A DNA stretch of 61,320 nucleotides from Candidatus Sericytochromatia bacterium (GTDB lineage Bacteria; Cyanobacteriota; Sericytochromatia; S15B-MN24; JAQBPE01). Location: NCBI GenBank assembly GCA_040400605.1, contig JBBAPZ010000014.1, positions 22,752-84,071 on the forward strand, read 5' to 3'. The notes under the pieces were generated by a model. It made no database searches. It saw only the letters and a program-made list of their open reading frames with translations, and was not told the origin of the DNA. Shown piece by piece: positions 1-61,320 of this stretch. A program made the translations under genes and the position numbers. The stretch's first letter is position 1, and each line of letters begins with the position of its first letter.

Positions 1-108
1 CGGTGACGCCTCAACCGCTTGCATCGGCACACGTTGTCCCGTTGCCGGAGGCGGCGGTGACGCCTCAACCGCTTGCATCGGCACACGTTGTCCCGTTGCC
101 GGAGGCGG
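1..108 (+). repeat. Two tandem 54-bp copies encoding VTPQPLASAHVVPLPEAA; may continue left of the window
   Basis: Positions 1-54 and 55-108 are identical. Confidence 0.95.
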
Positions 109-2969
109 CTGCGGGTCAAGTTGCCGTGCCTGCGCCGTCACGCGAACGTTGGGTGCGTGTGTTGTACACGGGATTCGGGGAAGGCTTGGCGGGGGCTTCG
201 GACAGTACGGTCAGTGAAGTGGCGCCGTTGTTTGATTCGCGGCGCAAGCGCGACTTCAGGGTGAGTGGGTGGTTGACGGGGACGGTATATCGTCGCGGAG
301 ATTGGTTCATTTCGCGATCCGACGATAATTTGCGTGTATCCGAGTTGCGTGAATTTTTGCTGGGTCGGCGTGGTGGTTTGGATGTGTTGCCGGCTGGAGA
401 GCGGCGGGCCTTGTTGACAGAGGGGGCCTGTATCATTGATACAGGCGATCGCAAAGGTGATCCGGGTTGTTGGCTGTTGCCGTGGTTGTGGGACGTTGAA
501 CGTGCCAGTGGGGAGTATCCGGACGCGCAAATGATGCGTGCGCGGCGTTATACGTTGTTGGCGGCGGATGGTCAGGAACTTGATTTGTGGCAGGTCGGGA
601 ACGGGGTTGCACCGAGTGCTGCAACATTGGGCCATCCGGACGAATGGGAGAGGCGTCATGTCGGCTCGGTGGTGGGTGAGCGGCCCGATCGCAGCAGCAG
701 TTTGCTTGTGATTCCACGCCCGTATGGTGATACCTTGCGGCGATCGCAATTTGCCAAAGCGTGGCGTGCTCAACTGGGTGAGCAGACCTTGCTTGTCGAT
801 CTCGGCAATCTGTTTAACCCGGGTGAGAGCGACCTCGCGCGCGACCTGCGGGCGCTGGCACTGCAACATGTCGGCACACTGAAACTTGACGCGCTGGTGC
901 CTGCAGAGCCGGAATTGGCTTTAAACGAGGCAGATTGGGCAACACTGGCGAGTCGTGTTCCGTTGCTTGCAGCCAACGTGAAGCGTCGGGATGAGGCGGC
1001 TTCGGGATTGAGCCCGTGGTTGATGAAAGAGGTATCGAATCTCAAGGTTTTGCTGGTGGGGTTGGTGGATGATCGCACGGTGGGCTTGTACCGACGAAAT
1101 GCGGCAGGCGCAAGGTGGGTGGTTGAGGAGCCAATCAGTGCGCTTGAGCGACTGGAGCCTGAGATTCGTGCACAGGGAGCGGACTGTGTGGTGATTGTCA
1201 CGAACATTGGTGATGAGCGTTTGGAGGTTGTCAGGCGTTCGGGATTGGGGCATGCCGTGCTCGCGGATATGTGGGGCGGGCGTGGGCATTCGATTCAGGA
1301 AGTTCTGAAGCTGGACGGGCAGGGGGTGCGCAGGACCTCCAGCAATTTGACTTTTTTGGCCCATTCAAGTCGGAATCGGGTTGGCTTGCTGGAAGCCCAG
1401 TTTGTACAGGCCAAGGATGAGCATCTTGAATTGCGTGAGTTATCCAACACGGCACGGTTGGTGACGGATCAGGTGGAAGGTGATCGCTTGACGCGTGTGG
1501 CGGTGGATGTTTTAAAAGACCGGCATCAAGCGCGTCGCACCGAACTGCTGGTGCCTGATTTGCGCGAGGTGGCGGCACTCGTTCCGGATTGTCCCAAGCC
1601 GGAAAACCCCGGCGCGCTCATGGCACTGGACGGAACGTTGTTCAATCGGTTGATTACCGATGTGTTGCTGGAGCGCTCAGGTGCAGAATTGGCCATCAAC
1701 CGGTTCATCGGGGTCAAGGCGATGCCGACGGGCCCTGTGACCGAATATGCGATCGAACGTTTTCTGGACACCGGCGATCGGGTGATGGTCGGAACCCTCA
1801 ACGGGAAATCGCTCAAAGCGCTGCTCGAACTCGAGAGCGCCAAGCAATTGGTGATTCGCGGCCTGAAGCGTGGACAACCGTTAAAAGTCATGGGGCATCC
1901 CGTGCAAGACGACGAGTTTTATCGGGTGGTCACAACCGATGCCTTGATGGCGCAGCCGCGGGTCGCACCCATTTTTGCGACGGGTCGTTGGCAAGCGTTG
2001 GGAATCGGACCCGAGGCACAGTTGCAACAAGTGGTGCTAGGGACCTTGGTCGAGCGGAAACGCATGTACGGCGGTTTTACAGCTGACTTTATGAATTGGT
2101 TTGCCGGGGCGATCAAAGAAGGTGATGCCCTGACACGGCCACGCTGGTTGATGCGGCTGGATGATGGTGATCTTCAGGTCAACACGTATCGGAATCGTGG
2201 AAACGAAGCGTTTGCACAGGTGCGCAACACACGGGTCAATACACCGGACACCTTGTCCCTTGGCGGCAAGGGGCGGTTGGCGATCGCCTTTGAGAACTCG
2301 GATCTGACGTGGGAAAATCGCCTGCGCGCCATTAACCGCCGTCAAACAATTAACAAAGAAGGTGCACCAATCAACCAGGAAACAGATGATGAGATTTTGC
2401 TGACCACCGAGTTTCGCATGAAACGGTGGCAGTGGCCTTGGGGCTCAGGCGCCGGTGCGTGGCCCGTCACGCCGTACCTTAGCGGCAACTACACGACGGA
2501 GTTTAACCCGGATGTGACCGGGGCGATCGCCAAGGCACGACGCGCCGAACTCAACGCGGTCACCGGGATGATCCTGTCTCCGGGTATGGGCTTCAAGGAC
2601 TTGCGAGCGGGCGTGGTCGTGAAACACGACCTGGCCAATCCCGGCCTGCCAGAACCGGGCCTGGTGCTGGCTGCCAATTACGAACAGACGCTAGCCCCAT
2701 ATTTTCCCGCGACGTTCAAAAGCGGCCTGGATCTAATCAATTATCTGCCCGTCGCAACTGATACGGCTGACCGCCTGGGTTTGATGGCCACCCTCAACGC
2801 AGGCCTTGTCATTCCTTTGTGGGAGCGGCTAAACCTCAATGTGATGGCGGACTGGTTTCTGTTCACCGGCAAAGTCACCCAAACAACCGGCCTCGGCAAC
2901 AGCCTCGACCTCCGTGTGGGCTTGGGCTACACCCTGACCTTCAAACCGCTCGCAGGCATTTGGTACTGA
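3..2969 (+). CDS. 5'-nucleotidase-like (degenerate metallophosphoesterase plus 5'-NT C-terminal domain) protein with C-terminal outer-membrane beta-barrel; probably 5'-truncated by the window
   Basis: LLVDLGNLF, PLLAANV, ADCVVIVTN, then LNGKSLKALLE...YRVVTTD typical of 5'-NT; amphipathic strands ending LRVGLGYTLTF...WY. Confidence 0.65.
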   Translation: MTPQPLASAHVVPLPEAAVTPQPLASAHVVPLPEAAAGQVAVPAPSRERWVRVLYTGFGEGLAGASDSTVSEVAPLFDSRRKRDFRVSGWLTGTVYRRGDWFISRSDDNLRVSELREFLLGRRGGLDVLPAGERRALLTEGACIIDTGDRKGDPGCWLLPWLWDVERASGEYPDAQMMRARRYTLLAADGQELDLWQVGNGVAPSAATLGHPDEWERRHVGSVVGERPDRSSSLLVIPRPYGDTLRRSQFAKAWRAQLGEQTLLVDLGNLFNPGESDLARDLRALALQHVGTLKLDALVPAEPELALNEADWATLASRVPLLAANVKRRDEAASGLSPWLMKEVSNLKVLLVGLVDDRTVGLYRRNAAGARWVVEEPISALERLEPEIRAQGADCVVIVTNIGDERLEVVRRSGLGHAVLADMWGGRGHSIQEVLKLDGQGVRRTSSNLTFLAHSSRNRVGLLEAQFVQAKDEHLELRELSNTARLVTDQVEGDRLTRVAVDVLKDRHQARRTELLVPDLREVAALVPDCPKPENPGALMALDGTLFNRLITDVLLERSGAELAINRFIGVKAMPTGPVTEYAIERFLDTGDRVMVGTLNGKSLKALLELESAKQLVIRGLKRGQPLKVMGHPVQDDEFYRVVTTDALMAQPRVAPIFATGRWQALGIGPEAQLQQVVLGTLVERKRMYGGFTADFMNWFAGAIKEGDALTRPRWLMRLDDGDLQVNTYRNRGNEAFAQVRNTRVNTPDTLSLGGKGRLAIAFENSDLTWENRLRAINRRQTINKEGAPINQETDDEILLTTEFRMKRWQWPWGSGAGAWPVTPYLSGNYTTEFNPDVTGAIAKARRAELNAVTGMILSPGMGFKDLRAGVVVKHDLANPGLPEPGLVLAANYEQTLAPYFPATFKSGLDLINYLPVATDTADRLGLMATLNAGLVIPLWERLNLNVMADWFLFTGKVTQTTGLGNSLDLRVGLGYTLTFKPLAGIWY

Positions 2970-3482
2970 TACTGACGAACAAAAAACCAAAAGCCGCACC
3001 CGTTCATCAAGACCGAAGCAAACCATGCGCCACGTGACGATTCGTACGAACAGCGTGCAGTCAAAAAGCCCGATTGGCGTGTAAAATCGCATCACAGGAA
3101 TGGTGCATTGACACAGCACTCAGCGCTCGCTCGCCCCCCTTGATCCCCTTGTCAGGATAGCGCCCGCGCTGGTACAACGTGTGCAGCAACCATCAACACA
3201 TCATCACCGTTTCGGTGCTAAACGGACGTATAACGCCCCTGCACGGCCAGAGTATCCGACGCGCGTTGGTGGTGGTTATTTAGGCGTGAATGGCGTGCAA
3301 CCGGTATTGGCTTGTATTGTGAAACGAATCTGTTTGGGTTGTGAGACCATTTTTCAGAAATTTTTTGGCTGAATGGTCAACCACCGGTTGAAGGGTGGGT
3401 AAGGCGGGAGGGATTGATGCGAGCGCTTGATAGCGGGCTGGAACACCAAAAAAAAATAACACCGGGCTCACTTTACGGTCGG

Positions 3483-4013
3483 GTGTGGCGGGGAATAACT
3501 GCCCATTTTGTCGCAGCTTGTCACCAGGGCCAACGTCGGCTGATTGGTGTTTTGATCGGGATGTTGGCGCTCTTGGTGGTGGCGCCTTTAACAGGGTGTA
3601 GCCTGTGGCAGGCGTATGCACAACGGGAAGTGATCAGTCGCGCCCGAATCTCATTGCGTGCGGTGGAATTGCCGAGTTTGGATCTCAAAGGCGCCTCCGT
3701 GCGGGTCAGCCTGAACATCGAAAACCCGACACAAACCACCTTGGTCATCGATCGGGTTGATTACATGTTGTTCCTGAACGAACAACGGGCATTAACCGCC
3801 TTCACCGATACGCGGTTGACGGTGCCGGCACAGCAGGCACGGCCATTGGTGCTCAATGCCAATGTGACTTTTGCTGATCTTGGGACACAAGCCCGCCTGT
3901 TTTGGCAAAACCGAAACCTCAAAAATGTGCGTCTGGAAGGCACTGCCTACTTTGAAACCCCACTTGGCGTGGTTGAATACCCCCTGCGATTCAATGGTAA
4001 CCTGAGCTGGTAG
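3483..4013 (+). CDS. LEA type 2 / WHy domain lipoprotein (start uncertain)
   Basis: Lipobox LTGC; SLNIENP-TQTTLVIDRVDY motif. Confidence 0.8.
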   Translation: MWRGITAHFVAACHQGQRRLIGVLIGMLALLVVAPLTGCSLWQAYAQREVISRARISLRAVELPSLDLKGASVRVSLNIENPTQTTLVIDRVDYMLFLNEQRALTAFTDTRLTVPAQQARPLVLNANVTFADLGTQARLFWQNRNLKNVRLEGTAYFETPLGVVEYPLRFNGNLSW

Positions 4014-4240
4014 CTGCGGCATCAGCACTGACCACGTGTGCGCATCAGGCAAAAACGTTCCTGATATGGGGACGGCATTGAACCGTCTCGAATGCCGTTG
4101 CGGGATCAACCACCAACGCACCATCAGTCATTGTGAATGGATGCGCGAATGAATACGAATGCATCGGATTGATCTGGCTTTCATGGTTAAAAAAACGATA
4201 CACTGATGCGACGTCAAGCCAAGAAGCTGGAGATACGGAC

Positions 4241-5299
4241 ATGACATGGATCATGTGGTTGTTGATTTTTGTTCCGCTGGCGGTAGGAGCGGAACTGCTG
4301 CACGCAAACCCGGGTCTGATTTTTGTGTTTTCGATGCTTTCAATCGTCCCATTGGCCAAGATGATGGGCAAGGCGACCGAGGAGATCGCCCTGCGAACGG
4401 GGCCGGGCGTCGGTGGTTTGCTAAACGCCACCTTCGGCAACGCGACCGAGCTCATCATTGCCTTTTTCGCCCTGCGCGCGGGACTCATCGACGTGGTCAA
4501 GGCATCGATCACAGGCAGTATCATTGGCAATATTCTGTTCGTGCTCGGCTTGGCCATTTTCTTGGGCGGGCTTAAGTTCCCGATTCAGCGTTTTAACTCG
4601 ACGGTGGCGGGCCTCAACACCTCTTTGTTGATTCTGGCGGTTGTCAGTTTGCTGGTCCCGGCGGGTTTTGCCGCGACCCACCCGCTGCCCTTGGCCCCAG
4701 AAAGGCTGCAATTTCTGTCACTACTGGTTGCGTTGGTGTTGATCCTCGTCTATGTGGCCAATTTGGTGTTTGCGCTGAAAACCCACACGAATCTGTTTGC
4801 GGGTGGCGAGGGGCAGCACGACGAGGATGAAGTGCCCACAATGAGTGCGAAAGCGGCTGGTGGCCTGTTGCTGTTATCAACGGTTTTGGTTGCGTTGATG
4901 AGTGAATTCCTGGTGGGGTCCATTGATCACGTGACGCAAGAGTTTGGCTTGTCGCCGATGTTTATCGGGGTAATTTTGGTTCCGATCATCGGCAACGCGG
5001 CGGAGCATCTTACCGCGGTAAGCGTGGCAATGAAAAACAAGATGGATCTCTCACTTGGGATCGCAATCGGCTCAACCACCCAAATCGCTTTGCTGGTGGC
5101 ACCTTTGCTGGTTATCGCCGGCTATGTGATTGGCCAACCAATGACACTGGTGTTCACCCACTTCGAAATTCTGGCCGTTGTCGCTGCAGTCGGCATCGCC
5201 AATTTCATCACGCTCGATGGCGAGACCAATTGGATCGAAGGCCTGATGCTGCTCAGTACTTACCTGATTCTTGCGATCGCCTTTTTCTTGCACGCCTGA
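4241..5299 (+). CDS. cax: Ca2+/H+ antiporter (CaCA/CAX family)
   Basis: GGLLNATFGNATE and GNAAEH alpha-repeat motifs, acidic loop HDEDE, GGAG RBS before ATG. Confidence 0.95.
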   Translation: MTWIMWLLIFVPLAVGAELLHANPGLIFVFSMLSIVPLAKMMGKATEEIALRTGPGVGGLLNATFGNATELIIAFFALRAGLIDVVKASITGSIIGNILFVLGLAIFLGGLKFPIQRFNSTVAGLNTSLLILAVVSLLVPAGFAATHPLPLAPERLQFLSLLVALVLILVYVANLVFALKTHTNLFAGGEGQHDEDEVPTMSAKAAGGLLLLSTVLVALMSEFLVGSIDHVTQEFGLSPMFIGVILVPIIGNAAEHLTAVSVAMKNKMDLSLGIAIGSTTQIALLVAPLLVIAGYVIGQPMTLVFTHFEILAVVAAVGIANFITLDGETNWIEGLMLLSTYLILAIAFFLHA

Positions 5300-5405
5300 A
5301 TCATTTCGCTGCCCCAATTTCACATAGCCGCTTGATACCCTGAATCGGTTGTTTCGGCCACTGTCAGGGTATAAAGGGCTTGCTTGTTTTCTGGGGAGTC
5401 CTGAA

Positions 5406-6095
5406 TTGCTCATTCAACTTGTCGAGCCTCATCACTGGGCGCTCTCGCCATACGAAGCACAGTCCCTTCAGAAGCAGATGCGTGAACGGGTCCGCGTAAC
5501 GCCTCACAGCGGCAACGTATCGCGATTGGCTGGTATCGAACTTGCCCACTCTCGCTCAAGCAACCACCTGCGAGTCGGGATCGCGATTTTGTCATTTCCT
5601 GAGTTGGCATTGCTTGAGTGCGTGACCCACGTGCACCAAAGTGATTTTCCCTACATTCCCGGACTGCTGTCGTTCAGGGAGGTGCCAGCCATACTCGAGG
5701 CTTTGGGCAAACTGACGCAAGTGCCGGATTTGTTACTGGTCAATGGGCACGGTGTGGCGCATCCGAATGGGTTGGGGGTTGCGTCACATCTTGGGGTCTT
5801 GCTGGACTTGCCGACAGTTGGTTGTGCTCGTTCCGTATTGGTTGGCAGTTATGTCGAACCGGAGTTATTTGCGGGCGCGAGCAGTTCGCTCGTCTGGCAA
5901 GGCGAAATCATTGGCACGGTTTACCGTTCGCGAAACCGTGTGGCACCTTTGTTCATCTCCGTGGGGCACGGCCTGTCCCGTCAACAGGCACAAGATTGGG
6001 TGGTCGCGTGCTGTCAACACTATCGTTTGCCGGAGCCCTTGCGATTGGCTCAAATTGCGCTGGGTGCAAGCAAATCTGGTGGCAAGCCTGCCTGA
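5406..6095 (+). CDS. nfi: Endonuclease V homologue with substituted catalytic residues
   Basis: FPYIPGLLSFRE, GHGVAHP, ASHLG, PLFISVGH, YRLPEPLR motifs; TTG start after GGGGAG. Confidence 0.9.
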   Translation: MLIQLVEPHHWALSPYEAQSLQKQMRERVRVTPHSGNVSRLAGIELAHSRSSNHLRVGIAILSFPELALLECVTHVHQSDFPYIPGLLSFREVPAILEALGKLTQVPDLLLVNGHGVAHPNGLGVASHLGVLLDLPTVGCARSVLVGSYVEPELFAGASSSLVWQGEIIGTVYRSRNRVAPLFISVGHGLSRQQAQDWVVACCQHYRLPEPLRLAQIALGASKSGGKPA

Positions 6096-6206
6096 GATTC
6101 GTGAACGTGGTTTGATGACTCAGAAGTGGATTCTGTTAGAATGGGTTGGTCATGGGGTTGGCCAATGTAGTGGTACGACCCGAAGGATTACCAGCGAGGA
6201 GGCGTC

Positions 6207-8054
6207 ATGCCGAGGTCAGCGCGCGCATTGATTCGAAAGCCGGTACCAGTTTTGGCGTCGGCGCTTGTCGTGGTTGCAGTGTCAAGTTGCGGCTCCAATC
6301 CTGCGGGGGTTGCGGGTAGTGGTGCGGCCAATTTGCCGCCGCAGAACAACCCGGCGATCGCGGACAGAGATAAAAAAGACGGCGATGCCACGCGCAGAAG
6401 CCTAAGTGGCAGCATCATCGACGCCTTGAGTGGTCAGGCGGTTGAGCGAGCAATTGTGGTGGTGGAAGAAGTTCAAAGCACCGTGATGAGCACGCCGATT
6501 CCAGCGACTCAAGCGCCATCGCCTGAACCGTCAGCCCAAGGTGGTGGCGGTGGTGGCGATGAAGGGGATGATGCGGGTGCACTGAATGGCGCGACCCCAT
6601 CGCCTGGTGTGAGTACGTCGCCTGTTGCCGCGTCTGGTGCACCAACCCCTGTCGGTTCCGCGTTGCGACCATCGTTAGCGCCGCCTTCCGGCGTTTCGGC
6701 CCCGTCCGTTGGTCCTGCAAAGGCCGCTTCGGCTGCCGCGGGTGTGATGCCTTCGCTGGCCCCTGCCAAGGTCATCAATGTTGAGCGCAACGGTAAATTT
6801 GAACTGAAGGATCTTCCCGATACCAGCATGCAGGTGACGGTTTGGGCACCTGGTTATCAAGGGGTGACCTATCAAGGCAAGCTTCCCTCGCAGATCGATC
6901 TTACCCTCAGGCCCTTCAAGGCGGATGAACGAAACCTGCACGCATTGAAAGGTCAAGTCCGTTTCACGAACAATCAGGCGGCAAAGGGCATTGCCGTGGA
7001 ACTGGGAGCCGTTCCGGGTCGCTGGCCGACAAAGAACGCAACCAGCGATGCCGATGGGCGTTTCACGATGACGCAACTGGGGGCAGGAAATCACGTATTG
7101 GGAGCGTGGACGCGCAGTGCCTCAGGTGAAGTCAATGCCTTTGCGCTGTTGAAAGAAGTGCCTTTAGCGGTTGGTCGTGAAAAGCGCAGTGTCAGCCCGA
7201 CGCTGGTTTTGCGTGCGCCGAATGCGCCATGGTTGTTGTCCGGCAATGTAGAGGGGCTGGCAACCGAGGCGGAAATCAAGCGTGCCAGACAGGAAAAAAA
7301 GCCGCTGGCAGGCTTTAAAGGCTTGGATGTACGTGCGTACGTTCAGGTAAACGATACGGAATTGGCGCTTGAGAGCGCCCGCATCGGCAACGATGGGTAC
7401 TTTAGGCTTCGGGTTCCCGATTTACCCAATGGTGCCACCTATCATGTCGTGGCCAGTGCACAAAATGAGTTGGGTCAAATCGCTTATGCGCACCGGTGGG
7501 GACTCAATGGGCCGAGTAGCAAGGTGAATTTGCCCCTGCCCAAATCGAATGTGAGCGTCACGGTTGATGAGGCCAGTCTGACTCCGAAATTTTCGTGGGA
7601 GGGGAGTGGCGCTGATGTGGCGGCTTATCGATTGACACTTGAAGATGCCGTGACAGAGGGCGATACCATTTGGGAGGGTTGGACGACTGGAACCGCGATT
7701 GGGTTGCCAGAGGCCAAAGGTCTTGACTTGCTTAAAGCGGGTCATAGTTATCGCTACCAGTTAACGGCGATTAAGTTGAGTCCTGAGGGCAAACCGGACC
7801 CATTGAGTGTTGGGCAGCAGGCGTGGGAAAGCAGTGTGATGAGCAAGCCGGCCAGTTTCGAGGCTTTGCGGGATAAACGCCCTTCAAAACGAAGTGTGAC
7901 AGGCGTTGCCAAGCCTGATGACACGGGCGAGTCAACGACTGGGGCGAAGGATGAAGCCAAACCGGGTTTGCCGGTGCGGGTTCCCTTGCCGTCCGGCAGT
8001 TCTGGGCCACGTCCAAGTCAACATCCGCGTCTGAAGCCAACGCCCGGTCTTTGA
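6207..8054 (+). CDS. Lipoprotein with carboxypeptidase-regulatory/transthyretin-like Ig domains and Pro/Ser/Ala linker
   Basis: GAGGAGG RBS, lipobox VSSC, SGSIIDALSGQAV and SDADGRF motifs. Confidence 0.7.
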   Translation: MPRSARALIRKPVPVLASALVVVAVSSCGSNPAGVAGSGAANLPPQNNPAIADRDKKDGDATRRSLSGSIIDALSGQAVERAIVVVEEVQSTVMSTPIPATQAPSPEPSAQGGGGGGDEGDDAGALNGATPSPGVSTSPVAASGAPTPVGSALRPSLAPPSGVSAPSVGPAKAASAAAGVMPSLAPAKVINVERNGKFELKDLPDTSMQVTVWAPGYQGVTYQGKLPSQIDLTLRPFKADERNLHALKGQVRFTNNQAAKGIAVELGAVPGRWPTKNATSDADGRFTMTQLGAGNHVLGAWTRSASGEVNAFALLKEVPLAVGREKRSVSPTLVLRAPNAPWLLSGNVEGLATEAEIKRARQEKKPLAGFKGLDVRAYVQVNDTELALESARIGNDGYFRLRVPDLPNGATYHVVASAQNELGQIAYAHRWGLNGPSSKVNLPLPKSNVSVTVDEASLTPKFSWEGSGADVAAYRLTLEDAVTEGDTIWEGWTTGTAIGLPEAKGLDLLKAGHSYRYQLTAIKLSPEGKPDPLSVGQQAWESSVMSKPASFEALRDKRPSKRSVTGVAKPDDTGESTTGAKDEAKPGLPVRVPLPSGSSGPRPSQHPRLKPTPGL

Positions 8055-8094
8055 ATGCGTGAGTCGTTAACCGTACAGAGTTGAAGGATCAATT

Positions 8095-8652
8095 GTGAGC
8101 GATCAAAGTATTCCTGAACGCGGCCTGACATGTGAGCGTGTTTATGAGGGGCGGATGGTAAAAGTTCGTTTGGATGAAGTGGTTTTATCCGACGGGCTCA
8201 TCACGACGCGAGAGGTGGTTGAGCACCCGGGCGCGGTCGCAGTTTTGGCGTTGCGGGACCCTGACACGTTGTTGATGGTACGCCAGTATCGCTACGCGAT
8301 TGGTGCATATTCACTCGAATTGCCGGCGGGGTGTCTGAATTTGCCATCGGAGGCGCCCTTGAGCGCGGCGATGCGTGAACTGGCCGAAGAGACTGGTTAC
8401 GAAGCCACGGATTGGGAATATCTGGGTTTGTGCCACACGTCGTGTGGCTTCACCAATGAAGCGATTCATTTTTTCGTGGCGCGTGGTTTGATAGCGGGTG
8501 TCGCGTGTCCTGATGCAGATGAACGCCTCGAAATTGAGCCAATGACGGTCGAAGAAGTGCTGCAAGCGATTCGCGAGGGACGATTGACGGATGCAAAAAC
8601 GATCGTCGGGTTGATGTGGTTGACTACGCTGCTTGAGAAGTCGAGGGTGTGA
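8095..8652 (+). CDS. nudF: NUDIX hydrolase, ADP-ribose pyrophosphatase-like
   Basis: REVVEHPGAV, QYRY, ELPAG...AAMRELAEETG Nudix box, DAKT. Confidence 0.88.
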   Translation: MSDQSIPERGLTCERVYEGRMVKVRLDEVVLSDGLITTREVVEHPGAVAVLALRDPDTLLMVRQYRYAIGAYSLELPAGCLNLPSEAPLSAAMRELAEETGYEATDWEYLGLCHTSCGFTNEAIHFFVARGLIAGVACPDADERLEIEPMTVEEVLQAIREGRLTDAKTIVGLMWLTTLLEKSRV

Positions 8653-9176
8653 GGGTGAGGCGGATGGTGGCGATCGCCGCCTGGACAATGCTTTTGCTGT
8701 CAGCCTGCGGCTTGCCGCCAGTCTTGACAACGGAGCAACACATCTTCGTACCCTATGCCATGATCGCCGCGGCTCCTGACGGGCAAGGGCTTTTATCAGG
8801 GCCCTTTCAGGGTCAACGGATACCAGCCACGCTCATTGCGGTACCCAAGGAAACCGGCGCGTTCAAAGTGACGCAGGCGTGGTTGGTGTGTCGCGTGGAA
8901 AATGGGGGCTCCTTGCCGTTGGATATGGATTTGTTTGTGAGTCCTGGCTCGCAGGACCCGTATCAAACCAAGGCCATTGACGAGCGATGGCACTTGCCAC
9001 CTGCGAGTCAATCGATCAAGAAAGAGTTTCCATTGGATCCAAGCTGGTTACAGGGGCAGAGTCTACGAATCGGCGCACGCTTCACTTCGACGAACGGCGT
9101 TGAGGACCTCGACAGTGCGACACGTCGGGGCGTGGCGATCACGCACCAATTACGTGCAGTGATTCAGATACTGTAA
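8649..9176 (+). CDS. Hypothetical lipoprotein
   Basis: Lipobox LSAC; GTGA overlap with the Nudix gene stop. Confidence 0.75.
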   Translation: MRVRRMVAIAAWTMLLLSACGLPPVLTTEQHIFVPYAMIAAAPDGQGLLSGPFQGQRIPATLIAVPKETGAFKVTQAWLVCRVENGGSLPLDMDLFVSPGSQDPYQTKAIDERWHLPPASQSIKKEFPLDPSWLQGQSLRIGARFTSTNGVEDLDSATRRGVAITHQLRAVIQIL

Positions 9177-9306
9177 TGATGGCTAGTTATTACATCAATT
9201 GACTTACCCCATGGGGCCTCATAAAATTGTATTGGCGCGTTTTATCATTTGAGTCCGTCAGTGGCTCCAGCCGCTTGCGCCTGGAATAGCATTTAAGGAA
9301 GCACGC

Positions 9307-10209
9307 GTGGAAACCATGCAAGGGCAGGTCTGTTATGGGCCGGCCGAGATTGAGCGCCTGACCGGCATTCCGATGAATACGCTTCGGGCTTGGGAGCGGC
9401 GTTATGGGATGCCGCGGCCGCAGCGCGGTGCCGGCGGGCACAGGTTATATAGCGAGGCTGATTTAAAAGCCTTGCAATGGATTCGCAAGCAGTTAAATGC
9501 GGGGGTGAGCATCAGCCATGCGATCGCCAACCTTCAATCCCAACAACCAAGTGGTGCCCACGTTCATCCGCACGCTTTAACCCAGGATCTACTCACAGCT
9601 TGCGCCGAATTTGATGAACGCCGTGCCGAGCGCATTCTATCCGATGCGTTTTCGTTTCATACGGTCGAGCGGGTCTGTCTCGAGATTATCGTCCCGACAT
9701 TGGTTGCGCTGGGCGAGGGATGGGTAGACGGACAATACAGTATCGCGGTCGAGCATTTCACCACCAGTTTACTCATCGGGCAATTGCATGCCACCTTGCG
9801 CATCCTGCCGATTCCGCAGGGACGGCCGCTCATTTTCGTTGCGTGTGGGCCTGGTGAGCATCACGCTGTCCCAGCATTGATGCTGACAGTTTTGTTACGA
9901 CGTGCAGGCTGGCGTGCCAATTTCTTTGGTGCCAATCTGCCATTGAATGATTGGGTCAAAATTTTGCCGGAACTACGACCTGATTTGTTGATGCTGTCCA
10001 TTTCCATGCCCGAAAATCTGTTGGAACTGGAGTCACAATTGGATTTTTTGCGTTCCAGTCAGTGTTTGCCTCCCGTCATCGTCGGTGGAGCCGCAGTGGC
10101 TACCAAGCCGGAATTGGCGACCCGCCTGGGTTGTCACTATCTTGGCAACGATATCATGGATGTTCTCGACAAGCTCGAAACACTTTGCAAAACACTTGGT
10201 CTGCGGTGA
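9307..10209 (+). CDS. MerR-family cobalamin-binding regulator (CarH/LitR-like)
   Basis: MerR HTH TLRAWERRYG...GGHRLY; W-x9-EH and GEHH B12-binding motifs. Confidence 0.9.
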   Translation: METMQGQVCYGPAEIERLTGIPMNTLRAWERRYGMPRPQRGAGGHRLYSEADLKALQWIRKQLNAGVSISHAIANLQSQQPSGAHVHPHALTQDLLTACAEFDERRAERILSDAFSFHTVERVCLEIIVPTLVALGEGWVDGQYSIAVEHFTTSLLIGQLHATLRILPIPQGRPLIFVACGPGEHHAVPALMLTVLLRRAGWRANFFGANLPLNDWVKILPELRPDLLMLSISMPENLLELESQLDFLRSSQCLPPVIVGGAAVATKPELATRLGCHYLGNDIMDVLDKLETLCKTLGLR

Positions 10210-10232
10210 TTCGAGCTTGCGCCAACGACAAT

Positions 10233-11465
10233 CTAAACGGTTGCCACGTGTAAGCCGGCGGCATCACGAAGCAGCGATGCCTTATCCGTGTGTTCCCAAG
10301 GAACATCCACGTCGGTGCGTCCAAAGTGACCGTAAGCGGCCACTTGTCGATAGATGGGACGGCGCAAGTCGAGCATGCGAATGATGCCCGCAGGCCGCAG
10401 GTCGAAATGGGCTTTGATCAGCCCCTCGATCGCATCATCACCAATCCGTCCGGTTCCAAAAGTATCAACAAATACGGAAGTGGGTTGTGCCACACCGATG
10501 GCGTATGACAACTGAATCTCACACCGGGTTGCCAGACCAGCCGCCACGACATTTTTCGCCACGTATCGCGCGGCGTACGCGGCCGAGCGATCCACCTTGG
10601 TGGGATCCTTGCCCGAGAACGCACCGCCTCCGTGACGGGCATAACCACCATACGTGTCAACGATGATTTTTCGACCGGTCAAACCTGCATCGCCTTGTGG
10701 CCCCCCGATGACAAAACGACCGGAAGGATTAATAAAGTAGCGTGTATTACCCTTCAACAGCTCTTTGGGCAACACGGGATCCAGCACGACACGAAACAGA
10801 TCCTGACTGAGTTGTTCCTGACTGACAGACTCATCGTGTTGGGTTGATATCACCACCGTATCAATCCGCACGGGCTTGCCACCCTCATATTCAACGGTTA
10901 CCTGCGTCTTGCCGTCCGGACGCAGGTAATCAAGCCCAAGCAAACGGCGTGCCTCGGACAGCCTGCGCGCAAGGCGGTGGGCCAAGGTAATCGGTAGCGG
11001 CATCAATTCGGGCGTTTCATCACAGGCAAACCCGAACATCAAGCCTTGATCGCCCGCACCAATTTCATCAATGCGTGCATTCAGTTCGGCCTCACTCAAA
11101 CCGGAACTACGTAGCTCAAAACTGCGGTCCACCGCCGCAGCAATATCGGGAGACTGCTCATCAATCGAGGTCAGCACCGAACACGTGTCTGCATCAAAAC
11201 CATATTTCGCTCGCGTATAACCAATCGAACGAATCGTTTCACGTACCACTCGCGGGATATCCACGTAAGTGCTGGTGGTAATCTCCCCGGCGACCAAGAC
11301 CAGACCGGTCGTCACAGACGTTTCGCACGCCACGCGCGCCATAGGGTCTTTCGCCAAAATGGCGTCAAGCACGGCGTCAGAAATCTGGTCGCAAATTTTG
11401 TCCGGATGCCCCTCCGTCACAGACTCCGAGGTAAACAGATGCCGACGATAACTGGTTTGACTCAC
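10233..11465 (-). CDS. metK: S-adenosylmethionine synthase
   Basis: [31 protein letters not shown] start after GGAGG. Confidence 0.98.
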
Positions 11466-11554
11466 GTATAATCCTCCACGCGCTCTCGCAATCCAGGGCA
11501 CAACCCACGGCCATACCACCGAGAGTTCAAGCAAGCGCCCCGACCAGAGCGTTG

Positions 11555-11692
11555 GCTCATCTTTTCAAGTCGTGCAATAAACGACTTGCAGGATTTGGCA
11601 CCGTAAACCCCATCGATCCTTCTTAAGAAACCAACTGGAGCACCGGTTGCCGGGCATCATCGGGCCTGTCCCTCCGCCGACTCTCGATAAGC
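11555..11692 (-). ncRNA. SAM-I (S-box) riboswitch upstream of metK
   Basis: Minus strand reads GCTTATCGAGAG...GAGGGACAGGCCCGATGA...GGCAACC...GGTGCCAAATCCTGC...AAAGATGAGC, matching the S-box consensus. Confidence 0.93.
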
Positions 11693-11914
11693 AACATTGA
11701 AGTTGTTTGGCTAAGGTATCACGCGCCGGAAAGTGGTGTCAATCCAAAGAATGAACGCCCAAAGCATCACACCTGAAAACTCAAACAGCATACCCAAATG
11801 GTGACCAATGACGAGCCCGTGCAAACGGCTTCACCTTAAAAAGCACGCATCACCGAGCGAACATCGCGAAACAGGAATACCCAAGTTGCCGCCGAAACGG
11901 CTCTGACGAAGGAT

Positions 11915-13279
11915 TTATAAACTCACCGTCGAACGCTCCGGTGTGACGCTCGCTGGCTTAATTTGCGACCGGTCAATCATGACGGCGTGACCGTTGTGAA
12001 CCGTCTTCTGCCAAACGACAGGTTTTGCGCGCAAGATGTTTTTCAGCGCAAAGGCGACGGCAGGAACCCAGTGGAAGATATAAACCATATAGCGTAAGCC
12101 CGGCATGATATCAATTTGGCGATCGCGTCTCCAAGAGATAACGCCAGACCAGAGACAAGCGGCCAGAACGACAAGTAACGATTGCGCCTGTATCAGGCCG
12201 TGCGGCAAACCACCAGCCGTGTCAATCGCGAAAAACCCCATCCAACCCATCACGAACATCAGCGGCGGCATCAAGGGCAAAAATGCTGAAAGCAAGGCAT
12301 AAATTGCATCCCACCGCAAAATGGTTGCCACGTTCGGCGAACGCAACAGCGCACCCGCGAACTCACCGTAACAGCGCAACATGCCTTCAGCCCAGCGCGT
12401 GCGCTGACGCACCAGCGCAGGCAAGGTCGTCACACCCTCTTGCCAGACGATCGCATCCGTCGCGTGATGAATACGCCCCTGACCCGCCAAAAACAGCCGG
12501 ACAGTCAAATCAAGGTCCTCCGTCAACGAAGCCGGACTCCAGCCACCCACGTTGCCTACCGCACGACGCCGCGTCAACTGACCATTTCCGCCCAAAGCCG
12601 ATGCACCACCCACGGTCATCCGACCAACCTGAAGAATCTCATTGTAAAGCGCAAACTCATCATCCTGAGCCGCCGTCAAAAAGTTATGATGCCGATTATA
12701 CATTCGAACCTGTGCCTGAACGCCGGCCAGTGATGGGTCACGAACGAGCGGCGCCACTGCCCGACGTAGAAAATCGGGTGCCATCTCGCTGTCAGCATCA
12801 AAGACACACACAATCTCACCGGTGGCCACTTCCAGACCAGCATTCAGCGCCTCGGACTTGCCACGATCAGGCAAGTTACGTCGTGTAACCACACGAACAG
12901 GGAACTGCTCCAATATTTGCCCCGTCGCATCCTTGCTGTGATCGTCGATCACCACGACTTCCATTTTTGGATAATCCTGCCCCAACACATACTTCAGCGT
13001 GTTCGCAATCACACTCTCTTCGTTGTGTGCAGGAATCAATACCGACACCGTCGGCCACTCCGCATGCAATTCCCGAACAGGAAGCTCCGCACGATACCGA
13101 TAGGCACCGATCGAAAAAACCACCAACCCGTACAAAAACGGACCAAAGGAGAACAACTGCAGGGGCGTAAAGGTATGACCCCAATAACCCAGTCCCAATA
13201 ACCCAAAAAAGCAGGCGAGGGGCGGCAACATTTTCCGTCCCATACGGTCAGTGGCATGCGGCAGGCGCGAAATCATCAT
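11915..13279 (-). CDS. Membrane GT2 glycosyltransferase (D,D,D,QxxRW type; MgdA/IcaA-like); start uncertain
   Basis: IDD, FDAD, TEDLDLT, QRTRWAEG motifs; N- and C-terminal TM helices. Confidence 0.9.
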   Translation of the reverse strand: MMISRLPHATDRMGRKMLPPLACFFGLLGLGYWGHTFTPLQLFSFGPFLYGLVVFSIGAYRYRAELPVRELHAEWPTVSVLIPAHNEESVIANTLKYVLGQDYPKMEVVVIDDHSKDATGQILEQFPVRVVTRRNLPDRGKSEALNAGLEVATGEIVCVFDADSEMAPDFLRRAVAPLVRDPSLAGVQAQVRMYNRHHNFLTAAQDDEFALYNEILQVGRMTVGGASALGGNGQLTRRRAVGNVGGWSPASLTEDLDLTVRLFLAGQGRIHHATDAIVWQEGVTTLPALVRQRTRWAEGMLRCYGEFAGALLRSPNVATILRWDAIYALLSAFLPLMPPLMFVMGWMGFFAIDTAGGLPHGLIQAQSLLVVLAACLWSGVISWRRDRQIDIMPGLRYMVYIFHWVPAVAFALKNILRAKPVVWQKTVHNGHAVMIDRSQIKPASVTPERSTVSL

Positions 13280-13587
13280 GGGTGCTTTGACGCTTTCTGC
13301 GATGTGTTTTTCAGGATTGACAGTAACAACCAAGAATGCGAGTCAGCACCAATCACAAACTGACTCAAACGATACTATACCACATTCCTTAAAAACTTTA
13401 AACGATACTTAACCTCCATTCAACAATCTGGACGGTCGTCGCCCCGTCTTGGTGGCGCCCAATGCTGGATTGGGTTTGGGTGATCCCAAGTGATCACGGG
13501 CAAATCCGAGAAAGGGTGATGATCGCGGAGATCCGCTCAGAAAATACCCTCACTCAATGTTCAACAATGGCGCACCAATCGAGCGTT

Positions 13588-15066
13588 TCAACCGTGATCG
13601 GCGCTTTGATCAAGTTCCGTCAACAAGAGCTGGTTGACGAGATCCGGTTTGGCACGCCCCTGGGTCGCGCGCATAATTTGTCCCACCAGGTACCCAACGA
13701 CTTTGGTTTTACCCTGCCGATAATCATTGACCTGTGCGGGATGGCTGGCCAAAACGGTCTTGATGGTTTCAGTGAGTACGCTTGAGTCAGCAATCATGGT
13801 CAAGCCCATCGAATCGATCACACGCGATGGCGCCTCACCACTTTCAAGCATTCGCGCCATCACGGTTTTGGCAATCTTGCCTGAAATCACACCCTCATCA
13901 ATCAAACGCACAAGTTCACCCAAATGCGAAGCTTGCACCTTTAACGCTGATACACTCAGCTTCTCATAATTGAGATGAGCGAGAATTTCACCCATAATCC
14001 AGTTTGCCACACCCTTTGGATTCGCTGAGTAGTGACTCACCGCCTGCTCAAAATATGCCGCGACGGCACTTTCCGCAACGAGCACTTCCGCATCATACGC
14101 GCTCAGTCCAAACGCCTGCTGGTAACGTTGTCGCTTGGTGGCCGGTAACTCCGGGAGTCGGTCACGTAAATCAGCAACACAGGCCGCTTCAATACGAATC
14201 GGCGGCAAATCCGGTTCAGGAAAATATCGATAATCCGCGCTGCCTTCTTTGACCCGCATCACCACGGTTGTTTGACGATCATCGTTCCAGAGTCGGGTTT
14301 CCTGGCGAATGGGTTCGCCATCTTCGACCGCCTGAATCTGTCGCGCGATCTCGTAACGAATCGCGCGTTCTACCGCCGCAAACGAATTCATGTTCTTGAT
14401 TTCAGTCTTGGTACCCAATCGCGTCTCACCACGTCGCCGAATCGAGACATTGGCGTCACAACGCAAAGAACCTTGCTCCAAACGTCCATCGTTAACCCCA
14501 AGGTAAACCAGAATGCTTCGTAACTCCTGCACGTACGCCTTGGCTTCTTCGGGAGTTCGAATATCGGGCTCCGACACAATTTCAAGCAAGGGAACCCCCG
14601 CACGGTTCAAATCAACCAACGAATGAGTGGAACCAGCCAAACCAGGCGCCCCTTGATGCAGCAGTTTGCCTGCATCTTCCTCCAGATGCGCACGCGTGAT
14701 ACCGATGCGTTTCACACCGTCTGAAACCGGTACATCCAGGTATCCCGCTCCACAAACCGGTTGATCATACTGCGAAATCTGATAGGCTTTGGGCAAATCG
14801 GGATAAAAGTAATTTTTACGGTCAAACTTGGTCACACCCGCAATCTCACAATTCAGTGCAAGACCCGTCGTGATTGCAAATTCCAAAGCTTTGCGGTTCA
14901 AAACGGGCAAGACGCCCGGCATACCCGCGCAAACGGGACATACATGGTGATTCGGCAAACCGCCAAATTCGGTCGAACAACCGCAAAAAATTTTGGCGTG
15001 CGTCCTTAGTTCCGCGTGCACCTCAAGACCGATGACCGCTTCAAAATCAGAGGTAACTAAAGGCAT
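13588..15066 (-). CDS. gatB: Asp-tRNA(Asn)/Glu-tRNA(Gln) amidotransferase subunit B
   Basis: IGLEVH, FDRKNYFYPDLPK, LRCDANVS, DYRYFPEPDL. Confidence 0.98.
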   Translation of the reverse strand: MPLVTSDFEAVIGLEVHAELRTHAKIFCGCSTEFGGLPNHHVCPVCAGMPGVLPVLNRKALEFAITTGLALNCEIAGVTKFDRKNYFYPDLPKAYQISQYDQPVCGAGYLDVPVSDGVKRIGITRAHLEEDAGKLLHQGAPGLAGSTHSLVDLNRAGVPLLEIVSEPDIRTPEEAKAYVQELRSILVYLGVNDGRLEQGSLRCDANVSIRRRGETRLGTKTEIKNMNSFAAVERAIRYEIARQIQAVEDGEPIRQETRLWNDDRQTTVVMRVKEGSADYRYFPEPDLPPIRIEAACVADLRDRLPELPATKRQRYQQAFGLSAYDAEVLVAESAVAAYFEQAVSHYSANPKGVANWIMGEILAHLNYEKLSVSALKVQASHLGELVRLIDEGVISGKIAKTVMARMLESGEAPSRVIDSMGLTMIADSSVLTETIKTVLASHPAQVNDYRQGKTKVVGYLVGQIMRATQGRAKPDLVNQLLLTELDQSADHG

Positions 15067-15102
15067 GCCGACACCCTTTCTACAAATCGTTCGCTTGAAT
15101 GT

Positions 15103-16578
15103 TTATAAAACCGGATGGCGCTGCACCCAATCGTGGGCTTGTTCATAAGCATACGCCACCTGATAGAGCAAGGGTTCGGACAAAGCAGGCCCTATCAATT
15201 GCAGCCCGATTGGCATACCCTCCGGATCGAAGCCAGCCGGAAACGACAAAGCCGGCAAGCCTGCCAAATTCACAGGAATCGTCGCGATATCCGCCAGATA
15301 CATCCGCAAGGGATCATTCACACGCTCTCCCAAGCGGAAAGCCGTACCGGGAGTCGTCGGTGTGATCAATACATCAAAACGCGTGAATACCGTCTCAAAA
15401 TCGTCACGCAACAAGACCCTCACCTGCTGTGCTTTTTTGTAGTACGCATCGTGGTAACCAGCCGCGAGAACGTAAGTGCCGAGCATGATCCGACGTTTGA
15501 CCTCGGCGCCAAACCCCGCCCGCGTCGATCGGTACATATCGGTCAGCGTCGCAGCATCCCGAGCACGAATGCCGTAACGAACCCCATCATAACGCGCCAG
15601 ATTGGAACTGGCTTCCGCCATCGCCAACACGTAGTAAGTCGCCAACGCCACATCCAGGCGCGGCAATGAAACTTCCTCAACGCACATGCCGGCCGCTTCA
15701 AAAAATTGCACCGCACGCGCCAAAGAATCCCGAATCGCGGAATCGACACCGGAACCATTCAATTCACGGACAATCCCCAGACGCAAACCTTTCACATCTC
15801 GCCCCAACGCCGATTGACAACTTCCACTGGTCAAGCGCCTGGCCGTGGGCAAACTCGTCGCATCCCGAGGGTCCTGAGCAGCCAGACAATCCAGAAGCAT
15901 CGCGTTGTCACGCACATCGCGCGTTATGGGACCGATCTGGTCCAAACTGGAAGCATACGCAACCAAGCCGTAGCGAGACACCAAACCATAAGTGGGCTTG
16001 AGCCCAACCAAACCACAAAACGCCGCCGGCTGACGGATCGAACCACCCGTGTCCGAACCGATCGCCACACAACTCATCCCCGCCGCGACCGCAGCCGCAC
16101 TGCCACCAGACGAGCCACCCGGCACACGCGCCAGATCCCACGGATTCGCTGTAACCTGATAAGCGGAATTTTCAGTGGATGATCCCATTCCAAACTCATC
16201 CATGTTCGTCTTGCCCATCAGCACCAAACCATCCGCCAACAAGCGCTCAACTGCCGTTGCCGTATACGTCGGATGAAAGTTTTCCAACAGACGCGACGCA
16301 CACGTCGTGCGCAGCCCGCGCGTGACAACATTGTCTTTTAACGCCATCGGAATACCGGCCAGCGCACCCAACACCTCGCCCCGCACCCGCGCCTCATCCA
16401 GCACACGAGCCTGCTTTAACGCCTGCGCTTCCTGCAACGTCAAAAAGGCGCCAATTCGAGGCTCCAGCGCCTGCACCCGCCCAAAAAAAGCCGCAACCAG
16501 CTCCTCGGAACCCCATTCCCGCGCAGCAAGCCCCCGCGCCAACCGGTGCGCACTGTCGAACAAGACCGGAGCTGTCAT
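15103..16578 (-). CDS. gatA: Asp-tRNA(Asn)/Glu-tRNA(Gln) amidotransferase subunit A
   Basis: Amidase signature GGSSGGS, GSDTGGSIRQPA, SNLARYDG, EVKRRIMLG. Confidence 0.98.
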   Translation of the reverse strand: MTAPVLFDSAHRLARGLAAREWGSEELVAAFFGRVQALEPRIGAFLTLQEAQALKQARVLDEARVRGEVLGALAGIPMALKDNVVTRGLRTTCASRLLENFHPTYTATAVERLLADGLVLMGKTNMDEFGMGSSTENSAYQVTANPWDLARVPGGSSGGSAAAVAAGMSCVAIGSDTGGSIRQPAAFCGLVGLKPTYGLVSRYGLVAYASSLDQIGPITRDVRDNAMLLDCLAAQDPRDATSLPTARRLTSGSCQSALGRDVKGLRLGIVRELNGSGVDSAIRDSLARAVQFFEAAGMCVEEVSLPRLDVALATYYVLAMAEASSNLARYDGVRYGIRARDAATLTDMYRSTRAGFGAEVKRRIMLGTYVLAAGYHDAYYKKAQQVRVLLRDDFETVFTRFDVLITPTTPGTAFRLGERVNDPLRMYLADIATIPVNLAGLPALSFPAGFDPEGMPIGLQLIGPALSEPLLYQVAYAYEQAHDWVQRHPVL

Positions 16579-16835
16579 CCACTCACCCACTTTCAAACCC
16601 AGGTTCACCGCTGTGAACGCTGGATTGTAATAGGCGTGGATCACCTGTGTCAAAATACCCCAAACAGATCTGACGGACGTCCGCTCAAAGACGCCCGCCA
16701 ATCACAATCCAGTACCTGCAAACCCAACACCTTCACGCTTGTTGGTTTTACAGCTCCTTCAATCAAACAAACCGTCGCAAAACGCATGTCGCCGACAGTC
16801 CAACACCGCCAGCTACACGCTGCAACGCGGCCAAA

Positions 16836-17129
16836 TCACGTACCACCCTTTTTACGACCCTTCCCAACCCGAGATGTCGACCCACCCTTCCGGCCGATGC
16901 TGGAGTAAAACTCCACCCCGCGCTCCCGCTTGACCGACTCTCCACCCTTGCGACCAATCTGCGAAAAAAACTCCGGTCCATATTTATTCTTCGTCGCCTG
17001 CCCACCCTTCGCACCGATGGACTGAAAAAATTCTCGACCCCGCTCTTCCCGAACCGTCTGCCCCCCGCGACGACCCGCCTCCACCATGCGCGGGTCACCC
17101 TTCGCTGGACCTGGCTTGTTCCCCACCAT
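16836..17129 (-). CDS. KGG-repeat general stress protein (GsiB/Em/YciG-like)
   Basis: Repeated EFF/Y-x-x-IG-x-KGG units; GAGGAGG RBS. Confidence 0.9.
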   Translation of the reverse strand: MVGNKPGPAKGDPRMVEAGRRGGQTVREERGREFFQSIGAKGGQATKNKYGPEFFSQIGRKGGESVKRERGVEFYSSIGRKGGSTSRVGKGRKKGGT

Positions 17130-17321
17130 CGCACAACCTCCTCTTCACTACCCGGTTGCACAATCCCAGCTACATATATCTTATTGAATCCTTGTAAAAA
17201 TTTGCGAAGCCACCCTAGCACAAAAAACGCTGCCTTGTAAACGCACGGCAGCGTCAAAACGGTTGTTTTTTATGTTTTTGTGCAGGTGGTTGCCCAAGGT
17301 GCGTCCAGCACGTGCAAGTCG

Positions 17322-17362
17322 AAAAGTGCAAAGGAGAGGATCCTACCGATCCTCTCCTTTGC
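17322..17362 (-). terminator. 15-bp perfect hairpin, probable terminator of the His-rich gene
   Basis: GCAAAGGAGAGGATC-ctacc-GATCCTCTCCTTTGC, followed on the minus strand by ACTTTT. Confidence 0.6.
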
Positions 17363-17525
17363 CCTGACGATTGACAACCCCATTTGCTGTTGTTCAAGAC
17401 TTCTTGCTAGCACGAAGCGTTCGTGGCGACAGCAATCCAAGCTTGACGACAATCAATCAGGGCTAGCACCAAACCATGAGTATCGGGATGGCGTCCAATC
17501 ATATGGGCCCGCCAATCCGCAGGTT

Positions 17526-17834
17526 TTAATGGTGAGAACCGTGATCATCGTGCTTCGCATCGCCGTGATGATCATCGTGCTTCGCATCGCCGTGGTGATC
17601 ATCGTGCTTTGCATCGCCGTGGTGATCATCGTGCTTAGGAGCCGCTTTGGCATCTTTCTTACAGGCACAGTTTTTTTGTTTGTCAAAAGCCTTGTGGCAT
17701 TTTGCACATACTTTTTCTGCAGGTGCAGCGTGCGCACCTTCGTGGTGGTTTGCAAATGCTGGTGCCATACCGTAGGAGCCGACCATGGCAAGGGTCAACA
17801 ATGCACCGAAGAGTTTTGTCATGAAAGCAACCAT
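17526..17834 (-). CDS. Small secreted His-rich protein with CxxCH motif (start 17834 or 17822)
   Basis: Signal peptide ending AFA; CAKCH; KHDDHHGDA x3 plus KHDDHGSHH. Confidence 0.8.
   Translation of the reverse strand: MVAFMTKLFGALLTLAMVGSYGMAPAFANHHEGAHAAPAEKVCAKCHKAFDKQKNCACKKDAKAAPKHDDHHGDAKHDDHHGDAKHDDHHGDAKHDDHGSHH
17540..17637 (-). repeat. 27-bp tandem repeat (about 3.6 copies) encoding KHDDHHGDA
   Basis: GTGATCATCGTGCTTCGCATCGCCGTG-type unit repeated. Confidence 0.9.
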
Positions 17835-17944
17835 CCCTTCTCTCTGAAACATAAAACAGGGAACAAACGTACAAGCGGCATACCCTTGCGATGGCTATTT
17901 ATCACAACTACAAAAATAATATTTCGACCGGAGTCGTGTTTGCC

Positions 17945-18065
17945 ATACAGCGACGCATAGGTTGTGGTTCAAAACTTAAGCGACAAACTCAAAACATCAA
18001 GATCTGACTCGCAGTCTTTGAACAAAAACCAAAATTTAATCATCAATCAACGCGTTTCTGTATAG
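17945..18065. repeat. Dispersed intergenic repeat family A, copy 1
   Basis: ATACAG-GACGCAT-GGTT...GTTCAAAA...CATCAATCAA-GCGTT...TAG shared with 22913-23043 and 51991-52098. Confidence 0.65.
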
Positions 18066-18075
18066 AATCTGAAGT

Positions 18076-18807
18076 TTAAAGGGTCAGTTCAGCTTCCGTG
18101 AAACGACGGACGCGAAATTGCGTAAACCGTTGGGTCAGACTGGCGCCGTCTTTACGACGCAGGGCCAAGTAGTAGACATAATCCGGCGCAGCACCGACTC
18201 CCAGAACCATCTGAGCGCCTGGGATCGGCGCTTGAGGGCTCTCCACATCAAAAATGCGCAGACGACGTCCCTCCTGTATGCTTTCGGGGCGCTCGAGTAC
18301 GCGCGCGTCAGGGCGACGGGCCGCTGCGGTGAAACGATCAGGCGTAAAGTCGGGAGGATAGAGGCCCAACAATGTTTTCGACTGTTCAGACCGAGCTGAG
18401 ACGTCGAGGTTGATGAAACGTAAGACACCCGGCAGGCGGACGCTGACCTTATCTTGGCCAACATCCCGTACCTTGAAGCCCTTGGGAAGGTGTGAACTTT
18501 CAAGTACCTCCATCCACGAGACGCGGGGTGATTTTCGAAAGCGCATACGATACGAGGTTTTGCGATAATCATTGCCGCGTCGTTCTTCGAGGTTATAAAC
18601 CGTTTCAAACTGTTCGCCAGCCGGACCGATGGCGGCCAATAGCTGTTGCAGGCGAGTCTGGGAAACGGGATCGCTGCTTGGCAGCGGCGCAATCGGTGGC
18701 GCAGTGGCAAGCGGCGACGCAGGGCGGGGTGCTTGGGTTGGTTGCGCACCACATCCGACAATCAAGACGGTCATCATCGACCCGAACCAGAGACAGCTAC
18801 GTTTCAT
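18076..18807 (-). CDS. Lipoprotein, LolA/DUF1571-like fold possible
   Basis: Lipobox IVGC, Pro-rich linker, beta-rich domain. Confidence 0.6.
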   Translation of the reverse strand: MKRSCLWFGSMMTVLIVGCGAQPTQAPRPASPLATAPPIAPLPSSDPVSQTRLQQLLAAIGPAGEQFETVYNLEERRGNDYRKTSYRMRFRKSPRVSWMEVLESSHLPKGFKVRDVGQDKVSVRLPGVLRFINLDVSARSEQSKTLLGLYPPDFTPDRFTAAARRPDARVLERPESIQEGRRLRIFDVESPQAPIPGAQMVLGVGAAPDYVYYLALRRKDGASLTQRFTQFRVRRFTEAELTL

Positions 18808-18922
18808 CACCCAACCATTGTTTAAGAAAAGGTAAAATAAGTCAAGGCATTCGCCGCCTCCGTGAGGGTGAGTACGGCGCAGTATAGGCACAACAAGCGT
18901 GTCGTCTGGCTGCATGAGCCAA

Positions 18923-19050
18923 CCATCAGATTAACTGATTGTTCATTAAATTCTAGTTGTGAACAAGCCGCCTGTAACACCCGACACCGGTCTGGTTACC
19001 CTTGCATCTTGTTCTGAATGGTCAGCGTCCGATCAATGAAATTGATGGTT
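18923..19050. repeat. ~128-bp non-coding duplicated element B, copy 1
   Basis: Near-colinear match to 20361-20486. Confidence 0.85.
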
Positions 19051-19054
19051 GGTT

Positions 19055-19915
19055 TCATTCCCTGACCGTTAAGGATCCAAAGCGAGGTGCCGGCGCAGCC
19101 GCTGAAGCATCAGTTTTGGGTGGCGTGATGGTAAAGCGAATACCCAGACTGACGCCAACGAATTGGCTCCAATTGACAATGGCCCGATTGGGGACATCGG
19201 CACCGCCAGCGAGGTAGCGCAAACGAACAAAACCGTCGAGGCCAGATTGAAGTGGCACGCCAAGACTCAGTGCGCTATCAAGGATGCCGCCTTTGACGGG
19301 CGTGAAGCCAGGTGTAAAAAAGCCATCCGTGTCCCACAAGGCATAGATGCCTGATGCGGATTGGTGCTTCAGCCTCATTTTCAGGGCGGGAACCGGTCCG
19401 ATGTCCCGTTCGGCGTCATAGCGGTTGCTGTTGAGATCGGTAAACGAAACCAGCGCGTTTCGTACGCCGAGTGTGGCGCCGAAATCCGCGCTGAAGGGTC
19501 CGTGTTGATAACTGCGATAAAGATAGCTTACGCGCCAGCCATCGAATAGGTAGCGGTGGTCAACGACCGCTCCGGCCGGGAAGGTGGTATCGCGAAAGGT
19601 GAGGGGGTTGGCGAGGGTTACGCGGGTGGTGACATCGAGAGGAGCGAACAGGAGAATGAGGGTGTGGCGATCACCCCAGGCAGCCTCTGTGCTAAAGCGA
19701 CGCGCATCAAAAAGGTTGCGATTTTGCGCTACTGTCGCCGCATCATACGCCGTGCCACCAGCACCATAGCGTCCGTCATTTTGCACAATACCTATCGGGC
19801 CAGCTTCGAGATCCACCGTTACGGAATCCACTGGCGACGCCTGGGCACCATCACCGAAAGCCCCCACAAGTAACGCACAGAGCGTCAATAAAACCACGGA
19901 ATTTTCGATACGCAT
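19055..19915 (-). CDS. Secreted/outer-membrane beta-barrel protein
   Basis: Signal peptide (AQA); alternating strands, VGVSLGIRF near the C-terminus. Confidence 0.7.
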   Translation of the reverse strand: MRIENSVVLLTLCALLVGAFGDGAQASPVDSVTVDLEAGPIGIVQNDGRYGAGGTAYDAATVAQNRNLFDARRFSTEAAWGDRHTLILLFAPLDVTTRVTLANPLTFRDTTFPAGAVVDHRYLFDGWRVSYLYRSYQHGPFSADFGATLGVRNALVSFTDLNSNRYDAERDIGPVPALKMRLKHQSASGIYALWDTDGFFTPGFTPVKGGILDSALSLGVPLQSGLDGFVRLRYLAGGADVPNRAIVNWSQFVGVSLGIRFTITPPKTDASAAAPAPRFGSLTVRE

Positions 19916-20360
19916 CGCTACAACATCCTGTTCGCTTAATCATTCGGGATTTTTTCAAGACACAGTCCGGACAAAATCAATCGGTCGAAGCGCACGCCAG
20001 ATAAGCCTCGGTGTGACCGCCCGAAACCTGTCAATCACACACACCATCAAGCATTCTATCAAAAACGACACCGCGCGGCCGTTGCTAAACTTAAAAAAAT
20101 CCAATACCAGGCAACATTGGGGGAATGAGGCATCAAGCGCAACGTGCCAATCAATGGGCGGCACGTTGTGACGGATCGCGCGTGCGGGGCCTGATTGGCG
20201 AGCGCAGGCGCGTTGACCTTCTGACCTTCTGACATTCTGTGGATCGTCGCTCACCTCCTTTCGTATGCCGGTCTCTGTCATACATCGATCGCTGATGCTT
20301 GCCGCACCATGCCAAGCCCGTTCAGACAATCTGATGGTTCCCTTGTTCAATTATGCCCAT

Positions 20361-20486
20361 CCATCAGATTGACTGATTGTTCGCTAACATTCGTTGTGAC
20401 CATGCCGCGTGCAACACCCGAAAACCGTCTGTTTACTCTTGCGTCTTGTTCTGATGGTCAGCATCCGATCAGTGAAATTGATTGTT
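20361..20486. repeat. ~126-bp non-coding duplicated element B, copy 2
   Basis: Near-colinear match to 18923-19050. Confidence 0.85.
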
Positions 20487-20562
20487 CCCAATCATGGTTC
20501 TACTTCTGTGCATTTGGGTAAGCAATAACCGTCACGTACGCGCTGTGGAGACCAAATTCCTG

Positions 20563-21471
20563 ATGAATGTTACTGTTGTGTTGAATCACCGGTTGCCGTT
20601 ATGCATTTTAGGCACAGCACTTTTGCTTGGTTGTCAGACACCTGCGGCGCCCCGTGGAACGCCAGGCAGCCAAAATGGGGCGCTTCTTGAGCCAAGCTCG
20701 GGTTCCGTCGCCGTCGGCAGCGACCGTCTGATCGCAAACGGTGGCGGAAATTTTAATGCCACCGACAGCAGCAACCAGATTACCGCTTCCAGTGTTGCGC
20801 GAAAGCTGCGGGGCCGTTTGCAGGTGCCTGCGGGCCTAATTGCGCAAGGCGGCGCCAACTTGATTGCACAAGGTGGTGGCAACATCGTGGCGCAGGGTGG
20901 TGCCAACCTTGCCGTGCAGGCTGTGGGTGCATCAAGCGCTGTCAGCGCACCCGGCTTTGGCTTGATGCAAGAGGCGCTGGTGCCGCTGGCGCAAACACCA
21001 TTGGCTGACGTGGAGGTTTTTGTTGCCGATGCATCCGGCAAGCCGGAACGCTTGGCTGGTGACACCGAGGTGGTCGCACGGACGGACGCAGATGGTCAGT
21101 TTACCTTGACATGGAGCAAGTCGGCGCCTGTCATGGTGATTGCCCGCTTACAAAACACCAAGGGCGAATCCGTGTTTTGGCGCACCATTTCGCGCAGCGA
21201 CACAAAAGAAGATAACGCGTTTCAGTTTGACGCAGCCAGCGCTTGCGTCACTGTCGCTGCGTTAAAGGATCAGACTGCCGTTCCGGCTGGTTTCGCGTTG
21301 GATGCATTCGTGACGGCGACGCAGGCATTGAGGCCACAGCTCTATGCTGGCAAGACCCCCAAGTGGAGTGATCAACAAGCCATTTTGAGCTTCATGACCC
21401 AACAGGAGCAAGCATCGCCAGCGCTAAGTGAAGCTTTGAACCGCGTCAGAAGCAGCCTCGAAGTCAAATAA
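20563..21471 (+). CDS. Lipoprotein with LIAQGGAN-type octapeptide repeats and an Ig-like domain
   Basis: Lipobox LLGC; LIAQGGAN-LIAQGGGN-IVAQGGAN; RTDADGQF. Confidence 0.8.
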   Translation: MNVTVVLNHRLPLCILGTALLLGCQTPAAPRGTPGSQNGALLEPSSGSVAVGSDRLIANGGGNFNATDSSNQITASSVARKLRGRLQVPAGLIAQGGANLIAQGGGNIVAQGGANLAVQAVGASSAVSAPGFGLMQEALVPLAQTPLADVEVFVADASGKPERLAGDTEVVARTDADGQFTLTWSKSAPVMVIARLQNTKGESVFWRTISRSDTKEDNAFQFDAASACVTVAALKDQTAVPAGFALDAFVTATQALRPQLYAGKTPKWSDQQAILSFMTQQEQASPALSEALNRVRSSLEVK

Positions 21472-21544
21472 GGGCTGATTGCCGGCTTTCGTCCATCTTG
21501 CCGCGGCAATTCAGTGAGAGATATCAGCCGCGGTTACGCGAAGA

Positions 21545-22153
21545 CTACGAGATAAGGACACGGAAATTGCCAGTCTTGGGATCGTGTTGCAATGTCGACA
21601 CGGACCGCAATGCCAGCTTCACCTTGTCACGCAACCTGGCGGACGGTACCCCCCACACGCTGACAGTGTTCGGCGACAGTGCCCAGCTCCCGTCCGAGGC
21701 AGGTCCCAAACCCATGTGCACACGGGTTCTGAGTGGCAAGGTGATACCCTTCCACCGGGGGTATCCGATCACCTCAAAGCCGCCGTCAACGTGACGCGTA
21801 CGCGACACTTTAAAGGCGCTCGGTTGGGATTTTTCAGCCAGTTTCTCGACCGCCTGTTGGACAGCTGGGCGTGCAGCAGTCTCGCGCCCACGTTCAGGTC
21901 GAAAAATCCCACTTAACCACCCACGATGCGACGGCGCTACAGGCAATTCCATTTCGACATGGCTGGACAGCACACGCTGTAACACGGGAGTGACCGGATT
22001 GTAACGGTCCAGCGCGCGCCCAACCTGCGAACGACCGGGCGAAACCATCACCGACTGAGGCAACGCCCCAATACGCGCAGACGTTTGAGGCCCCTTCAGA
22101 CCATTCGGAAAAATCAGGCGGCGCGCCACATCGCGAACAGGATTGAAATGCAT
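21545..22153 (-). CDS. Hypothetical protein
   Basis: GAGGAG RBS before ATG; 202-aa ORF filling the gap. Confidence 0.6.
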   Translation of the reverse strand: MHFNPVRDVARRLIFPNGLKGPQTSARIGALPQSVMVSPGRSQVGRALDRYNPVTPVLQRVLSSHVEMELPVAPSHRGWLSGIFRPERGRETAARPAVQQAVEKLAEKSQPSAFKVSRTRHVDGGFEVIGYPRWKGITLPLRTRVHMGLGPASDGSWALSPNTVSVWGVPSARLRDKVKLALRSVSTLQHDPKTGNFRVLIS

Positions 22154-22284
22154 GGCCACTCCTCGCACGTCAATGGGATGTTAAGCAGTTATCGGCACCA
22201 AAGGCCCACCCACTTGCGCCAGTTATCACAAATCTTGGATTAAGTTTACACTAATAAATTATTCGAAAACCGATGGGTCACCGT

Positions 22285-22698
22285 TTAGAGAGGAGGCCTG
22301 GGGGCGCGTCGCACGGTGACCATGACCATCTGTTCACCCAGTGGTTTGCCGCTCGCGTCCGCTACACGACACACGACACGGTGAACGCCGACTTGAAAAG
22401 GCATAAAATGAAACACTGGACGGTTGGGCCAGCCAACATACTCGCCCATCGCGGACCAGGCAAAGGCGAGACCGGGTTGATCCAACCCCTCACCCACAGC
22501 TTCCAGGCTCAAGGGCTTAAAGGTCTCACCAACAAGGGTCTCCACCACCCGCCCATTGTAAGCGATGCCGGTTAACCGGGGCCGAACCGCCGTCAGGGTA
22601 GGCTGTGAAACCGCCGTATGTGTAACCAACGGCAATGTGCCACAGGCACTCAGGCCAAAAGCCAGTGCGATTCGGATCGATATCATCGCATGTCGCAT
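22285..22698 (-). CDS. Small lipoprotein with Ig/PKD-like domain
   Basis: AGGAGG RBS, lipobox LSAC, FAW...GVHRVVCRVAD. Confidence 0.7.
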   Translation of the reverse strand: MRHAMISIRIALAFGLSACGTLPLVTHTAVSQPTLTAVRPRLTGIAYNGRVVETLVGETFKPLSLEAVGEGLDQPGLAFAWSAMGEYVGWPNRPVFHFMPFQVGVHRVVCRVADASGKPLGEQMVMVTVRRAPRPPL

Positions 22699-22912
22699 CC
22701 CGCTCGCCTCCTGCACAATCCAAGCTGTGTAACTGATTAGCAGCAGGCGGCATGCACTGTGTCTCAACGGCAAACAAAACAAATTTGACGCGAAACCGTG
22801 GATTTTTGAACCGCGGGTTGTGCTTGCCGATCCAAGTGTACAAAGCTGTTATCATACCGGGTTAGCCAAAACTTAACAAGACGATCAGCACAGCAGGGTG
22901 AATGTCAAGTTT

Positions 22913-23043
22913 ATACAGTGACGCATGGGTTTTTGTTCAAAAACTAACCAGCGGAATCAAAACGTGAGGGATGACTCGCCAATATTGATCATCAGCCAAA
23001 AATTGGTCATCAATCAATGCGTTGCTGGATAGCGCCAATGACC
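22913..23043. repeat. Dispersed intergenic repeat family A, copy 2
   Basis: ATACAGTGACGCATGGGTTTTTGTTCAAAA...GGTCATCAATCAATGCGTT...CAATGAC. Confidence 0.65.
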
Positions 23044-23160
23044 GCATGCCTGGATGGGTCCGGTTGCCTGAACGGTCAATCAGATAGTTCCTGACTTGAT
23101 GAGTGCTCTAGACACGCGTGAATGGTTCGTGATATAGTCTCCTTGTTCCGTTTAGGACGT

Positions 23161-23232
23161 GCCCCTATGGTCTAGCGGTTAGGACACCACCCTTTCACGG
23201 TGGTAACACGGGTTCGATTCCCGTTAGGGGTA
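23161..23232 (+). tRNA. tRNA-Glu(TTC), CCA not encoded
   Basis: Acceptor GCCCCTA/TAGGGGT, anticodon arm CCACC-CTTTCAC-GGTGG, T-arm ACGGG-TTCGATT-CCCGT. Confidence 0.97.
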
Positions 23233-23246
23233 CTTTATGGGATGAC

Positions 23247-23279
23247 GCTCCGAATCGAAAGATTTCGGGGCTTTTTTTT
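23247..23279 (+). terminator. Rho-independent terminator after the tRNA
   Basis: GCTCCGAA...TTCGGGGC stem followed by T8. Confidence 0.85.
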
Positions 23280-23512
23280 ATGGCGACAACCTCAAACGCA
23301 ATGAAGCCAAATCATGTAACGAAGGTCATAGGGAAGGGGGGCTCGGTGGTGGAAGTTGTTTCACTTCGAGCGTGTTTGATGGCGTGTGGCCGGCAAAGCC
23401 GAGCCCTTGTCAAGTTAAACGTGGACCCAGGTGGGATCGTTGTGTGCAGCTGTCGCCCTTATTTTGGCAATTGCCTGTTTGCAGCGGCGGTTTTGAGTCA
23501 AATTTGGCGCAG

Positions 23513-24682
23513 CTAGCCGCGTCGTATCAATTCTGAGGCAACACCCAGAAGTGCGCCGGCGGTGATTAGCCAGGCCGGGTTTGGCTTGAATCGGATCAAG
23601 CAGAGGATGCTGATGACGCCGATGCCGATCGCGAGTGGATCCACCCAAGCGGTGCGGGTCAATTGCAGTGTGACGGCGGCCATGAGGGCAAGCGAAGCGG
23701 CGATGACGCCATCCAGGGCGGCGCCCGCAATGGGTGATTGCCGCAGACGCGGCACCAATGGCCCACTGACGGCGACGAAAAAGAAAGCGGGCAAGAAGAT
23801 GCCGATGGTCGCAACCACTGCGCCCACAGGGCCGCCCAACAGGTAGCCAATGAATGTGGCGGTCGTGAAAACCGGTCCTGGCGTGATCTGACCGACGGCG
23901 ATCGCATCGAGCAACTGTCCCTCACTCAGCCAGCCGAATCGCTCAACCAGGCCGGTGCGCAAAAAGGCCAAGAGGACGTAGCCGCTGCCGAATAGAACTG
24001 AGCCGACTTTGAGGAAAAACCAAAACATGGGCCACAGGCCGAAAGGTGTGAGGCCCATGGCGGAAGGGGGCGCAGCGAACGCAGGGCCGAGCGCCAGCGC
24101 GAAGCCGGCCATGTTCCGATCCGGCGGTTTGCGATCGCCCAAGCAGCGACGGAACGCCATCAGTGCCCCTGCCGCAAACAGGATGCCCAGCTCAGGAGCG
24201 TCCAATAGGCTTGCGACAAGGGCCGCGGCTGCCAACACAGCCAAAAAACGCGTTTTGAGCGCCGAGCGTGTGAGTCCCCACAGTGCCTGAATGACGATGG
24301 CGATCATCACAGGCTTGATGCCAGCAAGCATGCCGGTGATGGCAGGCAGCGTACCGAAGGTGACGTAGGCCCAGGCGATCGCCATGACAATCAGCATCGC
24401 TGGCAAAATAAAACAGACGCCAGCTACCAACAGCCCCGGCCAGCCGGCTCGTGCGTGGCCCACGTGGATCGCCAATTCAGTCGAGTTAGGACCCGGTATG
24501 AGGTTGGTCGCCCCCAATAGATCCAAAAACTGCGCGTGCGTCAGCCACCCCCGCCGACGCACGACCGCTTCTTCCATCAGCGCGATGTGAGCAGCCGGGC
24601 CGCCGAAGCCAATTGTCCCGAGCTTCAGAAAAACCCAAGCCAGCTCTCCCAAGGCACTGCTGGACCGAGGCTCGTTCGGCAT
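23513..24682 (-). CDS. chrA: Chromate efflux transporter (long-chain CHR)
   Basis: GFGGPAAH, PGPNSTE, FGSGYVL, AVGQITPGP. Confidence 0.96.
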   Translation of the reverse strand: MPNEPRSSSALGELAWVFLKLGTIGFGGPAAHIALMEEAVVRRRGWLTHAQFLDLLGATNLIPGPNSTELAIHVGHARAGWPGLLVAGVCFILPAMLIVMAIAWAYVTFGTLPAITGMLAGIKPVMIAIVIQALWGLTRSALKTRFLAVLAAAALVASLLDAPELGILFAAGALMAFRRCLGDRKPPDRNMAGFALALGPAFAAPPSAMGLTPFGLWPMFWFFLKVGSVLFGSGYVLLAFLRTGLVERFGWLSEGQLLDAIAVGQITPGPVFTTATFIGYLLGGPVGAVVATIGIFLPAFFFVAVSGPLVPRLRQSPIAGAALDGVIAASLALMAAVTLQLTRTAWVDPLAIGIGVISILCLIRFKPNPAWLITAGALLGVASELIRRG

Positions 24683-24864
24683 CAGCGCCCCTCACCGTCA
24701 CGCCCGGCCAGCCGCGCATCGAGCGACCAGGGGCCGGCACCAACAATTTCAGGAAACAAAAACTTCTGGATGCCCTCAGACAGAAAAACCGCACCGACCA
24801 TCAACCGGATCAAAATGGTTGCATAAGGGGCCTGCGTCGAGAAAACCCACTTCAACGTCATCAT
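24682..24864 (-). pseudogene. DoxX-family membrane protein with a large in-frame internal deletion
   Basis: DoxX N-terminus (ILIRLMVGAVFLSEGIQKFL) joined directly to the C-terminal GAGPWSLD motif; only 60 aa. Confidence 0.75.
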
Positions 24865-25140
24865 CGCCTTGCTCTTTTTAAATGGTATCGCTAATCCGCA
24901 TCACGGTGACTGGATGGCAACACAAGTCGCCACAATTGTTACAACCACAGCTTGCGAGCAGCCTGCCCCCCATCAGCGAAGTGTAACCAGTATAACCTTT
25001 AACGACCGTTCGACACTTCCTGAGCACCCGGTATGGCCGTCTTGAAAAGCCCCTTGCAGCAAAGCGGCCTTCGAGGCCTTGGTTTGCGGTCACCATCCGT
25101 GTCACCGGGGCGTTGACGCTTATCCCAGGCGCTGGCTAGA

Positions 25141-26139
25141 ATGGCTGGCATGCGCACATTGACCACACCTTTGCCGCTCATCGAAGCCCGGCAAGTCCGC
25201 AAGGGACCGTGTCGAATTGTGTTGGAGGGCCAGCCTTACGTGGTCTGGCATACAGGCGATCGCTTTGTCGCAGCCAGCGCAGTGTGTCCCCACCGCGGCG
25301 CAGACCTTTCCACCGGTCAGGTGCATGATGGATGTTTACGATGCCCCTACCACGGCTGGACCGTGGCGGCGAACGGACGCCTGTTCAGCCCCTTCGAGGC
25401 CAAAGAAAAAGGCCACCACACCGTATATCCCCTCACCGAGCGCTTCGGGTTACTGTGGCTCAATGGCGATGACGCCCACTTCGAAGCCCTGGAACGCCAC
25501 GGGGGCGAATACTTTGGAACCCTGCGCTTTGCGTTTGATTCTCCTTTGCACATCACCGTGGATGGTTTTTGCGATGGTGCCCACGTCCCCTATGTGCACG
25601 CACGCAACGGGGCCTCCCCCGCACAAGTGCCCAACATCCGCTTCAAATGGGAAGAGGACGATAACAGCGTCACCCTTTCCTATGACTACGCGCAACGCAG
25701 CAACACCTTGATGAGCCTGCTCCACCTGTTTCGGACGACCCGATGGTCGACCAAAGCCATCCTGACTTTTCACCCCATACGGGTGCAGTACAGCATTTAC
25801 TGGTACCTGCCGCACTCGGAACGAATCCTCAACGGCATCAACGGCAACACGTATTACTTCTATCCTGCGGAACCCGGACGCACCGTGGCCATCTGCCTCA
25901 TGTTTCACCGTGGCTTACCACTGATGCTGCGCGTCATCAAACCCATTTTCCGGATCATGCTGGCCCGGTTGACCCGGGACTTGATGGCCGAAGACCTCGC
26001 GATGGCCTCGCGCATCCTCGCAACCGACGAACACTTCACAGGTGCACGACTCGAAAGTTTTGACGCCCCGGTGGTGCGGGTGCGCAAACGCCTCCTCCAA
26101 ACAACCGAGTTTAAAGACTGGCATCACCCGCGATGTTGA
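25141..26139 (+). CDS. Rieske non-heme iron oxygenase (VanA/PrnD-like), copy 1
   Basis: CPHRG...CPYHGW; DGAHVPYVH; C-terminal AEDL. Confidence 0.9.
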   Translation: MAGMRTLTTPLPLIEARQVRKGPCRIVLEGQPYVVWHTGDRFVAASAVCPHRGADLSTGQVHDGCLRCPYHGWTVAANGRLFSPFEAKEKGHHTVYPLTERFGLLWLNGDDAHFEALERHGGEYFGTLRFAFDSPLHITVDGFCDGAHVPYVHARNGASPAQVPNIRFKWEEDDNSVTLSYDYAQRSNTLMSLLHLFRTTRWSTKAILTFHPIRVQYSIYWYLPHSERILNGINGNTYYFYPAEPGRTVAICLMFHRGLPLMLRVIKPIFRIMLARLTRDLMAEDLAMASRILATDEHFTGARLESFDAPVVRVRKRLLQTTEFKDWHHPRC

Positions 26140-26211
26140 GGAAGTAGCCATGTCGAGTTTGCCCATCACACGCGCCTGACCACACGGTCTGTCTGCCCGT
26201 ATCGCGACGCA

Positions 26212-27219
26212 TCAAAGGTTGTCGTTGGCCATCTTGAGGTAGTCACGCCAAGCCCGGGTGCGGATTCGCACCACGGGGAGATCGTATGGCTCCAGTTGTT
26301 GGCTGGCATACTGTCGCGGGATGTCACGGATGCGCGCGTAAAAGCGTTCGTCTTCCAGTATCTGGTTGCGGGTTAGCCGAGCGGTTATCAGGCGCAGCAA
26401 CGGGTGCAAGACTGTGGGGTACGCCGTGAAGCGCCCGAAGCTAAAGGCGTGAAAGCGCGTGCGCTCATCACCCATCGGCGCGATGTAATACACATGGTGG
26501 GTTTCAACCTGTACGGCCTCGGGCTGCCCGGTGATGAACCACTTGGAGTGATAAACCATCCGGATGGGATCGAAGTGCGTTTGCCAGCAGATGTCCCACG
26601 TCAATGACAGCACGGGCATCCCCGGCAACAGTGCGGATAGCCCATGAAACAACAGATGCTTCCGCTGCGGACCTTGGTAATGGATGTCGATATGGGTTGG
26701 ATGTTCTATCCAGTCAAAGACGATGGCGTCCAGTTCGGAGGGGGTCGGGCCGGTGACGCGATGAACGAAGGGGGTGTGCGAGCCTTCGTTGAAGTTATCC
26801 AATACGACGTGGAAAGGGGCGGAAAGCGTGTAACCCGCGCTGCCGCAATACTGGAAGCCTGGTGGTGGGGTGAGATCAACCGGCCCGTTCCCGATGAGCC
26901 ACGCATAACCCGCATGCGCCTCGATGCGATAGGGTTCAAACGCGCAACGTGTTTGTGTGACTCCGCGCGCATCACATACCTGTCCTGCGGCACTGATGCG
27001 CCAGCCATGATAAGGACAGGTCAAGACACCGGGGCTCTGGCCCTGAGATGCGTGAACCAAAGCTGTACCACGGTGTGGGCAGCGGGCTGGAAAACCGAGG
27101 ATCTCCCGTCCACGACGCTGAAGCACCAATGATTCATGGCCGACAGCAACCGAAACAAGTCGCCCTTGTTTTAACTGTGCGAGGGGCAGCAGCGGCTGCG
27201 TGAAATCCAGCAGACTCAT
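26212..27219 (-). CDS. Rieske non-heme iron oxygenase, copy 2
   Basis: CPHRG...CPYHGW; NFNEGSHTPFVH; LEDE; ATG overlaps the stop of the CarA-like gene (ATGA). Confidence 0.9.
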   Translation of the reverse strand: MSLLDFTQPLLPLAQLKQGRLVSVAVGHESLVLQRRGREILGFPARCPHRGTALVHASQGQSPGVLTCPYHGWRISAAGQVCDARGVTQTRCAFEPYRIEAHAGYAWLIGNGPVDLTPPPGFQYCGSAGYTLSAPFHVVLDNFNEGSHTPFVHRVTGPTPSELDAIVFDWIEHPTHIDIHYQGPQRKHLLFHGLSALLPGMPVLSLTWDICWQTHFDPIRMVYHSKWFITGQPEAVQVETHHVYYIAPMGDERTRFHAFSFGRFTAYPTVLHPLLRLITARLTRNQILEDERFYARIRDIPRQYASQQLEPYDLPVVRIRTRAWRDYLKMANDNL

Positions 27220-28559
27220 CCAGCCAAACCTCGCATCACGCCAGTTTGCAGGCGCCCAAGGGCAGCCTGGCTCTTGCAGGGATAAGCATAGGGGTCGTGC
27301 TGCCCCAAATGACGACTCAGAAGCTGATTGACCCCCGTTCCAATCGACATCCCGAGTTTGGGACGATAGGCGTGTTCTCTTAGCAGCCAGCCCCGCTGAA
27401 CGGCGGTCGCGCGCAGGATTGCCTTTTCGTTGGCTCCTTGTGTTTGCATCGCGGTTGGAATGCGCATGGCAGCCAGCATCACGGCCGGGTGCCAGTACAG
27501 GTGCACTTGCTGGATCCCGAGTGCCCACAGCGCGAATGGCGCTAACTCCATGGACCACCGCGTGCGCTCGATGAGGCCTGCGGTGTCATCGACCCCAACA
27601 GCAGCCAGATAGGCGGCTTGCCCCAGCATACCGCCAAAAAGCAGGTCTGAGCCGTAACCGGTCACCACTTGTTGGATGGCGCCATCGGTGCCTCGGGCGA
27701 GTGCGAGCACCTGAAGGGCAATTTCAGCAGCCATGCCATCCACAATCTCACAGGCATCAATGACCTGCGACCAAAGCTCACCAATTGCCTCATCATCCAA
27801 ATGAACGCAATGATGTGCGACGTTTAGGTGTGTGGCCAGCGCAAGCGCGTCCGTAAATTCGTTCCCCAGGCGCGTACCAAGCGTGTAGACCGAAAAAGCT
27901 GACAGGCGGCGAGCGAGCAAGGCCGTGGCAACGGATGAATCAATACCACCCGACAACCAAGCCCCCACGGCTTGATCCAAGTCAAAAGCGGCGGCTGACG
28001 TCTCCAGGGCGTCACCCAAGGCGCCAAGGGCTTCCAAGCGGGTCATGGTGTCTTCGCTTGGTGTCAGCGGTGGCAACAAATTGGCATTTAACTCACGGAC
28101 GATGTTTTGATACGGTGAATAAGTGCGATCGCGCCGTTCGATCGCCAAAATCTGGCTGTCGGGCTTCCAGTGGGGACGAAACCCTGCGATCGCACCAAAC
28201 GCCTTGGCCTCCGGCGCCCAGGCGCGATACCCCGGCCCATCATGGCGCCACAACGGCACCTGCCCCAAAGGATCCGTGCTCAAGCGCTGGCCGTCCATGC
28301 TCATTTCGACACAAGCCCAAGCCACGTGGGGGGCTGTGCGCCCATCTGGTGAAAAGATGACACGATGCGCCGTATGCGCGTCACCAGGGTGACCAAGCCG
28401 GGTGTGATACAAGCGCCGATCACCCACCGTCACGACATGCAGGGGCCCCACATAAGGACAAAGCCTGCGCTTCAGCGCCGCTTCATCAACAAAGGGCCAA
28501 TCTTCGCCCTCGCGGGCAATCAGAAGAAAAGGCATGGCTTTGCTACCAAACGATGACAC
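27216..28559 (-). CDS. carA: Carbapenam-3-carboxylate synthase / beta-lactam synthetase homologue (AsnB superfamily)
   Basis: No N-terminal Cys; LSGGIDSS, GT-x-L-x-NEF, EIVDGMAAEI, TGYGSDLLFGG, RTRWSME, RPKLG...VNQ match recalled Pectobacterium CarA motifs. Confidence 0.85.
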   Translation of the reverse strand: MSSFGSKAMPFLLIAREGEDWPFVDEAALKRRLCPYVGPLHVVTVGDRRLYHTRLGHPGDAHTAHRVIFSPDGRTAPHVAWACVEMSMDGQRLSTDPLGQVPLWRHDGPGYRAWAPEAKAFGAIAGFRPHWKPDSQILAIERRDRTYSPYQNIVRELNANLLPPLTPSEDTMTRLEALGALGDALETSAAAFDLDQAVGAWLSGGIDSSVATALLARRLSAFSVYTLGTRLGNEFTDALALATHLNVAHHCVHLDDEAIGELWSQVIDACEIVDGMAAEIALQVLALARGTDGAIQQVVTGYGSDLLFGGMLGQAAYLAAVGVDDTAGLIERTRWSMELAPFALWALGIQQVHLYWHPAVMLAAMRIPTAMQTQGANEKAILRATAVQRGWLLREHAYRPKLGMSIGTGVNQLLSRHLGQHDPYAYPCKSQAALGRLQTGVMRGLAG

Positions 28560-28922
28560 ATCTTTTGCTCACCTCAAGCGCCGTGGCGTCGAAACCCCAG
28601 AAAGTAACACATCACTTACATATCACCATTTAGCTTGGCAGCGTGGAGGCAATCAGATAACGGATGCCTATATTTAATCTAATCCAACGTTTGGCCATCA
28701 ATCATGCGTGTCTACTTAAGCGACACGTGCACCAAAAACCCAATGTTTCATCGCTGGCTTACATTGTTCGTATGCGGGTTACCGGAATTTGCTCAAGGTT
28801 GATTATATGGAAAAATCCGGAAACTGTTTCTTAAGTGATCACACATGGGCCACCAATCCAAGGTTTTCTGCATAACGGATGGCAGTCAAACCTGATTTGA
28901 CCATCCATCCCAGACAACACAC

Positions 28923-30407
28923 TCATCCACGCAATTCCACGTCATCGTGCAGGCGGGATTTGAGCACCTTGCCGAGCGAACTGCGCGGCAGCCGTTCGTG
29001 TACCACCACCCGCGCGGGCACCTTAAAGTCAGACAGTTGCGATCGCACGTGGGCCACGATGCGTTCACAAACCGGATCATCTCCCACCTCACGCGACCCA
29101 GGCGTCAACTCGACATGCAAAACCGGCACCTCCCCACGCAAGGGGTCCGCCATCGGAACAACCGCGCATAGCGCCACTTCCGGCAACTGTGCGATGGTCC
29201 GTTCGATCTCGATCGGATACACCTTTTGTCCCGCGACCGTGATCACATCATTCAGCCGCCCCACAATGTAAAAGCGCCCTTCGGCGTCCACCTGCACACA
29301 ATCTTGCGTGTACAACTCACCGTCAATCAGGCGCTCAGCGGTGCCTGCCGCATCAACAAAGTACCGCGAAAACATGGCCTCTCCGCTCACAATGAGCTGA
29401 CCCTGCTCATCCAGGCGCCATCGGATGCCACCAATCGGGCGGCCGATGGACGCATCGAGGGGATCGGCATGAGCCGCGAGGTGCAAGGTGATTACCCCAA
29501 TCTCCGCCAGCCCGTAACCTTGCCGGATGCGCACGTTGTATCGCGCGGCGAATTGCTGAATCGTCTCAGTGGACAGCGCGGCACTGCCGCAAAAAGGCAA
29601 GCGCAAACTTGATAAATCAACGGATCGGCCCTTATCCGTTCGTAACGCCAATTGATAAAAAGTTGGCACCGAACTGAAAAATGTTACCGCCTCCCGCGCA
29701 ATCGTCGCAAAAACCACCGCCGGGATGGCAGCCGCCGCATCGCTTAGAATCAGGCGTCCTCCGGCAAACAGTGTCGGCAACGCGAGGCAGTCAAGGCCGT
29801 GAGAATGCGTGAGCGGTACCGTGCATAACGTGACATCCTCACGCGTCAGCGCAAGCGCCGACACCAGGTTGCGCACGCGCGCAGTCACGGCTGAAAGCGT
29901 CAAAACGATGCCCTTGGGGGCCCCCGTTGAGCCAGATGAGAATTGCAACACCGCCGCATCCGCCAAATCAGGATGCGCAACCCCATAGGCGCGGGGCAAT
30001 GGCGGCGCCAGCCACGCATCGGGAGCGAGTGTGGCGATCGCCTGATCCGCCAGGGTCTCCGTCACGCCCTGTGCGCACAGAATCAACCCAGGCTCCAACC
30101 GCGCCAGCAACGCCGCCCGCTCCATCGGCCGCAAGGAAGGATCCAACGGCACGAATGGTACCCCTGCTTGCAAACAGGCCAAAGCCACCACCACCATCAC
30201 CGCACGATTATCCAAAAAGGTCACCAGCGCCACGCCCGGGCGAAGCCCCGCGTGCTGCAGGGCATCTGCCCAGGATTGAATGGCTTCGCTCAGTTCCGCG
30301 TAGCACCAGTCACGCCCCAGGTGAGATACCGCCACGCGTTGGGGCGACGCCTCCGCATGCGCGTGCACGCACGCAACGAGCGGATTGACTGGCAATCGTT
30401 CAAGCAT
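28923..30407 (-). CDS. AMP-dependent acyl-CoA/acyl-ACP ligase
   Basis: FSSGSTGAPKG, QGYGLAE, GRLNDVI, PRSSLGKVLK. Confidence 0.92.
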   Translation of the reverse strand: MLERLPVNPLVACVHAHAEASPQRVAVSHLGRDWCYAELSEAIQSWADALQHAGLRPGVALVTFLDNRAVMVVVALACLQAGVPFVPLDPSLRPMERAALLARLEPGLILCAQGVTETLADQAIATLAPDAWLAPPLPRAYGVAHPDLADAAVLQFSSGSTGAPKGIVLTLSAVTARVRNLVSALALTREDVTLCTVPLTHSHGLDCLALPTLFAGGRLILSDAAAAIPAVVFATIAREAVTFFSSVPTFYQLALRTDKGRSVDLSSLRLPFCGSAALSTETIQQFAARYNVRIRQGYGLAEIGVITLHLAAHADPLDASIGRPIGGIRWRLDEQGQLIVSGEAMFSRYFVDAAGTAERLIDGELYTQDCVQVDAEGRFYIVGRLNDVITVAGQKVYPIEIERTIAQLPEVALCAVVPMADPLRGEVPVLHVELTPGSREVGDDPVCERIVAHVRSQLSDFKVPARVVVHERLPRSSLGKVLKSRLHDDVELRG

Positions 30408-31653
30408 GCGTGGCCTCCCCTCCCGTCAAAAAGGCGGCCGGCACCTGGATCAGCCGGTGCCCCCGGTTGATGTATACCCCATCGGGCCGTGTCGGTGCTG
30501 AATCAATGAGATCCGTCGAGAGCACGGTGCTCCCGTGCGGAATCGCAAGGCCTGGCCGAAACAATAACCCGGCCCCGATGAAACAGCCCTCGCCCAGCGC
30601 ACTGCCTAGCATCCGCAACCCGGAATCAACTGGCCCGTCGGGGCCTTGCAGGATGACGGAGCGGCCGCTGGCGTTAAAGTCTGAAAAACCGCTGCCGCCC
30701 CCGACAAAACTTTCCGCCCCAATCCAGCAATTAAAAAGGGTGTCTGCGACAATCAGCGCGCCAGCCCCCACCACGCTATTGAATACATCACAACGGGTCA
30801 AGAATGCCCCGGCTTGGATGAGTGATACCTTGATCGAGGAATGTTCCCGCACGGTCACCCCATCCCCCAGCCAGGCGCCGCGGAGATGACAAAAAGCCCC
30901 GATTTCCACATCATTTCCCAACACGCATCCTTCCAGCACAGCGGTGGGGTGAATGCGACAACGATTTCCAATCCGGTTCATGCGACGCAGCACGTGCGGA
31001 TGGTGCGCCAGGCGTGTGAGCAGTTTAGCACCCAGCAGGCGCGTGAAGGGCGCCACGCGCCTTGCGGTGAATTCGCGCGCGAGAAGGCTGCCAAGCAGCA
31101 GCAAGTCGGCCCAGGTTTCAATTGCTCGCCCATAGACCGTCAGGAAGTGCAAAGTAGCCTGACAGACACCATAGGTCACGGCAGGCACCCCCACGGCCAG
31201 CGCCAGTTCCGGTGGTTGCGCAAAATCACGCGTGGGCAGTTCGCGCGTGAGATCAGCCACCGTGTGACACCAGCGCATCCGCAAAGGCCGCACGGTGGGA
31301 GACGCCTGCGCAGTTGTGAGGATCTCATGGCCGAAGGTGTCAAATCCGACGATGAATGCGTCTGGTCCACCTTGCTTTAGCGACTGCGCCACTTTCATCA
31401 TGGCAGCGTCTGAGAGCACGGCATCGGGCCATACGACAAGCGCCGGGAGATCACGAGCGGTAATGGCCTCGGGCGTTCGGGTGAGCAAAACGCCAAATCC
31501 TGCCTCGGCAAGCTGGCGGCGCAGGCGCTGATTAAGTGTTTCACCGGCCAGTGGCAACTTATCAAGCGGCGTACGAAAAGGTAGAAGGGTTGTGGGGGCG
31601 TCGATCAGGATGGCGCACAAGGAAGCACTCACGGCGACAGTATACCGAAGCAC
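30400..31653 (-). CDS. Left-handed beta-helix (hexapeptide) transferase with degenerate N-terminal nucleotidyltransferase-like region (GlmU-like architecture)
   Basis: IGNRCRIHPTAVLEGCVLGNDVEIGAFC, IGAESFVGGG, LGEGCFIGAG; overlaps the ligase start. Confidence 0.7.
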   Translation of the reverse strand: MLRYTVAVSASLCAILIDAPTTLLPFRTPLDKLPLAGETLNQRLRRQLAEAGFGVLLTRTPEAITARDLPALVVWPDAVLSDAAMMKVAQSLKQGGPDAFIVGFDTFGHEILTTAQASPTVRPLRMRWCHTVADLTRELPTRDFAQPPELALAVGVPAVTYGVCQATLHFLTVYGRAIETWADLLLLGSLLAREFTARRVAPFTRLLGAKLLTRLAHHPHVLRRMNRIGNRCRIHPTAVLEGCVLGNDVEIGAFCHLRGAWLGDGVTVREHSSIKVSLIQAGAFLTRCDVFNSVVGAGALIVADTLFNCWIGAESFVGGGSGFSDFNASGRSVILQGPDGPVDSGLRMLGSALGEGCFIGAGLLFRPGLAIPHGSTVLSTDLIDSAPTRPDGVYINRGHRLIQVPAAFLTGGEATHA

Positions 31654-31746
31654 AGTGATTGATGATCACGTTTTTGGTTGGCATTCAACATCGTGACGTA
31701 TTTGCTTGATGTTTTTGCATTTGCCAGGCAAATTTTGTACGAAAGC

Positions 31747-32013
31747 CTATGCATCATTGTTTAACTCATTTAGCAAATCGCGAACGGTGTGCAACGTTTT
31801 ACCGGTTGTGGCGCCACGTTCTCCCAGATTAATGCCATAGTGCTCGTGACACCAGACCGCCATTTCGATCAGATGCAAGGAATCCAAGCCCAAATCCTCA
31901 CGCAAGCGGGCATCCAGGGTCAAGGCGACACGGCGTTGTGTGATACGCACCAATTCGCGTTCGAGCGCTTGCAGGGTGGTATCGGGTATGTGTGCGTGCC
32001 CAGAATCGGTCAT
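31747..32013 (-). CDS. Acyl carrier protein
   Basis: REDLGLDSLHLIE phosphopantetheine motif; TVRDL; 88 aa. Confidence 0.92.
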   Translation of the reverse strand: MTDSGHAHIPDTTLQALERELVRITQRRVALTLDARLREDLGLDSLHLIEMAVWCHEHYGINLGERGATTGKTLHTVRDLLNELNNDA

Positions 32014-32019
32014 AGGTGC

Positions 32020-32808
32020 TCAGTTTTTGCCCAGGATGCGCTCAAAATGCGCGTGTCCAGCCCGTTCCCGAAAGGACGCAATGTGGGCGGCAGCCGCTTC
32101 TTCGCGCACTGCGTGCAAGCTCTGGATGAGAGGCCGGTTCATCAGGCGTTTGGTCAATCGATACGGCGTGGAGGGATAAGCAACGAGTGTCTGGAGACGG
32201 GTGCGTGCCTGCGCGAGCAGTTCGCTTGGGGAAACAACCTCAGAAAGCAAGCCCAGCGCGAGGGCGTGATTCGCATCGAGTGTGTCACAACCGATGACCA
32301 GGCGTTGCATGGCGGCGCGTCCGAGCAACTCACCGAGCAAAACGGTGCCAAGCGGACAGGCGACCCCGTTGCGTAATTCTGGCATGGCGAGTTGCGCACG
32401 ATCAGTACTCACGCGCCAGTCACCTGTCAAAGCGACTTGCAACCCTTGGCCGATCGCGTGGTGATCGATCGCCACCACCACCGGCACCTCGATCCCAAGC
32501 AACACCACATACAGATCAATGATCTCAAGCAGATACGCCCGGATATCTGCGGGATGCTCAAGACGGCTCACATCTTCAAAATCACCACCAACACTGAACG
32601 CGCGATTGTCACCACCCCACAGAAGTACCCCGCGAACGGTCGAGTCCGTCTGGATGGTCAGCGCCAGATCGTGCAAAGCTCGGGTCATCACCCGTGAAAA
32701 AGGATTGGTCGCCTTGGCATGCGCCAAGGCGATGGTCAAAAGACCATCAGACAAATCCACTTTCAGGCTATCAGCTTGTTGCCAGTATGCTTGCGTCACA
32801 GCGGGCAT
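32020..32808 (-). CDS. carB: Carboxymethylproline synthase homologue (crotonase superfamily, CarB/ThnE)
   Basis: NPFSR, WGGDNRAFSVGGDF, IIDLY, MPELRNG, YP...TKR..NRP, AAHIASF...HF..ILGK: colinear with recalled CarB over the full length. Confidence 0.88.
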   Translation of the reverse strand: MPAVTQAYWQQADSLKVDLSDGLLTIALAHAKATNPFSRVMTRALHDLALTIQTDSTVRGVLLWGGDNRAFSVGGDFEDVSRLEHPADIRAYLLEIIDLYVVLLGIEVPVVVAIDHHAIGQGLQVALTGDWRVSTDRAQLAMPELRNGVACPLGTVLLGELLGRAAMQRLVIGCDTLDANHALALGLLSEVVSPSELLAQARTRLQTLVAYPSTPYRLTKRLMNRPLIQSLHAVREEAAAAHIASFRERAGHAHFERILGKN

Positions 32809-32821
32809 GGTAAAGACAGCC

Positions 32822-35077
32822 CTACTTTCTTGTCAACGACATATCGGGGGGTGTCATCACTGGCGGGAACCCTGGCAGCCAATTGTAGCGGCCGGCAACC
32901 ATCATGAAAGCTGGGACAAGGATCAACCGCACGACGGTCGCATCCAGCAAAACGCCTACCGCCAGTGATACACCAAGCATTTTCACCACAGCGAGATCAG
33001 TCAGCGAAAAGCCTGCAAAGACCAGGATCATCAAAAACGCGCCGCCTGAGATAATGCCTGCGCTACGCCCCACCCCATACCTGATGGCCTGTGCATCGGA
33101 CATGCCTGCGCGGTGTCCTTCAACCACCCGGTGCAGCAGGAAAATCTCGTAGTCCATGGATAACCCGAACACCACACAGAACAGCAGCAAGACAAGACCA
33201 GGCGGGATACCGGGCAAGGCACCACTCAAACCGATCATGCGAGCGCTCGTGTCATTGAGAAAAAGTCCGATGGTAACGCCGAGCGCGGCTGTGACCGTGA
33301 AGGCATTGGCGACCACCGCCTTGATGGGCAACAAGATCGAGCGTGTGAACGCAAAGAGCATGAGCAAGGTAATCAAAACGACCGTGCCGACGACGATGGG
33401 GCCTGCTTTGATCACCGCATCATCAATGTCGAGGGCTTGGGCTGCGGGGCCGCCAACATCAATCTGGCAGCCTGCCAATTGGGGGAAGCGGGACCAGTTT
33501 TCGTGGCGCAAGGCGCGCACCAGGTCTTTGGCTGCAAAGTTGCTGATGTTTGGGGTTGTGATAATGTCAAGGAGGAGGCGTTTGCCTTCGCGATCCACGT
33601 ACCACCGCGCAGGTTCAGGCAAAAGGCGCTTGACGCGCTCGGGACCGGCCGCCTGCGCGACTCGGATCCACAGCTTGTTGGTGCCAGACAAGGGACTGCG
33701 AATATCCCCCACCCAGGGGCGTGTGCGAAGATCCGTGATCAGCGCCGCCACGCCTTGCAGCCGTTGGGCGCTCAAGATGGCATCAGGTGCTTTGATGATC
33801 ACGCGAATGGGCGTCAACTCCGTGGCACCGGCACTGTCACTGAGCAAATGCCAGCCGCGCACGGCTTCGAGGCTCTTGGGGACTTGAGCGACTTCCGGGA
33901 AGGCCAGCAACAAGTTTCCAGCGGGCCAAGAAAGGGTCACAAGCAACACCAGCGCACCGAACAGAAAGGTTTTTGGGCGTTGCAAAACCACGCCGACCCG
34001 CGCTTCCCAGCGTGCGATGCCGGTTGCGGTAAGGGAGGGCCCCGGAAGCCATCTGGCCCGATCCAGATAGGGGCCAGCCAAAGTCGCAAGGGCCGGAAGC
34101 AGGGTCAAGCCGGCAACAACAGCCATCAATGCGACAATCATGCCACCCATGCCCAGTCCTTGTGCATCAAGCGCGGGGACCCAAAGGATGGCGGCGAGCG
34201 CCGCGGCAACGGTCAAGCCCGAAGCTGTGAGAGTGGGCGCGGTTGCAACGACGGCTTGGGTCAGGGCTTGTTGCGCGGAAGCGCCAGCCTCGCGAATTTC
34301 GCGCCAGCGACTGATGGTGAGCAAACTGTAATCGATACCCAGGCCGAGGCCTATCATCGACGCAATGTTGATGGCAAAGGCGGATAAAGGCAAAAAACAG
34401 GCGATCGCCCCCAGCAGGCCCACGGTTGCGACAACGGCGGCCATTCCAATGGCCAACGGGATCGCCGCAGCAGCCAGACTGCCGAAGATCCCAAGCAAGG
34501 CAAGCAGCATCACCGGCACGACCCGTTGCTCGCCGGCTGAGGCCTGCTGGGCGGCATATTCTGCCACATCGACGTCAAAGGCGGCCACACCGGTGGTTGT
34601 CACCGCGATTCCAGGGTGGTTGGCGCGCCACGATTGGATACGCGCCCGCACAATCGGCACCAGACGTTCGGCAGCCGCCAAGGATTGCGCGTTTAACCCA
34701 ACCAAAACGACCACCCGATCGGAGCGACTTTTTGACCACTGCATCGTGCGGCGAACGGAACTGTCCGTGCCCAACACGGTTTGCAGATCGCGCGCGGCAC
34801 CGGACAGCCCCGGCACTGGTTGATCAGGCTCCGGGTGCAGGATTACCGCAATGAATTGCGCAAAGGGTTGATCGAATTTTTCTTCGAGTGTGGCATCCAC
34901 ACGGGCTGAGATGGAGCCAGGCACGGTGCCGAAGCCGCCTTCCAGGCGATCGCCAAAGCGCGCAGCAACACCCACGGCAAAAACCAGCACCAACACCCAC
35001 ACAGCAATGGTAAGGCGCGGCCAACGTGAAGCCGCAAGCGCCATTTTGACAAGGGGAGCGTTTATATCAAGACGCAT
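32822..35077 (-). CDS. MMPL family (RND) exporter
   Basis: GLGLGIDYSL and FGLSMDYEIFLL, DATVVRLILVPA; two membrane repeats. Confidence 0.93.
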   Translation of the reverse strand: MRLDINAPLVKMALAASRWPRLTIAVWVLVLVFAVGVAARFGDRLEGGFGTVPGSISARVDATLEEKFDQPFAQFIAVILHPEPDQPVPGLSGAARDLQTVLGTDSSVRRTMQWSKSRSDRVVVLVGLNAQSLAAAERLVPIVRARIQSWRANHPGIAVTTTGVAAFDVDVAEYAAQQASAGEQRVVPVMLLALLGIFGSLAAAAIPLAIGMAAVVATVGLLGAIACFLPLSAFAINIASMIGLGLGIDYSLLTISRWREIREAGASAQQALTQAVVATAPTLTASGLTVAAALAAILWVPALDAQGLGMGGMIVALMAVVAGLTLLPALATLAGPYLDRARWLPGPSLTATGIARWEARVGVVLQRPKTFLFGALVLLVTLSWPAGNLLLAFPEVAQVPKSLEAVRGWHLLSDSAGATELTPIRVIIKAPDAILSAQRLQGVAALITDLRTRPWVGDIRSPLSGTNKLWIRVAQAAGPERVKRLLPEPARWYVDREGKRLLLDIITTPNISNFAAKDLVRALRHENWSRFPQLAGCQIDVGGPAAQALDIDDAVIKAGPIVVGTVVLITLLMLFAFTRSILLPIKAVVANAFTVTAALGVTIGLFLNDTSARMIGLSGALPGIPPGLVLLLFCVVFGLSMDYEIFLLHRVVEGHRAGMSDAQAIRYGVGRSAGIISGGAFLMILVFAGFSLTDLAVVKMLGVSLAVGVLLDATVVRLILVPAFMMVAGRYNWLPGFPPVMTPPDMSLTRK

Positions 35078-35325
35078 CGGTTCAAGACCACCTTGTTTCC
35101 AATCATATCGGCAACACATCGCGTTGTGTTCAAAACTGGGCGAACAACAACAAAAATACCAAGCAGGCCCATTGTGCTACTCAACAACATCGTTAATCTG
35201 ATCGCCAAACCATACTGTTCCGTACCTGCTGCCAATATCCGGTTCAATTCAAACATGCGGTATTTCTCGGCTTGACGACAATTTTGATCCGCAAGCAACC
35301 CGTTGTTTGTACCACTTTGTGCTCA

Positions 35326-36744
35326 TCAGCGTGCCCCGTCTTCTGGCGACGAGTGTTTTAACGCGTCGCCAAACAGTTGCGCGCCAAGATGCGACTTAAG
35401 CGCGTCACGCTGCCAAAATCCTTGCAGGTTACCGGTTTCGAGCATTTCTTGCATGGTTGGGGTATGAATCTGGCGGGTGGTTTCCCATTCGGTGCGCAGT
35501 TTGGCGCCGGGTGGGACGAGGCTATCAATGATCGCATCACTCATAATCCCGATGCGTGCACCCTCCAGCGCAAACAACCCCAAGGAGCCATGATCGCGCG
35601 GCAACGTGAACAATCCAATTCCCCCGTAACACCTGGCCAGAAGCAAACCAAGCTTGGGATGGGGATACGTGGATAAAGCCTCAACCAGTTCCAGCGATGC
35701 AAGTACGAGATCACCATCGCTCTCGCTTTGGCGCGGATCACCCCCAGGACTGTCAATCGCACTCACCAGTGGCACCCCCAAGGCCCGAAACAGGCGCATC
35801 CCATCCAGCGCCCGTCGCACCTCTTTCACACCAATCAAGTTGTCCGGATTACGCGGCGGCTGAACCAGCAAACCATACAGGCGACCGTTCAAACGACACA
35901 AAAAGGTCCGCCACCGCTTCCCACCATCCGGATATAACTCCAGCGCCGCATCCGCCATCGAAGTGAGCAATGCCGCGAGATGCCCACCCGCATCCGCTGG
36001 GCGCTCACGAGGTGGAGAGGGCAGTGCAGCATGCCCTGACTCCTTGATATCGGTTGCGAAACCTTGTGCATCACCACAAACAAAACGCAAGACCGCTTGT
36101 GCCCGCATCAGTGCTGCTTGTGGCGAATCAGCCAATTCCTGGATCAAATGATTGGTGCCAAACTGGTGACCGGCTGAAGCCCACTCCCCGTAAGGTTGCG
36201 AGCCAGCGCCAAAGAAGGCCTGGTAGGCACCGGGGCCGGTGAGGTTGATCAACGTATCCGCGGAGGCAGCGATGCGCAGATGCCCCTGGCCGAAAAAAAT
36301 CGCCCCCATCCCCAACGCCTTGCCCAAAGCGATCGTGACAAATAGACGCGTCTGCCGCAGGGCAAAGAGATCCGGTACCGCACCAAACACATCCTGAAAC
36401 AAGGTGCGCGGCTGGGTCAGCCGTACGCCGCCGGTGGCGAGGCTAAAAACCAAGGGTCGGGTGTCCTGACGCGCCACGGTGATGAACTGGCGCAAGAGCT
36501 TCAGGTTGCCGGCTGTGAAGGTGCCGCCGTGGCAGCGGGGATCAGTGAGTACCAGCCACATGCCATCAGGAATGGTGTGGGTTTTGACATTCAGGCAAAC
36601 CAGGCCGCTTGTATCGCCTTCGCACGTGTCGAGACGCTGAATGCGGGTGGCATCAGCGAGCAGGGTCTCCCACAACAAGCCTGGGACGGCATCATCGCCG
36701 ACAGTCAAGCAGGTGATGTGCAACAGTTTTGTATCGGTCGGCAA
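35326..36744 (-). CDS. Acyl-CoA carboxylase carboxyltransferase (PccB-like, divergent); start uncertain
   Basis: GGTF, TGGVRL, IDSPGG, RCYGG, IGIMS correspond to the two-domain CT motifs. Confidence 0.75.
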   Translation of the reverse strand: MPTDTKLLHITCLTVGDDAVPGLLWETLLADATRIQRLDTCEGDTSGLVCLNVKTHTIPDGMWLVLTDPRCHGGTFTAGNLKLLRQFITVARQDTRPLVFSLATGGVRLTQPRTLFQDVFGAVPDLFALRQTRLFVTIALGKALGMGAIFFGQGHLRIAASADTLINLTGPGAYQAFFGAGSQPYGEWASAGHQFGTNHLIQELADSPQAALMRAQAVLRFVCGDAQGFATDIKESGHAALPSPPRERPADAGGHLAALLTSMADAALELYPDGGKRWRTFLCRLNGRLYGLLVQPPRNPDNLIGVKEVRRALDGMRLFRALGVPLVSAIDSPGGDPRQSESDGDLVLASLELVEALSTYPHPKLGLLLARCYGGIGLFTLPRDHGSLGLFALEGARIGIMSDAIIDSLVPPGAKLRTEWETTRQIHTPTMQEMLETGNLQGFWQRDALKSHLGAQLFGDALKHSSPEDGAR

Positions 36745-37336
36745 AGGTCAGTACCCCGGCTGTTCAAGAAACCCGCACCCGTTTATATTGAATGGTACGG
36801 GACCGATGCGCGCGTGGGAAGTGAAACAATCACGTGACACCCTGCATCTGCGTCCTGAAGCACGCTTGAATTGTTAGGCAAATGCCTGGTTTGACAACAA
36901 ACCGGACAAGACGAAACGGGGCTGGCTGCATCCTGACGTGTTTCAGTTTGTTCGTGGAATGTATACACGAAGTAACCGGAGCAAAGTGATCAGCTGTCAC
37001 CGTTTTAGAGCATGATCGAAAAACGCAATTCCGCTTTTTCAAGACTTGCATACAGCCGCCGTCGGTGCGTCACGCGCTCGAAGCGCTTTTTGAAGCATTA
37101 AAAGTGAGTGAATAAAATCAAACGCCACCCACCATATTTCAACGGCAAATAGCACGGACTTGAGGCGAAAAGTTGGGTGTCTCGACCCACATGTCGTGCC
37201 TGCTGCTCCATTGTTGTCAACAAAATCTAAACATAAATTAATCAAAAATTATATTTTCCGCAACCATCTTGAAACCGCAGAAGACGACATGATCTTCAGC
37301 AGCGTAAGTTTGTTTGTTTTCGAAAAGGAAAAACTG

Positions 37337-37795
37337 ATGTCGCAAGTGAAGTTAAATGGGATGCCTTTGAAAGTTACGATACGTCCGCTCAAGCCGGAGG
37401 ATGTTGAACAGGCGAAGACTGATGCCAAGAAAAATGGTGCGGATGACATCTTTTTTAAACTGGGCCTTGAAACGTTTCAAGCGTCAGGTCGTGGCTTGCC
37501 CATAAGTGTGTTGAAAGATAAGAATGCGACGCTGACGGTTGGCGATCAAGTGGCGAAGGTTGTTGCGACAGATGAGCAGCTGAACTCGTTTGGTGAGGGC
37601 ATGAGTCACCCGGCTGGGCTCGGGGTTGGGGCGGCAGTGGCCGGCTGGTGTGTTTATCTCATGACGAGGGGCGGTGGCCAAGCGCTTGCTGGCTTGATCG
37701 GACTCTTGACTGGGTTGTGGTACGTCGCGGGTGCGGCGGTTAACGCGATTCTAGCCGTGATTGGTGCGTTTCATCCTGTGAAAATCGAGAAATAG
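37337..37795 (+). CDS. Hypothetical membrane protein
   Basis: AAGGA RBS; two C-terminal Gly/Ala-rich TM helices. Confidence 0.65.
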   Translation: MSQVKLNGMPLKVTIRPLKPEDVEQAKTDAKKNGADDIFFKLGLETFQASGRGLPISVLKDKNATLTVGDQVAKVVATDEQLNSFGEGMSHPAGLGVGAAVAGWCVYLMTRGGGQALAGLIGLLTGLWYVAGAAVNAILAVIGAFHPVKIEK

Positions 37796-37927
37796 GCCAG
37801 CGCGTTTCCGTACAACATATTCTCTCGCAAAGATGGCGCCCGCCAAACTCGCCAACAAGCCACGGGGGCAGAGGCGAGTTCAGTGACCTCATCGCGGGCG
37901 CGGCTACTCGGGCCGCTCAGCCGAATT

Positions 37928-38917
37928 TCACCGCGGCGCAACAGCCTTGTCAAGGAATGCGCGCGTGGTGCGCCACTCTTGAAGCAGAACTTCGCGAGCC
38001 AATACTGACCCGGCGGTCACCGACAGGAGCTCAAAATCGCTGGCAGGCTCTGGCGGTCCGTGCCCGGTTGCTGGCAACGTTCGATTGTGGGTCACCCACA
38101 CCCGGGGCATCGCTGTATCATCCGCAAAGAAATCCTCCATTGCACAATACGCTTCTTGGATCGCCACAGCAGGTATTGGGCGAGCGAGCCGTTGCGCCCA
38201 CAAGCCCAGAAACCGCAGGCCACGCAGCACATCATATTCATAAAATCGCGGAAAGGAGGGGGTGAGCCAAGCAGCATCGATATACCCACCCTTGCTGAGC
38301 GAGCGACACAGGCACCGTGCAAGCAAGTATTCAGCACCAGCATCCAAAAAAGCCGTCTCTTGGGAAGTAAACGGACGCGCGGTCAAAGTCAACACGGCTT
38401 CGAGGGCAGGCAAGGTCGAGACCATCGAACTGCGTGGTATTGGGCGAAGGTAAGCCTCGTTATCACAATTGAGGCCACCATCCGGGAGTTGGTAGCGCAG
38501 AAACCATTCTCGCCAGTACGGCACGGCTTCATCCACCACGATTCCTGTGCCGGCGAGTACCTGAACCATACCCCCAAGAGCGCAGTGACATAGTGTCTGC
38601 CGGTGGGGATCGATGCCTTCGGGAACATCGGCCTCGCAAAACGGAAACGTGGGCAAATAATGCGTCCGCAGAGCCACGGCCATCGACTGGGCCGCCACGA
38701 CCGGAATTCGCTTGTTCAAACCCAGTTCATGCAGTAAAACCATGTGCCACCAAGGCGAATCCCACTTGGGCCAGTAGGGTTCTCGTGCGATGGCTCGCAA
38801 TGCGTCCGATGAAGCGAGATACGCCACACTCGCTTCGATGGCTTGCTCTGATTCAGATAGATATCTTTGCAATAACTGATTAAGCACAATCACACAACCC
38901 AACCCGTCTGACTCCAA
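37928..38917 (-). CDS. Prenyltransferase/squalene-oxidase repeat (alpha/alpha toroid) protein; start uncertain
   Basis: YQLPDGGLNC QW-like motif, FPRFYEYDVLRGL. Confidence 0.65.
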   Translation of the reverse strand: MESDGLGCVIVLNQLLQRYLSESEQAIEASVAYLASSDALRAIAREPYWPKWDSPWWHMVLLHELGLNKRIPVVAAQSMAVALRTHYLPTFPFCEADVPEGIDPHRQTLCHCALGGMVQVLAGTGIVVDEAVPYWREWFLRYQLPDGGLNCDNEAYLRPIPRSSMVSTLPALEAVLTLTARPFTSQETAFLDAGAEYLLARCLCRSLSKGGYIDAAWLTPSFPRFYEYDVLRGLRFLGLWAQRLARPIPAVAIQEAYCAMEDFFADDTAMPRVWVTHNRTLPATGHGPPEPASDFELLSVTAGSVLAREVLLQEWRTTRAFLDKAVAPR

Positions 38918-39100
38918 ACTGGTCCTGTAACGCCTTTACGCATAATGACGTGTCATCGGAGCGTTTTATTTGAAACAGCGTCCGCTCATTCTGGCTGCTC
39001 AAATCTTACCCTGCATAGCCAATTCAGGTGAAGACCTTCACTAATTCAAGGTTAATTAAATACATCAATAATTCAACCGCTGGTTCGAGGCTTCCTTGCA

Positions 39101-39129
39101 TTGACGCTGATCCTGCGCTCGGCTATTGT
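39101..39129 (+). promoter_or_regulatory. Putative sigma70 promoter of the RND operon
   Basis: TTGACG-17 bp-TATTGT. Confidence 0.5.
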
Positions 39130-39220
39130 CATGGGGTTGATGCCCGCGACCTGTTGGGGTAACGGATTGCAAGTCCTGAACAGGTCGTTTTGTTTTGGCG
39201 AGCCTACGCAATTTTTTTAA

Positions 39221-40483
39221 ATGGTGAAACATCCGCTATCGCTGATTTTTTTCGGTTGGATGCTTGTTTTGATGGTAGCCATCGCGCCTGTCATGACAGC
39301 TTCCGCGTTGGCTTTGTCAGCGTCTTGGGATGAAGAAAAGGTGGTTGCTGCCTTTCTTACGAAGAGTCCGATGGTAAAGGCCAATCGAGTCGCTTTGCAG
39401 ATGGCGCAAGCCGACGGCGTGGCGGCGGGGCTTTTGGCAAACCCTGTGCTGGAGGTGGGGCGTGAGCAGATTTTTTCGCCCGGTGGGCCGGCAGAGCAGC
39501 ATCGAATGAGTGTATCGGTGCCCTGGAATGTGGCGAACAAGCTGGAATGGCGGGTGGCGATCGCCCGCAGCGGCGTCAAGGCCGCGCAGGCTCATGTCGC
39601 GCACCAGCTTTTTTTGATGACCCAAGATGTGCGCAGCACCTACGTGCGCGCTCACTTCACTGAGTCAAAGCGCAATGTGTTGCAGGAACACATGCAAACC
39701 TTGGCGCGTCTCAAGCGGGTGCTAACGTTACGCACCCAAAACGGAGAGACGGCTGGATCGGATTTGTTGCTTTTTCAACTGGCTCATATGGCGCTTGAGG
39801 CCCGCGTGGTGCAAGCGCGCACCGATGCGATAGAAAGCCGCGCGAGGTTGTCGGGCTTGCTTGGTCAAACGTTGACGGGTTCGTTGTGCCCGACCCAGGC
39901 TATCCCCGTGATTCCCGAAGCCACGGCGTTGCTTGAACGCGCGATGCGCGGCAGACAGGATTTGCTCGCTTTGCGTCTGGAGCGCGAGCGGGCGGCACAA
40001 TCGCTGCAATTGGCGGACACGGGGCGTTTTCCGGATCCTGCGATCGCCCTTGGACTGAAGCAAACCAACGAACCGACGGTTCAAGGCTTGGGGTATAGCG
40101 CGGGCTTGGCTTGGCCAATGCCCGTTTTCAACCGTGGCCAAGGTGAGCAGGCATTGGCCGAAGCGGCACAAGCAGGGCTTGATTCACGCATTGAGGCTTT
40201 GCGCTCACGGTTGCGCACCGAGTTGCCGGAAGCACGGCGGGCGTATGCGGAACGCGTGGCGGCGGCGCAAACCTTTGACCGCCAATTGGAGAACCGTGCG
40301 CAGGTGCTGCTAAAGAGCGCGGAACGGGCGTACCAAGAGGGGGAACAGGGCGTGCGGGCCTTGCTGGATGCGCATCAAACGGTTTTGGATTGTCGCTTGC
40401 AAGGATTAGATCTGGTTTTGGGCGCGTGTCTGGCCCGACTCGACCTGGAGCGGCTGATGGGTTATCGGCTAGGCGATCGCTAA
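39221..40483 (+). CDS. TolC/CzcC outer-membrane efflux protein
   Basis: ANPVL, PMPVFNRGQG, AYQEGE; first gene of the RND operon. Confidence 0.9.
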   Translation: MVKHPLSLIFFGWMLVLMVAIAPVMTASALALSASWDEEKVVAAFLTKSPMVKANRVALQMAQADGVAAGLLANPVLEVGREQIFSPGGPAEQHRMSVSVPWNVANKLEWRVAIARSGVKAAQAHVAHQLFLMTQDVRSTYVRAHFTESKRNVLQEHMQTLARLKRVLTLRTQNGETAGSDLLLFQLAHMALEARVVQARTDAIESRARLSGLLGQTLTGSLCPTQAIPVIPEATALLERAMRGRQDLLALRLERERAAQSLQLADTGRFPDPAIALGLKQTNEPTVQGLGYSAGLAWPMPVFNRGQGEQALAEAAQAGLDSRIEALRSRLRTELPEARRAYAERVAAAQTFDRQLENRAQVLLKSAERAYQEGEQGVRALLDAHQTVLDCRLQGLDLVLGACLARLDLERLMGYRLGDR

Positions 40484-40497
40484 AGGAAGCACACCTC

Positions 40498-42066
40498 ATG
40501 TCACACCCACTGCTGCCGTCCGTCATTACAACCACGCTGCTCGTGTCAGGGTGTTTTTTTGAACGCAGCACCGAACAGGCGACGTTGCCCAATCCCTCAG
40601 GGCTCGCCTCAGCCGCGCTCATGGACAGGCACACGCAGTTCACCGCACGTACGGAATTTTTTGTTGAACACCCGCGCCTCGTGGTGGGCCGCCAGGCACG
40701 CTTCGCGGTTCACCTCACGCAATTGCATGATGGCGCGGCAATAACCCAAGGCCAATTGGAGGGGCGGTTGATTCCATCTCACGGTGCCCCTGTCGCCATA
40801 AACGCCGTGCAACCAGCAAAACCTGGTGTGTTCTCGATCATCTTGACGCCGAACCGGGCTGGTGCACATCGTTTGCAGTTACGGCTGAAGACCTCCGACG
40901 GCGGTGATGCCCTTGTATTGGGTGGGGTGCAGGTGTTTGAAGATGACAAGAGTGCCCAGCAGTTTGTCGGACCTGAGGTCGCTACGGATTCAGGAATCGC
41001 GTTTTCCAAGGAGCAGCAATGGGCATTTGGTTGCGTGACGCGGGTGGTTGAAACAGCCGTTCTTGATGCAGGCTTGGACTTGCAAGGCACCGTCAAACCG
41101 GCGGGGGGGCGTGAGGTGATTGTGCCGGCGCCTGCAGAAGGTCGTTTGGTGCCGGGGAAAGGGATTCTACCGGTTTTTGGCGATCGCGTACGCGCAGGGA
41201 GCTTGCTCGCGGTGTTGACGCCAACGGAGGGGACGGTGACGGATCGGGTCAGTTTGCGCGAGGGCCTTCGCGCCGCCAGGGTGACCTTGGCACAGGCACA
41301 GCGGGAGCGTGATCGGGCCAAGCGGCTAATCACGAATCAAGCAGCCCCGCGCAAGCGTTTGGAAGAAGCCGAGATGGCGCTTGCGATCGCTGAGGCCCAC
41401 CACGAAGCGGCAATCCATCACCTGCGGATCAAAGAGGCTGCCTTGAATGGCGATGTCCACGTCACCGAAGAGAGCTACCATCTCCGCGCACCATTGTCGG
41501 GCACCGTCGTTGAAACCAACACCGTCCCCGGTGCGCTTGTGGCACCCGGTGCGACCCTGTACCGTTTGATCGATCTTGGCAACGTCTGGATCGAAGCGCG
41601 CGTACCAGAAGCCTTCCTGAACGCCGTCGCAAGTGCGCAAAACGCTGAAATCGCCGTGGCTGGCGCCCCCACCATCCGTGTGCAACAAGGCCACGGCAAG
41701 CTCGTCACGGTGGGTAGCGTATTGGATCCAGTCACCCGCACGGCACCCATTGTTTATGCGGTTCGAAACCCTGACGGCACCTTTCGGATCGGGATGAGTG
41801 CCACCATCCGTGCCTTAACAGGCAAAACGCCACCGGGCCCAGTCATTCCGGACAGCGCACTCGTAGATGAAAACGGCGCACCAACCGTCTACGTACAAAA
41901 GACAGGAGAACACTTCGAACGCCGTCGCTTACAACTGGGCGTCAGACAAAACAAACGGGTGCAAGTGCTTTCTGGACTGAAAACCGGGGAGCGCGTGGTA
42001 ACCAAAGGGGCTTACGAGTTGCGTCTGTCAACCCTCACCAATGCCTTGCCGGCTCACGAACACTAG
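40498..42066 (+). CDS. RND periplasmic adaptor (CzcB/CusB-like) lipoprotein
   Basis: Lipobox VSGC, LRAPLSGTV, LDPVTRT, GLKTGERVVTKGAY, C-terminal HEH. Confidence 0.92.
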   Translation: MSHPLLPSVITTTLLVSGCFFERSTEQATLPNPSGLASAALMDRHTQFTARTEFFVEHPRLVVGRQARFAVHLTQLHDGAAITQGQLEGRLIPSHGAPVAINAVQPAKPGVFSIILTPNRAGAHRLQLRLKTSDGGDALVLGGVQVFEDDKSAQQFVGPEVATDSGIAFSKEQQWAFGCVTRVVETAVLDAGLDLQGTVKPAGGREVIVPAPAEGRLVPGKGILPVFGDRVRAGSLLAVLTPTEGTVTDRVSLREGLRAARVTLAQAQRERDRAKRLITNQAAPRKRLEEAEMALAIAEAHHEAAIHHLRIKEAALNGDVHVTEESYHLRAPLSGTVVETNTVPGALVAPGATLYRLIDLGNVWIEARVPEAFLNAVASAQNAEIAVAGAPTIRVQQGHGKLVTVGSVLDPVTRTAPIVYAVRNPDGTFRIGMSATIRALTGKTPPGPVIPDSALVDENGAPTVYVQKTGEHFERRRLQLGVRQNKRVQVLSGLKTGERVVTKGAYELRLSTLTNALPAHEH

Positions 42067-42075
42067 GGGCCTGAG

Positions 42076-45000
42076 ATGCTGGATCGCGTCATTCATTGGT
42101 CGCTCAACAACCGGATGGTTGTTTTGGCGTTGGCGCTTGTGTTGGTGGTGTGGGGCATTTGGACAACCGTGCGGATGCCCATTGATGTTTTTCCTGATCT
42201 CACGGCGCCCACGATCACGATTATCGCCGACGCGCACAGTCTCGCGACCGAAGAGGTGGAAACTCTGGTCACTTTGCCCATCGAAACGGCGTTGAATGGG
42301 GTAACGGGTGTCAGGCGGGTGCGCTCCAGTTCGGCGCCAGGCGTTGCAATTGTTTACGTGGAATTCGAGTGGGACACCGACATTTTCCGTGCCCGCCAAC
42401 TCGTCAACGAGAAATTGCAGGTCGCACGGAGCAGTTTGCCGCCGGATCTGCCATCGCCGGTACTGGCGCCCATATCCTCAATCATGGGCGAGATCATGTT
42501 CATAGCGATGAAGGCTGACAATCCCGCGATCTCGCCTTTGCTGGTACGGTCCACTGCGGATTGGGTGGTGCGACGACGCCTGCTTGCCATACCGGGCGTG
42601 TCACAGGTAATTCCCATCGGCGGGGATGTCAAGCAGGTGCAGGTTTTGGTGGATCCCACCCGGTTGATGACGCGCGGGCTGACGCTCAAACAGGTAACAG
42701 ATGCGCTGCGAAACAGCAATCAAAACGTGTCGGGCGGCTTTTTGGATCACGGGGGCCAAGCGTACATGATCCGGGGCTTCGGCCGTGTGCAGCGCGCCGA
42801 AGAACTGAAAAACGTTGTTGTCAGCGTCCGGAATGGGACGGCCATGACGGTGGGCGATCTCGCACAGGTGGTCAACGGCGCCGGTCCCAAGTGGGGGGAG
42901 GGTTCACTCAACGGCCAGCCTGCCGTGATTATCGCCATTCTCAAGCAACCGGATGCCAACACCCTGGAATTGACCCGAAGGGTGGATGCCGTCCTCGATG
43001 CGCTGACGCCCTCACTGCCACCGGGTGTCAGCTTGGATCGCCAAAACTTCCGTCAAGCAGATTTTATTGATCGGGCCGTGGGCAACGTCGAAGACGCCCT
43101 CCGCGATGGTGCGATTCTCGTCGTGGCAATCCTCTTTATTTTCCTGCTGAATGCGCGGGCCACGGTGATTTCGTTGCTGGCCATTCCTTTATCCTTGCTG
43201 ACGGCCGTGCTCTGCCTCAAAGCGTTGGGCGGGAGCATCAATACCATGACGCTGGGCGGACTGACGATCGCCATCGGCGCCCTTGTGGATGACGCCATCA
43301 TAGACGTCGAAAACGTGCACCGCCGACTACACGAAGAACGCCTCAAACCCATGTCTGAACAACGGCCTGCACTTTCGGTCATTTACGCGGCCAGTTGCGA
43401 GGTGCGGGGTGCAATTTTTTTCGCCACGCTGATCATCATGCTGGTATTCGTGCCCTTCTTTTTCCTTTCAGGCGTGGAAGGGCGCCTGCTGCAACCACTC
43501 GGCTTCGCTTACATCGTTGCGATCTTCGCTTCACTGGTGGTCGCCTTGACCCTTACACCGGTCGCCTGTTACTACCTGCTGGGCAATCAAGGCGCCCACA
43601 CGTCACGTGGTGACAGTTGGGTGATCAGGGGCCTCAAACGCTTTTACGCTCCCATCTTGAAGTGCGCGATCGCGCATCCGAACTGGGTGCTGGCCATATC
43701 CACCACGGGGTTGATCATCGCGTTAATGACCATTCCGTGGCTTGGGCGCAGTTTCCTGCCAGAATTCAACGAAGGGTCACTAACCATCAACGCCACCACG
43801 TTACCGGGAACGTCGCTCCCCAAATCCGACGAACTCGGGCGGCGCCTGGAGCACATCTTGGGCGAGTTCCCGGAAGTTGTATCCACCTCGCGGCGAACCG
43901 GCCGAGCGGAACTGGATGAACACGCGCAAGGGGTTCATTCATCCGAAATCGATGTGGTGTTTCATCTGGGCGATCGTACGAAAGAGGGCTTTTTAGACGC
44001 ACTGCGTCAAGCGGTCACACCACTGCCGATGCAAATCAATTTCGGCGGTCCATTGGCCCACCGAATCGACCACATGCTGTCTGGCACACGCAGCAATGTC
44101 GCCATCAAGATTTTTGGAGAAGATTTGACTGAACTCCACAACCTTGGCGAACAGGTCGCATTCTCCATCCGCAGGATTCCCGGCGTCGTTGATCTCACCA
44201 CAGAACAACAAATCAACGTTCCCCAACTCGCCATCCGTTACCACCCCAATGCCTTGGCCCGCCACGGCCTCACCACCGGTGACATCGGCCTCAATCTCGA
44301 AACCGCCCTTCAAGGCAGTGTCGTCTCGCGAATGCTGGAAGGCCAAAAAACCCACGACATCGTCGTACGGTTTCCGAGTCGTTATCGCGCCAGCAAAGAA
44401 ACGATTCAAGACCTGTTGATTTCGTTACCAAATGGCGCGTCCGCGCCACTGGCAACCCTTGCAAGCGTTGGCGTTGAGCAGGGGCCAACCCTGATTAACC
44501 GTGAAAACGTGCAGCGCAAACTTGTAGTGTCCTGTAACGTGGCAGGACGGGATCTCGTGGGCACAGTGGCGGATATCCAGGAGGCGATCGGCAAACAGTT
44601 ACGCATTCCGGCCGGTTATCACATCGAATACGGCGGACAGATTGAAAGTGCGGAAACTGCATCACGTGTACTCGGTATCCTGACTACCGGGGTTATTCTC
44701 GGTATCACCGGCTTGTTGATCATCGCCTTGGGCAACTGGCGCTCGGCTCTCATCATCATGGCCAACTTACCCCTCGCCCTCATTGGCGGCATCTTCGCGG
44801 TCCGACTCACTGACGGCATCTTGTCCGTCGCGTCACTCGTCGGATTCATCACCCTGTTCGGCATCGCAACCCGAAACGGTCTCATGCTGGTCAGTCACTA
44901 CCAACACCTCATGATCCACGAAAACGAAGGTGTTCAACCTGCCATCATCCGCGGCTCTTTAGAACGGCTCAGCCCCATCTTGATGACCGCCCTAACAGCG

Positions 45001-45198
45001 GGCTTGGCCCTCATTCCCGTCATCGTCCGCGCCCACGAACCCGGCAACGAAATTCAAGCCCCCATGGCCACAGTCATTCTTGGTGGACTCCTCAGCGCCA
45101 CCTTCTTGAACATGATAGTCATTCCGGCCCTCTACCTCAAATTTGGCCAACCGGAATCCACACGGACGCAATCACCCAACAGCGGTCAGACGAACTGA
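42076..45198 (+). CDS. CusA/CzcA heavy-metal efflux RND permease
   Basis: IDVFPDL, GALVDDAIIDVEN, RLSPILMTA; 1040 aa. Confidence 0.96.
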   Translation: MLDRVIHWSLNNRMVVLALALVLVVWGIWTTVRMPIDVFPDLTAPTITIIADAHSLATEEVETLVTLPIETALNGVTGVRRVRSSSAPGVAIVYVEFEWDTDIFRARQLVNEKLQVARSSLPPDLPSPVLAPISSIMGEIMFIAMKADNPAISPLLVRSTADWVVRRRLLAIPGVSQVIPIGGDVKQVQVLVDPTRLMTRGLTLKQVTDALRNSNQNVSGGFLDHGGQAYMIRGFGRVQRAEELKNVVVSVRNGTAMTVGDLAQVVNGAGPKWGEGSLNGQPAVIIAILKQPDANTLELTRRVDAVLDALTPSLPPGVSLDRQNFRQADFIDRAVGNVEDALRDGAILVVAILFIFLLNARATVISLLAIPLSLLTAVLCLKALGGSINTMTLGGLTIAIGALVDDAIIDVENVHRRLHEERLKPMSEQRPALSVIYAASCEVRGAIFFATLIIMLVFVPFFFLSGVEGRLLQPLGFAYIVAIFASLVVALTLTPVACYYLLGNQGAHTSRGDSWVIRGLKRFYAPILKCAIAHPNWVLAISTTGLIIALMTIPWLGRSFLPEFNEGSLTINATTLPGTSLPKSDELGRRLEHILGEFPEVVSTSRRTGRAELDEHAQGVHSSEIDVVFHLGDRTKEGFLDALRQAVTPLPMQINFGGPLAHRIDHMLSGTRSNVAIKIFGEDLTELHNLGEQVAFSIRRIPGVVDLTTEQQINVPQLAIRYHPNALARHGLTTGDIGLNLETALQGSVVSRMLEGQKTHDIVVRFPSRYRASKETIQDLLISLPNGASAPLATLASVGVEQGPTLINRENVQRKLVVSCNVAGRDLVGTVADIQEAIGKQLRIPAGYHIEYGGQIESAETASRVLGILTTGVILGITGLLIIALGNWRSALIIMANLPLALIGGIFAVRLTDGILSVASLVGFITLFGIATRNGLMLVSHYQHLMIHENEGVQPAIIRGSLERLSPILMTALTAGLALIPVIVRAHEPGNEIQAPMATVILGGLLSATFLNMIVIPALYLKFGQPESTRTQSPNSGQTN

Positions 45199-45540
45199 AA
45201 CATTCGTCACCCGTGCATTCGACCGTCAAACTTACGAAATCCTGAGAATCCAATCGTAGCCTTGTTGCAGAAAATATTCGATCCGCGAAACGCGCCCCTG
45301 TCGGTTCGCAGACGAAGTGCACCCAAACAATTATTGCAACGATGTTTCAAGCATTTTTGGAGTCTCGTGACGGGTCGAACGAGGGGAGAAGCATTTTTGA
45401 CTGGAAGACGTGTCAAACAGGCATGAATGGATGGCATTTCTAGCATCAAACCAAAACGATATGGGGGCAAGCGGCATGTCCACTTGACCCCAATGTGCCC
45501 ATCAACAACTAATCCAGATTGATTCGTCGCTGATCGCCAA

Positions 45541-45876
45541 TTATACGACTGTCACGGCGCCGTGGTCATCGCAATGCTCACCGTGAGCATGATGCAGGCG
45601 ACCATTGACCAAATAGTCGGTGTGATCCCCATGGGGTACCGCTTCGTGGCCACAGTCCGGGCCGTGGCGATGCGCGTCATCACAAGCCGTTGGCACACAA
45701 TCCGCCGGATTTTGCGCATCAACCGCCAAACTGTGTTCATCACAGTGATCACCGTGCGCGTGGTGCAAGTGCCCGTCATGCAAATAATCCACGTGATCCC
45801 CATGCTGAATGGCCGTGTGCCCACACCCTGCGCCATGCTGATGCTCATGGTCGAGATGAACCTGACAATCGCTCAT
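45541..45876 (-). CDS. His/Cys-rich metal-binding protein
   Basis: Two repeats HG..CGH.A..HGDH.DYL..G.LHHAHG.HCD.H; GAGGAGAGG RBS. Confidence 0.88.
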   Translation of the reverse strand: MSDCQVHLDHEHQHGAGCGHTAIQHGDHVDYLHDGHLHHAHGDHCDEHSLAVDAQNPADCVPTACDDAHRHGPDCGHEAVPHGDHTDYLVNGRLHHAHGEHCDDHGAVTVV

Positions 45877-46242
45877 AACACCTCTCCTCTCAATCGTAAT
45901 ATCCACCGTGCTTTGATGGAGCCGAACGTACCGCCGATACCCGTTTCACGAGCAGACGCTCCAAAAGGGCATCTGATGCGGTCGTCGTGCCAAAACTGTT
46001 CGATAAAACAGGCGTGATACCGAGGATTTCCGTCACCCTCTGCCATGCACTATAACAGTTAAAAATTGTCTGACAAGGCCCGCAATGACTCGTTTTCGGA
46101 CGTTTTTCAGCCTTGATGCAAACCCGTTGCATTTCCAGGACACGCGCTTGCGTCGCAGTTTATCACTGAATCATTGCAGCTTCTCACCAAAACAAATGGG
46201 GTCACAGTCAATCCTGTGCAACACCATGACAATAAAAAAGTT

Positions 46243-47337
46243 TCAATCTTTTTGAAGCGCAACCGTGACGCGCTGGTGTTTGATGGGCCTTAAATCATAA
46301 ACCGCAACGCCATGCAAGGCATCGCAGGCGCTAAGCACCACCCGATTGTCGCCTAAGCTGACGACCTGGCCAAGGGTCACGCCGATCGGATTGGGACGTG
46401 TCGCGTGCGGGTCGGCGAAACAACCCCGGATTTCGGTTGTAACGACAGTATATTTGGGATCGAGTCGGTACAGCAACTCGATTTGCTGCCCTGGTTCGAG
46501 GCCCTGGAGATCACGATCATCAAAACGGGCGGGGTCGAGTTCAACCGTTACCAACGACGCGTCGGATGGCTCACTGCGCACGACCCCAACCGGCTGCAGG
46601 GTCGGTTCAACCCTTGGCGCACTGGCACTGCGCCCGAAGCCGGGTTTGGCCAGATAACGCCCACTGGGCGGCCGCAGTGTCAGTAAATCAAGCAAGGCGG
46701 GTACACTGAGCGCAGGGTCATCGAGATAACTTAAATCAAGACCTGGTGCGGATGCTTCGAACATCTGCGTACGCATTTCACCCGGGTCCACGGCGTAGAC
46801 AGACCAGCCCGGATTTTCGAGCGCGAGGGTTGCGGTGAGGTGGTCAAGGGCTGCTTTACTCGCGCCGTAACCACCCCACTCAGGATAGGAGACGGGTGAC
46901 GCATCACTGCTGACATTGATGATGCATGCATCCGGGAGCAAGTGGGGTTGCAGCGTCTGGACCAGTGCCAGCGGGGCGATCGTGTTGATGGCAAAGAGTT
47001 CCTGAAGCGCCTCAGGAGCAAGGTCCAGCAGAGTCGGACGGGGTGTGGGGCCCAAAATGGCTGCGTTGTTGATGAGAACGCTCAGGAGACCGTGTTGGTG
47101 CACACGATTGGCGATGGTCTCGCGGTGGGTGCGTTCCGCCACATCCCCGGCGATCGCATCAACGTAGCCAAATCGCGACAGTTCTATGCAGGTGGCTTCC
47201 AGTTCCGTTAATCCCCGCGCGGTGATGATCACCCGGTAGCCACGTTGGAGGAGGGCTTGAGCGATCGCGCGACCGAACCCCCGCGAAGCCCCCGTCACCA
47301 AGGCAAGCGGTGAAACATCTTGCGACCGTTTCGACAC
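46243..47337 (-). CDS. SDR oxidoreductase fused to a C-terminal TsaA/TrmO(YaeB)-like domain
   Basis: TGASRGFG, NNA, YGASK; then LQPVGVVRS...LQGLE...RPNPIGVT...DALHG.AVYDLRP. Confidence 0.85.
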   Translation of the reverse strand: MSKRSQDVSPLALVTGASRGFGRAIAQALLQRGYRVIITARGLTELEATCIELSRFGYVDAIAGDVAERTHRETIANRVHQHGLLSVLINNAAILGPTPRPTLLDLAPEALQELFAINTIAPLALVQTLQPHLLPDACIINVSSDASPVSYPEWGGYGASKAALDHLTATLALENPGWSVYAVDPGEMRTQMFEASAPGLDLSYLDDPALSVPALLDLLTLRPPSGRYLAKPGFGRSASAPRVEPTLQPVGVVRSEPSDASLVTVELDPARFDDRDLQGLEPGQQIELLYRLDPKYTVVTTEIRGCFADPHATRPNPIGVTLGQVVSLGDNRVVLSACDALHGVAVYDLRPIKHQRVTVALQKD

Positions 47338-47614
47338 GTTTTCCTCTTCACGCACAACAGAAACGAGATTGGTTCGCCACCCAATCACCAAACTGACTGT
47401 TCAAGCATAAGCCAAAAACGAAACAAAACCAAGCAACAACACCGCGAGCAAAAGTGCTTTCGTCGACGATTTATTTACCTGCGACTCGCCGAGCAAGCCA
47501 ACTTAACCAATGGAACTTTAATATCTACACGAATAAAAACAACACCCAATTCACCGCGTCGGCTCACGCAGAAAAGATAGCCCCATTGCCCGTAAATTTA
47601 AAAACCCACTCCAC

Positions 47615-47875
47615 CTACGGCTGACTATCACGCTGAAAACCACGAATCAACTCAGGAAGCTCGATCGTCCCATTCTTGTTGCCGTCATTCTCAGCCCAGA
47701 ATTTATCGGTGCGCGAACGACGTTCACTCACGCTAACGGAATCCGCGAACAAAGCCTCATACTCCTGCTTGGTGAGTTTTTCGTCTTTGGGCTTGGTGTC
47801 CGCCAACTTGAAGCTAAACTTCGCAAACTGTGTTACTGTGCTATCGGCTCCAGTGTTAACCTTCTTAATGCTCAT
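47615..47875 (-). CDS. Small EF-hand protein
   Basis: DTKPKDEKLTKQEY and DGNKNGTIELPEL loops; GGGGAGG RBS. Confidence 0.75.
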   Translation of the reverse strand: MSIKKVNTGADSTVTQFAKFSFKLADTKPKDEKLTKQEYEALFADSVSVSERRSRTDKFWAENDGNKNGTIELPELIRGFQRDSQP

Positions 47876-48392
47876 TGTGGTACCTCCCCAACATTCAAGC
47901 CACGCTCAAACAATCACTTCGATTTAAAACACCGACTTTAAAAACGATGAATCAGATATCGAAAAATGAATGAAGATCCTGAAGTTAATATTGAGTTAAT
48001 TTAAGGCAACCATGCTAGGGGCAGTATGAATCAGCGGGCATGAGCGGATTCCAATCGCTACATCCATCACTTGTTCAAAACGCGGATGGCATCACGAACA
48101 TTTCGTTGGCGTCTTGTTTTTTCCTCGTGGTCGCGACGGCTCAATCACCTCCGGGCGCGAATCGTTGCACATAGGCGGTGGGTGAGGCCTGATTCATCTG
48201 ACCCGTTGAGATGTTGGTCTGTTTTGGAACAGCGCCAACCCTCCGGGGAACTTACGTCTGCAGCACTTCACCGACTTTGAAAGTCGTGGCGAATGCCGAT
48301 TTGGCTTGGATGCGAGAGGCCCATAACAAGCAATTGTTGAGAGTCACGCAGATTCACGTGGCGAATGAACGCGCCTGGGTTAGAATGGAGTT

Positions 48393-49358
48393 ATGGCGCA
48401 CACACACGCTCATCCTCACGCACATCCTGACAGTGCCCCCACCTTGGGCTTCGCGTTGGCCCTGACGGGCATTGTTTTGCTGATCCTTTTAATTGGGGGT
48501 TATTACGCCAACAGCTTGGCTTTGTGGGCGGATGCGGGACACGTTGTCACGGATTTTGCGGCGCTAGGGCTGTCGTGGTACGCGATGGTCCAGGCGCTGC
48601 GACCGGCGCACCCGGCGCGCAGTTTTGGATACCACCGCACGGGCATTCTGGTTGCGGTGGTCAATGCCTTGAGTTTGCTGTTGATTGCTGTGGTGATTGG
48701 GATTGAGGCATATCAGCGGGTCTGGGTGCCGGAGCCGGTGCAAAGTCAAGTCATGGTGGTTGCTGCGGGTTTGGGGCTTGCGATCAATTTGGTGATTGCG
48801 CAGCGACTGCATGCGCATCAACACGGCAACCTGAACATGCGCTCCGCGTATCTGCACGTTTTTGGGGATGCGCTGGCGTCATTGGGGGTGATCGTGGGTG
48901 CAGTGGTGATTGGCTTGACTGGCTGGCTGTGGATTGATCCCTTGCTGTCCGCATTCATCGCCGCTTTCATCGCGGTGGGTGCCTATCAAGTCCTGGATGA
49001 AAGCGTCGACATTTTGATGGAGGGTGCGCCATCGGGCATTGATCCAGAGGCCGTGCGTCAAGCACTATTGGAAATTGATGGCGTACAAGCCGTGCATGAG
49101 CTCCATCTCTGGAGCATCGCGCAACATTTGCCTTCGTTAAGCTGTCATGTCGTGATTGACCCGGCACAGGCTTCCAGAGGCGTCGACATCAGTGCCGCGT
49201 GCGGTGACATCTTGGCCGAGCGTTTCAAGCTCTTTCATACAACCATTCAAGTTGAGACCCATCACTGTCATTCATCCGAAGTTGATTGTAAGCTGGCAGC
49301 GATGGGCGGATACCACGGAGGGCATCCGCACGGTCACAGGCACAGTCACGATGGGTAA
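48393..49358 (+). CDS. Cation diffusion facilitator (ZitB/CzcD-like)
   Basis: SLALWADAGHVVTD, SFGYHR, HVFGD, His-rich termini. Confidence 0.95.
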   Translation: MAHTHAHPHAHPDSAPTLGFALALTGIVLLILLIGGYYANSLALWADAGHVVTDFAALGLSWYAMVQALRPAHPARSFGYHRTGILVAVVNALSLLLIAVVIGIEAYQRVWVPEPVQSQVMVVAAGLGLAINLVIAQRLHAHQHGNLNMRSAYLHVFGDALASLGVIVGAVVIGLTGWLWIDPLLSAFIAAFIAVGAYQVLDESVDILMEGAPSGIDPEAVRQALLEIDGVQAVHELHLWSIAQHLPSLSCHVVIDPAQASRGVDISAACGDILAERFKLFHTTIQVETHHCHSSEVDCKLAAMGGYHGGHPHGHRHSHDG

Positions 49359-49465
49359 ACGCGTTGATTGGTGTGCAAATTTTATCTGTCGTCAGACAGC
49401 GTTCCCATATAAAGGCGAAACACTTGTTATTTTGAGAGCGCTGATGTCAGATTGTCCAAGGAGGA

Positions 49466-50176
49466 ATGCGCGTGTACGTCGTGATTGCAGGGGGTGGGTT
49501 GATGGGCTTGGCCTTGGCTGAGCAGTTGATTGCCCATCAACATGATGTTTTGATCATCGACCCGGACCCAAAGGTTTGCGATTATGCCCAGACCGAACTC
49601 GGGGCGATGGTGGCGGTTGGCTCGGCGACCAGCACCAAGGTGCTTGAATCAATCGGCATTCGCCGTGCGGACATTGCGGTGGCGATGATGCGGGATGACG
49701 CGGACAATCTGGCGTTTATTTTACTGAGTAAAAACTACGGGGTGGCGAGGCGGCTTGTGCGGATGCGTGAGGCGGATTTCAAGGAGCCGTATTTATTGGC
49801 CGGGGCGACGATGATTGCGAGTTCGGTCAATCCGTTGATCGATCAATTGATGGTCAGCATCGAGTTTCCGGAAATTCGCGCGCTCATGCGCATCGGCAAA
49901 GGCAACATCGATGTCTTCGAATTGCTCGTACCCGCCAGCGCACAAATCGCCGGCATGACGGTTGAAAGCATCGTCAACACCATGGGCTTGCCGCCGACTT
50001 GTAATTTTGTCGCGGTCGAAACGCCAAGCGGTCAAGTTGAAATTGCACGCGGGCAAACGGTTGTACACCCCAACACCACGGTGATCATGCTCGCGATGGA
50101 AGTGGACCTCGGCCTCATCATCCGGCTCCTCTCCAGACCCCGACGCACATTTGGCGGACACACCGGGATATTATGA
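49466..50176 (+). CDS. trkA: TrkA/KtrA potassium uptake regulatory subunit
   Basis: IAGGGLMG Rossmann (RCK_N) plus TrkA_C domain. Confidence 0.88.
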   Translation: MRVYVVIAGGGLMGLALAEQLIAHQHDVLIIDPDPKVCDYAQTELGAMVAVGSATSTKVLESIGIRRADIAVAMMRDDADNLAFILLSKNYGVARRLVRMREADFKEPYLLAGATMIASSVNPLIDQLMVSIEFPEIRALMRIGKGNIDVFELLVPASAQIAGMTVESIVNTMGLPPTCNFVAVETPSGQVEIARGQTVVHPNTTVIMLAMEVDLGLIIRLLSRPRRTFGGHTGIL

Positions 50177-50186
50177 CAAAAGGTAT

Positions 50187-51812
50187 TCAAGAAGCGGGCA
50201 TGCGCGGGCCAGCGATCGCCCCATCCAAATTTTCGAGAAAACGCAAATGAGGATGACGCTCCGCCTCCCAACGCAAAGCCAAGCTGTTACGGAACAACAG
50301 CATCACGCGCCCATCGCGGTCATGCAACAACATGTTGTCACCGTAACGCTCCAGCGCCGCACCATCGATGGGTTCACCCACAACCCAGCGCCCGATGTCA
50401 AAGGGCAACTCGCTAAAACCAATCTCCACACCGTATTCGGCCTTGAGTCGATGCTGAAACACTTCGAACTGCAGTCGACCCACCGCACCCAAAATGGGCT
50501 CTTGCTCGCCAATTGACGGCCGGAAGAACATCTGGATGGCCCCTTCCTCAATGAGTTGATCCATCCCCTTGCGCAACTGCTTACGCTTGCCCGGGTCGCG
50601 CAAAACAACCGTGGCGAAATGCTCAGGCGTAAAGCGCGGAATCCCCTGAAACTGAAAATTTCCCCCCTCCGTCAAGGTGTCGCCAATACGCAAAAAGCCC
50701 GGATCAAACAGGCCAACCACATCCCCCGGCCAGGCATCCTCCACCAGCACACGATCCTGCGCCATAAACTGCAAGCTCTTGGCCAGCCGAATATCCCGCC
50801 CAAGCCGCACATGCCGCACACTCATGCCCCGAGTGAACTTGCCCGACACCACGCGCATGAACGCCACACAATCACGGTGTGCCGGATTCATGTTGGCCTG
50901 AATCTTGAAAATGAAACCACTGAAGCGCGCATCATCCGGTTGCACCAACCCGTCATCAATGGGCTTGGGGCCAGGTGTGGGCGCCATCGTGACAAACGAG
51001 TCCAAAAACGGTTCCACACCAAAATTGGTCATCGCCGAGCCAAAGTACATGGGCGTCAATTCACCTGCACGAACCCGCTCCAAATCGAAAGGATCCCCAG
51101 CGACATCCAACATCTCAATGTCTTCGAGCAACTGCGCATGCGCCTGTGCGCCGATCAACTCACGCGCCTCCGGATCGTTCACGTTGACACGACGCATACT
51201 GCCTTCCGTCGTACCGTGACGGGTGCCTTCAAACATGACAACTTCAGCCCGTGCGCGATCATAAATACCTTTAAAATCAAAACCCATGCCAATCGGCCAG
51301 TTCATCGGACAAGAACGGATGCCAAGCACCTGCTCAATCTCTTCAATCAACGCCAACGGGTCTTGCCCGTTGCGATCCAGCTTGTTAATAAACGTGAAAA
51401 TCGGAATCCCGCGCATCCGGCATACCGTAAACAGCTTCTTCGTCTGCGCCTCAACACCCTTCACACAGTCAATCAACATAACCGCCGCATCCACGGCAGC
51501 CAACGTCCGATAGGTATCTTCCGAAAAATCCTGGTGGCCCGGCGTATCAATCAAGTTCAGCTCATGCCCCTTGTAGGGAAACTGCATGACCGACGTCGTC
51601 ACCGAAATGCCGCGCTGCTTTTCCATCTCCATCCAGTCAGACGTGGCATGCCGCGCCGCCTTGCTCGCTTTGACCGAGCCCGCCGTATGGATGGCACCCC
51701 CGTAGAGCAGCAGCTTTTCAGTCAGCGTCGTCTTACCCGCGTCAGGGTGCGAGATGATGGCAAAGGTGCGCCGTTTGTCAATTTCAGTCTTGAGGATATC
51801 CAGGCTCACCAT
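50187..51812 (-). CDS. prfC: Peptide chain release factor 3
   Basis: RRTFAIISHPDAGKTTLTEK, SDWMEME, DTPGHQDFSEDTYR. Confidence 0.98.
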   Translation of the reverse strand: MVSLDILKTEIDKRRTFAIISHPDAGKTTLTEKLLLYGGAIHTAGSVKASKAARHATSDWMEMEKQRGISVTTSVMQFPYKGHELNLIDTPGHQDFSEDTYRTLAAVDAAVMLIDCVKGVEAQTKKLFTVCRMRGIPIFTFINKLDRNGQDPLALIEEIEQVLGIRSCPMNWPIGMGFDFKGIYDRARAEVVMFEGTRHGTTEGSMRRVNVNDPEARELIGAQAHAQLLEDIEMLDVAGDPFDLERVRAGELTPMYFGSAMTNFGVEPFLDSFVTMAPTPGPKPIDDGLVQPDDARFSGFIFKIQANMNPAHRDCVAFMRVVSGKFTRGMSVRHVRLGRDIRLAKSLQFMAQDRVLVEDAWPGDVVGLFDPGFLRIGDTLTEGGNFQFQGIPRFTPEHFATVVLRDPGKRKQLRKGMDQLIEEGAIQMFFRPSIGEQEPILGAVGRLQFEVFQHRLKAEYGVEIGFSELPFDIGRWVVGEPIDGAALERYGDNMLLHDRDGRVMLLFRNSLALRWEAERHPHLRFLENLDGAIAGPRMPAS

Positions 51813-51990
51813 CGGGCTCCAATCGTGCAGGGTTGAAAGTAAATCATTATTGTATCATCAACGATTGCGGGTGCTCAACATTGTGGATACCGTGGAAACG
51901 ATCGGTTGCTGGCTCAGGTTCACCTGCTTTGGCAAACCAGCAAGCCTGATGCGACCAAACCGTGACGCATCGGTTGATTTTCAGGACCAA

Positions 51991-52098
51991 ACATCGACGC
52001 ATGGGTTTTTGTTCAAGACATCGGCCACTGACCCGCTGTTAGTAAACAACAATCGACACGTGGTCACCAATCAGCGCGTTTCGGTATCGTGCAATGAC
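51991..52098. repeat. Dispersed intergenic repeat family A, copy 3
   Basis: GACGCATGGGTTTTTGTTCAA...TGGTCACCAATCAGCGCGTTTC...CAATGAC. Confidence 0.6.
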
Positions 52099-52139
52099 TA
52101 CAAAACATCAGGAAAGTGCCGGAACTGTCGAACGCCAGT

Positions 52140-52745
52140 TTAAGCATCCCCGCTCGTTGCCAAGGTGTCGGGAGCGCTTCCCATCGCTGCGTCCAAGACT
52201 TGTGCAGCCAGACTTTTGGCATCGGCCAAAACGCCTGCGAGCAGGTGCGCAACAGTGATCGTGTCAGCGCCCTCAGCCACTGCCGTCTTTTGTGCCAGTT
52301 GCAGTACGTGTTTGAGCCGCGGTCCGAAGCTGATTGACTCAACGAGTCCATGAGCTTCACGCGGCTCAGGCAGGGTCAATTTCGCAAGTACGACTTCTGT
52401 ATCGATGCCAAGTGACTCAGCCACCCAGTCACGCAAGGTCTCATCGGTCAAAATGGCGGCGAGCAGCATCTCAGGCGTCATCACCGACTGATGCGCATCA
52501 TGGGCCCGTTCGGCGGCTGAATCGAGCACCTGCAAGGCCTCATCGCCAAGTCGGGAGAACATGTTCAAGGGCCCTTCCGTCTCTTCGGTCGCTTGAGAAC
52601 CGTTACCTTCATTCGCACGGGATGAACGCTCAGGCTGGATCCGCTGCGCGCACCAAGGACAGATTCGGGCGTGGGCTGCTTCGCGTTTGCGGGAATGCGT
52701 GGCGTTTACGGTTGCTTGTCGCACCCGACAGATTTCGCAAATCAT
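52140..52745 (-). CDS. Zn-ribbon (CxxC...CxxC) plus Clp N-terminal repeat protein with no AAA+ domain
   Basis: MICEICRVRQAT...ICPWCA; AAERA...TPEMLLAAIL; ITVAHLLAGVL. Confidence 0.75.
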   Translation of the reverse strand: MICEICRVRQATVNATHSRKREAAHARICPWCAQRIQPERSSRANEGNGSQATEETEGPLNMFSRLGDEALQVLDSAAERAHDAHQSVMTPEMLLAAILTDETLRDWVAESLGIDTEVVLAKLTLPEPREAHGLVESISFGPRLKHVLQLAQKTAVAEGADTITVAHLLAGVLADAKSLAAQVLDAAMGSAPDTLATSGDA

Positions 52746-52951
52746 CCGCGATCCCCCGTTGGCGCCCATCCCCATCACAGGTGCGATGTTACGCAAAGGG
52801 CGGTGCTCAGGTAAAGCCTCGCTCGTGACAAAGAGAAGTGTTGCAAGTGACATGAATTGGCGTGGAGCGGTCTGCACTGGTCGATCGCAACGGGTGCAGA
52901 ATCAGGTGATCGCTCCTTTTGGCAGCACCTTGCAGTGGCGGATGCGGAATA

Positions 52952-55900
52952 TCACGCCTGGGTGCGATCGCCCCTCGCAACCGGCCAGGTGAGCGTCACA
53001 TGAGTGCCGCAGACAGGCCCGGGAGCGATCGCCACACTACCACCGTGAAGTTCCATCAGGCGCTTGACCCGCCACAAGCCGAGGCCGCTGCTGCCGCCCG
53101 GCCTCTCTGGCACGGCCACACTCGTTCCCAAACGCTCAAACGGGTCTTTCAGACGCTCGACACCCAAACCAGGACCTTCATCCATAATCGTCAGACCCAC
53201 GGTCGAATCAGTGTGCACGGCATTCAGGGTGATGCTTCCGCTCATGCTGTATTTAATGGCGTTGTCGACCACATTTTGAATCACTTGCACCATACGCCGC
53301 TCGTCCCCCCACACAGCAGGCAGTGCCTCAAATGCGGCCCGATGCCAGCACAACCGAAGGTGTTTCGCTGCCGCCAAGCCCGCCAACAGCTGCTGAACCT
53401 GCTCAACGACCGTCAGCAGCGCGGTTGGTGCGCAGTGCAGGATCAAACGTCCGCCATCCAGACATGCCGTATCGAGCATCGTGTCGACGACGAGCAAAGC
53501 CTGCTTCGTTCCCAGAGCCATTCCCGCCACCACATCGGTCAACTCCTCGCTCAATGGGCCGTACAGGTTCGCTTGCAACGCCTGCGCGCTCAGATGAATC
53601 GCGCCAAGCGGCGCGCGCAGATCATGGCCATCCGCAATGAGGCCAGCCACCCGACGCGACTCAAGGTCGAGTTGACGGGCCAAGACATGTTGTACCTCCT
53701 CAAGACGTCGCGCCTGGCTTTGATTATGTGTCGAAAGTTTCTGTGTCAACGCCTGCTGATGCAAATGGTCAAGGCAAGCAGACGCCAATGCTGCGATGAG
53801 TGGAAGCGCTGTTCGTTTGAGACGCCGCTTGCCGGTTGAAGGCACCAACAAGGCCACGAAGCCATGTAAACATTCACGACCCGTCAGGGGCACGAGGATG
53901 GTGTTCGGACAATCATCGGTCGGTATGAAGCCGTCCGCCGAGGCGTCATCAACCAGACGCGCCATCGCGGCACGACAGTGGCGCGCCAGATCACCCTGCC
54001 AAGGAGTCACCGTATCCTTGACAGATTGCACCACGCGCCATTCACCCTGTTGATTCACACTTAGCCAAGCCCCCTCAGCGGCACCGGTTTCGTCAAGCAT
54101 CCAGCGGCAGGTCACATCGGCCAACGTGTCGCTGGTTCGGGCCTCTCGCAGGCGCTGCGCGAATGAAGCAGTCACTGACGGGCTGGTGTGTCTTTGTTTG
54201 CGGCCTGATGTTTTTTTTGTTGAACCATCATCACTTAAGAGCAACTGACGACAGGGATGACGCATCAAGCGTGTGCCCATTCGGGCATTGATCCAGTTGG
54301 CTCGAAGGGTCTGACAGGCGGCGGTTTTGGCGTCGGCAAGGGTGTGTTGTCCCGTGGCGCGGAGGTGCCGAATCAACATGGCCTGCGTGCCGAGTTGCCA
54401 TTCGGGTTCGTCTTGGATGGTCGGATTGGCCAGCATGCGGATTGGATCCGCCTCAGAGGGGGTTGCAGTGGAGGCGATCGCGATGATCAACGCGACCATT
54501 TGCCCTCCGAACACCTCGTGACGTGCCTGTCGCGTGACATTCAACGCGTTGGTCCAATGTCCGATGGTTTTTTCGGGCGCGCCGTTCAAGCGGTGATACC
54601 AACCCGTCAAACGCTCCAGATGAAAGCGTGGAATCCAGGCCCCCGCCACCCGAACGCCGCGACGCAAACGCTTGAGTGCCTGAAACGCGTCAACAAAACG
54701 ACCTGAAAAAATCGCAGATTCCGCAAGCAAACACAAAATCGTCAGCCGATGCTCAGACCCTCCCAAATGGTCACCCAACACATCCGCCTCAACCGCCGCT
54801 TGCCAGGCAGCCTCAAAATCAGCGTGGTGCAAAGCAATCTGAGCCTTTGCAAGCGCGGCGACCAACCGTACCTCCGGATGCAACGCCGTCTGATCGTTGA
54901 GATGGTTTGACCGCACGGGCCGCGTTTTTTTCGGACGCTCCCCGATTTTAAGTTGGCACGCCTGCATCAATGGTGCAACGAGTTCCAGTACAAAGCGATC
55001 GCCAAGCCCTTGTGCCAGACGTCGCGCATCGCCCAACGCCGTCAACGCGGCACGCCATTGCGCGAGCGCCATCTCACAAATGCCCAGATTCAGGTACGCG
55101 AACGCTTGCTCCTGAAGCGCCTGAACTTGAACCGCATGCTGCAAGTTAACCCTGAAATGCGCCCGCGCCGCATCATAGACGCCCAAAGCGAGATAGGCGT
55201 TGCCCGTCATCATATGCACATCGTTAAGACCGAGCGCATCCCCAAGACGGGTACGCAAAAACAGCGCCTCCTGCAAAAGCGGCAAGCCATCCCGGCCCCG
55301 TTGGGCTGCGCGCAAACCGGCGTATGCAAGCGCCTCCGCCAGTGCCGCCTGCGCACCAACTTCTCTCGCCAACCCTTCCACTTCGCGGTACAGCCGTGCC
55401 GCATCGCGGTGGGCGCCGCGGTGCAATTCAAGCCGCGCCAGCGCGGACAACGCACGCAGACGGGTTTGCGACGAGACTGAATCGTGAGTCTGTGTACACG
55501 CCTCCCGCAGCAAGGCGCGGGCCTTATCGGGTCGATTGCGCATTTGATGACACTTGGCCATCGACACTTGAATACCAAGCCGCGCATCCGGGTCGGTCAT
55601 TTGAGCCAGAACCTCGGCATAATCACCGAGAGCCTGTTCCCAATCTCCGGTCAGGCGACGCGCATCTGAAGCAACGACGCGCAACGCGTGCATCAACGGC
55701 GCGTGCTCGGTCCCAGGCGTTGGGCGCTGCAAAGCCAGGGTGCAGTGTGTGATGGCAGTCAAATTGGCGCCTTGCGTCTGACACAAACGTGCCGCGCGCA
55801 GTGCCCATTCAAGGGCTTGTTGATTATCATCGCCAAGTGCAAACAAACGCGCGACGCGGTGTGCCAGTCCCAGTTCGGTCGTCGTGTCGCGATGTCTGGC

Positions 55901-57748
55901 CAACTGCCGAGCAAGGTCGGTGGCCAGACAAGCCCTGTGCTTGCCGGTCAGGCGATCGAGCACCCACGCTTGCCAGTGCGAACTGATCGACTGCCACCCC
56001 GCAGGTGTCTGGTCAACGAGCCCGTGATGCTTAAGCGTTTCAAGCGCGGCACGGCTATTCCGGCCAAGATTCGGTTCACTGTTCAAAAGGCGCAAATCGG
56101 TCACGGGCCGATCCCAAAGGGCCAATTTGGCAGCCACATCCTGTTCAAAATCGTCCAGTGCCTGCCATGCCGCCTCTTGCCAAGCACCAGCGGCACCGGT
56201 ATCCAAGTGCCGCAAGGCATCCAGCACCCGACCAGGGTGTCCCCCGCCAAGATGCTTCAAGCGCATCACGTCGCGTGGTGTCAGATAACGGATGCTGGCG
56301 GTTCGCACCACCCGCTCAACAGCGCCTGCTTGAAGCGGCGCGATGCGATGCGACCAACCCATATCCGACGTAACACGCGCGGTGAGCAACCAATGATGGC
56401 CATCAAAACCTTGTTGAAAGCCCATCGCCAGGATGCTGCGACTCTCTGCATCAGCCAAATCCCAGTCATCGATCAACACCATGCGTGGCAAGGTGTCCGC
56501 ATCTTGCTTCAAAACCAGTAAAAATCCCTTCAAAAAGGCCTGCTCAAATGACCAAGGCACCTCATCCTGTGAGGATTCAGGCGCCTTTACCCAGGGCCAA
56601 ACAGCCGCAATGGCGCGCCTTCCGCCATCAGGCAGGTGCAGCCAAACTCCCGGATCATCCACCACGCAATGCCGCCACAACCGTTCCAATAACGCATAGG
56701 GTTCATCACCGACCAGTGCGTGCACGAAGGTAACCCGGTAGCCCTGCATCCGCGCGATACGCGCGGCCTCTTGCAGCAAACGGGTTTTACCCGAGCCTGA
56801 GGCACCCCAGACCTGGTGAATTCCCGCCTGCTTCAGGCGCGATCGCCACGCATCAAACGCTTCCGGTGGCTGGTAATCACTGACCAGTTGGGTCGTCATT
56901 CTGGTTTGGCGGTCATCGAGACATCCCGCTAAAGCCGCATAGGCCGCTTGTGTGTTTTCAAATCGCTCGCGCCGATCCGAAGCCAGCAAACGCCACAAAA
57001 CCGCCCCGAAACGCCGAGGCATCTCCTGTGCGCAGACCACCTGCCAATCAACAGCCGCTGCTGGCAAACGCCCACGCCACATCGCATAGAGCATGACACC
57101 CAAGCAATAAAGATTCGACAATCCATCCAACGCATCAGCATCCACCAACGCTACATCCCGAAATGGCGGATTCAACAAAAAACCTGGCTCAGATGCCAAG
57201 CCCACCCAGCCCACACTCGCCAAGCAGGGTGCCCCACGCTCAGTCAACATCACGTTCACTGGGTCCAGCCGCCGATGCACATAACCTAGCCGGTGCAGAT
57301 TCCAAAGCATCTCCATCCAGCCAAGTGCCCATCCAACCAATGTTGACAGGGTCCTTCCCCCAGCATGCCCCAGCGCTTGATGCCTACCTTGGTTGGCATA
57401 CACGAGAAACGAACGGCCATCGTGCGTCTCCCCCCAGTCCAACACCCGTTCCAGCCCCGGATGACTCAGTTGACTACCGCGCACCGCAGCCGTCTCAAAT
57501 GTCGCCCGCGCGTGCGCGCCAGCATCGTGCGAAACTTCTAGTATCAGCGTCTGATCAACATCCGGTGTCACAATCCGAAAGCGATCGCCAAGCACACCCG
57601 CACCCACGGCTTCGCTCAACCGATAACACCCGACCCGCTCACCAACTTGCAATGCTTTTTTGATTTCTGACACAGACACCACTTCAAACCCAAGTGAGAC
57701 ACTGGCGCTCGTGCTATACCCCGTTTTGCAATTTTTTGTTCGCAACAT
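52952..57748 (-). CDS. Degenerate Ser/Thr kinase-AAA-TPR-GAF-histidine kinase; start uncertain
   Basis: VHRRLDPVNV; GASGSGKT; TPR helices; GHDLRAPL, NVVDNAIKY, DEGPG, GLGL. Confidence 0.85.
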   Translation of the reverse strand: MLRTKNCKTGYSTSASVSLGFEVVSVSEIKKALQVGERVGCYRLSEAVGAGVLGDRFRIVTPDVDQTLILEVSHDAGAHARATFETAAVRGSQLSHPGLERVLDWGETHDGRSFLVYANQGRHQALGHAGGRTLSTLVGWALGWMEMLWNLHRLGYVHRRLDPVNVMLTERGAPCLASVGWVGLASEPGFLLNPPFRDVALVDADALDGLSNLYCLGVMLYAMWRGRLPAAAVDWQVVCAQEMPRRFGAVLWRLLASDRRERFENTQAAYAALAGCLDDRQTRMTTQLVSDYQPPEAFDAWRSRLKQAGIHQVWGASGSGKTRLLQEAARIARMQGYRVTFVHALVGDEPYALLERLWRHCVVDDPGVWLHLPDGGRRAIAAVWPWVKAPESSQDEVPWSFEQAFLKGFLLVLKQDADTLPRMVLIDDWDLADAESRSILAMGFQQGFDGHHWLLTARVTSDMGWSHRIAPLQAGAVERVVRTASIRYLTPRDVMRLKHLGGGHPGRVLDALRHLDTGAAGAWQEAAWQALDDFEQDVAAKLALWDRPVTDLRLLNSEPNLGRNSRAALETLKHHGLVDQTPAGWQSISSHWQAWVLDRLTGKHRACLATDLARQLARHRDTTTELGLAHRVARLFALGDDNQQALEWALRAARLCQTQGANLTAITHCTLALQRPTPGTEHAPLMHALRVVASDARRLTGDWEQALGDYAEVLAQMTDPDARLGIQVSMAKCHQMRNRPDKARALLREACTQTHDSVSSQTRLRALSALARLELHRGAHRDAARLYREVEGLAREVGAQAALAEALAYAGLRAAQRGRDGLPLLQEALFLRTRLGDALGLNDVHMMTGNAYLALGVYDAARAHFRVNLQHAVQVQALQEQAFAYLNLGICEMALAQWRAALTALGDARRLAQGLGDRFVLELVAPLMQACQLKIGERPKKTRPVRSNHLNDQTALHPEVRLVAALAKAQIALHHADFEAAWQAAVEADVLGDHLGGSEHRLTILCLLAESAIFSGRFVDAFQALKRLRRGVRVAGAWIPRFHLERLTGWYHRLNGAPEKTIGHWTNALNVTRQARHEVFGGQMVALIIAIASTATPSEADPIRMLANPTIQDEPEWQLGTQAMLIRHLRATGQHTLADAKTAACQTLRANWINARMGTRLMRHPCRQLLLSDDGSTKKTSGRKQRHTSPSVTASFAQRLREARTSDTLADVTCRWMLDETGAAEGAWLSVNQQGEWRVVQSVKDTVTPWQGDLARHCRAAMARLVDDASADGFIPTDDCPNTILVPLTGRECLHGFVALLVPSTGKRRLKRTALPLIAALASACLDHLHQQALTQKLSTHNQSQARRLEEVQHVLARQLDLESRRVAGLIADGHDLRAPLGAIHLSAQALQANLYGPLSEELTDVVAGMALGTKQALLVVDTMLDTACLDGGRLILHCAPTALLTVVEQVQQLLAGLAAAKHLRLCWHRAAFEALPAVWGDERRMVQVIQNVVDNAIKYSMSGSITLNAVHTDSTVGLTIMDEGPGLGVERLKDPFERLGTSVAVPERPGGSSGLGLWRVKRLMELHGGSVAIAPGPVCGTHVTLTWPVARGDRTQA

Positions 57749-57983
57749 GAGGTGACGCGTCGGTTTCTGTTTAAAATATGTGTAACAAGCTCAAACACAT
57801 CAGGCACTCAGGCGTTGTGGGTAAACAACAGCCAAAACGTGATCGCCCATCAACAGTTTCTTGACAACCCGTAAGACTTCACCTCGGGCATCCGTGCAAC
57901 TCCTTATCCCCTCTTGGTGACCGACAAACCTGCCTTTTCTCCATGATGGACAACCTTGGGGTGCATTCACATCAGGCGATCGC

Positions 57984-58646
57984 TCAACGCTTGCGCGCCA
58001 AGGCCAAGCCATCTCCGATAGGAACCAAGCTGAAATCCACCCGGTCATCCCCACACATCTTGGCATTGAGTGCCCGTAAAGCAACTGTATCCGCATCCGT
58101 TGCGCGCTCATCAGCAACCAGACCGGACCATAGCGCATTGTCCACCGCGATCAAACCGCCTGGCCGGAGCAACTTGAGTGCACGCTCGTAATAATCGTCG
58201 TAGGCGGCTTTGTCCGCATCAATGAAAGCAAAGTCGAAAGTTCCCGCTTCACCTTGAGCCAATAAATCATCCAAAGTTTGGACAGCCGGCCCGAGGCGCA
58301 GGTCAATCTTGCCAGCCACCCCTGCCTTCTCCCAGTAATGTCGGGCTATGCGGGTCCAGGTATCACTGACATCACACGCCACAATCTTGCCTTCCGGCGG
58401 AAGGGCCAGTGCGACAGCGAGGGCGCTGTAGCCCGTGAAGACGCCAATCTCCAACGTGCGTCGGGCTTGAATCAGTGAAACAAGCAACTGCATGAACTGA
58501 CCCTGTTCGGGGCTAATCTGCATTCTCGCTTCAGGCAACGCAGCCGTCTGCGCCCGCAACTCCCGCAACAAGCTCCCCTCACGCGACACAACGTCGGTCA
58601 GGTACGCAAACACAGCATCCGTCATGGTTAAAGTTTTGACTGACAT
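57984..58646 (-). CDS. Class I cation-dependent O-methyltransferase (CCoAOMT/COMT-like)
   Basis: MQISPEQGQ, LEIGVFTGYS, FIDADK, VDNALW. Confidence 0.95.
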   Translation of the reverse strand: MSVKTLTMTDAVFAYLTDVVSREGSLLRELRAQTAALPEARMQISPEQGQFMQLLVSLIQARRTLEIGVFTGYSALAVALALPPEGKIVACDVSDTWTRIARHYWEKAGVAGKIDLRLGPAVQTLDDLLAQGEAGTFDFAFIDADKAAYDDYYERALKLLRPGGLIAVDNALWSGLVADERATDADTVALRALNAKMCGDDRVDFSLVPIGDGLALARKR

Positions 58647-58930
58647 AACACCCCTCCATTTTTCGATTCGTGTCGCCTGCCAAGCCCGGCTTGCAGAGGA
58701 GTCCTGAAAACTTGTACCGCATGCAGGGCGATCGCATCCACAAACACCGCCTTGGCCGAAGCACTGGACTAACTCCCCGGACTTACCCATCAGCTAAAAA
58801 CATCCACGCCAGGCCGATGTCCCAGAGACTGGCCAAACAACAGTTTTACTTAAACAAAAACTTAGCAAGTATTTACCAAAAGATAATGATAATCCAACAA
58901 AGTTGTCGGTCGTTAACCAGGAGAGAAACG

Positions 58931-60217
58931 ATGAAATCGTATCAGGCATTGGGGGTATTGCTGGCTGCGCTGGGCTTGATTGGCTGCGGTCTGGGACAGT
59001 CGGGGGCAAAGCTGGTGGCCGGGGGTTATCAGGCGGCGCTTGGCAGTGGCTTGCGTGCGATTGCGCCTGACTTGCCCGAGGCGGAGGGTGAGCGTGCCGC
59101 GGTGTTGTTGTCGTACTTGCCGATTGATGATCGGCTGGAGGGGCATATACCTTTTTACCTGAATGCGTTGGAGCGGACGACTTCCGAGCGGATTTACAAT
59201 TTGGCGCTGACGGATGGTTATCAGGTGGGTGATACGTGGGCGCTGCGTGTGAGCAAGGATGCGTCTGAGCGGGTGGTGTCGCCGCGTGCACGGGTGCGGC
59301 CGGGTGTGGAGGAGTTGACCACCAACAAGGCCGAGACGTTGGCTGAGACCTTGGCGTGGGCGTATACTCGTTACCCCGGGCGCTTTAAGGCGTTCAGTTA
59401 TCTGGGTCATGGTGGGGGTTACATGGGGATTGCGACTGATGCACACCCGACCAAGGGTGAAGTGGCGCCTCAGATGATGGGTTTGTCGGATTTTGGGCGT
59501 GGCATGCGTGCAGGATTGAAGGGGCGCAAGCTTGATTGGGTGCATTTGCATGCGTGTTTGATGGCAAATGTCGAGGCAGCGGTTGAGCTTGAAGGGGTTG
59601 CGGAGGTGTTGACGGCGTCTGAGGATGTGGTGGGCGCGCACCAGGCGGGTACGGAGAAACCGACGGAGATTTTGAATACGATCTTGCAGGGTGAGCGGCT
59701 TGATGCGCGATCGATGGGGCGGGAGATGGTGATTCAGTTGAATCCGAAGGCTGATCCGTATGGTTATGCCACGGCGGTGGCGGTGGATTTGAGTCAGATG
59801 AACCGACTCAAGAGCACGATCAACCAGTTGGCGCAGCGTGTGATCGAGGCTTTGCCTGAGCGATCGCCTGCGATTGTGAGGGCGTTTGCGACCGTACCGG
59901 AGTTCAAGCATGCTGAAGGTACCGGGCAACGCGATCTCTGGACGCCTTGTAAAAACCTGATGCAAGTGGGTGATCCGGCGGTGACAAAAGCGGCCGAAGC
60001 TGTCATTCAGGCTCAGAAAGCAGTGATGTTGCACAGTCGCGACGGTGAAGGCCGCAGTGCCAATGGTTTGTCCATCCTGATGCAGCCTTCGCTCGCTTAT
60101 GCGCCCACGTACAAGCAATGTCGGTTTGCCCGTGAAACGGTGTGGTTAAAAATGTTGCAGGCGATCAGCGCTGCCAGACCGACCGAGCCGGGTGGCAGGC
60201 CTGGCAGCGCCCTGTAG
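58931..60217 (+). CDS. Clostripain-family (C11) cysteine peptidase lipoprotein
   Basis: Lipobox LIGC; catalytic GHGGG and HACLMA motifs; ASED. Confidence 0.85.
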   Translation: MKSYQALGVLLAALGLIGCGLGQSGAKLVAGGYQAALGSGLRAIAPDLPEAEGERAAVLLSYLPIDDRLEGHIPFYLNALERTTSERIYNLALTDGYQVGDTWALRVSKDASERVVSPRARVRPGVEELTTNKAETLAETLAWAYTRYPGRFKAFSYLGHGGGYMGIATDAHPTKGEVAPQMMGLSDFGRGMRAGLKGRKLDWVHLHACLMANVEAAVELEGVAEVLTASEDVVGAHQAGTEKPTEILNTILQGERLDARSMGREMVIQLNPKADPYGYATAVAVDLSQMNRLKSTINQLAQRVIEALPERSPAIVRAFATVPEFKHAEGTGQRDLWTPCKNLMQVGDPAVTKAAEAVIQAQKAVMLHSRDGEGRSANGLSILMQPSLAYAPTYKQCRFARETVWLKMLQAISAARPTEPGGRPGSAL

Positions 60218-60327
60218 ATCCAAGAAAAATTGGCAAACAGCGCTAGATGCCAATATTGTAGTGCCTCAATCCTGAGGCACTTTGGCTTGTTTACTGACGT
60301 TCAGCGATTACTGCGCGGAAGTCGGGA

Positions 60328-61155
60328 TTAGGGCATCGTGGTGGGATCCCAACACGTCCGGAAGTTTTCATTCAAGGCATCGAGTGCCGTCATGTCATCG
60401 GCGTCGAGAGTCAGGGTTATCGCTTGTGCGTTTTCAACGATGCGATCACGCTTGGTGGACTTTGGTATCACGATGACGTCGTGTGCGAGACACCAGGCGA
60501 TGAGGATCTGCGCGGGGCTCGCATCGTGTTTCTTGGCGATCGCCTGAAGTCGCGCATCACCAAATCGCTGCCCCCGCACAAGCGGGCTGTACGCTTCCAG
60601 CGCGATGCCTTGTTCCTGACAAAACGCCAACAGCGCCTGCTGGTACAAAAACGGATGAAACTCCACCTGGTTGATAGCAGGCACCGTGTTAGCCGTCAGC
60701 AACAATTCCTGCAAGTGCGGGATGGTGTAATTGCTGACGCCGATGCTGCGACACATTTTTTCGCGTTCGAGTCGCTCAAGCGCGCGCCACGTCTCCTTGC
60801 GTTGCTCGGATTTGGGCCAATGAATCAGGTACAGATCCAGATATTCCAGTCCGAGCTTGATCAGACTCTGCTCGCAGGCACGCAGCGTCTCGTCGTAGCC
60901 TTGATCTGAGTTCCAGACCTTCGTGACGATGTACAATTCGGATCGTTTGAGCGCGGATGCGGCGATCGCACGGCCAACATCCGCCTCGTTTCCGTAAATC
61001 TTGGCCGTATCAATGTGCCGATAACCAACCTCCAAGGCCATTGAAACCGCCTGATACGTCTCATCCCCTGCCCCGGCTTCATACACGCCAAGGCCCAACA
61101 TGGGGATGGCCACCCCGTTGTTCAGAGTTTTTGACCGGCCAACCAAAGCTTCCAT
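60328..61155 (-). CDS. Aldo/keto reductase (DkgA/YvgN-like)
   Basis: GYRHIDTA.IYGNE, LDLYLIHWP, IGVSNY, IPKS. Confidence 0.96.
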   Translation of the reverse strand: MEALVGRSKTLNNGVAIPMLGLGVYEAGAGDETYQAVSMALEVGYRHIDTAKIYGNEADVGRAIAASALKRSELYIVTKVWNSDQGYDETLRACEQSLIKLGLEYLDLYLIHWPKSEQRKETWRALERLEREKMCRSIGVSNYTIPHLQELLLTANTVPAINQVEFHPFLYQQALLAFCQEQGIALEAYSPLVRGQRFGDARLQAIAKKHDASPAQILIAWCLAHDVIVIPKSTKRDRIVENAQAITLTLDADDMTALDALNENFRTCWDPTTMP

Positions 61156-61191
61156 ACAATCACGCCCCCTTTAAAATCATTTAAGTTTGCC

Positions 61192-61222
61192 AAAAAAAAT
61201 TGAGCCTGCCCCCGGCAGGCTC
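61192..61222 (-). terminator. Rho-independent terminator
   Basis: GAGCCTGCC-ggg-GGCAGGCTC followed by AA and T8 on the minus strand. Confidence 0.85.
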
Positions 61223-61235
61223 TCCACTTAGCGAA

Positions 61236-61320
61236 TCAAAGTGCTTGCTGAGGACCACCCTGCGACGGCTGTGGACCACCTTGCGGTGGCTGCGGACCAC
61301 CTTGCGGCGGCTGTGGACCA
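61236..61320 (-). CDS. C-terminal end of a gene continuing beyond the window, with 21-bp GPQPPQG repeats
   Basis: Minus frame reads GPQPPQGGPQPPQGGPQPSQGGPQQAL*; third-position variation between repeats; terminator follows. Confidence 0.7.
   Translation of the reverse strand, partial: GPQPPQGGPQPPQGGPQPSQGGPQQAL

Follow-up and report, generated by a model that had tools for sequence, protein, structure and literature searches.

A gene for a carboxymethylproline synthase (CarB) homologue in Candidatus Sericytochromatia bacterium (assembly GCA_040400605.1, contig JBBAPZ010000014.1, positions 22,752-84,071; this whole 61,320-nt stretch is called the window) raises the question of whether there are natural enzymes for substituted carboxymethylprolines. 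The original prediction, made by eye, was that the protein keeps the catalytic residues of CarB, that Trp79 and Met108 of the substrate pocket are replaced by Tyr and Gln, and that it may be a natural variant making such products.

Pocket residues of the CarB homologue

The gene and its product were assigned as follows.

32020-32808, minus strand: carboxymethylproline synthase (CarB/ThnE) homologue of the Tyr79/Gln108 clade (262 aa; from alignment, fold match and tree)

The best PDB matches of the protein were CarB (2a7k, E 3e-52) and ThnE (5o34, E 2e-48), about 30 orders of magnitude better than the next crotonase (1e-20), which ruled out an ordinary enoyl-CoA hydratase. Alignment with CarB 2a7k was gapless over residues 20-261 (offset +13, 36% identity) and placed CarB W79 at Y92 (codon 32533-32535) and M108 at Q121 (codon 32446-32448), as the original prediction had it. 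The catalytic Glu, the Gln of the G-x-Q motif and the C-terminal His had also been placed correctly as kept: E131, Q111 and H229 of CarB correspond to E144, Q124 and H242 of the window protein, and G62 to G75. An AlphaFold model (pLDDT 94.9, built from 119 sequences) agreed with this placing, with an rmsd of 1.3 Å to CarB 2a81 over 232 columns in a fold-level comparison. The gapless alignment and the fold match together ruled out misalignment. The CarB-type residue set was found with its single catalytic Glu (E144), oxyanion positions 62 and 108, Q124 and H242, position 108 being Gln. By every feature testable from sequence and fold, the protein appears to belong to the carboxymethylproline synthases, and its catalysis is predicted.

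To see how far the two changes extend, we analysed the best 120 of the 132 homologues below E 1e-20. In these 120, position 92 was Tyr in 106, Trp in 11 and His in three; position 121 was Gln in 115, Tyr in three and Leu in two. Both Tyr79 and Gln108 (CarB numbering) occurred in 101 of the best 120 which, with an identical metagenome copy, ruled out a private mutation or sequencing error. A further change in the CarB alignment, S139 to P152, was invariant as Pro in the same best 120. In the wider family, 44 representatives at 50% identity, W79 was present in 28/44 and Met108 in only 6/44, with Ile in 15/44; ThnE has Val there. Judged from these alignments, Met108 is not the family norm and position 108 is naturally variable. 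Because Met is so rarely kept while Trp commonly is, the informative pocket changes are the loss of Trp and the polar Gln, rather than the loss of Met as such. In a 55-row CarB tree, the Gln108 group (one row having Leu) was set apart from all other CarB types with support 100/99, and covered Myxococcota, Bdellovibrionota, Pseudomonadota, Actinomycetota and Planctomycetota besides the phylum of the window. The Tyr79/Gln108 pair thus reads as a clade signature and not a one-off; the idea of a natural variant stands as a clade-wide trait, and falls as something specific to this genome.

The premise that engineering CarB W79 and M108 alters alkylmalonyl-CoA acceptance and stereochemistry holds in PMC6542682 and PMC3962088, which agree on CarB engineering. 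CarB W79F, W79A, W79Y and W79S turn over ethylmalonyl-CoA, W79A accepts chains of up to eight carbons, (6R)-alkyl products are obtained when Ccr is coupled with CarB-W79 variants, and CarA accepts (6R)-6-ethyl-t-CMP well (PMC6542682). In the available parts of that paper, W79Y is named only for ethylmalonyl-CoA, chains longer than ethyl being reported with W79A; W79Y appears in the text but not in Supplementary Table 2, and the engineered variants listed do not include M108Q. The same work found that β-branched residues at position 108 steer C6 stereochemistry (PMC6542682); Gln is not β-branched. By analogy, Tyr79 would be compatible with ethylmalonyl use, and Tyr79 alone may not fit long chains. 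In PMC3962088, the M108 backbone amide lies in the CarB oxyanion hole, and W79 and Q111 are thought to bind the co-substrate P5C.

A separate natural pocket change was seen in Chitinophagales and a metagenome contig, where CarB homologues have Ala at W79 and keep Met108 (L034:6560-7372, L036:9986-10735 and L095:5925-6692), the natural equivalent of the engineered long-chain W79A. A PccB-like carboxyltransferase gene lies divergently beside carA-carB in L034 and L095, not in L036.

A conserved cassette around carB

The minus strand of the window carries, in this order, genes for a carboxyltransferase, an MMPL transporter, CarB, an acyl carrier protein (ACP), a hexapeptide protein, an AMP-forming ligase, a CarA-like synthetase and a Rieske oxygenase; another Rieske gene runs towards them from the plus strand.

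35326-36744, minus strand: divergent acyl-CoA carboxyltransferase (β-subunit fold)
32822-35119, minus strand: MMPL-family transporter, directly upstream of carB
31747-32013, minus strand: stand-alone acyl carrier protein with a DS phosphopantetheine site
30400-31653, minus strand: GlmU/ST0452-like hexapeptide protein (degenerate nucleotidyltransferase domain and left-handed β-helix)
28923-30407, minus strand: acyl-CoA/ACP ligase (AMP-forming), whose pocket residue ahead of the YG motif is Gly
27216-28559, minus strand: CarA-like β-lactam (carbapenam) synthetase (best match CarA 1q15, E 6e-27)
26212-27219, minus strand: Rieske oxygenase, overlapping the stop of the CarA-like gene
25141-26139, plus strand: second Rieske oxygenase, convergent, with homologues in the carboxyltransferase-type loci L016 and L039

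The CarA-like protein keeps the equivalents of CarA Y345 and E380, which we take to be the Tyr/Glu dyad, and of K443, presumably the catalytic Lys, together with an SGGxDS ATP loop (alignment to 1q15). The ATG at 28535 may be its true start. The hexapeptide protein is possibly an acyltransferase, the MMPL protein is a candidate exporter of a lipid-like product, and the Rieske oxygenase at 26212-27219 is a probable tailoring enzyme. A 363-base non-coding gap (28560-28922) separates the ligase and CarA-like genes in the window and in its near-identical copy L066, whereas the two genes abut in several relatives. The ligase was not assigned as a MatB-type malonate ligase, since it scored 203 against a cut-off of 558 for the NCBIfam malonyl-CoA synthase; throughout its family the HxHG motif is closely followed by an invariant Asp/Glu, and in L018, a Planctomycete locus, the ligase carries a fused carrier domain.

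Three further genes of the window are described here in their own right. A 329-residue protein (20482-21471, plus strand) has no Pfam match and carries Gly-rich motif repeats near residues 125-145, of a type that we take to occur in Candidatus Sericytochromatia proteins. An unusual fusion (46243-47391, minus strand) joins a short-chain dehydrogenase to a C-terminal match to a TrmO-like (tRNA methyltransferase O) domain, and a 1598-residue protein (52952-57748, minus strand) combines AAA ATPase, TPR and histidine kinase domains.

Across 25 genome loci of the Gln108 clade, several of them cut by contig ends, the ACP was present in 22/25, the ligase in 19/25, the hexapeptide gene in 18/25 and the CarA-like gene in 15/25. 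Of 11 loci with other CarB types, none showed the ACP, the hexapeptide gene or this ligase. The conserved cassette comprises carB and the genes for the ACP, hexapeptide protein, acyl ligase and CarA-like synthetase. It is patchy and not a lineage marker, because the cluster was not found in 40 relatives or in 400 genomes sampled from the phylum of the window (E <= 1e-40). CarC-like genes with equivalents of H101, D103, Y165 and H251, the roles of which are described in PMC6097109, occurred in 11/25 Gln108 loci; CarC had no match in the window or in its genome (94.6% complete). Domain fusions involving CarB homologues were also seen: to a CarA-like domain in P0130 and P0132, to CarA and CarC in the triple fusion P0140, and in P0158. 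P0122 joins a Tyr79/Met108 CarB homologue to a fatty acyl-CoA ligase; as a Rosetta-stone link this was ruled out, since its ligase has just 26% identity and is no orthologue.

One explanation is that the changed pocket suits a different electrophile or a carrier-bound substrate, with the ligase loading an amine-bearing acid onto the ACP, or with a P6C-like cyclic imine, to give a substituted β-amino acid or a non-carbapenam bicyclic lactam. Consistent with this are the proposed role of W79 and Q111 in P5C binding (PMC3962088) and the lack of a conserved P5C-supply gene in the loci. Only in L016 does a pyrroline-5-carboxylate reductase gene (proC, L016:7619-8569) flank the carboxyltransferase-carB operon, which might connect it with P5C supply. 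In addition, the invariant Asp/Glu of the ligases could bind an amine, and the CarA-like enzymes form their own subgroup (34-43% identical to each other, above other CarA types). However, Q111, H229 and E131 are kept, the CarC-like enzymes with the epimerase Tyr in 11/25 loci point to a carbapenam, and an amino-acid oxidase for a tethered proline was not seen among the conserved neighbours. A different electrophile would in any case be compatible with an alkylmalonyl nucleophile, and we consider this explanation improbable.

Candidate alkylmalonyl suppliers and the return of Trp79

In most relatives, a crotonyl-CoA carboxylase/reductase (CCR) gene lies between the hexapeptide and ligase genes, a position where the window has none. 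The best PDB match of the cluster CCR was 4gi2 (E 1e-96), and 3/3 tested passed the TIGR01751 cut-off. The CO2-binding set of CCRs is Asn/Phe(Tyr)/Glu/His (PMC6628652); in 20 cluster CCR rows it was intact in 17, truncated in two and mismatched in one. The changes C146P/I169A/F373G open Ccr to large substrates (PMC8360864), and CinF is an octenoyl-CoA enzyme with its substrate scope given in PMC8252502. At this pocket triplet CinF has Pro/Ala/Gly, compared with Cys/Ile/Phe in K. setae Ccr. The 20 cluster rows had Pro/Ala/Gly in 14 (one a duplicate), Pro/Ala in two truncated rows, Thr/Ala/Gly in one and other residues in three, these last coming from two Planctomycete loci and from L086, a metagenome locus resembling them. 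In several genomes, the cluster CCR was a second copy alongside a housekeeping-type CCR.

Ketosynthases were found only in Planctomycete-type loci and L031. As none occurred in the non-Planctomycete Gln108 loci, CarB would be the only evident consumer of alkylmalonyl units there. The Planctomycete-type loci (L018:10721-20711, L025 and L086; Planctomycetota and a metagenome contig) combine a Tyr/Gln CarB, a ligase-ACP fusion, a PKS module, and CarA-like and CarC-like genes; the PKS module ends in a sulfotransferase in L018 and L086, and an NRPS module and a CCR are present in L025 and L086. These are possibly hybrid, perhaps sulfated, β-lactam pathways.

In the window, the candidate supplier is the carboxyltransferase. 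Profile searches matched it to 12S, PccB, AccD6 and MccB over both domains, and it has the two-domain carboxyltransferase fold with both oxyanion-hole loops. It is only ~20% identical to the canonical enzymes, and a loop that reads PGF/YLPG in the solved enzymes (canonical DxPG(F/Y)xPG, which presumably contacts biotin) is PGGDPR in all 14 rows of its family. With this low identity and altered motif, a carboxylase role appears not to be secured. The family is small (15 clusters) and is accompanied by Rieske genes wherever the context is visible. No biotin gene lies in the window cluster; elsewhere, the window genome has two biotin carboxylase domains, a PPTase and a proline dehydrogenase. Ligase and carboxyltransferase together have a precedent as a route to alkylmalonyl-CoA in MccB/SamR0482, one of two interchangeable routes in polyketide biosynthesis, each with an acyl ligase (PMC5187497). 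A second, split copy of the cluster-type carboxyltransferase was seen in L171/L173 (G065:C27), with no other cluster gene in the stretch examined.

The divergence of this enzyme allows that the CCR-bearing relatives make 6-alkyl products and the window sub-type does not, its carboxyltransferase acting in decarboxylation or editing in connection with the Rieske genes, and its CarB using the malonyl units of the cell. The constant association with Rieske genes would fit, as would the altered motif and the sole NCBIfam match, a weak one to the MmdA decarboxylase family. We nevertheless regard this as very unlikely, because the window CarB and ligase share Tyr/Gln and the open-pocket Gly with the CCR-type loci, and because CCR and carboxyltransferase never occurred together in 22 genomes and that of the window.

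Suppliers were searched for in the 36 whole genomes behind loci L004-L039. In the 22 Tyr/Gln genomes, a CCR was linked in 14, a carboxyltransferase in seven, both in none and neither in one (L018). The CCR lay in the locus in 13 of the 14, and in the other between the genes for the hexapeptide protein and the ligase on a broken contig; the carboxyltransferase lay in the locus in four of the seven, and in three on broken contigs beside Rieske genes, two of them also beside CarA. The 11 genomes with other CarB types had neither supplier in the locus, no carboxyltransferase (0/11) and a CCR on another contig in 1/11. In the window genome the carboxyltransferase was present and CCR gave no match. 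Predicted genes for alkylmalonyl supply adjoin carB across the clade, which lends independent support to the predicted natural enzyme for substituted carboxymethylprolines, though what it makes is still a prediction.

In three actinobacterial genomes, Trp79 is combined with Gln108, and no CCR or carboxyltransferase was found (0/3). Their branch is nested within the CCR-bearing clade (support 97/91 with L085, and 100/99 for the enclosing 18 rows), so Trp returned where the CCR was lost. The ligase of this branch has Ile before the YG motif, compared with Gly in the other 27 aligned rows, a position that we take to floor the acyl pocket. For this reading of the ligase pocket (4-chlorobenzoate ligase Ile303) we found no supporting paper. 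This branch has kept the genes for the ACP, ligase and hexapeptide protein although it lacks any supplier, so they are not necessarily part of alkylmalonyl supply. Mapped onto the CarB tree, the CCR label required three changes, the carboxyltransferase label two (a single origin is possible) and the Trp reversion one. Because these are few independent events, the co-occurrence of supplier and pocket is suggestive and not statistical; a naive Fisher test on the genome counts was computed and set aside, since the genomes are related.

An alternative is ordinary CarB specificity for a malonyl or methylmalonyl thioester. Tyr/Gln would then reflect clade history, the carboxyltransferase would boost malonyl supply or be idle, and the ligase, ACP and hexapeptide protein would acylate the finished ring or a hydroxyl. 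In agreement, these three genes are retained in the Trp79 branch, the hexapeptide protein has an acyltransferase-type fold, the carboxyltransferase is degenerate, Trp to Tyr is conservative, and the variable position 108 acts through its backbone amide (PMC3962088). Ordinary specificity leaves unexplained the cluster-specific CCR, a second copy with a long-chain pocket and no ketosynthase to feed, and the return of Trp79 exactly at CCR loss. We consider it unlikely.

Proposed early C6 alkylation compared with known pathways

The explanation that we prefer, and hold to be somewhat probable, is that the Tyr79/Gln108 CarB condenses an alkylmalonyl thioester with P5C to give a 6-alkyl-carboxymethylproline, which a CarA-like enzyme closes to a 6-alkyl carbapenam. 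The ligase, a member of a recognised family, would activate a fatty acid or an enoate and load it on CoA or the ACP. The thioester would then be carboxylated at C2. In most relatives this would fall to the CCR, and in the window probably to the divergent carboxyltransferase working together with a housekeeping biotin carboxylase; the genes are present and the activities predicted. The CarB homologue would decarboxylate the thioester in its oxyanion hole, the enolate would add to P5C from proline metabolism, and the thioester would be hydrolysed with Glu144, by extension of the mechanism established for CarB. The β-lactam would be formed by the CarA-like enzyme, followed by oxidative tailoring (two Rieske enzymes here, CarC-like enzymes or a P450 elsewhere) and, presumably, export by the MMPL protein.

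Early alkylation is supported by the pocket changes combined with kept catalytic residues, the precedent of engineered W79, the co-occurrence of suppliers, and the coincidence of Trp79 return, CCR loss and ligase Gly to Ile in one nested branch. It is weakened by the window, which lacks a CCR, and by L018, which has Tyr/Gln with neither supplier. The CCRs of the Planctomycete loci lack the CinF set, and their product could be used by a PKS there. The naming of W79Y only for ethyl in CarB and the absence of a CarC match in the window genome also count against it. A more extended proposal, which we offer tentatively and think rather doubtful, is a widespread family of lipo-carbapenam or carbapenem pathways in myxobacteria, Bdellovibrionota and others, in which a medium- or long-chain fatty acid on a dedicated ACP is carboxylated by a CinF-type CCR or by a new, possibly biotin-independent, carboxyltransferase, and joined to P5C by the Tyr79/Gln108 CarB.

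Compared with the Pectobacterium carotovorum car cluster for the simple carbapenem (CarB 2a7k/2a81), the window shares the crotonase fold, the CarA-like partner and G62/Q111/E131/H229, and many relatives share a CarC-like partner. It differs in W79Y, M108Q and S139P, in the added ACP, ligase, hexapeptide protein and carboxylase, and in having Rieske enzymes instead of CarC. With no CarC in the window or its genome, the simple carABC type was not matched. Complex carbapenems such as thienamycin and asparenomycin (ThnE/ThnM, ThnK/TokK) have the same first two steps and products with a C6 alkyl chain. In the thienamycin type this chain is built late by the B12 radical-SAM methylase ThnK/TokK (PMC9407657), whereas the window cluster would bring it in with the malonyl unit; no B12-dependent radical-SAM enzyme was found among the 43 window ORFs scanned. 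Radical-SAM genes, a glycosyltransferase or ArgJ did accompany Trp79/Ile108 carB-carA pairs in L027, L029, L031, L090 and L098 (Polyangiaceae, Bacillota and metagenomes), which makes these loci candidates for complex-carbapenem clusters from outside Streptomyces; one radical-SAM gene lies beside the Tyr/Leu locus L082.

Closer in logic are the engineered Ccr/CarB-W79 and MatB/CarB-W79A tandems, which have the same succession of alkylmalonyl former, W79-changed carboxymethylproline synthase and CarA (PMC6542682). These are laboratory constructs without M108Q, whereas the window type is a natural conserved cassette. Polyketide supply likewise offers two routes, by CCR (CinF/RevT) or carboxyltransferase (MccB/SamR0482; PMC5187497), each with an acyl ligase, and the CinF-type Pro/Ala/Gly pocket recurs in the cluster CCRs. 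In contrast to polyketide supply, most of the present loci have no ketosynthase and the predicted consumer is a crotonase, and the divergence of the window carboxyltransferase far exceeds that between MccB and PccB. Searches of the freely accessible literature gave no account of this type of cluster.

In characterised carbapenems, the C6 side chain comes from late radical-SAM methylation, an obstacle to engineering analogues at this position (PMC6542682, PMC9407657). If early alkylation is true, it would represent a second biosynthetic logic for C6, installed from an alkylmalonyl unit, and a natural counterpart of the engineered Ccr/CarB-W79 cascade. It would provide CarB, CarA and CarC enzymes that evolved in nature for substituted substrates, with which engineered CarB and wild-type CarA give low yields, and would predict new alkylated or lipidated β-lactams in little-studied bacteria.
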